Source of the DNA: Nemertoderma westbladi
Taxonomy: Eukaryota; Animalia; Xenacoelomorpha
Direction of reading: 5' to 3'
NCBI GenBank assembly: GCA_032718475.1
Contig: JAUCBJ010007526.1
Location: 1 to 64,000, forward strand
Length of the DNA stretch: 64,000 nucleotides
The notes beneath the pieces were generated by a model, which saw only the letters and a list, made by a program, of their open reading frames with translations, was not told the DNA's origin and searched no databases. Below, piece after piece: positions 1 to 64,000 of this stretch. The position numbers and the translations under genes were made by a program. How positions within the stretch are numbered: the first letter of the stretch is position 1; each line of letters begins with the position of its first letter.

Positions 1-1058
1 TGTACGAAGGTATCTGGGTTCTGTTCGATCGGCCAACCAGCTTAGGGAGGTTGCCTCAGCCCTGCTGTCCGTATCGGCCAATAGAATTTGAGTGGGCGTT
101 GATTTTGACCTATCCCAGAGCTACTGAACTGAATTTCCTATCTGTATGCTCATCCTCTGTGTTGGACGGGAGCTTCGGGGAATAAGGGTAGTTGGTATCC
201 TCGTATAGTCAGGTAGTCATATGATTCTTCATATGATTCTGTTGTTGTGTTCCCATTTTTCGCCATAACACCGGCTTTTGGGAAGAACTCTAGTAAAACT
301 GCTTAAATTATCGAAAGTATAACTGTTACCTCACTAACTAATCTCACTTAATTTAACTGCACTAATCATATTGTTTGTACTGTTATTTACCGTCAGTTAT
401 TAATTGTATAGATTTGTTGATGAAATATTGCCCTTTGGAGAATACGGATAAATCACCCAAAATTCCCAATTTTCTTGATACACTACAGGTTAGAGAGACA
501 GGCTATATATAACAATTGCGATTTATATCAATGTGGTGTGTATTGAATCAAATGTTATTTAGCAGACACTACATGAGTCAATTGCTGTTCTCTTTATGTG
601 TGATCAAATATACTGACGGTCGGCAGAATAGTGTGCATGATTGTGATTGGTAACAAAGCATTTCCTAAAGAATGCGCCTTATACTTTAATTATAAGCATT
701 ATCGTTGCGTTTAGTATAAGTCCTAGCTCTGTTTAAATAGATAGAGCGCCACGTCCAAAAGGAACTGTTAATATTTCCCGAAAGCCAATAATATCTGTCA
801 GAAATTAATTATTAACGATCAATCGAATAATACAGTAGGTTTACACTGCAACCTTACACTGCAATAATAAAATTTAAGCATCCGAATTCAGCCTCCCGGG
901 TGTATCCATCGGGTGAATGATCGCGCATGGGCTGGCTTCGGCTAATGTTTTTGTTTATTAGCATAAAATATTGTCGTATGCTAAAGGTGTTTTAATTAAC
1001 TAAAAGACATATAAATTTTGGCAGGTTAAACTGCTAAAGGTCTTCAAAAGCGCGAACA
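1..1058 (+). mobile_element. Diverged LTR (solo or 3' LTR, cut by window edge) related to the 31512-43970 element, in opposite orientation
   Basis: Colinear similarity to the reverse complement of 42738-43970 (e.g. GAGCTACTGAACTGAA, CTTTGATACACTACAGGTTAGAGAGA-like block, GGCAGGTTAAACTGCT). Ends ...AAAAGCGCGAACA at 1058 versus ...AAAAGCGCGTACA. Followed by unrelated sequence. Confidence 0.85.
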
Positions 1059-1394
1059 TCGTGTCTTGTCGACACTGGTGGAGGGCTTATGTGGGATCAT
1101 CCATTCAATTAGCTAATCAAATTTATACAGTAGATATTAATATTGCATGAACGACATTCAAACTTTCTTAGCTCAATGTACGTGCGGGCAATATGAGTAT
1201 CAGTTGGTTGCACTATTCCATCGGTATTTCGTGCGTACTGTATATCATCTTTGGCAAGAGATTTTATATACTTTTAAATAACATTTAATCAATATACGGC
1301 TAAATAAATCTTTTCGATTAATTGCGTTAATTGCACTTTTATTAAGCTACATATTATGTATGTTGATACCGCTACAGGGCAGGGGCTCCTTCCT

Positions 1395-1565
1395 GAAGGA
1401 GATGTTTAGCTGAGTATCATCAGCATACAAATGGTATAAAATACCTACCATATTTTCTTATTACATGTGAGAGGGACCTAGAATATACGTAAACAACAAC
1501 GGGCCCAGGACCGGGCCCTGATGGACGCCATAGTGTAAGCATGTCTTTGCTGAGTAAATGGTCAT
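1395..1565 (-). mobile_element. Decayed LINE (L2/CR1-like) reverse transcriptase fragment
   Basis: Minus-strand translation gives YGVHQGPVLGPLLF and, after frameshifts, YHLYADDTQLNISF (RT motifs 4-5). Confidence 0.75.
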
Positions 1566-1718
1566 TCATATTACAGTAGTTGTGTGTCGGATAACTGAAT
1601 TGAAACTGAAATTGTATTCAATATTCGTAATTACTGTTTCAGTATTCAAAATTAATAATTTCAGTTACAGTATCAAAAATTATCAAAATCATTCAGTGAC
1701 AGTTACAGTTCTCAACAC

Positions 1719-2142
1719 CAGGGACATGATACGATACGATACTATATCGGATTTTAATGTTTCGTATCTCGTATACTGTAGCTTTATAAATAGTTTCTTC
1801 GTATTGAATTTCGTATCGTATCATAAAAAATGTACTTCGTATCATCGTATCGTATAATGTAAATAAATGTTTTTCGTATCGCATTTTGGTAGGCCTACAG
1901 TATCTTATTATTTTGTAAATACTGTATTAATGTTTTTAACAGTCAAACCAGAGATAACACCACTTATTTCTTTACATATTTTTTCTTAAAATTGGTGTAT
2001 AAACTACTGTACATAGGTTACAGCTTAGGCCTACATTTTATTATGTCAATAAAATGTGAAAGACAGGAGGATCGTTAATCGTTAATCAAATTGTACTTAA
2101 CTGTAGAAAAATGATAAAAATACAGTACCACTGAAATATAAT
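1719..2142 (+). mobile_element. Truncated copy of the hAT-type MITE at 26086-27030
   Basis: Starts CAGGGACATGATACGATACGAT, has CGTAT subterminal repeats and shares internal blocks (CAAACCAGAGAT, AAGACAGGAGGATCGTTAATC). No right TIR found. Confidence 0.7.
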
Positions 2143-3335
2143 CTACAGTAGTACAGTACTGCAGTAGTACAGTAATTAGGCCTAATCTGTAAATTGTTTT
2201 ATAAATATGAATTCGCAGTACGTTTTTTTATGTTTTAAGGACGCAATTAGTGTATGGTCTAGTAATTATATACTGTATGTGCATTTTTTTAACACTTATA
2301 ACGCTTTTATCCTATTTACTTATGCAGATGCAGCATGCTGGCATGCAGTTGGTCTTTTAATTTTAGTAAATTTTCTGATCTTGCCCATATTTAGTACAGT
2401 ACTTGTAGTCAACTGTTAATGAACCTATGTAGTTTATCTACCGTAAGTGTACATGGTTGTTCAACTCCAGTGTAATATATACTGTAAGTTTTATTTTAAA
2501 TATTGTCACTGTGAAATAATACTAATAATAGTATTCAATATCAGCTGGCCTGTCAGGCTGGTGCCCATAGTCTGTTTTTTTAAGGACTCGTTAAAGGCGC
2601 ATGCTAAAAGGCTTCGCTCACTTCGTGGCTCGCCCCACAGGCTCTCCAACCAAACTCTTAAAATTATATTTCCCCGCATTAATAATTTACGTCTTGTTTG
2701 TTTAAACCAAAGCGACCTTCACTAAGGACGCCTTGGTTGAAACCCATGAACCGTTTGTTATAATGAGGTCAAGAGGTGTTCCTGTTCCCCTCGCATATGA
2801 ATACTAAGGTTATTTATTTGTTTACCTGTGAATGCTGTATAACAGATCCTATGTAGGTCAGATTCAGACTGTCCAACACCTTGGTGTCCGTGTAGCCGGC
2901 CACACTGGCATTTCGTATCTAACAAGCCACTGCCCCCCCCCCCCCCCCCCCCCCCTAAACATTCTACTATTTTCGTGCTCAGCAAGTCCATTTGGCCACG
3001 GTTTTGATGATTTTTTCCAACTTAAAAATTATTATTTTTTATTATTTATTCGCAATAATTTTTATTGTCCGTTTAAATCACTCATGATGTCCTTTTTTTT
3101 TACTTATTATGTCCTCCAGAAATTTACCATTAGGTTCCATGCTACCGGTTTCTCTACTGCTGTTCTCTCAGGCTATCAGTACCGGTATTACTGTAGTATA
3201 TAGTACGGTGGCTGATTTAGGCCACATTTAATTTAATTTTTTTTCGAAGAGGATTAAGAAAAAAAATAAACTAAATTATATTATTTAGGGGATTAAGAAA
3301 ACAGAAACAAATTAAACTAAATTATGCGAAAATTG

Positions 3336-3580
3336 ACTTCTGATTGGTTTAAAAAATAAATAAACTAAATTAACTGTATTTCTGATTGGTTGAAAAAATA
3401 AATAAACTTAATGAAGTATATTTCTGATTGGTTGAAAAAATAAATAAACCCAAATTAAGATATTTCTGATTGGTTAAAAAAATAAATAAACTAAATTAAC
3501 TCTATTTCTGATTGGTTTAAAAAATAAATAAACTAAATTAACTGTATTTCTGATTGGTTGAAAAACTAGATAAACTAAAT
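3336..3580. repeat. ~41-bp tandem repeat, ~6 copies (TTTCTGATTGGTTGAAAAAATAAATAAACTAAATTAACTGTA)
   Basis: Directly visible periodicity. Confidence 0.9.
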
Positions 3581-3741
3581 TATACAGTCTGACTGGAGGC
3601 TAGTCAGATATTGGACTACTGCTTTAGTCAGTGTAGTTAGTTGGAGTGGAGTCATGTACTATCTTACCCGGTACTGTTGTTAGCTTATGACTCCTACGAC
3701 ATGCTACTTGTTGATCAGTATATTTACCATGTCGTCCAGTC

Positions 3742-4900
3742 TTACAGAAGGGTCGGATCAGTATGTAAAGTTACTAGAGGATTACTTTTGGAAGTATGTA
3801 AAGAAATATGTATTCTCATGTGTATTCGTGTCAATCCTTTATCATCTATACCCCTCTCATCCACAAAACTTACGTCCAGTAAATTCACAGTTATATTATC
3901 AAGGGCAGTAAATACTGCTATAACATCATTGAATAGATTACCGGTACTTATATTAAGTTTCACTGAGACCTTCTTATTGCCACCCGAAATATCGGCTTCA
4001 TCATCATAGGTAATAATTTCGTCAATATCGTTATCTAAAAAGTCACCGTATCTCAGAGGTGGTCTTGCATTTCGCCTTGGACGAGATAAACCATCATTTC
4101 GAAGACCAGTATCGTTACTAGACGTACACTGACCATCTTCAAACTGGCGGCTGTAGAAGACCGATCGTCTTTCAGCCAGTTGTTCTCGGGATATTTCTAT
4201 GTCGTTATCTTCTTCTGGAACTACAGTTGCACTTGAGAGCATTGGATCTACACCTGTTTCTGCCGCCGAAACTTCGACTTCAACATCCATTGTATCATCA
4301 TACACTGGTACCGGTACTTCAATAAACTCCTCATCACCTTCAGGTCCTTTAGATTTGTCTACAGCTAAACTTATATTATATTCATAATCTTGGCAACAAA
4401 CTAAACATTTACCATTGATCACTTCTATAGCAGAACCAGTGCGACCACAATTACACCGGATTCCAGGATCATCCACTACCGGTACCGGTACGCCTATGGT
4501 AGTAGTAGTAGTAGTGAAAGAAGATTTTTTCCTACATAAAAGAGATATTGTAGGAATCCCTACTATTTTACCACTCTCTAAGAACTTCTCCAGTGACTCA
4601 AAGCTTTCGATACTATCACCGAACCTATTTGTGACTGTACAAAAATAGTCATCTCTATTACAAGCTTTCTTCAGTACTTTTAGAGCCCTGTTTTCCCCAC
4701 CTTCACTACTGCACTAGAGAAAATGGTATTAATTAAACTTTCACGAACTTCCTGCATTGTCTGGTTCACCCTGAGTTTAAGTCCAAGTTTATTTGATCCC
4801 CCCAGAGGATGTTTTAGAACTTTATGACCACGTCCAGTATCAATGCTACAAGTAAAATGTATTGTTCGTATTGCCTCTAACTGTCTAACGGACGTCCTAC
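3742..4900 (-). pseudogene. Frameshifted remnant of a probable HECT-like (E3 ligase-type) gene, possibly transposon cargo
   Basis: Reading frame extends upstream of the 244-aa ORF to ~4900 with one frameshift near 4690. Contains CNC...CLVC, QDYEYNISLAVDKSK and VSFVDERGIDDKGLTR (resembles the HECT N-lobe V-x-F-x-x-E-x-G-x-D-x-G-G-L-T-R-E motif), then breaks off. Confidence 0.4.
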
Positions 4901-5306
4901 AGATCTAGAAATAGGCCTTCGAGTAGATAACACATCTTGACGGCGATGTCAGGATGTTGCAACCGCCGTGTACCAGAACTTAGACTCCGCTGGTTATGTG
5001 AAATTATAATAGGATTATTGGCATTGTCACTAATTGTACCCTGAATTAATTGCCCAGCTTCCATATGTGATATAGGTTTGAGTGTGAACCATTTAAACCA
5101 TCCGGCATGTAGGCCTATACCAGTATACTTCCAGCGGCACCCGGTCCGGTATGCCGGTTTCTGGGTTGCCTTGTCAGCTTGTCGGTAGCGGTCAGCCGGT
5201 ACTGCGGTACTAACTAACTACTGTACAGGTACCTGCTCCATGTTCAGTTCAACCGTTCAGTCGTCAGACCGTTAGGGTACTGCTTAACAGCTTAATATAA
5301 TACCGG

Positions 5307-6226
5307 TGTCACAAGGAAATCAGCCCCCCCTAGAATATGCCCCCCGGGGCATTATTTCCTAGGATATTATGTCCCCCCGGGCAATTTTTCCTAGGAAATT
5401 TAGCCCGGGGGGGCATTTTCTCCTTAGGAAATAATGCCTCCCCTCAGGAAAATTAGCCCCCCTCAAAAGTCTGAAAACTGGTACGATACCGGTCTGCTGG
5501 TAGCCACTTTTAATCTACCAACTGCAGAACTTGTAATAGTTGGAAGAATAGTACGGTACCGGTCTGCCGGTAGCAGGGTAGGTAAGCAGGTAAGGCAGTA
5601 AGGGATGTAGAACAGCATACTGAAGTATCTAAGTCAGTAGGCTACTGTAGTAAGTACTGGTATGGTATAACAGCAGTGCGAGTGTGTGGTGTTGTGCGGG
5701 CGCCGAGCAGCTCCAAGCTTTTTTAAGTCTGTAACCTGCTCCTTTCCCTGATTTGGTAAAGTGATTGTTTGTTGTTTTGGTTAGAAAATCCCGCCTCTGT
5801 AACCTGCTCCTTTCTCTCAATTGGTAATGTTATCGTTTATTGTTTTTGTTAGAAAATCCCGTCTCTGTAACCTGCTCCTTTCCCTGATTTGCTAAAGTGA
5901 CTGTTTATTGTTTTGGTTAGAAAATCCCGCCTCTGTAACCTGCTCCTTTCCCTCAATTAGTTAAATGATCGTTTATTGTTTTGGTTAGAAAGGCATGCCT
6001 CTGTAACCTGCTCCTTTCCTTCATTTGGTAAAGTGACTGTTTATTGTTTTGTATAATTTTTGTAAGTTTTAGTAGTAATAAGTTTTGTTTATTGTATAAT
6101 TCAGGGGGGCATAATTTCCTAAGGGGGGGCATTTTTTCCTAGGGAAATTTGCCCGGGGGGGCATTTTTTCCTAGGAAAATATGCCCCCCGGGCACATTTC
6201 CCGGGGGGGCATATTTTCCTGTTACA
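5307..6226. mobile_element. Non-autonomous Ginger1-like DNA transposon
   Basis: TGT...ACA termini, imperfect TIRs built from CCTAGGAAAT/GCCCCC modules, flanked by a CCGG duplication (5303-5306 and 6227-6230), the target preference described for Ginger1. Interior has ~72-bp tandem units. Confidence 0.75.
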
Positions 6227-6769
6227 CCGGTACTACAGTACGACCAGCTACAGAACTACCACTGTTCACTGTACAGCTGTACTGTACCCCGCCTTGGCTG
6301 CTTGGTACCTGGTGCTGGTGCACATACATCGGTCGATCTGTGATAGACTGATAGGTAGATAGAGTCCAGCCATCAAACACAACACAGACAAACGAAGCAA
6401 GCGCTTATTCATCAGTATAGCATACAGGCATACCGGCACCACTACCTGACTACTACAGTACTACACTACACCACTACATGTACACCGCTAGTTTAGTTTA
6501 GTTGTTTATTGACATAAATTTTTAGATGGAAACTCGCATGTAATTCAAACCCTTCACCAATAGAGACACACACATTGATACTTTGGCTACATACGTTAAA
6601 TGCAATAATACCCTCCACCAATACACACTTAAAATTAAGTCCAATTATACGCCGCTTCGTAATGCAAAAATGCGGAAAAAAAAAGAAAAATTCAATATAT
6701 GTACATAATGCTCGTTTTTGTTCGTGTTCGTGAAATGGGCTATATACTTAATGAGATGTATACTTAATT

Positions 6770-7553
6770 ATTTGATTTATTATTAATTTACGGTTATTTT
6801 AATCCCTTCCTTGTTATTAATTTATACTTGTGCGGGCTCTAATACTTTAATAATTTTATGGCACATTGATGCGGATCGGGTTCCGAGGTTATCAAATACT
6901 CTGGATAGGGATGACGATGGTGGTGGAAAGTCGAAATCCAAGCGAATACTTTCGGTTAGTGGGCAGACAAAGAATATGTGATGATCTGATTGGGTAGAAC
7001 CACATAAGCATTTACGATTCTCTCTCGGAATCCGAGACCATCGGAGTATCTCCATTGGTAGCCGATGGGAACTCAATCTGATCCTTGAAAATGAGATTCT
7101 CTCCCACTCGGGTACATTAGGATCAGAGTATAATTCATGGGGTTTCTGAGTTGGGTTGTATGCCACATAATTCACACACCTTGTCGTTATGGCTGTAAGA
7201 GTTCGATCTTTTGCAGCTTGGAGTTCCGACATGACATGACCCGTATCTAATAGCTCTTTGGCGTATTTTCCCATTGGTGAGTTTACTGATGTAGCTTCGT
7301 TCATAATGTAGTTATGATAACTGTCTTTATATCCAGGCCGTGAGGACAATGACCTCAGGAACTTTAACTGCCGATTCTTAATAATACTCTTGACATGTTC
7401 AGTGCCAGTTTCAATAAGGACGAGATCATTTGGTGTTGTTAATCGAACTGAGAGTAGTTGTTTAAGCGTTCTGTAAAACACTGAAACAATTGGTTTGATG
7501 TTATTACATAACCATGTTTCGCATCCGTATAATAGCGAAGATTAGAGAGCAGC
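6770..7553 (-). mobile_element. 5'-truncated LINE 3' end (RT thumb plus C-terminal zinc finger)
   Basis: AAL*SSLLYGCETWL upstream of the 219-aa ORF; RIRLSSHRLPME and CLCG...QSDHHIFFVCP. AATAAA-rich tail at ~6770-6785. Confidence 0.85.
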
Positions 7554-7588
7554 CTGCGCGCGAGCTGGGGGAAGATCTTCTCTGTGCT

Positions 7589-10320
7589 GGGGGTAAGCGC
7601 GCGTAAGAAAAGGGGGAAGAGGGGGAAAGAAAAGGGGTATGGATCTATAAATAACATCCAATGGGACGCCTCTATTTTACGACCGTTCTATACTGTAAAC
7701 ATACAGCTGTCTACCTTATGGAGAAGTGGTAATACTACTTAATAGTTGCTAAACTTACCCCCCCCCCCCCCACCCACCTACTGTATCATTACACACCTAC
7801 TGTACTTAACCATACATACCCATTCCTACATGCCTACTTACACGTACCCTCCCACCCACCTAAGCACGTCGACTTAACTGCACCCACCCACCGATCTAAG
7901 CACACCTACTTAACCGCACCCCCTACCCACCTAAGCACGTATACTTACCCACACCCACCCACCTACCTAAGCACAACTACTTAACTGCACCCACCCACTC
8001 TCCTAAGCACGTCTACTTAACCGCACACACCCACCAACCTAAGCACGTCTAGTTAACCACACCCACCCACCCACCTAAGCACATCGACTTAACCGCACCC
8101 ACCCACCCATCTAAGCATACCTACTTAACCGCACCCACCCACCCACCTAAGCACACCTACTTAACCGCACACACCCACCAACCTAAGCACGTCTAGTTAA
8201 CCACACCCGCCCACCCACCCACCTAAGCACATCGACTTAACCGCACCCACCCACCCATCTAAGCATACCTATTTAACCGCACCCACCCACCCACCTAAGC
8301 ACACCTACTTAACCGCACCCACCCGCCCTTCTAAGCACGTCTACTTACCCGCACCCACCCACCCATCTAAACACGTCTACTTAACCGCACCCACCCACCC
8401 ACCTAAGCACGTGTACTTAACCGCACCCACCTAAGCACGTATACTTACCTACACCCACCCACCTACCTAAGCACACCTAGTTAAACGCACCCACCTAAGC
8501 ACATCGACTTAACCGCACCCACCCACCCACCTCAGCACGTCTATTTAACCGCACCCACCCACACACCTAAGCACGTCTACTTACCCGCACCCACCCACAC
8601 ACCTAAGCACGTCTACTTAACCGCAAACACCCACCCACCCACCTAAGCACGTATACTTACCCGCACCCACCCACCTACCTAAGCACACCTAGTTAACCGC
8701 ACCCACCTAAGCACATCGACTTAACCGCACCCACCCACCAACCTAAGCACGTGTACTTAACCACACCCACCCACCCACATAAGCACGTATATTTACCCGC
8801 ACCCACCTCCTACCTAAGCACACCTAGTTAACCGCACCCACCTAAGCACATCGACTTAACCGCACCCACCCACCCACATAAGCACGTGTACTTAACCACA
8901 CCTACCCACCCACCCACCTAAGCACGTATACTTACCCGCACCCACCTCCTACCTAAGCACACCTAGTTAACCGCACCCACCTAAGCACATCGACTTAACC
9001 GCACCCACCCACCCACCCACATAAGCACGTATACTTACCCGCACCCACCTCCTACCTAAGCACACATAGTTAACCGCACCCACCTAAGCACGTATACTTA
9101 ACCACACCCACCCACCCACCTAAGCACGTTTACTTAACCAACCCACCCACCCACCTAAGCACATCGACTTAACGGCACCCACCCACCCACCTAAGCACAC
9201 CTACTTAACCGCACGTGTACTTAACCGCAAACAATCAACCAACCCACCTAAGCACGTCTACTTAACCGCACCCACCCACCTAAGCACACCTACTTAACCG
9301 CACCCACCCACCTACATACGAACGTCTACTTAACCGCACCCACCCACCCACCTAAGCACACCTACTTAACCGCACCAACCCACCTACATAAGCACGTCTA
9401 CTTAACCACACCCACCCACCCTCCTAAGCACGTCTACTTAACCGCACCCACCCATCTACCTAAGCACAACTACTTAACTGCACCCACCCACCCACCTAAG
9501 CACATCGACTTAGCCGCACCCACCCACCCACCTAAGCACACCTACTTAACCGCACCCGGCCACCCACCCTCCTAAGCACATCGACTTAACCGCACCCACC
9601 CACCCACCTAAGCACACCTACTTAACTGCACCCACCCACCAACCTAAGCACGTCTACTTAACCGCACCCACACACCAAACTAAGCAAGCACGTCTACTTA
9701 ACCACACCCAACCTCCCCTACCCCTACACACCTAATTACCCGCACTCACCTACCCCTACCCACCATCCCTCCCTCCCACACCCTATTTACCCGCACCGAC
9801 CGCCCGAACCTAACAAACACACCCACCCCTACTTTTCCTACCTTATTCAGACTCCATGGCAAACATTCTCGGAGCAATCGTGCCGTACCAGAAATTTGCA
9901 AAAACGTAAAGCAGGGACAGTTTTCGCCAAAACCTTTTTTACAAGAACCTTTTTTTATAATCGTTTCCTATAAAATAATGCTAAGTTTTTACATCCTAGA
10001 ACATTCGATAACTATTGTAAATTATTGTAATTAATTAATAGGTTGGTTGCTTTTTTTACCATATATTATTAATAAATAAATGTGAGATAGTTAGTGCAGT
10101 TAGTTTAATTATAATATCGTAAACATCACTGCACAAAAACGCGTTTTACACACCAGATCTTTAAAACATTACCTTTATTCGCATGCGAAAATAAGGGTTA
10201 TGCCAGAGCCAGCCTAGAGGCCCAGCAAGGTACCGGTAGCCGTAGCAATGCAAGAAGCTAGAAGCTTCCTATTGGGTGCTATTTTTAGATCCTTCCCCCT
10301 TTTCTTACCCCCTCATCCGT
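7589..10320. mobile_element. Putative TIR element enclosing the C-rich minisatellite
   Basis: 7616-7673 (GAGGGGGAAAGAAAAGGGGTATGGATCTATAAATAACATCCAATGGGACGCCTC) is an imperfect inverted repeat of 10261-10320. No TSD resolved. Confidence 0.5.
7850..9715. repeat. C-rich minisatellite, 29-41-bp variable unit (CACC)n-TAAGCACGTCTACTTAACCG
   Basis: Roughly 50 visible units, with length varying by the number of CACC tetramers. Confidence 0.95.
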
Positions 10321-10349
10321 GCCACCACTGGTTCAGCCAAACAACCCAG

Positions 10350-10590
10350 GCAGCTCCGTAGCCCATCATTGTTCCAATTCTTCCGGTAGGCTATCATTAC
10401 GGCTCTCCTAATTTGTTTCAAATTTGTTTCACTGGCATACTTAACATTGTTCCAATTTTTTGAGCTCCATAGCCCATCATTGTTCCAATTCTACGGTAGA
10501 CTATCATTACGGCCCTCCTAATTTGTTTCAAATTTGTTTCACTGGCATACATAGCATTGCAGGTAGGACACCATTACGTGGCTCCTAATA
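10350..10590. repeat. ~110-bp tandem duplication
   Basis: Block GCCCATCATTGTTCCAATTC...CTAATTTGTTTCAAATTTGTTTCACTGGCATAC occurs twice, with a degenerate third part. Confidence 0.8.
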
Positions 10591-10854
10591 TGTTTCAATT
10601 GCGCGCATAAAATTAATGTCGAATAAAGTTACCGTACTGCAGTAGCAGTAGTGCCTTTGTGCCTATTGCCTACCGGCTGATTTTGGGGACCGATCTTTTT
10701 CAACCGTTTCTAATTGTCATTCTACAGCTGCGTACCGGTACCGGTACCTATTGCTTGACTGCCTGATTTTTTGGTTATAGAGTGTCTACTGACTGTCTCA
10801 CCATGTGACTACTGAATGTCAGAATGTTGTGTTGACCATCCCTCACCCTCATCG

Positions 10855-11265
10855 TTTCCCTCGATTGGTACAGTGATCGTTTATTGTTTTGGTTAGAAAA
10901 GCCCGCCTCTGTAACCTGCTCTTTTACATCAATTGGTATATATACTGATATATATATTATAATAACTTTTGAATAATTTTAGATTTTATATAGGGGCCTA
11001 CAGTCGGCCTATACAGTCATCTTTGCAATATAGGCCTATAAATATCCTCAACCAAAGACCTTTTCACAAAACAGATGGAGGTGGGGGTAGGGGCATAATC
11101 TCCTAAGAGATTTTACCCGCGGGGGCATACTCGTACAGTCGTAGGATTTTCTGACCGGCAGACGCAGACCGGGGGCATAATCTCCTAGGAGATTTTGACC
11201 GGGCGGCATATCCGACAGCAGCACTGGGAGGCAAATTCCATTGCGGGGCAAATTCTCCTGCTACA
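10855..11265. mobile_element. Right end of a second Ginger1-like element, inserted in the CCGG of a hAT MITE TIR
   Basis: Same GGGGGCATAATCTCCTAGGA modules and internal motif as 5307-6226. Ends CTGCTACA followed by CCGG. Left end not found. Confidence 0.6.
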
Positions 11266-11717
11266 CCGGATTAAGCATGTGTGGCCCCTAGCTGCCTAGG
11301 CAAAGACAAATTTGAGGCCCCACCCCAAAATTTTTTCAGGTGAGGGGGGGGGGGGGGGGGGGGTGATGATGGTGGGATTTTAGTATTTATTTCGCATAAA
11401 ATATTTCATTTATAAAACACTTATAAAATATTATTACACCCTGTAATTATTTCGCGTGTGTTTGTAGAGTACTCGGGAAGGGAAGGTACCGTAGATGTGG
11501 GCCCTGGTTTTCGGGAACAAATGTTATCATTATTATTTAAATTTACTTTAAATTTACTTTTTGTGGTTACTGACTATATTTATACCGGTTTAAATATTTA
11601 TATATTTATGCATTGTTTTATTTTTAATGCATATAATTTTTTTTAGAGGCCCCCTTGTGCCTTGAGCAGAGACCCCTAGGCACGTGCCTAGTTTGCCTCT
11701 AGGTTAATCCGACCCTG
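11266..11717. mobile_element. hAT-type MITE with disrupted left TIR
   Basis: Begins CCGGATTAA (expected CAGGGCCGGATTAA), ends TTAATCCGACCCTG, with GAGGCCCC subterminal motifs. Confidence 0.65.
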
Positions 11718-11725
11718 CTGGTAGT

Positions 11726-11853
11726 CCTACCGATATTAAAGAGACTCTCTACATATCCGTTAACTCCGTCTCAAGCAGCTATATAGGCCTACCGATATTA
11801 AAGAGACTCTCTACATATCCGTTAACTCCGTCTCAAGCAGCTATATAGGCCTA
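11726..11853. repeat. ~62-bp tandem repeat (2 copies; third partial copy at 16791-16832 on the far side of the EnSpm-like insertion)
   Basis: CCTACCGATATTAAAGAGACTCTCTACATATCCGTTAACTCCG repeated. Confidence 0.85.
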
Positions 11854-13127
11854 TCGCCCTGATAACAATTGCATGTTATTTTAACGTTTATATCACATTT
11901 TTATTGAACATGGCAAACGTTTGAAAAAACGTTTGCGACACGTCCAGAAATAGATCATTTTCATGTTATTTTGTCCAAGCGGGTGGCATGTAATAAACGT
12001 TTAGAAGTAAACGTGTAAATAGCATGAAACAAACGTTACCCAATCGCCGGTTCTTTATGACGTTTGAATTAAACGTGTGTCTAGCATGTGTAACTAACGT
12101 GAATCATGCGTCGGTTCTTTCGAAATTGCTTGGAAATATACGTTTTTTTAATGCAAAGAAAACGTTTGTTTTAAACGTTGTAAATCGTTATTCTCTACAC
12201 TAATTTGGTCATCCATTGATTCGACCACCGGATTGTTCTCATGGTATGCAATTGTTCGAATTAAGAAGATAATTTATGTGTAAAACATGAATATTATTAA
12301 GCACAAGGTAGTAGTAGCCAGTACAGCACAACTTAACCACCTAAAAACTAGTGTTATTGTTCACAATAACAACAACACCTATTAAACAAATGAACTGCAT
12401 TGCACAAACTTTAAGTAAAATTGTACTGTAATACAGTATACATATAATATACAAAATGAAACAAAATTCCATTTGAACTGTAATAATATAGACCAACCGC
12501 AGCCTTCTTTAACGCTATTTGGCCTGGGGGGGGGGGGGGGGGGGGGGGGGGTGGGTGAGGGTCATTTAAATTTTTTTGAAATTAATCTGTATCTTTGAAA
12601 CAGATATGTTGTGAAAACCGAGATTCCGTGACTTTTCCTAAAATTTTATGGGCTATCCATCAGAGCACAAAGGAAATTATTATCCAATATTGAAATATAA
12701 TAAATAGTTTCAAAAATTTCCCTGTTCACTTCAATGTTCCAAAATTGGAACAAGGGGGAAACTGGACGCAAACCTCATCTTGGCGAATTAATATCCCGCC
12801 TCAATGTTAAATTCTCAATTTAGGGAAAGGAGCAGGTTACAGTGGCACATTATTTTAACCAAAACAATAAACTAAACACAATAGAACAGGTTACAGTTTT
12901 ATTTTTGAGAGAAATCAACTGTTATTTGCGTCGAATTTCCCCTGGAGAGGGATGAATTTTTATTGCGTCGAAAGCCCCCCCCCCCCCCCCCCCACCCACC
13001 CCGGGGCAATACATTGTAAAATAGACAACAATTAACATTTACGATAAAACAAATTACAATTAAAACAACAATGTTGGGACGTCACGGGGAGTTTTCAGTT
13101 ACATTGATCATTCAGTTTCAGCCACAG

Positions 13128-14042
13128 CGATATCACTGAATCCGGAGTCCGTTCCGCCAAGGATCCGTCGATATCACTGAATCCGGAGTCCGTTCCGCCA
13201 AGGATCCGTCGATATCACTGAATCCGGAGTCCGTTCCGCCAAGGATCCGTCGATATCACTGAATCCGGAGTCCGTTCCGCCAAGGATCCGTCGATATCAC
13301 TGAATCCGGAGTCCGTTCCGCCAAGGATCCGTCGATATCACTGAATCCGGAGTCCGTTCCACCAAGGATCCGTCGATATCACTGAATCCGGAGTCCGTTC
13401 CGCCAAGGATCCGTCGATATCACTGAATCCGGAGTCCGTTCCGCCAAGGATCCGTCGATATCACTGAATCCGGAGTCCGTTCCGCCAAGGATCCGTCGAT
13501 ATCACTGAATCCGGAGTCCGTTCCGCCAAGGATCCGTCGATATCACTGAATCCGGAGTCCGTTCCGCCAAGGATCCGTCGATATCACTGAATCCGGAGTC
13601 CGTTCCGCCAAGGATCCGTCGATATCACTGAATCCGGAGTCCGTTCCGCCAAGGATCCGTCGATATCACTGAATCCGGAGGTCCGTTTTCCACCAAGGAT
13701 ATCCGTCGATATCACTGAATCCGGAGTCCGTTCCGCCAAGGATCCGTCGATATCACTGAATCCGGAGTCCGTTCCGCCAAGGATCCGTCGATATCACTGA
13801 ATCCGGAGTCCGTTCCGCCAAGGATCCGTCGATATCACTGAATCCGGAGTCCGTTCCACCAAGGTATCCGTCGATATCACTGAATCCGGAGTCCGTTCCG
13901 CCAAGGATCCGTCGATATCACTGAATCCGGAGTCCGTTCCGCCAAGGATCCGTCGATATCACTGAATCCGGAGTCCGTTCCGCCAAGGATCCGTCGATAT
14001 CACTGAATCCGGAGTCCGTTCCACCAAGGATATCCGTCGATA
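13128..14042. repeat. Near-perfect 41-bp tandem array, ~22 copies (CGATATCACTGAATCCGGAGTCCGTTCCGCCAAGGATCCGT)
   Basis: Head-to-tail units without spacers; only ~4 units carry variants. Confidence 0.97.
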
Positions 14043-14266
14043 GCAAAGTGGAATAACTTTCCCGTTTCTTGGATCTGGAAAATTAATTTATTTATGTGTT
14101 AAAAAAATATAAGGCTCGGACTAGGACTATATTAGACTAAGACTTCATCATCTACACTAAATATCTGTTAAAGAAATGTTATTTCATTAATATCTTCGTT
14201 GGCTATTCGTGTCATTCATTACCGGTATCTACTGGATGTAAACCTAAATAAAAATAAATGGGGAAT

Positions 14267-14963
14267 TGTTGAGTGGCTGTCGCTGTGCTGTGACTTAGCG
14301 TTGAGTGGCTGTGACGTAGCGTTGGGTGGCCAGCGTTGGGTGGCCAGCATTGGTGACTGTGACATAGCGTTGGGTGGCTGTGCATAGCATTGAGTGGCTG
14401 TGACATAGCGTTGAGTGACTGTGACATATCGTTGAGTGGCTGTGACATAGCTTTGAGTGGCTGTGACAAAGCATTGAGCGGCTGTGACATATCATTGAGC
14501 GGCTGTGACATAGCATTGGGTGGTTGTGATGTGACATAGCGTTGGGAAACTGTGGCATAGCGTTGAGCGGCTGTGACATCGCATTGAGCGGCTGTGACAT
14601 AGCGTTGGGTGGCTGTGGCATAGCGTTGAGTGGTTGTTGTGACAAAGCGTTGAGTGGTTGTTGTGACAAAGCGTTGAGTGGCTGTGACATATCGTTGGGT
14701 GGCTGTGACAATACGTTGAGTGGCTGTGACATTGCGTTGATTGACTGTGACATAGCTTTGAGTGGCTGTGACATAGCATTGGGTGGCTGTGGCATAGCAT
14801 TGCGTGGTTGTGACATAGCGTTGAGTGGCTGTGACATGGCATTGAGCGCCTGTGAGATAGCGTTGAGTGGCTGTGACATAGCGTTGAGTGGTTGTGACAT
14901 ATGCGTTGAGTGAGCTGTGACATAGCATTGAGTGGTTGTAACATAGCTTTGAGTGGCTGTGAC
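14267..14963. repeat. 21-bp minisatellite, ~33 copies (GTTGAGTGGCTGTGACATAGC)
   Basis: Visible periodicity; produces spurious repetitive ORFs in several frames. Confidence 0.95.
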
Positions 14964-17003
14964 TTCTGTCTCGCCCAACTTCTGTCTCTGCTTCCAAAAG
15001 TATAAAAAAGCGTCTCGATATATAAAATATCGAGACTGGAAAAATATTTCGAGAAAATATCGCCATGGGATATATAGTGGTAGCTTAGTGAAAGGGTTTG
15101 GTTAGGTAAGTCTAGAGTTTAGTGTTGTCTTAGGATAGGGTTAGGTTGTAGATAGAGGGAGAGGCGGTATCACAACTCACCTCTGAGTATCAATGATCCA
15201 AGTATTGTTAGTTGTCTGGGTAATCAGTGTGAGTATCGTATTGGAAACATGATTGGATTCATTGTCGCTCATATATCTGTATATTCCACCTAAAAGGATA
15301 ATAATATATACATATAGCATTGCAGCAATTAGATCAACGTGCACAAGTCACCACAACCCATCACAGACTGTTTCACATTGACACTGCACTGGGGAATAAA
15401 GCAAACATTTACTTACCTACCATAGATAGCCAGAGTAAGGCATGTTTTATTTTAAATTACAGTTTAAGCATATGCACGATCTGACGATTTATAAACGGCC
15501 CAAAGTACCAAGTGGACCTAACCTAACAGCAAGGCCTAGTACAGTAGTAGTAAGTAAAATAATAACCTCATCGCCAGAATCTGATGCGTATCTTTTACCT
15601 GGGACTGGGACCGCATGTGTAATTTACTTCCGGCCGCCGGCGCTTTTTCCCTCTACAGCTCTATTTGATCCAAATAGATTACAGGATTAGGATTTTCATC
15701 ACTTGAATCACTGAAATAACGATATGTAAGAAGCCTATTCAAGTTCAATACAAACCTGTTAAGTGAAGAACCTTCGCATTAAATGTGGGCCAACTTGACA
15801 GTTGACAGAGATCTGCATCTGGATTCGAAAATTCTTTCCAACGTACCGGTAGTACTGAGTAGGCCGGCATTTCGAGGAGGCCATAATATTTTCCAGTCAG
15901 CCAGTGCAGCCCTTGCCGCTTGCCTGTTGTTTCGACCAACCAGAGCCAGGAAGACAGAGCCCAATCTAAACTCAACAAACTGTCGTCGTCATCGAATTAC
16001 TGGCACTGCACTGCCTGACTGGCTGACTGCATTACATACAGACATATTAGGCCTACTGTATTACAATACAATAGGCTAGGCTGCTAGGCCTATATAATGT
16101 ACAGATATATGACAGTCAGACAGTATGAAGCTTGATTAAAAATAACTTAAACAGTCAGACAGTTAATATAGGCATACGGCAGTAAACAAACATATGGCCA
16201 GATGCAGTATGGTCAACCCTATTGCAGCACTTAAACCAGTAAACAGCTGGCCTACACTGCAGCACTACTGTCAAGCTCTCAGAATGTGGCTGAGTGGGTG
16301 CTGGTAGGCTGGGGCAGGCAGTGGAGTGTCTACTGACTGACTGATGTACTGCAGTACTGCATGCACTGCCAGACTGCTGCATGATTTACTGATTTATAGG
16401 CCTATAAACGAATTTGGCGGTAAATTTTAGGCGGTTTATTCAAACAGCCTTAAGACAGATTGGCAATGATGTGCAGGACGTTTGTTCAACACGACAAAGT
16501 AGCATTTAACAAACAGCTGGAATAAACATGTATGATTTATGTTACACAATAACGTGTAAAACAAATGTTAAATAATTACATGATAAAACATGTTACATTT
16601 AGGTATCATAAAAACGTGATCAACAAATGTTTGATTATAACATGATTGAATATTATGTTATTTAGATGTTAAAATAACATGTTGATTAAAACAAGTTTAG
16701 AAAAAAAACATGTCAACATGATTCAAGCATATAAACGAACGTTTGGTATAATAACGTGTAGCGTGTCTGGTTAGCAGGGCGGTAGTGGTAGGCCTACCGA
16801 TATTAAAGAGACTCTCTACATCCGTTAACTCCGCCCTACTCTAAACTTTGTGTTGCGTATCGCAGTATCTTTTATATCTATTGTATTTGGATCTAATTGG
16901 TAACCCAATTATTCTATACCAAAGTTCACTTCTATGGCGCTCCACCCCCCTAAACACTGTAGCAGTTGCATTTAGTATTACAGTCAGCCAAACCCAGAAA
17001 GTA

Positions 17004-18305
17004 CAGTCCCAATCCCAATAAGCATTAACTTGGTCATTTTGGCAGCCAAAATTACCAAAATGGCCAAATAAAAACTGCGGTATTCCATGAAAGGAACTGC
17101 TGAGGCATGTTGGCTTGTCAATCACAGCCAGTGAATAGAGGCTGAGTGTAAGTGAAGCCCAGCACGTTGGCACTGAGGTAGAGTTCTCTCTACCTTCACG
17201 TAGAGAGAAAGACTCCAGTGTAGTAATGGCTGGACTCGCCACTGTAGTAAACATGCCTGTAAGAGTGCAGTGTGAGGCGCCCGCCCGAACTTATTATTTT
17301 CTACATAATTTTTACTAATCTAATAATTAACACACATTTACCTGTCACTTAGGTTATAAGCAGTGTGTGCTAGCACTTGCAGCGTAATAATTAATTAATT
17401 ATTTACTTTTATTGTATTCGATTGGTAATAAAAATAACAAGTTCATATATTTAATTCGTAAAAATTCTTTAAAATATGAGAAAAGTACTTTACACAGATT
17501 TTTCTTTATTTAGATGTTTAGTACGCTATAGTTATAACTGTTTAGTCCCCCCCCCCCCCCCTGCCTCGATAAATAATAATTACATAATCATAAATTCACC
17601 CAAATATATATGCCGACTCTGTTGACTGTTACCACAGAGCCAGAGCCTGATATTGTAATGTTTTCAGTTACTATCGCCCTCGAATTCAGACCCAGCTACT
17701 ACTGTACTAGAAATAGGCCGCGCCGCCTAATCTGAATTTCATCAGTATACCGAACTCGTTCGACACAGAGTGTCGCAATTTAATAGCTGCCTCTTGCCCT
17801 GTAACAGACCCAGCTACTAACTATATAACTATAATTAGGACGCCTTCATACAGAACACGTTGCCATTTCATAATGACTCTAAACTAAACTAAAGCTACAC
17901 AAAGGAAAAGGTGAGAAGTGATTATCTAATAATAACACACAAAATCCGATTATTATACATACAGTTCCTCCTTTTAATAAAGCCACATCCAACTAACTCC
18001 CTTATTACGTATTAGCCTGTGCTGTATCAATGCCTCAGTGGGTGGTCTCTCCTCTCTACTACAACTGCAAGGCCCGACTCAGCTCCGGGTAAGTTAACAA
18101 TCTGTCAATAATAAAAATGAAAGCGAGCCGACATTTAGTCAGAGCAACCAAATGGATGTCCAAGGAGACGGGCTGTCTGGACTTGGCTGAGTCGAGTTAA
18201 ATCGCTTCGCCAAAACGACCAAACAGCCCATAGGAATACACTGCATTTATTTGGCCATTTTGGCCGCCAAAACGACCAAGTTAATGCTTATTGGGATTGG
18301 GACTG
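17004..18305. mobile_element. Tc1/mariner (pogo-like) MITE
   Basis: TIR CAGTCCCAATCCCAATAAGCATTAACTTGGTC, extending imperfectly ~80 bp, flanked by TA on both sides. Confidence 0.85.
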
Positions 18306-18409
18306 TATTAAAGGCCACAACTGGTGGGGTTTGTGTCATTAGTTTCAATTATATTGGTATTATTTAGACTGTCACATTTATACGTCAGTTAGTCCGAATT
18401 GTATTAAAT

Positions 18410-19972
18410 ATGTCTTCGAATACTTTGAGTGACGCTGCTTGGGATTTACTGGATCGTATCATGGCAGATGAAAGTGATTCTCAGTCCGGTGGTGAGGAAC
18501 AAGAGATCTGCGTCGCTCCACCAACTGTTAATAAAGAAATCGACACAAACAGCGGTATAAATGTTATCAGTTTTAAATCAGAAGCGGAACCTATTTGCGG
18601 TACTTCCGAAGATAAATCTCAAAAGATCAAACAAGAGTTATATACAGATGAACAATATTCTAATAATCAAATCGGTAACACAAACAGCGGTATAAACGTT
18701 ATCAGTTTTAAATCAGAAGCGGAACCTATTTGCGGTACTTCCGAAGATAAATCTCAAAAGATCAAACAAGAGTTATGTACAGATGAACAATATTCTAATT
18801 ATCGAATCGGCAACACAAACAGCGGTATAAACGTTATCAGTTTTAAATCAGAAGCGGGAGCTATTTGCGGTACTTCCGAAGAGACATCTCAAAAGATCAA
18901 ACAAGAGTTATGTACAGATGAACAATATTCAAATAATAAAATCGGCAACACAAACAGCGGTATAAATGTTATCAGTTTTAAATCAGAAGCGGAATCTATT
19001 TGCGGTACATCCGAAGATACATATTTTCGACATGTAAAACAAGATTTCTGTATTGAGGAACCTTCAGTTAGTGAGGTAGACATTTCGGTTAATAAATGTA
19101 AACAGTTTAAATGTGTTTATTGTGATAAAGTTTATAAACGCCAGCAAAAATTAAAGATCCACATACAATCAGTACATAAATGTATCAAGTATAAATGCGT
19201 TTCTTGTGACAAACAATTTAGTGTCAAAGGCGGCCTAAAGAGACACATGGAATCAGTACATAAAGGTGTAAAGTATAATTGCGGTTCTTGTGACAAACAA
19301 TTTAGTGACCAAGGATATCTGAAGATACACATGGAATCACTACATAAAGGTATCAAGCATAATTGCGGTTCTTGTGACAAACAATTTAGTGTCAAAGGAG
19401 GCCTAAATAGACACATGGAATCAGTACATAAAGGTATCAAGTATAATTGCGGTTCTTGTGACAAACAATTTAATGTCAAAGGAAATCTAAAGATCCACAT
19501 ACAATCAGTACATAAAGGTATCAAGTATTATTGTGAATCTTGTGACAAACAATTCAGTGACAAACAGATTCTAAAGAGACACGTGGAATCAGTTCATAGA
19601 AATATCAAGTATAGTTGCGTTTCTTGTGACAAACAATTTCGTGGTAAAGGATATCTGAAGAGACACATAGAATCAGTCCATAAAGGTGTCAAGTATAAAT
19701 GCGGTTCTTGTGACAAACATTTTAGTCGAAAAGGGCCTCTAAAGATCCACATACAATCAGTTCATAAAGGTGTCAAGTATAATTGCGGTTCTTGTGACAA
19801 ACAATTTAGTCGAAAAGGGCCACTAAAGATCCACATACAATCAGTTCATAAAGGCATCAAGTATAATTGCGGTTCCTGTGACAAACAATTTACTCAACAA
19901 GGAAATCTAAAGAGACACATGGAATCAGTACATAAAGGCATTGAGTATAATTGCGTTTCTTGTGACGTGTAA
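18410..19972 (+). CDS. Intronless C2H2 zinc-finger protein (10 complete fingers, 45-aa N-terminal repeats), 520 aa
   Basis: Ten CxxC-x12-H-x4-H units with KG[IV]KYxC linkers; 135-bp repeat starting at 18543, 18678, 18813 and 18948. Confidence 0.92.
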   Translation: MSSNTLSDAAWDLLDRIMADESDSQSGGEEQEICVAPPTVNKEIDTNSGINVISFKSEAEPICGTSEDKSQKIKQELYTDEQYSNNQIGNTNSGINVISFKSEAEPICGTSEDKSQKIKQELCTDEQYSNYRIGNTNSGINVISFKSEAGAICGTSEETSQKIKQELCTDEQYSNNKIGNTNSGINVISFKSEAESICGTSEDTYFRHVKQDFCIEEPSVSEVDISVNKCKQFKCVYCDKVYKRQQKLKIHIQSVHKCIKYKCVSCDKQFSVKGGLKRHMESVHKGVKYNCGSCDKQFSDQGYLKIHMESLHKGIKHNCGSCDKQFSVKGGLNRHMESVHKGIKYNCGSCDKQFNVKGNLKIHIQSVHKGIKYYCESCDKQFSDKQILKRHVESVHRNIKYSCVSCDKQFRGKGYLKRHIESVHKGVKYKCGSCDKHFSRKGPLKIHIQSVHKGVKYNCGSCDKQFSRKGPLKIHIQSVHKGIKYNCGSCDKQFTQQGNLKRHMESVHKGIEYNCVSCDV

Positions 19973-20519
19973 ACGATTTAGTGAAAAACTGCATCTAAGG
20001 AGACAGATACACTCAGTTCATAAAGACACCAATAAGTAACCTGATGGAGGAATCCTGTGATGTCAACATAAAAACTGGGGTACCTCTGTCTGTCTTTCCG
20101 TCTATAGGATGTACAAACTATAGATGTGTGGACGTTATTATCTAAAACTGAAAGTAATTATCCAAACTGAGTTGATATAGTATTTAGATTAATGTTTTAT
20201 ATATATTGAACGATATTATTCCATAATACCATAAGTTTTTTCATAAATTGTAGGGGCCTACGGTAATTCGATATAATGTATACCACCTCAATGTAATTTT
20301 ACAATGTGTAAGTTTCATCAACGACTCATATTATAGAGTATTTACTTTTCTAATAACCTGCGACCGCGAGCGAGTGTATATCAGGACCTAGCACTGACCC
20401 CTGGGGTAATCTAAACTACAGGGCACATGTATGTAAGAAATAATAATATTTTTTTACTGGATTATGGATCAAAATTTAATAGTGATTTCAAAACTGAAAA
20501 CGAGATAGCGAGATCTCTT

Positions 20520-21300
20520 TTAGTTCTCGAGAGTTATAGCTGTCTTTTTGCCTGTCAGTCGGATTTGTCTGACAAAATTCAAGAAACACATGCATTGTAA
20601 AATTTTCGCTATGGGATTTTTCCTGTTTAGTGATCTCATTTCTAATGTCGATTTTAATGTTTCATATTTTCTAGATTGCCTGTATGTCTATCTGTTTGTC
20701 TTTTGGCCTGTCTATCTGTCTGTCTTTTGGCCTGTATGTCTATCAGTCAAAATTCATGAATGAAATACACAACTGAAAATGTTGTTATAGAGGTTTTCCT
20801 GGTCTATGATTCCATATCTAATGTTTGTTTTAACGTTTAAATGATTCTTAGATGGTCTATCCGGCTGTCTGTTATATTTTGACGGACAGACCGACAAGTA
20901 AACAGACAAACACAAAGCCATTATATTTGAATACTGGGACCAGAAATGGAATCACCGACCAGGAAAACCCCTTTAAAGTATTATCTAGGTCGTGTCCTTT
21001 CCTAATTTCGACTGACAGACAGACAGATTGTCTGATAAACAGACAGACTGCCAGTAAGACAGTCTGAAATACTTCAAACGTTAAAACTAACATCGCGAAT
21101 GAAATCACAGACCAGGAAAAACCCCATAACCTAAATTTCAATTCGGTAGTGTGTTTCTTCAATTAATGACTTACAGACAGAATAACAGACATACATAAAC
21201 AGACAGACTGACAGTATGGAATTCATCAAACATTAAAATTGACATCGGGAATGCAATCGCCACTCCGGAAAACCCCCATATCGAAAATTTGAGTTAAGAA
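20520..21300. mobile_element. Non-autonomous element with ~150-175-bp modules in inverted arrangement (MITE- or Helitron-like)
   Basis: Module AATCACxGACCAGGAAAACCCC plus (AGAC)n at ~20950, 21102 and 21255, with reverse-complement copies at ~20614 and 20792. Confidence 0.5.
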
Positions 21301-23279
21301 CTATTAATCCTTATTTTTGGAATATAATTTGAATTATCCCTCCATTTAACAAAAACTGGCGGGAAGGTTTGAAAACTTTAAATGGCTTTATCTCAGAAAT
21401 TTATTTTTCGTTTTTTATTTTTTACTCATGTACCTGTTTCTCTGGAACCACTACCAAATTGCATGAAATTTTCAATATATGTTCTAATAAAATTCTTAAT
21501 AGATGGTACCACCGTTTAGACATGTACTGTAGGTTAGTAATTGCAAAAAATTACATCACAAAAAACGACCAAAATAGGTTTTTTTTCAATTTTCAAAAAT
21601 GACATGTTTCATTTTGAAAATTTCTGTTGCCTAATTGACTTTTATTTTTTTTGGTACCACGTTTGAGACACATGCTAAATTAATTCCCCTCCAAATGTCA
21701 AGCCATTCTGTTGAACCAATTCCTGGGAAGAGGTACATAAGCGTAATAGTCCAATGTATTGAGAAACACGTGCCCTTCATACAGTGCCACAAGTCGCTTA
21801 GAATCCTGACACCCATGTACTGTAGTTAGTATTTGAACCAATCCAAAGGGGTCCCTCGACCCACAATAATGATAGACAGTGGCAAATGCGGCACTTTAAC
21901 TCTAATAATATCAAATGGACTGCGGAACCAGCATCAATATCGCGCAATATATGGCCTATCGTTGTTTTTGTTTTGAGGAAATCGCATTTAGTTGGATTTC
22001 GGTAAATAGATTTTAGTTTTATTATCTAACTTATTATATGTCTCAAATTTTATGGAGATTTCATATCTGCCGTTGCCTTTGTCAAATCTCTTTTAGTTTC
22101 CATGATATCTGGAGTGAATGGGGTCCCAATACGGTAACACGACAATTTAATTTATACGGTAGCTATAGTTTGTACAGTAATATAAATATCTGAAATATCC
22201 ATTTTAGGCTATACGTATGTCTATGGTACTGTAGGTTCGTTACTATTTGATGTACCAACACACAGACAGTCATACAGACAGTCTAGAACCAGTCAGATGT
22301 GAAAATTGAAATCAGAACACCATTCCCCTACCTGAAAACCCCCACAGCGAGAATATTAACTAGACGGTGTGCCTCAATTTTACAAGTGTGAAGAATGCAA
22401 GAATGAGTCTCAGTTATCATTAAAATATTTACTGTAAATGTGTTTGTCTTGAAATTCAGTTTCAGAATGTACCGTATTATTACTCGAATAATCAAAACAC
22501 CAACTCGAATCACACTCACAATGACAAAACACCGCAAGTCTGTCAGTTGCGGTGTTTTTGCATTGTATAAATTTAATGCATAAATTGGGGGGCGGTTTTT
22601 AATTTTTAAATAACTCGAAAGTGGTTGTATAAACAAAAAAACTTGGGAACGGGGAATTATTATGAAATAAAAAAAAAGCCCGAAATTTGTCGAAGCTTAT
22701 TAAATTACCCGTCATATGAAGCGAAAATTACAAAAAACGGTTAAATGACAGGAGTAGTGTTTGTTGCGTGAAAAAATTTAATTCCGAGAAAATTGCCTTG
22801 AAAGTTTAAACATTCCCACACAAAACTGCCCATATGGGGTCTGGTTGGTTAATAATGTGTGCGTGTGGTATGAAGCAAGTTACACCACAGAGCTATACTT
22901 TTCATTATGATGGTTTTCGAGGTCCGTGATTTTATATCCAATGTCATTTTTATGTTCGATAGAATTTAGTCTCTTTGACTATTGGTCAGCCTCTGGCTGG
23001 ACTTAACATTATGATGCAATAATGATTTTGTTGTGATATTTCATTATTATGATATTTGCACTGCTTGTTTATTTCGTGCCCCTGGGGGCACATTAAAAAA
23101 AATGTTCTCGAATGTTATACTGTATTTGCGTTCTATAATCGTGATCAGCATCCAAAAAACGCTATATGCAGAAAATAAATTACTTTTAGTGAGCCATAAA
23201 AACTTACTTAAAATAAAACATTATTATTAATTCGGATTAGTTTTTGTAATTTTATATTTTTTTGGAGATGAACTGGTTA

Positions 23280-25690
23280 GTTAAGTTTATGGGAGAGTGG
23301 AGAGTAATTGTTTTTTGTATGAGGCAGAAAAACAGGGTTTTGAATTTTTAAGTTTAAATTTATGTGGTATTGCATTCCAAATCGTCGGGCCTTGGAAACT
23401 CATGGAAGTTTGAGAGGAACATAGACGTACTTTAGGGATAGTATAACCGGAGTTGCTGGAGAGGCGAGTAGAGTAATTATGAAGGGAGGATATTTTTTGG
23501 AATAGAGAGCCTACAGTAGATTCAGCGGGATAGTATTGGAGTTAATATCGTACATAAAGTTTCCTACTTGGTGTCTATATAGGAGGTCCAGCGGAAGAAA
23601 TGACCTTCATAAGGCGCAGAAAGAGTCCCGACTCAAACAGACTACAGCGGCCAAGAATGCAGTTAAGGCTGCATCTAGGTCCCTGAACAGGCAGTACTCT
23701 GTTAATCTACAGGAGCTAATAAACCAACAGGTTGATGCCATCAATGATGCTGACGACAGCAGGCAATCATCCCAGGCATGGAAATCGATCAATCTGCTTA
23801 CTGGGCGGAAAAGCCAACCAACCACCAAGGTTAAGGCTGAATCACCAGCCGATCGCCTCAATGGTTGGAAAGCCCACTTTGAAAAGCTCCTCAATAATGA
23901 CAGGGTATTGCCTGATAACTTTATAGAAGTAAAAGTGTCTGAGTCTGTACTCCCAGATATTCCCATTGGCGATATCTCCTTTGCAGAAGTGAAGGCTGCT
24001 GCAAAGAGCATTAAGACCAATCGTGCCAGTGGAGTAGATGGTGTTCCCCCTGAGGTCTTTAAAATACCTGAGTGTTTAAAGCTCATCTATCCCATCATAG
24101 TAGACATGTACCGTACAACAAGAGTCCCACAAGAAATGAAAACAAATAAGTTGGTGCCAGTTCCCAAGAAGGGCAACCTAACACTCTATGGTTCTTTTCG
24201 GGGAATCTCATTGATCTCGATTGCTGCAAAACTATACAATAGAATTCTATTAAATCGCATCAGGGATCCCATTGAGAGACTGCTACGTGGAAATCAGAAT
24301 GGGTTCCGTAAAGGTCGTGGGACCATGGAGCCCATTTTGGCACTTAGAAGGATGATTGAAGAGTTATCAAAAAAGAAAGACAGGCATCTGGCTGTTATCT
24401 TTGTTGACTTCTTCAAGGCCTTTGATTCAGTCTCTCGCTCACGTATGTTCAGCATACTTTCATTATATGGGATTCCTGATGAAATTATTGCAGCAATCAG
24501 ATCAGTATACGATGGTTCGACAACATTTGTGTCTACTGTTGACGGTGACACAGAACCATTTGAAGTGTTATGGGGCGTCCTCCAAGGAGACACACTTGCA
24601 CCATTCTTGTTCATTATTGTGGTTGACTATGTTCTACGCATGTCCTTAGATCATCATAATGATGATGGGGTGATGATAACTCCACCTACTGGCTCCAGAA
24701 GTCGAGGAAATCCTGCCAAGTACCTAACTGATCTAGACTTTGCTGATGACTTAGGAGTACTCTCAGAATCATTAGAGGGAGCCCAACGGCTCCTTCAGCT
24801 CATTAGAACATGCTGCTTCTAGTGTTGGTCTTTTTATTAACTCCAGAAAGACCAAAATTCTGACAGTTAACTTTGAAAGTCCTCAGCAAGTCTCTGATCG
24901 GATGAGCATAAGCTCAAAGGATGGTATGCTTGAGCATGTGGACGACTTCTGTTACCTGGGATCATGGATCCGGAAGTCAGGTGAGGACCTTCGAATACGT
25001 AAGGGAAAGGCATGGGCAGCCTTGAATAGGCTTTCCAGGATTTGGAAGTCACCTAGAATTAATCGGAAACTTAAGGTCCGATTATTTAGAGCAGCAGTAG
25101 TTCCAGTACTCCTCTACGGGAGTCCATGCTGGGCTCTAACTGCTGAGGACACCAAATCTCTGGATGGCACATTCACAAGAATGCTACGCCGGGTACATTG
25201 TGTCAAGTACAATGCACACATCTCCAACCAGACACTATATAACATTGGAGGTGTCTCATTGGTTCCCCCAAGCTTGACACTAGAACAAAATCGCCTCCGC
25301 TTTGCAGGACATTGCTTTCGCCGTGAGGACCAGCCAGTGCATAATCTTGTACTTTGGCAGCCTCATGGAGTGAATAAGCATGGTGGACAGCCCATGACTT
25401 TCTTGATACGCATCTTAAAGGACACTGGCCTTAAAGATGCGGATGATCTAGCAAATGTCATGGGTGATAGGGAGTTGTGGCGGTGCAATTTTGTTGACAA
25501 GCCGGCACAGCATTCTTAAAAATGCAGCTGCAATGCAGCATGCCGATCCTAGTAGTAGTAGTAGGAAGAATACTAAGTGATTTATAAATAGGTCTAGAAG
25601 GGGCTTGATAGTGGGAAAAGGTTATACAGCGTACGAGTTTGTTAATTTTAATTTGTAGTGGTTTTAGAGTAGTTGATCGGCAGACGAGAG
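23280..25690 (-). mobile_element. L2/CR1-clade LINE 3' fragment, interrupted by an RTE insertion
   Basis: Rejoined translation LKPLQIKINKLVRCITFSHYQAPSRPIYKSLSILP/LDLLYRHQVGNFMY...HNYSTR...FQGPTIWNAIP, typical of the ORF2 C-terminus. Confidence 0.75.
23600..25563 (+). mobile_element. 5'-truncated RTE-clade LINE with frameshifted RT
   Basis: RT motifs FRGISL, QNGFRKGR, FVDFFKAFDSV, GVLQGDTLAPFLF, LDFADD, YLGS; frameshifts near 24810-24900; (TAG)n tail; 7-bp TSD GGAAGAA at 23593-23599 and 25564-25570. Confidence 0.92.
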
Positions 25691-26085
25691 ACCGGCACCG
25701 GCCAGGTGCCGGTGCCACTAGGTGGGATTAAAACGAGAAGCCAGGGTGACCGGAAAATATGGATAATGTACAGGTACACCCTGATAGTGTGATATTAAAA
25801 AATATCATTTATTTATATTGCACAATAGCAATTAATTAATTGTTTACGGCCGGTTGTGATTGCGTTACATCGCTGCTTAATTTTATAATATTAGTTTCGT
25901 AAAGTTTCGCCATGGTTACTATAAGATTTAACAAAGACACAATTAAAGCAATCAACCTAAAAGTAAAAGTAAAAAAAGAATAATAACTAATTTGATAATC
26001 TATTCCATAGGGTGTTATATAATTACAGATACATTGCGTTATGCATAGGGGTAATATAGCGATGCAATTGTTAGTTAGTAGTAAG

Positions 26086-27030
26086 CAGGGACAGGATACG
26101 ATACGATGCGAAAACGGATTTTCGTATTCCGTATCGCAGTATTTTATTTGTATCGAATTTCGTATCGTTTCATAAAAATTTACTTCGTATCGTATAATAC
26201 GAATAAATATTTTTCGTATTTCGTATCGTATTTTCGTAACTTATTATTTTGTAAATATTACTGTTTTCAACAACAAACCAGAGATCACAGCACTTATTTA
26301 GTTACAATTTTTTTTTCTCAAAATTGGTGTATAAATTAGGTTACAGCTTACAGTTTAATTATGTAATAAAATGTGTAAGACAGGAGGATCGTTAATCACA
26401 TTTGTAATAATTAACTGTAAAATAATGATAATAAGATCACTGAAATATAATGTAATTTCAGTTTGAATAAACTTGTGAGGAGAAATCTAAGCGCGCTTAC
26501 AAGGCAATGATGTTTTGATAAAGGCATTAGTGAGAGAATAAAATAAATAAAACATGGTTTTATTCTGGTATTAGTTTAACTTTTTTTCCATATTGGTACA
26601 TCAAATTCAAAATTATTCCATAAATAAAGGTACCGGTAGCAGTTTAGTACAGTATGCATAAAGTGGCGTATTAACAGTAGTAACGCCTACTATTGCATTG
26701 GGCCGTGTTGCATAACGTCCTTATGGATGATATAGCCACACTATTGTTGCGGCAAGCATTCTGGAACAATGAAAAAAAATTGCCTATAATAAAGAGATTT
26801 ATATGATTTTCTAAGTATAATACAAATATACCATACATGTTTTTTTTATCAACTCTTCTAGGTAAAATACGATACGAAAAAAATACGAAACTTTTTTCGT
26901 ATTTCGTATCGTATCTTGGATTTTTTGTATCGTATCGTATTTTCTCAAAATTACGTTCGTATCGTATCGTAACATAAAAAAATGGTTCGCATCGTATCCT
27001 ATTTTCGTATCGTATCGTATCCTGCCCCTG
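26086..27030. mobile_element. Complete hAT-type MITE
   Basis: TIRs CAGGG(A/G)CAGGATACGATACGAT; 8-bp TSD GTAGTAAG (26078-26085 and 27031-27038). Confidence 0.92.
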
Positions 27031-27618
27031 GTAGTAAGTACTAAGTTGGGTTACATCCTATTTGAGTTGAACTTAAATCTTCTCCAGCTCTCCTCATTCT
27101 TATTAACCCAAAGATATAATAACGCTCTAATCTAAGAAATTATGTCGACGTTTGTGAATCCTGACCCTAATTCATAATTTAACGAGATGGCGTCGAATTT
27201 CTTACAGCTGAGGAGATTTTCAGGTTACGGTTTAGTTTTTTGATTAGCTAGATGCTTGGTTGGCCAGACCCTAGGTTATGGCAGGGTAGGATATGGTAAG
27301 GAGAATTGTTTGAAATTGAAGGAAAACTTTCATGAGTTTTATCATAAGAATTTATGAGAAAATCTAAAAATACATTAGATAAAAGTAATGAATAAGCAAT
27401 ATATTTAATAAGTTACAAAAAAAAACTTAAATTATTTTACCGTATATTAATTGTAAATTGTTATGTAGGAACCACCTTTACAGGTTGTGCCTCTGTTTGT
27501 CTGTATGAGTGGTAATTAAAGTTCAATGATTGAAATTCAGTTTAGGTCTGGAGCAGTTCATCAATAAGTTAATTATTATTACATAGATAGAAGAAAATAA
27601 ATTAAAGTTCACTCGTAT

Positions 27619-28908
27619 TTACATCCCTTCCGCGTTTAATTTCTTCAATTTCTCCCGGATTATTATAAGGCGTTGGATCTGGTTAGTTCCCTCGTAAATC
27701 TGGTAGATCTTCGCGTCTCTCATGAGTTTCTCTACGGGATATTCGGAGTTGTAACCGTTGCCTCCGTGGATCTGTACCGCGTCGCTGGCGCACCGATTTG
27801 CGTGGTCCGCGGCGAGACACTTCGCGATGCTGGCCATGTACGTGTTCCGTTTCCCTTGATCGGCTTCCCAGGCAGCGTTGTACACAGTAAGTCTAGCCGC
27901 CTCGGTTCCTATCAACATATCCGAAATCATGTTGGACACGGACTGGTGCGCGATTATCGGTTGCCCCATGGTTTTACGTTCGACCGCGTATTTAATGGAC
28001 TCGTCGATACAACGCTGAGCCAACCCCACGGCAGCGGCGCCCACCCCCGGCCTAGTGTGATCGAAAGCCCCCATAACCACCCTGAACCCCTCACCCGGCT
28101 TCCCGATAACATTGGAAACTGGAATACGAACATCTTCGAAGGTGACACCAGCGGTATTAGCGGCTCGTTGCCCCATGTTCCACTCCTTTCGGCCTTTCGT
28201 GATGCCGGGCGCGTCGGCTTCTATAACGAATGCGGTGAAAGCGCGATTCGTCGGGGCCTTTGGGTCCGGATCGGTCCGCGCCAACAAGAAATACCAACTC
28301 GCCATCCCTCCATTCGAAATCCACATTTTATTCCCGTTTATTATGTATTCATCCCCTTTTTTCTCCGCTTTCGTTTTTATCCCTGCTACGTCTGATCCAG
28401 CTCCCGGCTCTGTCACGCAGTACGCGCACACTATTGGCTCTTCCACCAACCAACCCAGGTATTTCTTTTTGAGATCGTGACTACCGAAAGAGAGGACCGG
28501 CGCGCCCGCTAATCCGTTAGCGAGCATCGCTAAAGAGATCCCCGTGCAAGCGTAGTTGGTCTCTTCCGCTATGATCATGTGTTCCATTGCGGAGAGACCT
28601 AAGCCCCCGTAGTCTGCGGGGACCCCGGTGTTCATGAGACCCAGACCCCACGCCTCTCGGATTATCTCCCACGGGAATTCGCCGCTTTTATCGTGCGCCG
28701 CCGCCACTGGGAGGATGCGTTCTCGCGCGAACTTTCGTGTCATCTGCTGCAGATCGAGCTGCTCGTTGGAGAACTGGAAGTTCATCCCGGTTTGGGTGTC
28801 AGCGGTTCCCGCGGCCGTCTGGGCGGAGATCGAGCGGTGTTGCGGTAGCGACCAGCGGCGACACTGCCCCCCGAAGACGTTCATTCTCGAGATACGGAAG
28901 AGAGCCAT
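27619..28908 (-). CDS. ACADM: Medium-chain acyl-CoA dehydrogenase, mitochondrial (intronless), 429 aa
   Basis: [78 protein letters not shown] (catalytic Glu in YEGT); Arg-rich N-terminal presequence. Confidence 0.95.
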
Positions 28909-29617
28909 AATAATATGTCGTGGTAAATGTCAGAATGTGTCAGATTATGCGGGTTGACGGGGTAGGCTGTATTGCCGATAGGTAATCAGGTAATATAAGG
29001 GTTGCTTAAACGATAAAGGTAGTTGTTAGACTGTTACAGTCAGACAGTGTTATAGATAGTTACCACTCGTCAATACAGTAAGATGGGGTGGGCTACTTAC
29101 TACCTGGCAGCCTTAAGGGGTACGTGTTTACAGTTTAAGATGTGTAGCCCTAGTACAGTTAGGTACTTTCGCCTAATTAAGCGCCACTGCCAAACCGCCC
29201 AATTGAGCGCTGCCTATAGTAATCTCCATAGGAAACTTAGAGCTCAACCGCGCATTAAACTTAAAAAACACGCACTTTTTGGACAAAACAGCTGGCTTTA
29301 TCACCATGGATACCATATTTTGGCTTGTGTAAATAAAAAATTCGCATGTGTATTCTTCCAGAAAAGTGTATCGAAGTAAAAATTCGTCTAATTAAGCGAG
29401 ATGATTTTACGACCGCCTAATTGAGCTTTGCTTAAGATTAGTAAAATATGTGAACACCCAATTAAGCGCATACAGACTATTACACTCTATACTGGCTGAC
29501 TGGTATTTTTGTTTCCAAGTCCATTTTTACAGACAAATTTTGATTTTGTATTTATTTTTATTAACGATCAGACGATTTTATTATTTTTTTATTGAAATAT
29601 ATTTCAACATTTAATAA

Positions 29618-30804
29618 ATGGCTAACTTCAAAAGGTGCTGTAAAACACTTTGTCACGATTGGGTTATGGATCACACCAGTGAATTGGCATCTGTCGCCAC
29701 ATATGAGATAATGGACCTGTCGGAAAAAAAAGGCAAACGAGAAGTTATTGACAACATGATTGAAAAAGGTGTATTTCCAAAGAGAGCAAAATATATGTGT
29801 ACTGCCTGCCATTCATATTACTTGAAAAAAATTGCATTGCCCAGCACCCGCAAGAGACCAGACAAATTAGAAGATGAGATTGAAAGTAAACCTTTACCTA
29901 CTCCAACATTGTTCACTGAAGCAAGCACCAATACATCGTCATGCAATTTACAACTTTGGAACATGGAATCCTGTATCGATAAATTTCGTGAACAACTTCA
30001 TAAGGAACACCTCCCATCATACCCTGGAGCACAATCTCTAGATGATCTGATTGCGAACTTAAATAGTCAACAAATACCATCTGGATATGTTCGTGAATTA
30101 TTGTTTAGACTTTGTGGCGTGACCGACTTTAAGTCCAGAAATGGAAAAATAGCAACTAAGGTGTAGAGTTGTTACTTGCTACTTTAAATTTGCACTTTGT
30201 GGGAACTTACTCTGCCACAGAATCTGTGGTGTGCTATGCAGTTGATAATTCGAAATTTGGTGTAGTTGTCCGTTCAGATAGCAGCGCAGCACCAACTTAC
30301 ACTACATTATTAAATCTGTTGAAATCATCTGCCACTATAAAGGACAAAGTAGACAACTCTGATTCGATAATTGTGGTTGATAATAATCAGTTTGTGGGTA
30401 AGACTTATCACCTGTATAAAAACAAGGTTACGGTGGCAAAGGTTTGCTCTGTTATTTCGATTCAACATACACCATCAATTAAACTGCAAGGCGAATATAT
30501 AACATATTTGGACTTAAGTAATGTAGATATCGAACAGATTGTTGAGTCATATTTTGAGAAATATGATTGTAGTTTTCGACAAGCAAGGGCGGCCTTTGTC
30601 TTGTCAGAACTGAGGGAATTGAAAGGTTACACTGGTGCTTTATCTTTTTGTGATCATTCTTATGGTAAAATATTTGAACAAATAGGAACAATGCAGGACC
30701 TCTACAAATGCAATCTATCTAAGCCATCTTGGTCTGTGCATCAGCCATTACCAAAAGATCCATGCAGTTACGAATCTCTGAAGGAGATGCTTTTATATGA
30801 ATAG
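29618..30804 (+). pseudogene. Frameshifted, C-terminally truncated ORF in the outer element; possible transposase-like remnant
   Basis: 182-aa and 211-aa ORFs joined by a frameshift at ~30160. N-terminal Cys/His cluster (CCKTLCH...CTACH). IIVVDNNQ could be a first catalytic Asp strand; family not identified. Confidence 0.45.
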
Positions 30805-31211
30805 TCAGACAATTTTTTGGAATTAGTTATTTTTGAAACCCTGGTCCTACTTCCCCTAAGCTTCACCACAGGATCGGAAATTCCCTCCTTCATGGCTTCT
30901 TCCATTATATCTGCCTCCTTTATGGCTTCTTCTATGATATCTGTATCTTCCACAGCATTGGGGCCAACTTGATCCAGAATATTATGGCTAGGAGATGGAT
31001 CACAAGAGAAAGAAGTAGAAGGCATTTGAATATGAATATCTGGAATTGGAGTTGAAGATAGATCTGGAAATAAGTCCCTCATGCATTCAGAAGTATTAGG
31101 AGTACAGATAATATTATGAGTATTATCTGTTTCGGTACTGTCAGTGTACATCAGGTCATTCGTATTGATAGTTTCGAGCACTGTATATGTAGATATTTCG
31201 GAATCCATCAT
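30768..31211 (-). pseudogene. Convergent acidic ORF remnant in the outer element
   Basis: 147-aa Asp/Glu/Thr-rich ORF starting ~390 bp from the right TIR once nested inserts are removed. Confidence 0.35.
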
Positions 31212-31511
31212 AATAATTATCCTGATAATGGGAGGACTAACGTTAAGTAATTTGGGGAAAATCTTTTCGACCTACGCGTAGGCCTACGTGTAGCTACGCG
31301 TAGCTACGCGTAGCTACGCGTAGTTCGCAACATTGGGTCATATATCACCAGTTTCAGAGTTTTAACAATAACTACGCGTAGGTGCTACGCGTAGCTACGC
31401 GTAGGTGCTACGCGTAGCTACGCGTAGGTCCTACGCGACCTACGCATAGGTGCTACCCATAACTATGCCTATACGTCAGTACGTCGTTTATCATTAGTAG
31501 GCTTACGTATT

Positions 31512-32744
31512 TGTACGCGCTTTTATAGACCTTCAGCAGTTTAACCTGCCGAAATTTATATGTCTTTATTGATAATCTGCCTTTTGTAAGATGATAAGAT
31601 TTAATACAAACAAACCAAAAACATTAGCCGAAGCCAGTCCATGCGCGTCCAAATGACCCGTTTATAACACCGGGAGACTGGATTCGTGGGCTTAAATTTA
31701 TTTGCGGTCAAGCCTACGGTATTATTCGATTGATTACTAATATATAATCTCTGACAAATATTATTCACTTTCGGGAAATATTAGCAGTTCCTTTTAGGAC
31801 GTGGCGCTCTACCTATGTAAACAGAGTTATGACTGATACTACACACAACGATATGGCTTAAATTTCAAGCATAGGGCGCATTCTTTAGGAATGCTTTATT
31901 ATCAGATCCAATCACTTTACAATCACGCACGCTACCGGTAACGCACAACACTGCTCACTGATATGCCGACAGTTACTGACTTTGATCAGGTATAAAGAGA
32001 TATGCACTGGACTCAGGTAGTGTCTGTCAAACAACATTAGATTCACTACAAACACAATAATAAAGTCGCAATTGTTGTACATAACCTTTCTCTCTAACCT
32101 GTAGTGTATCAAAGATATTGGGAAAATGTGGGTTGATTATTGATATTCTTCAACTAATAACATCCAATTATACTGATACAAAATTACAAACAGTAAAAGC
32201 AGTATGACGGTAGGTTAAGATACAATTAGATTGCATTGAATCGTTAATAGCGAATTGGTAAGATAATAGCTATGCTTTCTATAATTTTGCCTACTAATGT
32301 TCTTACAAAAAGGCAGAAAACATTTCGCTATCTCAACACGGTCTTAAAACACTGATAATAAAGTCCTAAAATCATAACGAAATCATAACAAAAATCCCGT
32401 GACTTTAGCTCTCTTATTTTCCAAGAATCCCGTTCAACACATGTAATCAGCAGTGAGACAGGATAATTTCAGTTCAGTAGCTCGGGATTGGTCGAAATCA
32501 GAACTAACTCAACGCAGGGCTATGGGTAACTGGGGCAACCTTCCCAAGCCGGCTGGCCAATCGAACAGCTCAGATCCCTCCTAAAGGATTCCAACGCTTT
32601 GGAGGGGGGAACTGGTTAGCAAAGAAAACAAATCAGTCATATCCCAGAAAAACCTTTACAGTAGGTTTCAGAGTATTTTAGCGTATGGGGGAAAAACTGG
32701 GTTGCGGGGCGAAGGGCCAGTTACATCCCACAGAAGCTTTTACA
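31512..32744 (-). repeat. 3' LTR
   Basis: No difference from 42738-43970 found by eye; preceded on the minus strand by GGGAGCGG. Confidence 0.95.
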
Positions 32745-32752
32745 CCGCTCCC
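32745..32752 (-). promoter_or_regulatory. Putative polypurine tract
   Basis: GGGAGCGG immediately 5' of the 3' LTR on the element strand; short and imperfect. Confidence 0.6.
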
Positions 32753-32822
32753 AGAAAATGAGATTGAAGTCTATAAAATATACAAAATCGCAGTTTCTAA
32801 TATACATAAATACTCTAAACCG

Positions 32823-33500
32823 TTAGTCTTTCTTGCGCGGACGGCGTTTACGCAGTTTTTTAAAGCTAGCCAGAGTCCTTTTCTCTTTGGGGCGAGCCAC
32901 TTTACAAGGAGGGCTATAACTCCTGGGTGAAGGGTGCAATATAATTGCATCAGAGGGTGCAGGATTGTTGTCGGTATATCCGCCAGTTGAGGTTCCGGGT
33001 AGATTGTCATCAACATCGGGGGACTGGGGTCTAACGGCCTTTAGGGCTCGTTTTAGGACGGCTGCTCTCACAGGTCCTCTGCGAGTGGTCTGAACGGAAG
33101 CCGTGGGTGGACCGTAGGCTGTCAGAAACTGTCTTGGTTTAACGGTTCTCTCCAACTCGCGTTCGCGGGCTCGATATTCGTAAGGCCTTCGATATACTTC
33201 TTGTAACTCAGGATGCGAGTTAACGAATAATTCTCCATAGTCCGGATCGCGTCGGATAAAGTTGATTAAATAATAGGAATGAATATCATTGGGGTTAACT
33301 CTCCTAAGAGTTTATCTCCGAAGTTGGGAATCATCGAGGGATGACGGATAGTTTTAGAGTATAAGTCCGTCATAAGGATTTGGGTTTCGGGTTGAGCTAA
33401 AGCGGCTTCTTCCCTCTCGTCCATTTCCGTATGTTTCTTTTCGAGTTGGTTCTCTTCCGCGCGTTGTCTCATACGCTCGTCTAGAAACTCCTGGAGAGAG
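32823..33500 (-). pseudogene. Decayed accessory ORF in the 3' region of the LTR element
   Basis: YSLQEFLDERMRQRAEENQLEKKH...(stop, frameshift)...YEYRARERELERTVK...KKLRKRRPRKKD. A second, internally deleted copy at 33504-33850 conserves the peptide FLDExxxxRAEENQLExKH despite many DNA differences. Confidence 0.5.
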
Positions 33501-34465
33501 TACGCTTTTACACCGCTCCCAGAAAATGGGATTGAAGTCTATAAAATATACGAGATCACAGTTTCTAATATACATAAATACTCTAAACCGTTAGTCTTTC
33601 TTGCGCGGACGGCATTTACGCAGTTTTTTAAAGCTGGCCAGAGTCCTTTTCTCTTTGGGGCGAACCACTTTACAAGGAGGGCTATAGCTCCTGGGTGAAA
33701 GGTGCAATATAATTGCATCAGAGGGTGCAGGCTTATAGTCGGGGTATCCGCCGTTTCGATATGCTTCTCCTCGAGCTGATTTTCCTCTGCTCGTCGGTGG
33801 ATACATTCGTCCAAAAATCTCGCGGAGAATAGAGTCGTCCAAGTTCGATATCTTCTTAGAGATTAGTTTAAGTTATCTGAACAAACGCAGGTTTCTTTCC
33901 TGATCTTTGTGGAATAGCGTCTAACTCGTTTCGGACAACGCTCTCCTCTACCTTGATGACGGGTGGTAGCGGGTTAAACGGGAACGATCCCGATTACACG
34001 GTTGAATGGCAACAACGGGTGTCCGTGCCTCAATCCGGCCAGGTAAGATAGGCGGATATTTAGGGAGCCATTAACCTGAGTGCCACCAACTAACGGCTCG
34101 GGTAACACTGGATCTCGGAACAGTAAGCACAGTTCATGAGGATCCGTGATACTATTAGGATCAAGAGTCCGAGATCTAACTAAGGAAGGAGGAGGTCTGA
34201 CCGAGCATTCCGGAACTCAGATCATAGGTCTACTCAAGGATCGCCCGAGCCGAGAAAGCGTGGGTGACACATCGAACAAGTTTCTCTCGAAACTCCCGCA
34301 AACACAGCGAGCAAACCGTGTTTAAAGCTTCGTCTCCGTTGACGTTTATGTCTTTCCGTTTGTTGGTTGGTCTTAGGCATTCATCGTAATAATACCAAGA
34401 CACACGTCTTGTAGGGGAAACGCGAGTGATATTTATTTGGTGTTACAATGCTTCTCTCAAGAATT

Positions 34466-34888
34466 CTAAATATACGTTGGAGTTACCGCGTTTATCCGCT
34501 TCTTGAACGTCTTTTCTTTCGCGTAGACTTCGAATAGAATTTTCGCATTCGAATTTAAGTTCATTGTTACGACTCCGCTGGGTAGGATATTTAAATAATA
34601 CCATTTCCCTTTTGTGTTGACATAGTCCGTATCGTGTAAGTCGATAGAATAGCCGGTAGTTAAGAAGTCCATATACATACCATTAATATGCGTATAGCGA
34701 GCGGTGAACTTGCTACAGTCCAACCCACGCGCAAGTTGCTCCTGGGACATAGGTGGTTCGATATAACTACCATCGTCCTCGGTAGTAGTTGGATCAGCTT
34801 CACCGCGTATCAAGCTATCCACAAACGCTTGTAAAGGTAGAGTATATCCCTCTCTAATACCAAAATCATCTTCTATCAACTCCGTCAT
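34466..34888 (-). CDS. Orphan 140-aa ORF inside the LTR element
   Basis: Intact ATG-to-stop ORF with globular-looking composition; AG 2 nt upstream of the ATG and AATAAA ~30 nt after the stop. No recognised domain. Confidence 0.45.
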   Translation of the reverse strand: MTELIEDDFGIREGYTLPLQAFVDSLIRGEADPTTTEDDGSYIEPPMSQEQLARGLDCSKFTARYTHINGMYMDFLTTGYSIDLHDTDYVNTKGKWYYLNILPSGVVTMNLNSNAKILFEVYAKEKTFKKRINAVTPTYI

Positions 34889-36522
34889 ATCTGTTATATG
34901 AGTCTACCAATATTAGAAGGAGTTTGGCTTTAGGCGAGCAGGCGTCGCTGCCTACCCCTCTCTGCCCCCGGACAGTGGGATCCTCAGCGCAGATGCACCG
35001 TTGTCGCGTGTTTACGCCAACGTTGTGGCAACAGCACGACAACGATAACCGGCACAAGTCACTCCACTGTCCGTCCCAAAGTCTTGAAATCACTTGAGGT
35101 TCTTGCTATGGGAGAGTTGGGCTACTTTACAATTGCGACTAGCTACGGTAAACACACTTTAGCAGTAACATTCACCTACAAACGCACAAATTCCACACAA
35201 CAGCTACCAACTACAATCATACAGGCCACTTGTCCGTTAGTCAGTGCTTTCCAAAATGTCACGTTGTTATTGTGTATCCTTGGATACCAACAGTGTGCTA
35301 TGTAATCACTATGCTAGGCAATGGGCAAGCTTTCTATTGTTCTGTTAACTCGTTTCTAATTCTGTTAACTCGTTTCTAATTCTAGCGTGGGTGTTGCTAT
35401 GGTGACATTATGTAAAGCTAGCGGTAGAATTAGGGTAATTCTCATGCATACAGATCTGGGATGCTGTTTGATAGTAAGTCTTTAATTGTCAAGATCCTCT
35501 TTATACATGATTTTATGAATTTTGTCGGCTATTGACTATATGTTGGAGATTCTCGCGCTCTAATACACTCAATAGGATTAATCTCCGCTCCCGTGATCTA
35601 TTAATTAGTGGAATTTTGGGAATATTAGAAATTGTGCAAAATGACAATTTATTAGATTCATAAAATATGAATTTTAAATTTATTCCCGTGAATTTTATTA
35701 TTTGATGGTAAGATTGACACAATTTTGATTCCAGAACATATCTGGGGACATAAGATCCTTAATTCTATAAAATGGTCTTTTAAGAATACCGGTAAGTGCT
35801 ACGATATCTTAATTAACTAGAAATTTTAAAGGATCTGAATTTGACAGATTTTAATAAATATTAAATTAATATTTAAGATGGGCACCGATTTATTCCAGAA
35901 CTTGTCTGGGGACGTTAACCACTGATTCTAGAATTTGTCTTTCAAGTATATCGGTGGGTGCCACGATATCTTAATCGACTAGAATTACAGATGGTCAAAA
36001 GTTTAACAGATTTATTTGCGTTTTACGCTACTGTTAAAGGGACATCACGCTACTATATGTATTATTTAATATAGGTAGAAGAGCAATATCGCACAAGGCA
36101 ATGTCAGTGTGAAGAGGCAAGTCGTTTCCAAGGTCTACCCAGAGCTTGGTTTAGCCGAGACACGAGGATCTGAACTTTGCATTCCTAATACTCTGCCTAC
36201 CAATAATACTGAAAATATAGTAGTGGCTTTATTGTACTTTAATAAGTACGGACATTTCATCTTACTGTAGTCTCGCATTTATAATATAATACGGACAGTA
36301 AGGAAAGAGAAAATAATTATTTCTCGCCGTCGCACTAAGTATATTATGTAATTACGTAATAAACACTAATATATTGCACTAATCTACTAAATAATCTAAA
36401 ATAACACTCTACTAAATAAAATTAAATAAAACGATTATAATAAAATACATAGTAATACATACATAAATATAAAATAAAAACAAATATAAAATAATATAGT
36501 CACACACCCACTCCATATATTA

Positions 36523-39500
36523 TTACGTGATGGAGTCCCTAGATATTTGTCGAATTAGGGAAGTGGTCGTAGGAAGAGTATCTTGCCTTCCATGGTTTCC
36601 GGACAGTTTTCGGTCTCTTCCCGGTAAACCTAAACGACCAGCTGGGCGATTAGGCCGTCGTGATATTTCCTCCGCTCCCTTGGCCTGTCTAATCTCCGCC
36701 GCGGCAAGACGAGGAGGCCATTCTTCTTCTTCTTTACTTAGGGAGTCGGGTCCACCCAACCAGCCGGGAGTATCTATCCGTTCTTGAGGAGTTACTCCTC
36801 TGGAAGCGATGTCGGCTAGATTAATCGTCTCGGGTCGATGTCTCCATTGATCTACATTGGAGTTGATATCGTCGCTATCTGAGGAGTATGTTGTTCCCTC
36901 AGTGGCTTCGTCCACCTCACTGCTCTCCTCTTCCCAAGCTTTTACTTGAAGTATCCGGTCTTGTGGCAGTCTTTCTTCAAGGGTTCTGCGGGAAGGGCCA
37001 GTGAAGTACCAACCTACTCGAGTTCTTACCGCATAAGGTTGTAATGGCTGCGGTTGAGCAGGCCGTTTCTCTAACGTCTCGAGCGCCTCATGCGCGTTTT
37101 GGCCGATAAGGATTTGTACTCCAGGATAATCAGTTTGGAATCGAGGTATTCCCAAATGTTGGATGTTCTCGTCCTCGTCCCAGTCATAAGGTTCTACTTG
37201 AGTAGTAGCGAAGTTCTTTATTGCCACCATTTTTACTGACTCTATACTTTGTTCCCCTAATTTATCCTGTGGAGTGGACAATGCGCCGATATAATAATCT
37301 GCCATTAAGGTAGATTTCCAAACCTGCATAATTCCGGACATATTTAACTTAGTTCGGAATTTGGGTTGTCCAGCAAAAATATCCTCGGCTAACTCCTTGT
37401 CGATGAATGTTCCGGTGCTACCTGAGTCAAGGAGGGCGTTCACTATGTAACTTTTATTAGGCCCGTGAACTCTTACCTGGACTACCGGAAATTCTCGTAT
37501 TCCTATGTTGGATGTTGGAACTTTCCAAGATGGTTGCTTGTCCAAGGGGGTTGATGGAAACTCCGTGTCGTTGTCCTTTTCGTACGTAAGTGCTCGATAC
37601 ACTGCGGTGTTTATTAGATAACAGGATTCGTTGGCATCAGAGAATTCGTCCGTATAGAATCCTTCCCACTCAGAACTTTGGTCAGTGTCGTTCACATCAC
37701 TGAATTGTACATGTGATTTGGGCTCACTTACCTGACTCGGGTGGTTTCGTTCGAATTCCGTGTGCAATAAGCTGTGATGTTTCGCGCCGCACTTAGCACA
37801 CCTTGCGTCAGAGTAACAGGTTCGCCGCTGGTGTCCGCGTCTGAGACAGTTATAACACAACCGCTTATCCCACAGGACTCCACGTCTATCTGCCAGGGAT
37901 TTCTTTTGGAATTCCGCACACGCACTCAAACGGTGGGGCCCGTCGCACAGCGCACATTTTGGTTTGATGTTACTCACTTTAACTTGGGCAATGCTGTGCA
38001 CTTTCGCTCGTTCTTCGGGCTTGCTTACCTGAATTCTTTTGGGAGACTGAGGAGGGGTCTTGGTAAGCTTGTCTCTCCTATCATTGGTTCGAGGCTGGTA
38101 TTTACTTACGTCTCTCGGGGTTTTGTGGTCATCGTAGGATCTTGCTGTGTCTTTCCCGCTGTCCTCTTCATGGGAGGTCTGGCTTTCGCCGTCGTCAGTA
38201 TAACATACTGATGTTACCCTTCTCCTAGAAACGGGTTTCTCACTTACCTTATCTTCCGATGTTTTTTCCCTGGATTGCTTTATTAATTGTAGTTTGACCT
38301 CACGGTCTAGGAATGACATGAGATCCGCCATGGTGGGGCTCCGTCGTTGTTGCTCCATCATATACAACACTTTCTTGTCCCAGCGAGTACATACTCCACC
38401 CTTTGGTAAAGTAGAGACTATGGCTCCAATAACCATGGAACTCTGATATTCATGGGACTTACCTAACCAATCCAATTGCCTACAGATTTCTTGAATCTCA
38501 TCGGAAAACTCTATAATCTCGTTACTAAGGAACTTTCGAGGAGCTACCAGTTTTGCATACAAATACTTAGCGATATTATCCTTATTACCATACCTGGTGT
38601 TTAATGTGTCCCAGACTTGTCTTAATCCATTTGGATGTCCAATAAACTTCAACGCCATTAACTTGGGAGGTCCTTCCAAACATTTGATGAGGAATCTCAG
38701 TTTCTCTCCGCTAGATAGTACAGAGTTCTGTATGCTATCTTCATAATATTCTTTAAAAGGTAACCATTTCATCTCATCACCGTTGAATTTGACAATTTCT
38801 CCCACTTTGACCGCTTGGCGGGCTTCTGTTCTAGCCATCTGACGCGTAAAGCTTTCTTGGGCCATCGTGTTATTTAATATCGAATTATCGGTATATAAAT
38901 TTTTCAGATCATTATCAGGTCTATAGGGAATATCATTACTCACAGGTTTGTAATCTCCTTTAATAGGGTTTACTATAGGAGTTTCTACATCGCTAGCAGT
39001 ATATATGCGTATAGGCGACACACCTTGCGCATGATACACTTCAGACCTAGCAGGTTGACACAGGGTTACAGGGGGTGTTTCTACTTTACTAGCAGTATAT
39101 ATGCGTGTAGGCGACACACCTTGCGCATGATACACTTCAGACCTAGCAGGTTGACACAGGGTTACAGGGGGTGTTGGTATTCCCCTTTGTATATTGACTA
39201 ATTTGTCGCGCTCTAATGCGATATTTTGCTGCACTTCTTGCAGCTCTATCCTACTATCCCTTACGGTTCCCTTGAGTTGGTAGACAGTCCCTTCTAAGTC
39301 CCGGATCTGTTGCGAGGAACAGTCCCGCTGTTCCCGCATTTGACCGAGCAAGAGACTCATCTCCCGCCGTCCCTTCTCCACCCACTCGACCGCCGAAGCG
39401 GGAGTCGCCAACGTTGTAGCGGGCCGTATCGGGGCGACGGGAGACAGATCTTGTATGTCTCTCTCGGTCTCCAGAACCGGGGCTTGGGCTGCTCCACCAG

Positions 39501-40860
39501 GTGCCGTTAGTTTAATAGTACTGTGTAAAGGGAATTTGGTAGTAGGTTTGGGGAGTACAGGGGTCTCTCTCACCGAAGTGGTGTTTTCTAGAACAGGCCT
39601 AATCATTTCCGGCTCATCTACTATAGTAGGGAGTCTGGTAATGGTAATAGTTTGGTCTGTGGGTTCTGTACTCGCTACTGCAGTGCTAGATATTTGTCTT
39701 CTAACAGCTGGAGGCAAATCAGGCAATCTCTGACGTGAAGACATTCTTTTACGCCTACTGAGACGAGATCTATTTCCTCCACCTTCAGGGTCGGTAGTGT
39801 CTCCTTCCTCCGATGATGTATACCCTTGGCGTTTCGAAGTAGATCGACTCAGTATCTTCATTCGACTTTCTGTGAGGCGTTTATCGATGTAATCATGTGT
39901 CTCTTGCAGATTTGCCAACTCTAGTTGGGCGATCTCGTCAGAAGCTCTCTTTTCCGCTTCTGCCAATTTTCTTTCTGCCTCTGCCTCTGCCGCTGCTAGC
40001 TTGCTTGCTGCCTCTGCTAGCTTTCTTGCTGCCTCTGCCTCTGCTAGCTTGCTTGCTGCCTCTGCCTCTGCTAGTTTTCTTGCTGCCTCTGCCTCTGCTA
40101 GCTTGCTTGCTGCCTCTGCCGCTGCTACTGCCTTTCGATTTTCTATTTGTTTTTTCTGGACTTGTGTTTCCTGGGCTCTAGCGATGCGTCTTTCCTCATC
40201 AAATTTAGCTTGATCTTCAGCTAACATCTCAGCATCAAGGTTGTCCAACACACGCTTAGCCCCTGCACTATTAGGTGAAAATCCATGCAGTCTTCTTCTC
40301 AACTCCTTGTCTCCTATGAATCGCTGATAATCTGACAAATAGGTATCAATTGCATCTCTCTTTTGTGGTCCTTCTGGTGTTAATTCGCTTTCCACTTCGC
40401 TTTCCACTTCGCTTTCCACTTCGCTTTCCACTTCGCTTTCTACTTGAGAAGAAGGGGCGTCGGTTGATTCTTCAAAGGTTGGCCGCTCATCACAAGCCGT
40501 ATCCACCATTTTCGCTCCGCGTTCGGGTGTCCGCTCAACAGTCTCCGAACTACTGGAGCTATCTGGTCGCTGGGGACTAGGTTCTCGATCAGGATGTTGC
40601 TGCGATAGGACAGCTTCCTCTAGGTTCCGTTTTACCTGGGCCCGAGTGCCTATGATAGACCTATGGTGGATTAGCCTAGGGTCTGATACTACTACTGTAG
40701 GGCTAGGGATGACCTTGCTTACAGTAGGAGGGGACTTGGACTTCGGTCTCAGACGTTCTATACTCTTAGCTGAGTCCCAGATCTTTTTAAGACCCTGTCT
40801 AACACTCGTTCTAGCACTTTCTAAGAAACTATCTGACAGTGATTGGGTTTGGTCAGCCAT
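36523..40860 (-). CDS. BEL/Pao Gag-protease polyprotein lacking RT and integrase, 1445 aa
   Basis: DUF1759-like capsid region (KFNGDEMKWLPFKEYY...EKLRFLIKCLEG...LNTRYG); three zinc knuckles (CALCDGPHRLSAC, CYNCLRRGHQRRTC, CAKCGAKHHSLLH); protease ALLDSGS...ILIG...GWYFTGP; then directly the RNase H tail WRHRPETINLADIASRG...WLGGP...WP. No YxDD or integrase DDE. Confidence 0.92.
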   Translation of the reverse strand: MADQTQSLSDSFLESARTSVRQGLKKIWDSAKSIERLRPKSKSPPTVSKVIPSPTVVVSDPRLIHHRSIIGTRAQVKRNLEEAVLSQQHPDREPSPQRPDSSSSSETVERTPERGAKMVDTACDERPTFEESTDAPSSQVESEVESEVESEVESEVESELTPEGPQKRDAIDTYLSDYQRFIGDKELRRRLHGFSPNSAGAKRVLDNLDAEMLAEDQAKFDEERRIARAQETQVQKKQIENRKAVAAAEAASKLAEAEAARKLAEAEAASKLAEAEAARKLAEAASKLAAAEAEAERKLAEAEKRASDEIAQLELANLQETHDYIDKRLTESRMKILSRSTSKRQGYTSSEEGDTTDPEGGGNRSRLSRRKRMSSRQRLPDLPPAVRRQISSTAVASTEPTDQTITITRLPTIVDEPEMIRPVLENTTSVRETPVLPKPTTKFPLHSTIKLTAPGGAAQAPVLETERDIQDLSPVAPIRPATTLATPASAVEWVEKGRREMSLLLGQMREQRDCSSQQIRDLEGTVYQLKGTVRDSRIELQEVQQNIALERDKLVNIQRGIPTPPVTLCQPARSEVYHAQGVSPTRIYTASKVETPPVTLCQPARSEVYHAQGVSPIRIYTASDVETPIVNPIKGDYKPVSNDIPYRPDNDLKNLYTDNSILNNTMAQESFTRQMARTEARQAVKVGEIVKFNGDEMKWLPFKEYYEDSIQNSVLSSGEKLRFLIKCLEGPPKLMALKFIGHPNGLRQVWDTLNTRYGNKDNIAKYLYAKLVAPRKFLSNEIIEFSDEIQEICRQLDWLGKSHEYQSSMVIGAIVSTLPKGGVCTRWDKKVLYMMEQQRRSPTMADLMSFLDREVKLQLIKQSREKTSEDKVSEKPVSRRRVTSVCYTDDGESQTSHEEDSGKDTARSYDDHKTPRDVSKYQPRTNDRRDKLTKTPPQSPKRIQVSKPEERAKVHSIAQVKVSNIKPKCALCDGPHRLSACAEFQKKSLADRRGVLWDKRLCYNCLRRGHQRRTCYSDARCAKCGAKHHSLLHTEFERNHPSQVSEPKSHVQFSDVNDTDQSSEWEGFYTDEFSDANESCYLINTAVYRALTYEKDNDTEFPSTPLDKQPSWKVPTSNIGIREFPVVQVRVHGPNKSYIVNALLDSGSTGTFIDKELAEDIFAGQPKFRTKLNMSGIMQVWKSTLMADYYIGALSTPQDKLGEQSIESVKMVAIKNFATTQVEPYDWDEDENIQHLGIPRFQTDYPGVQILIGQNAHEALETLEKRPAQPQPLQPYAVRTRVGWYFTGPSRRTLEERLPQDRILQVKAWEEESSEVDEATEGTTYSSDSDDINSNVDQWRHRPETINLADIASRGVTPQERIDTPGWLGGPDSLSKEEEEWPPRLAAAEIRQAKGAEEISRRPNRPAGRLGLPGRDRKLSGNHGRQDTLPTTTSLIRQISRDSIT

Positions 40861-42726
40861 GTTTGATTGTACAGTTGAATGCCTACTGCTATAGTTACAG
40901 TTAAAGCAAGTCTAGTAATTCAGTAAGACTGTTGGCCTAGTACCGGTAATTAATTGCAATATATTAGAATACCGGTATACACTTATAGTATATATAAGTA
41001 TAACAGACTAGATTTGTCACAGAGTACCGATATATAATTTTAGCACAAATATATATAAATATATAATAGGCCTATCGTGAATACCGGTATACAGCTGACA
41101 CTTATAGTATATATAAGTATAATTATTACTAGAATTAATTACAGAATACCGGTATGATTTCAGCTCAAATTTATAGAAATAAATATAATAAACCTATTAG
41201 AGATACCGGTATATCAATTATTTAGGATAATTGAATTTCTGAAATTATAAGTTACTTAGTTACTTGAGTTTACTCTGTTACCGTTATGTAAGCAGTAGTC
41301 CAACTGATATTGAGACCTACTTGTTGTATGGCAGGCCTACTGATTTACAAATCTTTGGAGTTGATTTACAATATATATATACCCTGATAAGGGATTTGTT
41401 ACAAGATTGAAATAGGTGTTACTATTTCTGGTAAAATACCACTACACAGAAGCTGTGCGCTTTCAGTGAAGTGCTACTTATGGGACACTAAACAGAATAA
41501 TTCTACTGGCCTACGTTACTTATTTACTAGTTACTTACTATTGGTGAGATTACAATCTCTAATAAACACACAAAAACGGTACGTACAGATTTTTAGGGCA
41601 ATTTTACAGGGAAACTACTAACCAGTCTAACAAAGGGTTAGATCTCCTGGTTATTTCAACGGACAGGATACTACGGTATTTGAAAATAATAAGCAGAAGT
41701 AAATATTGCGTTGTCTAGATAGGAAAATACCACCGCCTGACGACCTACAGCCGTAGCGCTATAGGTACAACGTTATGTATCTACGGAGTGTTCCTACCTA
41801 GAAGTTAATTACCGCCGTCTACCAGAACGAGCGTGCCTATTAACTACTTTACAACACAATAATGCCTACACTAATTACTCTCGGACAGCACTGTACACTA
41901 AACCCTAAATTAGGTACAGGTACTTGTAAAACAGATAACCAGTAATTAAATATACTTGAACAGTTAAAAGAACCACAGCATCTGCTGGAGTGACCGGGGC
42001 ACTAAGTCACCAGTCTTTACCTACGCCAAGCAGCCCGTGTAGTACTGGGGTTAATTTAACTATAACGGTATGTATAACAAACACAATTACTGTAGGAATA
42101 AACTTGGGGACATGAATGTTGCGAGTAATTGCATAAACTCTGAATAATAAATATTACGCTACCCGTACAGAATACTCAAATAAAATACAAACTAAAATGC
42201 TGACAGACTACCACTAAGCCTAAACAAACTACTGTATGTGCAGATTCTGAAACTGTTAGTTAGTATGCGTGCTAATACGGTAGTACGACTTATTCTTTAA
42301 GAGGGGATTGTCCTTACAGCGATGGCTGCCCCAACTTACTAACGGCACTTTATCAGACTTACTCTACACACGTAGCAATTCCTTCAGACCCAACAACAGT
42401 CAGACAACAGTCCAGCCTACAATGATCTGAACAATCTGAGCAGACTTACACGTCTTCGGCTCAATATTAACTTACTAGGAAATAAAACCGACAGAAATAG
42501 GTAAAATCTCAATAAAAATTCAGGGCTGCAGTCCCTGATTAAGTACTAAGACCTACCGGTATACAATAATCAAAATCGAATAATACTAATGTACTTGCAC
42601 AACAGTACCGGTTATGACAGTTGGGCCTACGGACCTACGGTAGTAGTACCGGTTATGACAGTTGGGCCTACTGACCTACTGGAGTGCCGGTATTTTCAAT
42701 CTTATTGCTTACCGCAAATAAGATCG

Positions 42727-42737
42727 ATAGCTATTAT
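42727..42737 (-). promoter_or_regulatory. Primer-binding-site position: ATAATAGCTAT, non-tRNA, complementary to LTR-internal 43489-43499
   Basis: Abuts the 5' LTR; no TGG. Exact 11-nt inverted repeat with a sequence inside the LTR. Confidence 0.55.
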
Positions 42738-43970
42738 TGTACGCGCTTTTATAGACCTTCAGCAGTTTAACCTGCCGAAATTTATATGTCTTTATTGATA
42801 ATCTGCCTTTTGTAAGATGATAAGATTTAATACAAACAAACCAAAAACATTAGCCGAAGCCAGTCCATGCGCGTCCAAATGACCCGTTTATAACACCGGG
42901 AGACTGGATTCGTGGGCTTAAATTTATTTGCGGTCAAGCCTACGGTATTATTCGATTGATTACTAATATATAATCTCTGACAAATATTATTCACTTTCGG
43001 GAAATATTAGCAGTTCCTTTTAGGACGTGGCGCTCTACCTATGTAAACAGAGTTATGACTGATACTACACACAACGATATGGCTTAAATTTCAAGCATAG
43101 GGCGCATTCTTTAGGAATGCTTTATTATCAGATCCAATCACTTTACAATCACGCACGCTACCGGTAACGCACAACACTGCTCACTGATATGCCGACAGTT
43201 ACTGACTTTGATCAGGTATAAAGAGATATGCACTGGACTCAGGTAGTGTCTGTCAAACAACATTAGATTCACTACAAACACAATAATAAAGTCGCAATTG
43301 TTGTACATAACCTTTCTCTCTAACCTGTAGTGTATCAAAGATATTGGGAAAATGTGGGTTGATTATTGATATTCTTCAACTAATAACATCCAATTATACT
43401 GATACAAAATTACAAACAGTAAAAGCAGTATGACGGTAGGTTAAGATACAATTAGATTGCATTGAATCGTTAATAGCGAATTGGTAAGATAATAGCTATG
43501 CTTTCTATAATTTTGCCTACTAATGTTCTTACAAAAAGGCAGAAAACATTTCGCTATCTCAACACGGTCTTAAAACACTGATAATAAAGTCCTAAAATCA
43601 TAACGAAATCATAACAAAAATCCCGTGACTTTAGCTCTCTTATTTTCCAAGAATCCCGTTCAACACATGTAATCAGCAGTGAGACAGGATAATTTCAGTT
43701 CAGTAGCTCGGGATTGGTCGAAATCAGAACTAACTCAACGCAGGGCTATGGGTAACTGGGGCAACCTTCCCAAGCCGGCTGGCCAATCGAACAGCTCAGA
43801 TCCCTCCTAAAGGATTCCAACGCTTTGGAGGGGGGAACTGGTTAGCAAAGAAAACAAATCAGTCATATCCCAGAAAAACCTTTACAGTAGGTTTCAGAGT
43901 ATTTTAGCGTATGGGGGAAAAACTGGGTTGCGGGGCGAAGGGCCAGTTACATCCCACAGAAGCTTTTACA
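42738..43970 (-). repeat. 5' LTR
   Basis: Direct repeat of 31512-32744, upstream of the gag ORF on the minus strand. Confidence 0.95.
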
Positions 43971-45785
43971 GTATTCCAAGCGAGTCAGTACTAAAATAAG
44001 ACACAATACGGTATGTTCAATAAACAACCCACAACCATCAAATGCTTTCAACAGTAATGTATCCTATACCTGTATACTCTATATAGAGGAATACGCGAAA
44101 ACTACATATTCTTCACTTCATGCGTTGCGGGCGGTAAAATGTGTTCATAATTAATGTTTAGAGTTCAAAAATAGTTTACAAAGGAAATAGGCCGATGGTT
44201 CTTATCGATTCTCTATGCTTTTTATTGCCTTTGTTCACGATAGGGCAAGGATATACTGTATTTAATATGTTAACCCCTTGACAAGGGAAGGGGGAGACTA
44301 AATTGTCTACCATGATTGGTTGCACTTGTCATTTGACCAAACAATTTGATTATATGCAGTATTTATCAGCTTTCGCTTAACCTCTTCACCGGTAGACTGG
44401 TCGCTTTATTTACTACTGTTCAATATTTAAATAATCCAATGGAAACAAAGATACTTGAATCATGAGACGTGAATTTCAAGTTTACTTTTTATTCATCCTC
44501 TGTGTTTGTATGTGAAAGAGCCGAATATTATTTATTACCAGTGCTGTATGTAGAGATATGAGTTTCCGATTCTGTTATTACATTTGTCTGATAATCAGAT
44601 ACCTGACATATACCGATACTTGCCTAACAACTCAACCCTACCGGACCTGCAATGAAAAATCATTGTTATCAGGACTGCTACGCGTAGCACCTACGCGTAG
44701 CTACGCGTAGCACCTACGCGTAGTTTCAAAATACCTACGCGTAGTTCCAAAATAACTACGCGTAGTTTTAAAACACCTACGCGTAGTTGTTAAAAAGGCA
44801 GTAAGTCTGGCCCTACCGGTAAATGACAGGAATGGAAGTTACAAACTACGCGTAGCTACGCGTAGCTACGCGTAGCTACGCGTAGGCCTACGCGTAGGTC
44901 GAAAAGATTTACCCGTAATTTGGGCTTAATTTGTAGTACAAATAATAGTGGTAAAGTGTAAGTCTGTAAGTAGACCTACAGATGTACCGGAAAGTAGCCT
45001 ACTGTACCGTTAGTACAGTACATAGTACAATAGTACGTTTCCAGTTGCAATCGCTTAATTAGACGTAGCAAACTGATATCTTATTTAGTGTCACCCAATT
45101 AAGCGTTAGATAATTTTACTTACATATCTGTACTCGCTTAATTGGGCGTTGCACATATAACCTTTTACATTGTAGCCTAATTAGGCGGTTAACAATTTTT
45201 CCATAGAGATGCATACGCTTATTTAGGCGATGTAGAATTCGCCTAATTAGGCGAAAGTACCTAACTGTAGTACAGTGTAGTACAGTAACCTGGTAACAGG
45301 AGTAAGTATGAAGTAGTACCGGCTGAGCGGTTGCGGTAGGCCTAAACACTACGCCAACAACCCACAACAATATTAGCGTTTGCGTTAATTACGGGGTACC
45401 ATATCAATTTATTGCTGGGAGGGAACAGGTTACGGTGGTACCATACCGGTAATTTATTCTAACCAAAACAATAATCGAGAGACAAGACAAAAGCATTTTA
45501 CAGTTCGTTTTTATCGCAGTACCGGTTAGATAGAAGTTGGTTTACTACCGGTAATAGTGTACGGTAATTAATATTACAGAGATAAACATCAATCAGAAAT
45601 AACGTTAGTACAGTCTACAGTCGTTATCTCTCGCTCGATGCATTTCAGCATTGAGAATGTTGGCAACTGTAACTTAAACTTGCAAGACAGTGAAGGTCAA
45701 TGGACATAAACAATAATGACAAAATAAAATATTGTTAAAAAGTAGGCCTAATTCATACATATAAATAATCGTATTCCACAAATGC

Positions 45786-45792
45786 AAAAAAA
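45786..45792 (-). terminator. RNA polymerase III oligo-T terminator of 7SL
   Basis: T7 run directly after the 7SL 3' end on the minus strand. Confidence 0.85.
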
Positions 45793-46087
45793 GGATTGCG
45801 TCCCACTCTATTGCCTGGGCTACCGAACCTGCCTATTCACAAGCGCTATCCCGCTACTGCACAACGTGGGGGCTTTTGCCTGCTGCGTCACCGCCCTGGG
45901 CCGGTTCACTCCTCCTTAGACAACCTGGTCAGCCCGCCCTCCGACAGGCCAACCATATTGACGCCGAGCTTAGCACGGACGCTCGATCGACATAGCACAG
46001 AACCCGATAGGGGCCCCAAACTCAAGCGGTTCTCCAATCCCGGCCTCCAAGTCGCTCGGATTACAGGCGCTCGCCACTGCGCCCAGC
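45793..46087 (-). ncRNA. 7SL / signal recognition particle RNA
   Basis: Minus strand reads GCTGGGCGCAGTGGCGAGCGCCTGTAATCC (Alu domain) ... CAATATGGT ... CCAGGTTGTCTAAGGAGGAGTGAACCGGCCCAGGGCGGTGACGCAGCAGG (helices 6-8) ... GTGAATAG; ~295 nt, colinear with metazoan 7SL. Confidence 0.95.
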
Positions 46088-46958
46088 CGAAAGAGGTGGT
46101 TGATTTGATGTATAGAATCGTTTTACTTCCTGGATATATAAAATGGGACGAGCCACACAGGAAATCAAACGTTGTTTTGTTATTCATTATATGATTAATG
46201 CGAACCGGATAATCTTAGCTAGAACTCTAATAATATGATCTGATGATGAAGGATTGCCTAGGCCTAGGCCTACTGATTTATATTTAGTATTTATAAGTAG
46301 ATTTCATCGCATAGACGTAATTAAATCGCTCAACTATTTAATTAAATATCCTTAAATCTAAGCCTACAGTAATTTTTCTATAATATTCGTGCAATAGTTA
46401 ATTATTTTTTTTATGAGCCTTTCAACTAAAGATTTATCTGAAAATATGTAAAAAAGAAACACTGAAAGAAAGTAATACTTTTATTCTCAAATTGTTACTT
46501 TTTCGCTCAAATTTAGACCAAAATCGGGAGAAAAAGTTGCACTTTTTTCCCTAGAGTTAAAAAGTAACCCATAGGCTTGCATTGATTTTACTTTTTTTCC
46601 CGGCGAAAAAAGTAAAATAAAATATTTTTGGGTGGTTATACATGTGTTGATATCTTAAGTCCATGCACACACTCAAAAGTTATGGCATATTTAGTGTCTG
46701 CGCGGCGTACTCGAAAACGGAAATCAATATCCAATATTGGCTTATGTTGTTAAGCGGCTTTCTAGTTACGTAAGAAATATTCGGGAACACTAAATTATTT
46801 AACATTGAGTAAGGTAGCATCAGGAGTTGAAGAGCACAGTATTTTGAATTGCAGTAACTATGGAAGCAATAAAATACTACAGTTCAATTTATTTACAGTA
46901 TTTCTATATTTTAAATTGAGCAACAAAAAGTACCAATTTAAGAATAAAATTACGTATT

Positions 46959-47079
46959 ACATGGGAAAAAAAAGTAGAACTTTTTTCAATATTCTCTCGA
47001 CCCTTTATTAACCTCGCTGACGCTCGGGAAATAAAATGCCTCGAGAATAGTGAAAAAAAGTTCTACTTTTTTCCCATGT
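46959..47079. mobile_element. Small palindromic MITE-like hairpin
   Basis: ACATGGGAAAAAAAAGTAGAACTTTTTTCA...TGAAAAAAAGTTCTACTTTTTTCCCATGT arms around a CTCGCTGACGCTCG core. Confidence 0.65.
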
Positions 47080-47891
47080 TATAAATAATTATTGTTGACT
47101 ATTAGGCCTATTGGTTTCTTTTACTTTCAGCAGTTTAATTGAGAGAATAGTCTAATCACCAATTTTATAGTTTTTATTTTATGTTTTTCAGCTCTACTTT
47201 TAATTTTATTGAAATAAGTATTCTTATTCTTATTAAAATAATTTTTAATTTAAATAATTAGTATTTGATTAATTTTTTCTCTTTGATAATTTCATTTATT
47301 TTAATTTTATTATATTTATTAATATTTTTTAATATATTCCGGTGTTTAAAACTTTTTATTGTATAATAAATAAAACCGGTTTATTTACCGCTCGTCCTGA
47401 GCCTACTCCTCATACTAAACATGCGAGCGCAGCGAGTGGGATAAAGTATTTTATTCATTGTGTACTTGAAACAATATCTAATTTTATTGTTGAAATATAT
47501 TGTTATTTAGTTGCCTCTGTCTACGCAGAAACATTTGCAATGGGGACTCCCTATCCTATAATTAAATAATAATAACAATAAATATGTGATTAATGAAACC
47601 AGGCTGATTCCTCGATATGACCCTTAAAGTCTTAGGTTTTCTTTCTTTGGGGCAGCAAAGAGCAACCAGCTTATTGTTAGTCGTGAGTGCAATCTCCGCG
47701 CGGTGCATGTCATGGAGACAGATATCATAGTTATTATAATTATTTTTACTGATATTTCTTGCGCTAAATAAAATGTATCATCGTGACTCATAATGGGGGC
47801 TGAAATCGTTTTGGAATTTCGAGATTATAAAATCAAAATACTTTACTCGATTTTAAATTTATGAGTTTTATTTTTTATTTATTTTTTTTAG

Positions 47892-47989
47892 GTAATCGCC
47901 CTGAGATAAATGAGACGTGTATTCGCTTGAATAACGACACCTCCGTCCCAAGCATAACAACTACCCTGAGCGATACTCTGTCTGGAAGT
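47892..47989 (+). CDS. TMC (transmembrane channel-like) gene, internal exon
   Basis: T-rich AG acceptor and GTAAGT donor; NRPEINETCIRLNNDTSVPSITTTLSDTLSGS splices in phase 0 to the next exon. Confidence 0.75.
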
Positions 47990-48009
47990 GTAAGTATTGT
48001 ATTGAGTTA

Positions 48010-48200
48010 ACCTAAACTGGGGCGAGCCACGAAGTGAGCGAATCCTTAGCATAAGGGTACTATTATCGAGCTGTCTGTCGTCTAATTTCTGATCTCTAAT
48101 AAATCGGTTACTCCTATGAAATTAAACCAAACTTGGTACACATCTTGTTTGGCAAAAAAAACGAAAAAAAAGACGAGTGGACGAGTCTGTGTTAACTATA
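48010..48200 (+). mobile_element. Helitron/DINE-like non-autonomous element end (related inverted fragment at ~2590-2650)
   Basis: GGGGCGAGCCACGAAGTGAGCGAA followed by CTGTCTGTC and AAACCAAACTTGGTACACAT; the reverse complement of the first motif is at 2613-2636. Confidence 0.4.
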
Positions 48201-49175
48201 CTCCTAACAACAAGTACTATACCCATAAACATCATTTTATTATAAAGGTCCTCAGTCTGAGTTTAGGAAAAATATTTTGAAACAAAACAGGACGATCGCA
48301 ACGAGGCTAATCAAAGACACGAGTATTATAATACTAAAAATTTCATACTTTATTCAAATAGCCCTAGTTAGTAGCGGTCAATCATTGCTGAAATTAATTA
48401 AACCAAACTTGATACGTATATAGTCTCGTGCTGCGCGATGGCCCCACGAACATGTTTACTGTGTGTAAAATTTATTTAAAGATTTCATTGAATGGTATCG
48501 TATCAATAAAGTTTAGAATTTCCTTTGTTTAATTTAAATAATTTATTTTTTTAATGATTTTTCTCTAAAGAGTTTCTATTACTTAATTGAATAATTCTTC
48601 CCATATTTATCGAGACTGCCGTCTGTCTGTCATACATCATCATAGGTTTGCTCCTATTTAAAAATCCACCATTGTTTAACGAAACATATGTTAGTCTTTA
48701 GCATCTATGAATGTAGCTCTTTAGTTATTAAACCAAAACTAATTATTAATTAATGATTATCTATTGTGAGGAAACCAAGACGGTGGTAAAGCAATTTCAA
48801 TTTTTAGGTTCATTGTAAAAATATAAAAAAATATATAGTTCAATTTTCTGTTGAATATAAAACACAATTGCAGATAGCGGGCGGTGGCGCATATTGACCG
48901 CAAGTGAAAAAATAATTATATTCAGCAAAAATTGACCGAAAGTAAAATAATGTTTCGTGTATTGTTTTGGTTAGATAACACCGCCACTGTAACCTGCTTC
49001 TTTCCGTTAATGTTTTTAATGAAATTAAATTAATTTTTTCAAACCACTAAACATACGTTATAGTTTTGGTGTTTACTATCATTGACTCAAATTGAGAGTT
49101 GAAATGTGCTTTATGAATAACATGTTGTCAAAGAGTAAATATTTTGTTGTATCCGTATATGAATACAATTCGCAG

Positions 49176-49321
49176 GGTTGGTTGGAGAACACGCCGCTAT
49201 TCTACGGCTGGTACCCAAACGAAATCAGATCCATGTTTGGACTTCCATACAATATACCTTTAGCCTATATAGTGATTGGAGTGGTCTTTTTATTCTCGAC
49301 TCTTATTTCCATGGTTTTAAC
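49176..49321 (+). CDS. TMC (transmembrane channel-like) gene, internal exon
   Basis: CAG acceptor and GTAAGT donor; GWLENTPLFYGWY...YNIPLAYIVIGVVFLFSTLISMVL matches the TMC G-x-LE-x-[ST]-x-LFYG-x-Y...Y-x-[LI]PLAY plus TM segment. Confidence 0.85.
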
Positions 49322-50633
49322 GTAAGTTTATGAAATACTGTATAGTAATTATCATTTTATAATATTAGACATTTTAGTTAATTTGCTTAGACTTTATCCC
49401 AAAACATTTCAAGGATTTCGAAAATTATTTGCTTCTCTCACATCGCTCGTTCATAAAAAACACTTTACTCAGGTTATAAAACTGTAAAGTGTTACTTTGC
49501 ACAACACACATGTAAACCTGTGACTATGTGATACTCTTTATTTAACCTGCACCCCGTCTCAGCTACTACAGTTTAAAGTGAATTTGTTTCTTCCCATGGC
49601 TAAATTAATACTTTCCTTTCTGGTTTGGATACTACAGTTTAAAGTGAATTTGTTTCTTCCCATGGCTAAATTAATACTTTCCTTTCTGGTTTGGATAAAG
49701 TGCCGTAAGTATTTAACCTCGAACTGATTTCAATTTTTATAGTAATATTGCCACGTTTAAACCGACCTTAATTTAATAGCTGACATGCAGTTATCAGAAT
49801 ATACTCACAATGATTGCTCGTTTGTTGTTTTGTTTATTGTTTATAGTGGTACAACACGGTGTAGTAGTTACTGTATGTAGCAGATAATACCAAATTATGA
49901 CAATTAATACAGAGGGATCATTTATAACCAAAACAATAAATAACGGTTATAATTTCCGATGCTATGAAAATTTGTGATATAAACAATACAATTTCCTGAA
50001 ATAATATTCACAATTTAGTTCCTAGGTTTGGATATTATTTTGTAGTAATTGGGGCCCCAATTAATAAATGATATTATACAATATTAGTTTGACTGCTATT
50101 CTTAACTGATTCCGTACAGAGATTACTTAGTGTCAATATAAGTCAATAATGATTATCACTTTGCCTGTATCTCCGAATCCGACCCAATAATTATTGGGAG
50201 GTGATGAAATTTATATTGAAAAACTAATAATAATTATTAACCAGTTAATCATGTGGTATAGGTGACACGATGTCAAACATATTTATCTTTATCGTGTTAT
50301 ATCAATTTGCATCTTTTAATTCGATCTCAAACTACTACTGTATTGTCGATAATTTAATTAGGTAATTTTGTTTCAGAAATATCAATGCCTAGTAATTATG
50401 AGGGTTTAATTTATATTTCTTTGTTTATTATAAGTTACGCTACCCTAGTAGGTAATGTAAACTCTCTTATCGTAATTCTCTACTGCGCCTTCGCATTTCT
50501 CAACAACAACGAATTCCGCTTTAAAGAGTTCCCAATATCGCATTCTATTCCACAAGAACATTGCAATTCTCCTCCTTTACTTGCCCTTAATTGTAATCGA
50601 TTCACAACCAACGAGGAAGAATATCGAAACACA

Positions 50634-51431
50634 ATGGACGACATTGAGCAACCGAGACAAAATAGTTTCCCTAACAATGTATCGGATGTTGGACTTCCTG
50701 ACTACTCTAGTCTTCTAGAGGACCGAGTTATTTCAAGGAGTTCCTGCCCTGATGGAATCGCGTTTTCTCCGAAAGACATGCAGGCGGAGGTTGACATCGA
50801 GAATTCTATAGAGTCTGAGAGTGCGGATAGCAACGATTCTAATTCTACTAGTCAGTCGTCAGTGTCGACGAGTGGGATAGATGCATGCGGCGAGAGTTCT
50901 AGAACAACGTCACCGGTGGAGAAGCAAGATGAAGAAGCAGCCGACATGGATAACAATGAAGATCAAGATCACAATGAAGATCAAGATCACACTGAAGAAC
51001 CAGAGAACACTCAACATTCTCATGAAGGCGGGAATATGGAGAATGAATTAACGACTAAATCTGAGGATATCAAGTATTTAGCGGAGATCTCCGCTGCTAT
51101 TGAGGAAGTAACGCGGCCGTCTGAATGCACGAACGTGGATGTTGATGATGAGGGGGACGAGAAGTACAGTGATTGCGTGGTCGAACATGTGGAAGACCCG
51201 CGGGGCAATGGTAATCTGGTTAAAGACACCGCCGAATCTGAGATGCTAACGAAGATTCGTTATGAAGTGGAGTTTAGCGATGAGGTGAAGCCGATTGCGG
51301 AGGTGAGGCCGAACTTCAGGGAGAGTAACGTGGTTACATCGGGTAGTTACGAATCGGAGTCGGTTGAGGATGTTAAACTTCAATCGGGAGTCGTCGACAG
51401 TGCCAGTCGGGTTTGTTGCGTCATCCTTTAA
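50634..51431 (+). CDS. Acidic, low-complexity protein ending in CCVIL (CaaX prenylation motif), ~265 aa
   Basis: Open frame 50385-51431; composition becomes coding-like from ATG 50634 (ACAATGG context); C-terminal SRVCCVIL-stop. Confidence 0.7.
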   Translation: MDDIEQPRQNSFPNNVSDVGLPDYSSLLEDRVISRSSCPDGIAFSPKDMQAEVDIENSIESESADSNDSNSTSQSSVSTSGIDACGESSRTTSPVEKQDEEAADMDNNEDQDHNEDQDHTEEPENTQHSHEGGNMENELTTKSEDIKYLAEISAAIEEVTRPSECTNVDVDDEGDEKYSDCVVEHVEDPRGNGNLVKDTAESEMLTKIRYEVEFSDEVKPIAEVRPNFRESNVVTSGSYESESVEDVKLQSGVVDSASRVCCVIL

Positions 51432-52524
51432 TACCAGGCCGAACTCAAATCTATAACGTAGTAACCATAGTAACGTAGTAACCCTTATCCAATGATTTAT
51501 ATATTATATTATTAATTTATAATTAATTTAGGAGACCGTAGAGTAATTTAATTTTTCAGTGATGTTAATAATTAGGCTCTATATATTTTCATGCGCTCCT
51601 GTTTTAAAACAACTTTGTACAGCCTTACTATTAATAATAATATTTGTGTTATCTTTGAGTTATTTGTGGTATATTGTTTATATTGCTAATATTAGCTATA
51701 TATTGCTTATATTGTGTTAATATTTACAAGCTAATAAAGTACTTACGGTTCAAATAATATTTAAATTTGGTAATTATTTTCTAATCAGCATTTTTTGTGA
51801 TAATTAAAATTTGGAAATATGTCAATATAAAATATATATTTTTTAATCTCTTACCTAAGTCACATTACAAATTGAATTTTTTGGTTTTAATCTGCATTTC
51901 ACGCAACGCAACTTTTGCGGTAATTTATTTGAGAAACTTTTTAATATCATATGTGATGCACCGCAGGCTTGTCAGCTCAGCACAGTGTCAGCGTCTCTAC
52001 CATAACAGTGTCCGTCAGTACAACCACCTTCACATCCCCCACTCCCATAAACAGTTTAAAATCCAAAATGCAATATCTACCAATCTGTAGTGCGCCCATT
52101 TAGGTATACGCTGTCAATAACATTAGTATTGATTAACATTAGTATTAATAGTTTCTTTAAATATTATATAATAGTCTTCTCAATTCATATTACATTGTAC
52201 TCAATAATTTTTATACTCAATAATTTTTATACTCAATAATTTTGCTTGTACCTGTAAAACCGTACCTCCCATATTGATACAATTTACAAACATGTATACA
52301 ATACAAGTTTCACTTTGTAGTGGTCTACTGTAGGCCCTTGCGGTCTGATTATTTGTGATTGTGACTGGCTTTTAGATAAAACAGAATTAAAGGAAATAAG
52401 GTCACTTTTTAATTTTATGTAAGACAGCACAAATATGTAGGACTAACTCTAGACTAAACTTCAGAGAGTACCACCACCAATAGCATAACTCAACAGAAAA
52501 AAGTGACAATATCAATTAATTTCA

Positions 52525-52727
52525 ATATAATATTGCAGATAGGGGGGGAAACTGGGCTGATTACTCTCAAAAATAAAACTGGAATTGTGCTCAGTTTATT
52601 GTTTTGGTTAATAACATGCCACTGTAACCTGCTCCTTTCCCTAAATTGAGAATTTAACATTGAGGCGGGATATCAATTCACCAAGGCGGGTTTTGCGTCC
52701 AGTTTTCCCCCCTGTCTCAATATTACA
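52525..52727. mobile_element. ~200-bp MITE; related inverted copy at ~12753-12920
   Basis: Imperfect TIRs TAATATTGCAGATAGGGGGGGAAACTGG / CCAGTTTTCCCCCCTGTCTCAATATTA; interior closely matches the reverse complement of 12753-12920. Confidence 0.65.
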
Positions 52728-53046
52728 TAAAGTAGTTCAACAACCCATTTAATCGCTGCACAAAAGAATTATGTTTGTCAGGACATACATGACAAGACAT
52801 TTGTTATGTTTTGTAGTCAAAAATAATACGTATAATTTACTTTCTTTCACTGAAACATCAGGCATGTTCATCTAACTACACGTAACTATACGGCTTCAAA
52901 GACAAAGAGTCACTAATTAATTACTCATTTGTTAGGAACACTCTCAGTTCCCCATCAATTTATTCGTCCATCGCGCACCCCTTGGGCGCTTTTTTGAGAA
53001 GCATTCTATATCTCAGTTGTTACGTTACGTATATGTAGGTCACCAA

Positions 53047-53191
53047 TCAACCATTCGTCATTTGAACCTCCTTATCTGAAACCACATCGATTCCTATGGT
53101 AACAACCTGTTCAGTAGAGGCCATTGCTGAATTCTTCTCCACACCAAACTCCATGGTTATGGGACTGGAGCCGAGTTTAAATCCCAAATAC
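53047..53191 (-). CDS. Possible terminal coding exon of an unidentified minus-strand gene
   Basis: TTATTTTAG acceptor, then open frame YLGFKLGSSPITMEFGVEKNS...QMTNG-stop in AT-rich surroundings. No phase-compatible upstream exon found. Confidence 0.3.
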
Positions 53192-54321
53192 CTAAAATAA
53201 TAAGATTAAACCAAATTATTATTTGTAATTTAACTTTTTTAACTCTTTAAATTTCCATGAAATACCGGTATATCCGTAGCTAAAGAAATACTATAGTAGG
53301 CCTACACACATATACATACACCCAAACCCCATCCCATCACTGTCAATAAATTGTATATTAAAAAAGCTTGAATATTTTAATATTTTATGGAAGGTTAATA
53401 TATTCAACAGTTTTCGTTTGTAAATTCGAATGGAAATGATGTATTTTTGTAGTTAAATTCATCAGTCAGCATTGTCATTTTTTACGAGCCAATTTTGTAT
53501 ATTGCCTCTTAAATAATTTTTTTGAATCTCGACGTATTTTGTTTGTGGTAAATTTTGAGTGGATACATTTACCTGTTTGGAGCCGCTAATAGATATTAGC
53601 CTCTATAAGCACCAGTCAACTAGGGACTAAACTACGTTCCTAATTGGCACTAGTACTTAGACAGGTATACCTAACTACTGTACTGTACTTACATCAGTAG
53701 GCCTACTTTACTAATAATTGTCAATGGAAAAGCTACGCCGACAATAATTGTTAATGGTAATATAATGTTAATTAAGTGAGGAAAATGAACATGTTACTGT
53801 AAAGATACATTCTAACCAAAACAACAAACGATAGAAGCTTAGGTTACAATGTTTATTGTTAATTAAAGACGGTTTTGTCTGTTGTCGCCGTTTACACCTT
53901 GTCTGTATTGTATTTTAATAAGCATCTGAAAAAACCTTTAGATACGCTTCGAAACATTATACAGTGGGACTAATTAGACCAATATGATAAAATGGCGCAA
54001 AATGGCCGCCAGCGCAATTACCAACTACAGTATGTGTTTTAGTTTCAAAAAATGATCTTAATTTATTGCATTAAAGGAAAGGTAAAGGGGCAGGATACAG
54101 TGGCGGCGTTTTCTAACCAAAAACTAAAATTTATTACACCAAAATTTATTTTACATGGGGTCAATTTGCTCTCGAGATCACTTTATTCACTTGGGGTCAA
54201 CCTGCGCAACTATAATAACAATTTCCATGCCAAACAGAAGGTATTTTACTCGCTAACGACCACCCAACTCAGGTGTTGTTATTTAATTAGATAAGGACAG
54301 CTGTTCTAAAAATATTATTAT

Positions 54322-57300
54322 TCAGAGATACAGGCCGCTTATACTCCAGTTATTGATTGCGAATAGTTTATGAGTCACTCCCTCGATGACGTTGTTGCAC
54401 GGCACATCATGAATATAAACCTTCCCTGTACCACCAATACTACACAGAGTAAAGAGGTTTTACTGTATAAACCTATGTACCCCACATCTGCAGTGATCCC
54501 AGGCGCTCTCAGCCAGTGGCTTTGGGTCGGCTAACCCAAGGAACGTTTTGCAGCTAATAAATGCGGACCAATAAAGCCTTTGTATGGACTGCTTCATTGT
54601 GCTACCGTATGGCCTATTTAAATAATAATGGTTCTTCTACACAACATGCAGCAACAAATGGGTATGTAATGTAAATTACATCGGATATTATTTATAGAGT
54701 AGAATTGTATTATTATCTCGGAATGAAACCTTTAGCTTTAAGGTGACTACGGGGCGCACTATACCTACCTACCTACCAACTGAATCTATAGTTAAGACAT
54801 GATTATATTTTAGATACGACCATGTGCTGCTATAAACTAAATGAAGTACGTACGACTGTCAACTATACTGTAAATATCTACAGTACGAATCGTACTATAA
54901 ACTATACTATACGCAGGTGTAAAATTATCAGTTATACATACACGACTGTATATCAGTATATCTGACTCGCCCCCTTTCGCTAACATCATCAGCAAATCCC
55001 CAACTAATAGCGCCGCATCCATTGATGATCTATCCCTTTTAAGACGTTGTTTGTAAAACTATAAAAGTTTGGGCAAGCAAATAAACAAAAATTCATACAC
55101 GCAATCAGAAGTAATAGAACATTTGTGTACCGGTACAGTCTGCTTGGGGGTGTTAGCTAGTGTTTCAACGGGACGCAGCAAACTTCGCCCGCGACCAATC
55201 TTCGCCGGAGCAATCTTCGCCCACAAAATTAGTATTAACAACCTCGTTTATTGTTTTGGTTAGAAAAAATCGTCTCTGTAACCTATCGTGTCTGTAACCT
55301 GCTCCTTTCCCCCATTCTGTCGAATGTTGGACGCGGGCTAAGATTGCACCCAACCGTTTAAACATGTTTATTTTCTGAGGTAGTCACAAAAAGTGTGTAA
55401 ATTTCAAGTTTTAGTTTTATTGTCTAGTAATTACTGGTCTGGAGCTGCAAAGTCTTCTGTATTACATCGCTATTTAGGCCTAAATTAAAGTTGTAACGTA
55501 AGATGTTGTCCACCCAAGGTATTACGTGATAATAACACTACTATTGCAAACAAACGCGTAAGAAATGTTCAAATTTACTTAACATGGTAACAGTAGTGGT
55601 AGATTAAATAACGTGGAGAATTAATCAAAACATTGAAGTATATAAGAGATATAAACTGATAGGGGGTAGGTCCTATAAACATTAAAAAATGGATGGAGAA
55701 GGGATATAAACATTGGGTAGAGACGGGATATAAATATTGGGTAGAGACGGGATATAAACATTGGGTAGAGACGGGATATAAATATTGGGTAGAGACGGGA
55801 TATAAACATTGGGTAGAGACGGGATATAAATATTGGGTAGAGACGGGATATAAACATTGGGTAGAGACGGGATATAAACATTGGATAGAGACGGGATATA
55901 AACATTGGTTAGAGGCGGGATATAAACATTGGGTAGAGACGGGATATAAACATTGGATAGAGACGGGATAAAAACATTGGGTAGAGACGGGATATAAACA
56001 TTGGGTAGAGACGGGATATAAACATTGGGTAGAGACGGGATATAATCATTGGGTAGAGACGGGATATAAACATTGGGTAGAGACGGTATATAAACATTGG
56101 GTAGAGACGGGATATAAACATTGGGTAGAGATGGGATATAAACATTGGGTAGAGACGGGATATAAACATTGGATAGAGACGGGATAAAATCATTGGGTAG
56201 AGACGGGATATAAAAATTGGGTAGAGACGGGCTATAAACTTTGGGTAGAGACGGGATATAAACATTGGGTTGAGACGGGATATAAACATTGGATAGAGAC
56301 GGGATATAAACATTGGGTAGAGACGGGATATAAACATTGGGTAGAGACGGGATATAAACATTGGGTATAGACGGGATATAAACATTGGGTTGAGACGGGA
56401 TATAAACATTGGGTTGAGACGGGATATAAACATTGGGTTGAGACGGGATATAAACATTGGGTAGAGACGGGATATAAACAAACATCGGGTAGAGATGGGA
56501 TATAAACATTGGGTAGAGACGGGATATAAACATTGGGTAGAGACGGGATATAAACATTGGGTAGAGACGGGATATAAACATTGGGTAGAGACGGGATATA
56601 AACATGGGTAGAGACGGGATATAAACATGGGTAGAGAAGGGATATAATCATTGGGTAGAGACTGGATATACACATTGGGTAGAGACGGGATATAAACATT
56701 GTATAGAGACGGGATATAAACATTGGGTAGAGACGGGATATAAACATTGGTTAGAGACGGGATATAAACATTGGTAGAGACGGGATATAAACATTGGGTA
56801 GAGACGGGATATAGATATTGGGTAGAGACGGGATATAAACATTGGGTAGAGACGGGATATAAACAAACATTGGGTAGAGACGGGATATAAACATTGGGTA
56901 GAGACGGGATATAAACATTGGGTAGAGACGGGATATAAACATTGGGTAGAGACGGGATATAAACATTGGGTAGAGACGGGATATAAACATGGGTAGAGAC
57001 GGGATATAAACATTGGGTAGAGACGGGATATAAACATTGGGTAGAGACGGGATATAGATATTGGGTAGAGACGGGATATAAACATTGGGTAGAGACGGGA
57101 TATAAACAAACATTGGGTAGAGACGGGATATAAACATTGGGTAGAGACGGGATATAAACATTGGATAGAGACGGGATAAAAACATTGGGTAGAGACGGGA
57201 TATAAACATTGGTTAAAGACGGGATATAAACATTGGGTAGAGACGGGATATAAACATTGGGTAGAGACGGGATATAAAGATTGGGTAGAGACTGGATATA

Positions 57301-58214
57301 AACATTGGTTAGAGACGGGATACAAACATTGGGTAGAGACGGGATATAAACATTGGGTAGAGACGGGATATAAACATTGGGTAGAGACGGGATATAAATA
57401 TTGGGTAGAGACGGGAAAAAAACATTGGGTAGAGACGGGATATAAACATGGGTAGAGACGGGATATAAACATTGGGTAGAGACGGGATATAAATATTGGG
57501 TAGAGACGGGAAAAAAACATTGGGCAGAGACGGGATACAAACATTGGGTAGAGACGGGATATAAACATGGGTAGAGAAGGGATATAAACATTGGGTAGAG
57601 ACGGGATATAAAATATTTATAATAGACGGGATATAAAATATTTATTAGAGACGGGTTATAAACTCACCTTATTTGCCGCATTGGGAATTACGTCTTTATA
57701 AGTAGGCGAACTGCAGGTAATATCTTGGGTATACCTGCGGCACTACTACTTAGGTAGGCGAACCCCTTTCTGCCTTTCCGAATCCAAATATTCTATAACC
57801 GAGATTTACTTACCTTTTTTTTTATTGGTATCAGTTCTAATAATCATATGTTTTTAAATGAAAGTCTAAGTTTTAAATAAAACTAACTCAACAAAATGTT
57901 TTAGATTATTCTCTAAAATTCAATAACATCACAAACTGATGAATTTAACAACATGGCTTTTACTTAAATAGTTGGTTTGGTATCCAGGCAGTAGCTAGCT
58001 GTAATTGGAACTCCCTACTCCACAATGACTCTTGGCGACTATCGACCCTTTCCGAGGGGACACAGCCTTCGGACTGTTGGTGGAACCCAACTGTGGCGGA
58101 GGGGTCGATATTCGCATCGACGCTCCTACGTTCTACGTACGTAGTCCGGCTGTTATACCATAACACACTCACACAGTAGGAGCGGCCTCTTTCATTCAAC
58201 ACAATAACTTCCAT
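54322..58214 (-). CDS. Putative 4-exon orphan gene, 161 aa (exons 58214-57964, 57710-57668, 55058-54971, 54425-54322)
   Basis: All three introns are phase-compatible (2, 0, 1) with donors GTAAAA, GTGAGT, GCGAGT and acceptors CAG, TAG, CAG, giving one uninterrupted frame. Confidence 0.5.
55697..57655. repeat. 24-bp minisatellite, ~80 copies (GGGATATAAACATTGGGTAGAGAC)
   Basis: Visible periodicity with occasional 23- and 28-bp variants. Confidence 0.97.
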
Positions 58215-60165
58215 CTTAAACGTTATAGTACGCTATTATAGGCCTACACTAGGGTCATTAGTTGTCAAATAACAACGTCTCAAACGCAGTTGAGGTCAAG
58301 CGACTACAAAGGCAATCCATGGTATTTAATCACCACGCTACACAATAACCAAAGTGACTCTCTAAGTCCCTAAGTGAAAATGAAACTAGTGTAGCCTACC
58401 ATGATACAATTGAATCAGTAGTACAACTGCAAGACGTACAATACTGTAGGCCTATACTTCTCTATTACAACAAAAAGACGAAACATAATAAATAAGATCA
58501 CTAATCTGGGCCATGTGGCCGCCATGCTGCACATATCTCATCTAACTTTGTATTGCGCTCTACTTTCACTTTCATTCCAATGTATTAACATTGTATTCTA
58601 TATGCATACAGTGATACAGTACTACACATTACGTAACAAGCAAAATAAACAAGGGTAGTAAGTAATCAACAAAAATTGTATTTATTGTAATTTTAATTGA
58701 GTCTTTGTTGTAGTAAGAATAAGATATATAACTTACCTTTTGTGTCCGTTACGTAATACAACATTACAATTTAAGAAACCAAATTGCACAGCAGTATTTA
58801 ATTGTGACTTTTGATTATTGATGTGTTTCTAACATGACCGACAGCTATAAATCTATAGTTGTGGTTTGTGGTTCCATCCATTTGTCTCTTACTGCTATTA
58901 AATTTATAAATACTGCTTAGAAATTTGGTTTTTTGTTACCTTTAATTTTTACCAAAGCTGATGCAATTTTCTCTCCGCCAATTCGTGACAGAAAATACGG
59001 GTATCAAATTATTTTAAGATGCCCGTAATAACGGTCACAAGTCAGTGAGTGAAGTTAAATACTCAGAGAACGGGGGGGGGGGGGGGGGGGCACCTGGTGT
59101 GTCTCTAATGCTTAGCATAATCCTACGAAGCCTACAACCAACAAAGGGGGACAACAGGTGACACTGCTGACACAAGCACTAATACACAACGCTTCTGAAG
59201 ACTCCCATATAAAAATATATAGAAGGGAGTCGATGCAATTTGGGCATGATGTTACACGTGAGTGTAAAAATACTTCGCATTAAGCGTTAATTGGTACCCT
59301 GGCATCAACTACGCAACACACCGCGCAACTATTTATATCTAATTAATGTGCTATAGTGTTATTAATTAATTAACTAACCGTGTTTATTAATTGGCTTCCG
59401 AGCAACAACGATGTCAGAGAAACGTCATTCATTATTCTTCTATCATGTCATCTGCCGCATATTCGAATTAGTCACCGTCTTTTCTGAATAAACCTTTGAT
59501 ATATTGTTTTTTTGAGGTGGTTTATTGTTCTATACATAGCAAAGCAAAACAGCAACTCATAAGCAACTACTATAAATTAACTATTCAGCAGACAGGACCT
59601 GCAGGTTGTTTACACTGAAATAAACCTCAATAAATTATTTTTCCGTATATGGGCTGACATTCCTTGATCTCTACGTACTTTGACCAGGTCAAGTATTCAG
59701 TAACTTTTATAGAATCGACTAAATATTAAATTCACTCGGCTCATCCCCCAACGATGATACATATATAGTCTTAAATACAACAATAATTGATCGAACATTT
59801 ATTATCGCGTGTTTGTGTAATAAAGGCACGGCTTTTCCTATTAATTTATTGCATTTCTTCCGTAATGGCAACTTGGCGAATATTTTGTCAGAGCAAATAC
59901 CATCTTAATCAATTGTAGTCTAACAACGCCATTCAAATAAGGGGTGATTTTTACTATTGATAAGCTCCCGAAGAGTTTGACCTGATGTAATGCATTAGTA
60001 CACACACCTACTACACTCCCCATCGCATCCTATGATGGAACACTCCCATCAACCTCACCTTTTAGTTCTCGGAGAAGTTACTAAGAACTTAAACGTAGAT
60101 TGGTGTTTAAATAATTTATAGGTAAAATAATTATTTATAATCGTGAAAAATAAAACTGTCCTTAT

Positions 60166-60237
60166 GAAGGGTCGAACCCAGAACCTGATTTTGAATTTAC
60201 GACCTCCGTCAAGAGTATGTACCCCATTTGGTTACTA
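60166..60237 (-). mobile_element. Possible tRNA-derived SINE head remnant
   Basis: A-box-like TAGTAACCAAATGG and B-box GGTTCGACCC at tRNA-like spacing; no cloverleaf. Confidence 0.3.
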
Positions 60238-62229
60238 AGTTACCGTAACTAATGAATAATGTATTATTTGAGTTTGGGATTATAAACCAGATGTTGGATT
60301 AGACGTTAGAGTCTGAAAGATTTACATTTTTTAACGATCACCAGGAATTCTGTTATCAAACCACCACATTAACATTTTATTTAATTCACATCGCACACCA
60401 CTCGTACTCGTATGTTTCATTATGAACCACGTGCCCATGTGAAGTTTACCAGACTATCTGTTACTGTATTATATTTCACTTTGCAGTTTACCCTCATGCT
60501 GCCATGTGAAGAATACTAGGTTTTCACTAAAAACCCAGGTTTCAGAAGGGCTGAACTAACCAAATCCATAAACGAATCAGTATATTATGTACAAGTTATA
60601 AGAGAGAAGTGAGCGCTATAAAATACTTAATACGGAGGAATTTAATATAATACAAATTTGTCATATAAAATTCCAATCAAAATTTGACTGAAATATAAAG
60701 ACTTCGTATTCTAACGTAAGTAAATATCTAACTACATGAATTAAATACTACTACTACTGTACCAGTAACCAATATGGTATGATTTGTTCCGCGTTCACGG
60801 GTTATTAGCACGGCAACAGGAACACAATATGCGTCAGTAATTTGCAATTATAGTCTAGATAATGAATACTATTGCAACAAAACGATTATTGGCTGCAGTA
60901 ACTGGCGTAAGAGAATAAACAGACTACTTCCTCCCATAAGGTTGCGCGCTGCATTTATCCCCGTATATGTCGTGTTTCGGTGAGCTGAGCAGTAACTTAC
61001 CACGTACTTGCGAGGGGTATGCCTCGCAGAAATAATCTATATACTCCCCCCGTAGAAAGAAAGCTTCAACCTACTACAGTACTACAGCAGTGCGAAGTCC
61101 ACGGTCTATATTGCCCACTCTAACAGAGTATATGCCCTAGTATATCTATATACACTTACTTCTTTGGATGTAGGCGAAGTAACTAACTTAAGCTCTTATA
61201 ATAATCACCTATTATAATCATAATAATAAGAGTATGGTCCGTGTTAACCGGGGTGGGGGCAATATCCATCGCGAATGTCATCCCATTCGCAGCTGTTCCA
61301 TTCAGTAGTCAGGAGGGAATGATGATTTTGCGTAAACAAGTTTATTACTGTACGAATTTCATTTTCTAAAAATGTAATAGATAAATCAATTATGATTTCA
61401 TCATTGTTAACCATTCTCATACGGAATTTTTTTTGAGTTTATATATAGTATTTCCCTATTTGGTTACAATATATTTTGTAGGACATGAAATGAAGGTAAA
61501 CCCAGAAACAAAACCGCCCTAAATCAATCGGTCAGCCATTTCCGATGAAGGAAACGTATTGAATGATCTCCACGTCTGTTCAAACTTCAAACCAGGCGGT
61601 ACCGGTACTGGTACCATACTGTAACTGTAGTACAATATCGTGAAACATGCTGATAATTCCCCACCTCACATTATGGAACACAGCCCGAATGGTGATCGAT
61701 CCGATTTTTCAGCAGCACTCTCACAATCCATGTCCAATTAATCGTCATTCACCCAAGTATACCCTTTATTGTACTGTAGGTACTGTATACCATTTTGATA
61801 TAACATTCGAAAGACAAAACCCAATAAAAAAAACCAATCTTGTGTTGACATATGTTCCAAAGAAGTGTAAACTAGTCCGGGTCCTATCGTATTATACTGA
61901 AATATGATTTTGTTCAGAAATTGACAAAACAGAAGGCACGTCACGATGGTTGAGCAGCGTGGACTTAGGGGTAATAGGGTCTATCGGTGTATTAACGTTT
62001 CAGCGTTCCGGCCTACTTCACGCGCTGCTTCACGTCAGTAACGCTATCCAGTTAACAGCCACTCTCCCCTGACTCTTTCCTTCCTATTTAATCCACTTCT
62101 CTAGAACAGCAGTCTTAATTTGCTTAACCTACTGTATCTCTAACAGCGGACCTACTGACTTCAAATATGGGTCATATACTGTAGTGGAATATTAGTCTTA
62201 CTGTATTAGATTGCCGCAAAAATATTCAA

Positions 62230-63000
62230 CCGAATAACGTTGAATTGTATGAGGAATCCTGTAGAAAGACTCTTGTGTGGGTATCAGAATGGGTTTGTAA
62301 AGGTACTGTAGATGTACTTTTGAACCCATTCTGGCTCTTAGGAGGATTATTGAAGAAGTATCTGTCTACAAAGAAAGAAAGCCCTTCGGCTCTCATATTT
62401 GTGGATTTCTGCAATGCTTTCGATTCTGTGTCTCGCCCACGCATGTTCCAAATTGTTTAGGCATTTGGGATTCCCAACAAAATTTTTAATACATTCAGAT
62501 AAGTTTATGACCGTTCGATATCCTTCGCCTACCATCCACAAGCTAACCGAGATTTGGAAGAGCTGTGATACATCATACTCTTTAAAGGTATGCCTTTTCC
62601 GTGCATCAGTATATCCTGTGCTGCTCTATGGCATCCCGCAGGTTCTCTAAACACCAGGTCTCTGGATGGTACATCTACAAGGATGCTGCACAACATTTCC
62701 TATTATCCACAAATAAGCAATGAGGTGTTATACAACTATGACAACTATGACCATTGCTAAGACTGAGACCCTTCATCACCCTGCAGAGATTTCGCCTGAA
62801 AGCTTGCTGGGCACTGTTTACACCGGCAGGGTCCACCTGTACACAAACTTCCTTGTGGTGTGGCAGACTACACTGTTAAATATAGGCGTGGTGGACAGCC
62901 AACAACTTTCATCAAACGCCTGCTCAACAACAGGACACCGCGGACTTGAGAATAACTGTATGGATGAACTTGGAAAATGTAGTGCTGACTGTGAGAACTA
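62230..63000 (+). mobile_element. Highly decayed, internally deleted RTE LINE related to 23600-25563
   Basis: CAGAATGGGTTT (QNGF), IFVDFCNAFDSVSRPRMF, LKVCLFRASVYPVLLYG and TCTCTGGATGG blocks parallel the more intact copy. Confidence 0.85.
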
Positions 63001-64000
63001 GGGAGCTATGTTGCTGGATGCGCCGGTAGGGGGCGCTATGTTGCTGGGGGCGCCGGCACTGCGCAGAGGGCAAGCCGATCACCATCACCCTTTGTAGACC
63101 TCTATTGTGATGCTGCATTAAGGCAGAGCAGACCAGTTGTGGTGCAAGGCCTTGCCTTTTTCTTGTTTCTGACTCCGAGATGTGTAACAAGTGTCAGCAC
63201 GCGGGGTTAATTTACGAAAAAGGGTCATAGGCGTAGTGGATAATTCGCCATTTTATTTTAAACAAAATGCCTTTCATATCCTCTAGTTGCTTTTTCACAC
63301 CATACCTTGCCGGTTGCTGCATAATGATACCGATAACAGGTATACAGCAGTAGCATTCTTTGCACACCCGTCATGTTTAGAAAAATAAATCAATGTATAG
63401 GATATGGAGGTAGAATGTCGTCATTTTTAGGGAGATAAGTTGACTTTATTTCACTTGTATCTATTGCAACAGCGGTTATAATCCGCTGGTTAAAAAAAAG
63501 CCATTTTAAATAAAATTTTATAGCGAAGAGTCATAAGTCTCAATATGAGTTTGCAGATAAAGAATACATTGCCTCTACATAATTAGTTAGATCTATGCTG
63601 ATATATGCGCCAGTAGCAGTCCAATATTTTATTGAGCGTAGAGCGTGCGTTGTCCCCAGCTGGCCACGTATCAGTCGCTTTAACCGCACTGTCGCCCCTC
63701 AATTATCAATTGAATTCTTCCCAGTTGTATAAGTTTATGAACGGCACGTCAGTATACCGTAAATCGATTGTAAAACTTCTATCGATTTCCCCTCATATTA
63801 CTTCTTATTGTACAATGGATGTCCTCAGTGGGAGTTAGTTAGAACTCAGTCTCATGGATTTTATGAAAACTATCCACCAGAAGAAGCCTGAAAGGAAGAA
63901 AATTTTAAATATAAATAATGATGATGAGCTGTAATTTAATCCGCATCGGATTGTTAAAATTAGCACAGTAAAATTATTAATAAATAAATAAAACATACTT

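Follow-up and report, generated by a model that had tools for sequence, protein, structure and literature searches.

How does a retrotransposon of the BEL/Pao superfamily prime minus-strand DNA synthesis when no tRNA-type site lies behind its 5' LTR? The question is raised by an element in the window, as we call the whole stretch of 64,000 nucleotides of Nemertoderma westbladi DNA analyzed here (GenBank assembly GCA_032718475.1, contig JAUCBJ010007526.1, positions 1 to 64,000). The ICTV profile of the Belpaoviridae describes an 18-nt primer-binding site (PBS) for a host tRNA-Arg or tRNA-Gly and tRNA-primed replication (PMC8742986), and the literature searched, which excludes subscription journals, Repbase, GyDB, and supplements, holds no report of BEL/Pao self-priming. 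Term look-ups in BEL/Pao papers (PMC554778, PMC3118150, PMC6238403, PMC8556966) found no passages on a PBS or a tRNA, and other works mention self-priming without linking it to BEL/Pao (PMC5006619, PMC3601003, PMC5443660, PMC6934838).

Anatomy and affinities of the window element

The element and its parts are as follows:

43970 to 31512, minus strand: BEL/Pao element of 12.5 kb
43971..43975, minus strand: target-site duplication AATAC, upstream copy
42738..43970, minus strand: 5' LTR of 1,233 bp, TGT..ACA, with 100% identity to the 3' LTR
36523..40860, minus strand: single ORF of 1,445 aa comprising gag, an aspartic protease, and a short Pol-like stretch of the kind found behind the reverse transcriptase (RT)
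32745..32752, minus strand: polypurine-tract-like GGGAGCGG ahead of the 3' LTR
31512..32744, minus strand: 3' LTR, an identical copy with a second copy of the primer segment (see below) at 32273-32263
31507..31511, minus strand: target-site duplication AATAC, downstream copy

The identity of the two LTRs and the AATAC duplication on both sides indicate that the insertion is young. On its sequence features, viz., a Gag with DUF1759 and zinc knuckles, the protease, the LTRs, the target-site duplication, and the polypurine tract, the element is assignable to BEL/Pao. DUF1759 is recovered in the gag part of the ORF with E 3e-13 and the protease motif reads LLDSGS, the matches to the protease and the knuckles being weak. 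The 17 database homologues of the ORF are BEL/Pao-type proteins, with PF05380 in 16/17 and PF03564 in 15/17; these domains, along with DUF1759, uphold the superfamily assignment made in the preliminary description. Two protein searches found no close relative of the window protein: long matches show ~22-37% identity, and 41-53% is reached over short stretches only. In tblastn searches with 17 BEL/Pao polyproteins, 36870-36712 matches, in frame over ~45 aa, the portion of Pol behind the RT, whereas neither RT nor integrase was found in the element. Given the absence of these two enzymes the element is non-autonomous, and it is a deletion derivative of a BEL/Pao element. The protein is of BEL/Pao type and without integrase, not a Ty3/gypsy chromovirus Pol with a chromodomain integrase. 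BEL/Pao sub-clades include BEL, Pao, Tas, Suzu, Sinbad, Dan, Sailor, and others; in a quick tree built without named clade references, the window Gag-protease forms a long branch apart from an insect-named group.

Protein scans of viral contigs confirmed no relatives, an LTR-end pattern search of metagenome contigs gave 0 matches, and a sequence look-up with the LTR turned up nothing resembling it; a first protein scan of genome contigs likewise found none, and a later alignment-based search retrieved 8 loci from genome bins. Variant LTR contigs are many in four public runs (X1, X3, X4, and X5, among 11 runs listed). One X3 contig covers 42644-42764, which includes the LTR-PBS junction, with zero differences at a depth of 8,226, as compared to ~117 on an unrelated flank, which suggests many copies of the family, depths not being equal to copy numbers.

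Several further features touch the element or its surroundings. A segment of 249 nt is duplicated internally at 94% identity (32736-32984 and 33504-33752, minus strand; spacing 768 nt), and within the duplication lies another polypurine tract, behind which the initial 9 nt of the LTR recur at 33512. The ~3.8 kb that separate the ORF from the 3' LTR (32745-36520, minus strand) contain short ORFs only, and the six of these that were tested gave no Pfam matches. An 83-nt inverted repeat of 93% identity (31249-31331 and 44838-44920) flanks the entire element, suggesting insertion into a DNA transposon or MITE. The start of the LTR (43970-43865, minus strand) looks tandemly duplicated; four X3 contigs exit the LTR at 43863 and run into a polypurine tract, from which it seems that another subfamily lacks the first tandem unit. 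Elsewhere in the window, an uninterrupted 436-aa acyl-CoA dehydrogenase frame among repeats (27619-28929, minus strand) is an intronless gene or a retrocopy; the remainder includes a C2H2 zinc-finger array with 84-nt repeats (18368-19972, plus strand), a reverse transcriptase of non-LTR type that is broken across two frames (23506-25519, plus strand), and satellite arrays with units of 36 nt (7778-9754), 41 nt (13005-14137), and 24 nt (55539 to ~57600).

A complement of the LTR at the LTR-leader junction and its sister version

Two segments of the element are central to the question of priming:

42727..42737, minus strand: candidate PBS ATAATAGCTAT, 11 nt, gap 0 to the LTR end, without TGG
43489..43499, minus strand: putative self-primer, LTR 472-482, exact complement of the PBS

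As in Tf1, the candidate PBS adjoins the LTR end and complements a segment of the element's own LTR. That this 11-nt exact reverse complement lies at 43499-43489, and that no TGG is nearby, had been claimed on first inspection of the sequence; the coordinates are right, the match ends at 11 nt, and the 60 nt that follow the 5' LTR are free of TGG, which leaves no 18-nt site of the tRNA-Arg or tRNA-Gly kind. In dinucleotide shuffles of the LTR (n=5,000) this 11-mer arises 7 times (0.0014), the earlier rough estimate having been ~1e-3. If the start is allowed to lie 0-5 nt downstream, the values are 0.0022 for 11 nt and 0.011 for 10 nt. Complements in the LTR exist for 8/9,982 internal 11-mers of the element, two of the 8 lying within the first 27 nt. 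When RNA from LTR 472 joined to 40-120 nt of leader is folded, the primer-PBS pairs at positions 2-11 have probabilities of 0.84-1.0.

The window holds a second, diverged LTR of this family:

1..1058, plus strand: sister LTR, subfamily B, 75% identity in the compared part
319-329, plus strand: site homologous to the primer
858-867, plus strand: site homologous to the LTR partner of the leader (see below)
866-871, plus strand: AATAAA

The B LTR, a solo or 3' copy that is probably cut by the window start, differs from that of the window element (A) at 181 of 735 aligned positions. Its site ATAACTGTTAC at 319-329, to which the preliminary description had pointed, aligns to the same LTR position as the A primer and differs from it at positions 4, 7, and 11 (3/11). 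The B site pairs weakly with the A PBS (-3.8 kcal/mol, vs. -11.7 with its own complement), and self-priming accordingly predicts a changed PBS in subfamily B. This prediction was compared with the public runs X1, X3, X4, and X5 at the B-type LTR end, using the loose ends behind 1058; the B primer site was taken from the window and the B PBS from the majority cells of pooled contigs, the comparison being unphased and at the population level. X1 (25 contigs, agreement 0.62, median 18 nt) matches the predicted B PBS at positions 1-9, among them the three diagnostic partner positions, each with its complementary base, and departs at 10-11. X5 (4 contigs, one of A type, agreement 0.84), which is possibly RNA and is represented by contigs, matches at 10/11 positions, with the A base kept at position 1 and complementary changes at two of the three diagnostic partner positions. 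X3 (9 contigs, 0.44) and X4 (5 contigs, 0.54) show sequence unrelated to the predicted PBS, probably mixed flanks. The covariation forecast at the outset thus finds support in X1 (9/11) and X5 (10/11), X3 and X4 being uninformative. At the transition rate of the LTR (94/735) the three given transitions have a P of 0.002, and together with six unchanged neighbours 0.0004; all three A/B changes in the primer are passable via G-U pairs. Subfamily B hence appears, from these assembled ends, to keep the primer-PBS pairing through matched changes.

Two other parts of the LTRs are conserved between A and B. The block GAGCTACTGAACTGAA (43709-43694, minus strand; ~117-132, plus strand) is identical in both amid a diverged region and is possibly a promoter. 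An ACAG-GTTAG following a pyrimidine-rich tract (~43350-43318, minus strand; 463-495, plus strand) resembles a splice site and lies on the downstream side of the primer.

Recurrence in other BEL/Pao elements

An alignment of 10 better-scoring full-length proteins, used as query, retrieved 64 loci from metagenome contigs in addition to the 8 from genome bins. A repeat on both sides of the ORF was present in 29 of these 72 loci, and 12, representing ~9 families, have a readable 5' LTR end; the other 17 were left out, with the repeat extending to the contig end or through the junction, or with no clear LTR end. None of the 12 has a TGG start at the junction (0/12). Under our first rule (gap 0-3, exact pairs), the sequence at the junction pairs with the element's own LTR over 10 nt or more in 9/12. 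The rule was widened to a gap of 0-5 and one G-U after viewing the remaining three, with controls scored alike: 11 nt or more are then reached in 11/12, with L004 reaching 10, as against 7/150 cross-family pairs and 1/13 mock sites. In all 12 the pairing begins 1-4 nt from the LTR end. It is contiguous in L004, L022, and L065, and in 9/12 it forms only across a predicted GT-AG intron in the LTR; pyrimidine-rich acceptors and mostly GTAAG-type donors accompany the six spliced joins of at least 11 nt under the first rule and that of L072. The window protein lies outside the group holding the loci of these 12 relatives in the quick Gag-protease tree; given its long branch, they show that the habit is widespread in BEL/Pao rather than close kinship.

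A similar (T/C)GAA(C/T) end is seen on the predicted primers of L012, L021, L042, L062, L065, L067, and L068, and this likeness may explain some of the matches among the cross-pair controls. The elements L065-L072 are on contigs placed in bacterial genome bins, most likely misbinned animal host DNA. For the window element itself a splice-built primer was considered and rejected: the best spliced join is 9 nt (equalled in 26/100 shuffles), below the contiguous 11, and the AG within the A primer is missing from B.

These observations incline us, by a modest degree, to the view that a large branch of animal BEL/Pao elements has abandoned tRNA priming entirely, most of them splicing an intron from the LTR to build the primer and others, among them the window family, carrying it ready-made. 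The ready-made primer perhaps arose after intron loss, and the leader of the window family may in addition switch so as to mask the 5' poly(A) signal. No printed report of splice-built primers was found in the literature searched; such a primer, if true, ties replication to host splicing.

The relatives and the sister LTR bear on two other explanations. That the 11-nt match is a product of chance, or a functionless by-product of template switching, would accord with the AT-richness of the site and the 8-nt palindrome within it, as well as with the occurrence of a 10-nt match at 0-5 nt in 1.1% of shuffles in a scan covering many elements; we nevertheless consider it most improbable, as the advance prediction from the diverged LTR is borne out at the population level and unrelated families follow the rule much more often than cross pairs do. 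A host RNA, be it a tRNA fragment, a spliced-leader RNA, or a small RNA, might alternatively serve as the primer, with the LTR match a decoy or relic, and half-tRNA priming is known in copia lineages (PMC6317226). The missing TGG, however, excludes the 3' end of a mature tRNA, no Rfam match was found in 31500-44000 (0), and the site varies by up to 3/11 between subfamilies, following the LTR, and is a different one in every family examined. A fixed host RNA could accommodate neither, and a host primer is accordingly very unlikely. ARAGORN found no tRNA genes in the window.

RNA structure, proposed mechanism, and known systems

The leader and the LTR end have further potential for pairing:

42707..42721, minus strand: leader segment, the complement of LTR 1032-1047, which also supplies the 5' arm and loop of a local hairpin
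42923..42939, minus strand: LTR partner of this leader segment, overlapping the AATAAA at 42928-42923
42741..42874, minus strand: predicted stem ACGCGC (42874-42869) : GCGCGT (42746-42741), closing the LTR end beside the PBS
42758..42779, minus strand: predicted hairpin, 8-bp stem and 6-nt loop, 20 nt ahead of the PBS

Leader nt 17-27 match LTR 1037-1047 exactly over 11 nt, the pairing extending to 42721-42707 with 42939-42924 and one bulge, and a local leader hairpin spans ~42725-42697. The preliminary description had offered both these structures, and both the complement and the local hairpin stand, whereas equilibrium folding does not favour the long-range stem as ground state: the duplex by itself amounts to -20.2 kcal/mol, and its probability is 0.03 or less in all 8 folds, with local hairpins winning. 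The relatives show no comparable leader match (6-8 nt at most). Since the LTR arm overlaps the AATAAA at 42928-42923, a switch that masks the 5' poly(A) signal is conceivable, as a speculative suggestion.

For the final 185 nt of the A LTR 51 pairs are predicted; B retains 33 of them unchanged, 3 with a one-sided and 3 with a two-sided change, and breaks 12, 8/12 of the latter sitting in one long hairpin that B refolds differently. The two-sided changes are spread over three U5 helices predicted from A alone. Among these helices, the predicted LTR-end stem shows one A-U to U-A change in B and the predicted hairpin at 42758..42779 one C-G to U-A change; of the flanking duplexes known from Tf1, the upstream one is predicted here, with one compensation. 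U5 additionally has a C(UUCG)G tetraloop hairpin (42862-42851, minus strand) that is the same in both LTRs.

This rich structure raises the possibility that the pairing is real and has a regulatory or structural role, such as packaging, dimerization, or masking of the 5' poly(A) signal, with something else acting as primer. It would fit such a role that the leader can pair over the only AATAAA common to the A and B LTRs, and that the X5 cell complements the B partner site 858-867 at 10/10 positions. Against it, the pairing has its start right at the LTR end, or at a distance of 1-4 nt in every one of the relatives, which is the place from which minus-strand synthesis must proceed, and no free site is left for another primer. 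We therefore regard a purely regulatory or structural role as unlikely.

Our preferred reading is that the window element would probably prime minus-strand DNA synthesis from its own RNA in the manner of Tf1, with enzymes acting in trans; the self-priming interpretation first put forward for this locus gains support from the covariation in B and from the same logic, in other letters, in other BEL/Pao elements. The element RNA would start at or upstream of 43499, and LTR nt 472-482 would fold back on the PBS, aided by the structured RNA at the LTR end. The RNA would then be cut behind nt 482 by the RT/RNase H of a putative autonomous partner, in the way known from Tf1; the 3' end so created would lie directly against the last LTR base and would prime synthesis. 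The Tf1 primer is 11 nt long, and Levin reportedly described in 1996 how it is cut. The strong-stop DNA of ~750 nt would jump to the 3' R region, the end of which would fall shortly behind the AATAAA at 42928 common to both LTRs. The two sites would stay matched if the primer were copied back into DNA of the PBS, a step reported for Tf1: PBS sequence that was copied into DNA is retained in about half of Tf1 cDNA (PMC11042837), and in this way primer and PBS could change in concert. Transcription need not start exactly at 43499, because priming needs only the 3' end of the primer; such an exact start, somewhat less likely than not, would fit the sharp 11-nt limit and the pyrimidine-A step at -1/+1 of the primer site in both LTRs. 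No TATA motif was found near -30 of 43499, as had been remarked.

If self-priming is true, the LTR superfamilies that prime from their own RNA number three, and the description of the Belpaoviridae has to be amended. Annotation that relies on the PBS would in that case overlook such elements or set their bounds wrongly, and they would, we infer, escape control by tRNA fragments. This family is young, seems to be present in many copies, and is split into two diverged subfamilies, so that mapping the ends of its RNA and cDNA is enough to test the question.

With the Belpaoviridae (PMC8742986) the window element shares the LTRs, a Gag with zinc knuckles and DUF1759, the protease, and the polypurine tract; it differs in that neither it nor any of the relatives (12/12) has the 18-nt PBS for tRNA-Arg or tRNA-Gly, and in that this copy of 12.5 kb is without RT and integrase. 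Self-priming is predicted for the plant TAR elements (Houba, Osr-1; Ty1/copia) and Tcn1 in PMC6317226, using the same sequence criterion of 10 nt or more at 0-5 nt behind the LTR; those elements are copia and gypsy, and that survey is of plant elements, not BEL/Pao. The closest likeness is to the Tf1/sushi group, for which self-priming is described (PMC4600332, PMC10085805): in Tf1/Tf2 (Schizosaccharomyces pombe), Tj1 (S. japonicus), and Tf1/sushi the PBS behind the 5' LTR likewise complements an LTR segment, and the PBS flanks are reported to pair with the LTR downstream of the primer, pairings to which the window element has possible counterparts. Tf1, by the account in PMC10085805, relies on a central primer-PBS duplex that has another duplex on either side, and its PBS begins ATAAC (PMC11042837), that of the window element ATAAT. 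Unlike Tf1, the window element is of a different superfamily, with a BEL/Pao Gag and protease, is non-autonomous, has a primer-PBS loop of ~750 nt and a downstream duplex disfavoured in folding, and belongs with BEL/Pao elements of which many others build the complement only across an intron. The feature is thus a real one that, to judge from the sequence, would work like that of Tf1 in an element that is not a member of Tf1/sushi.
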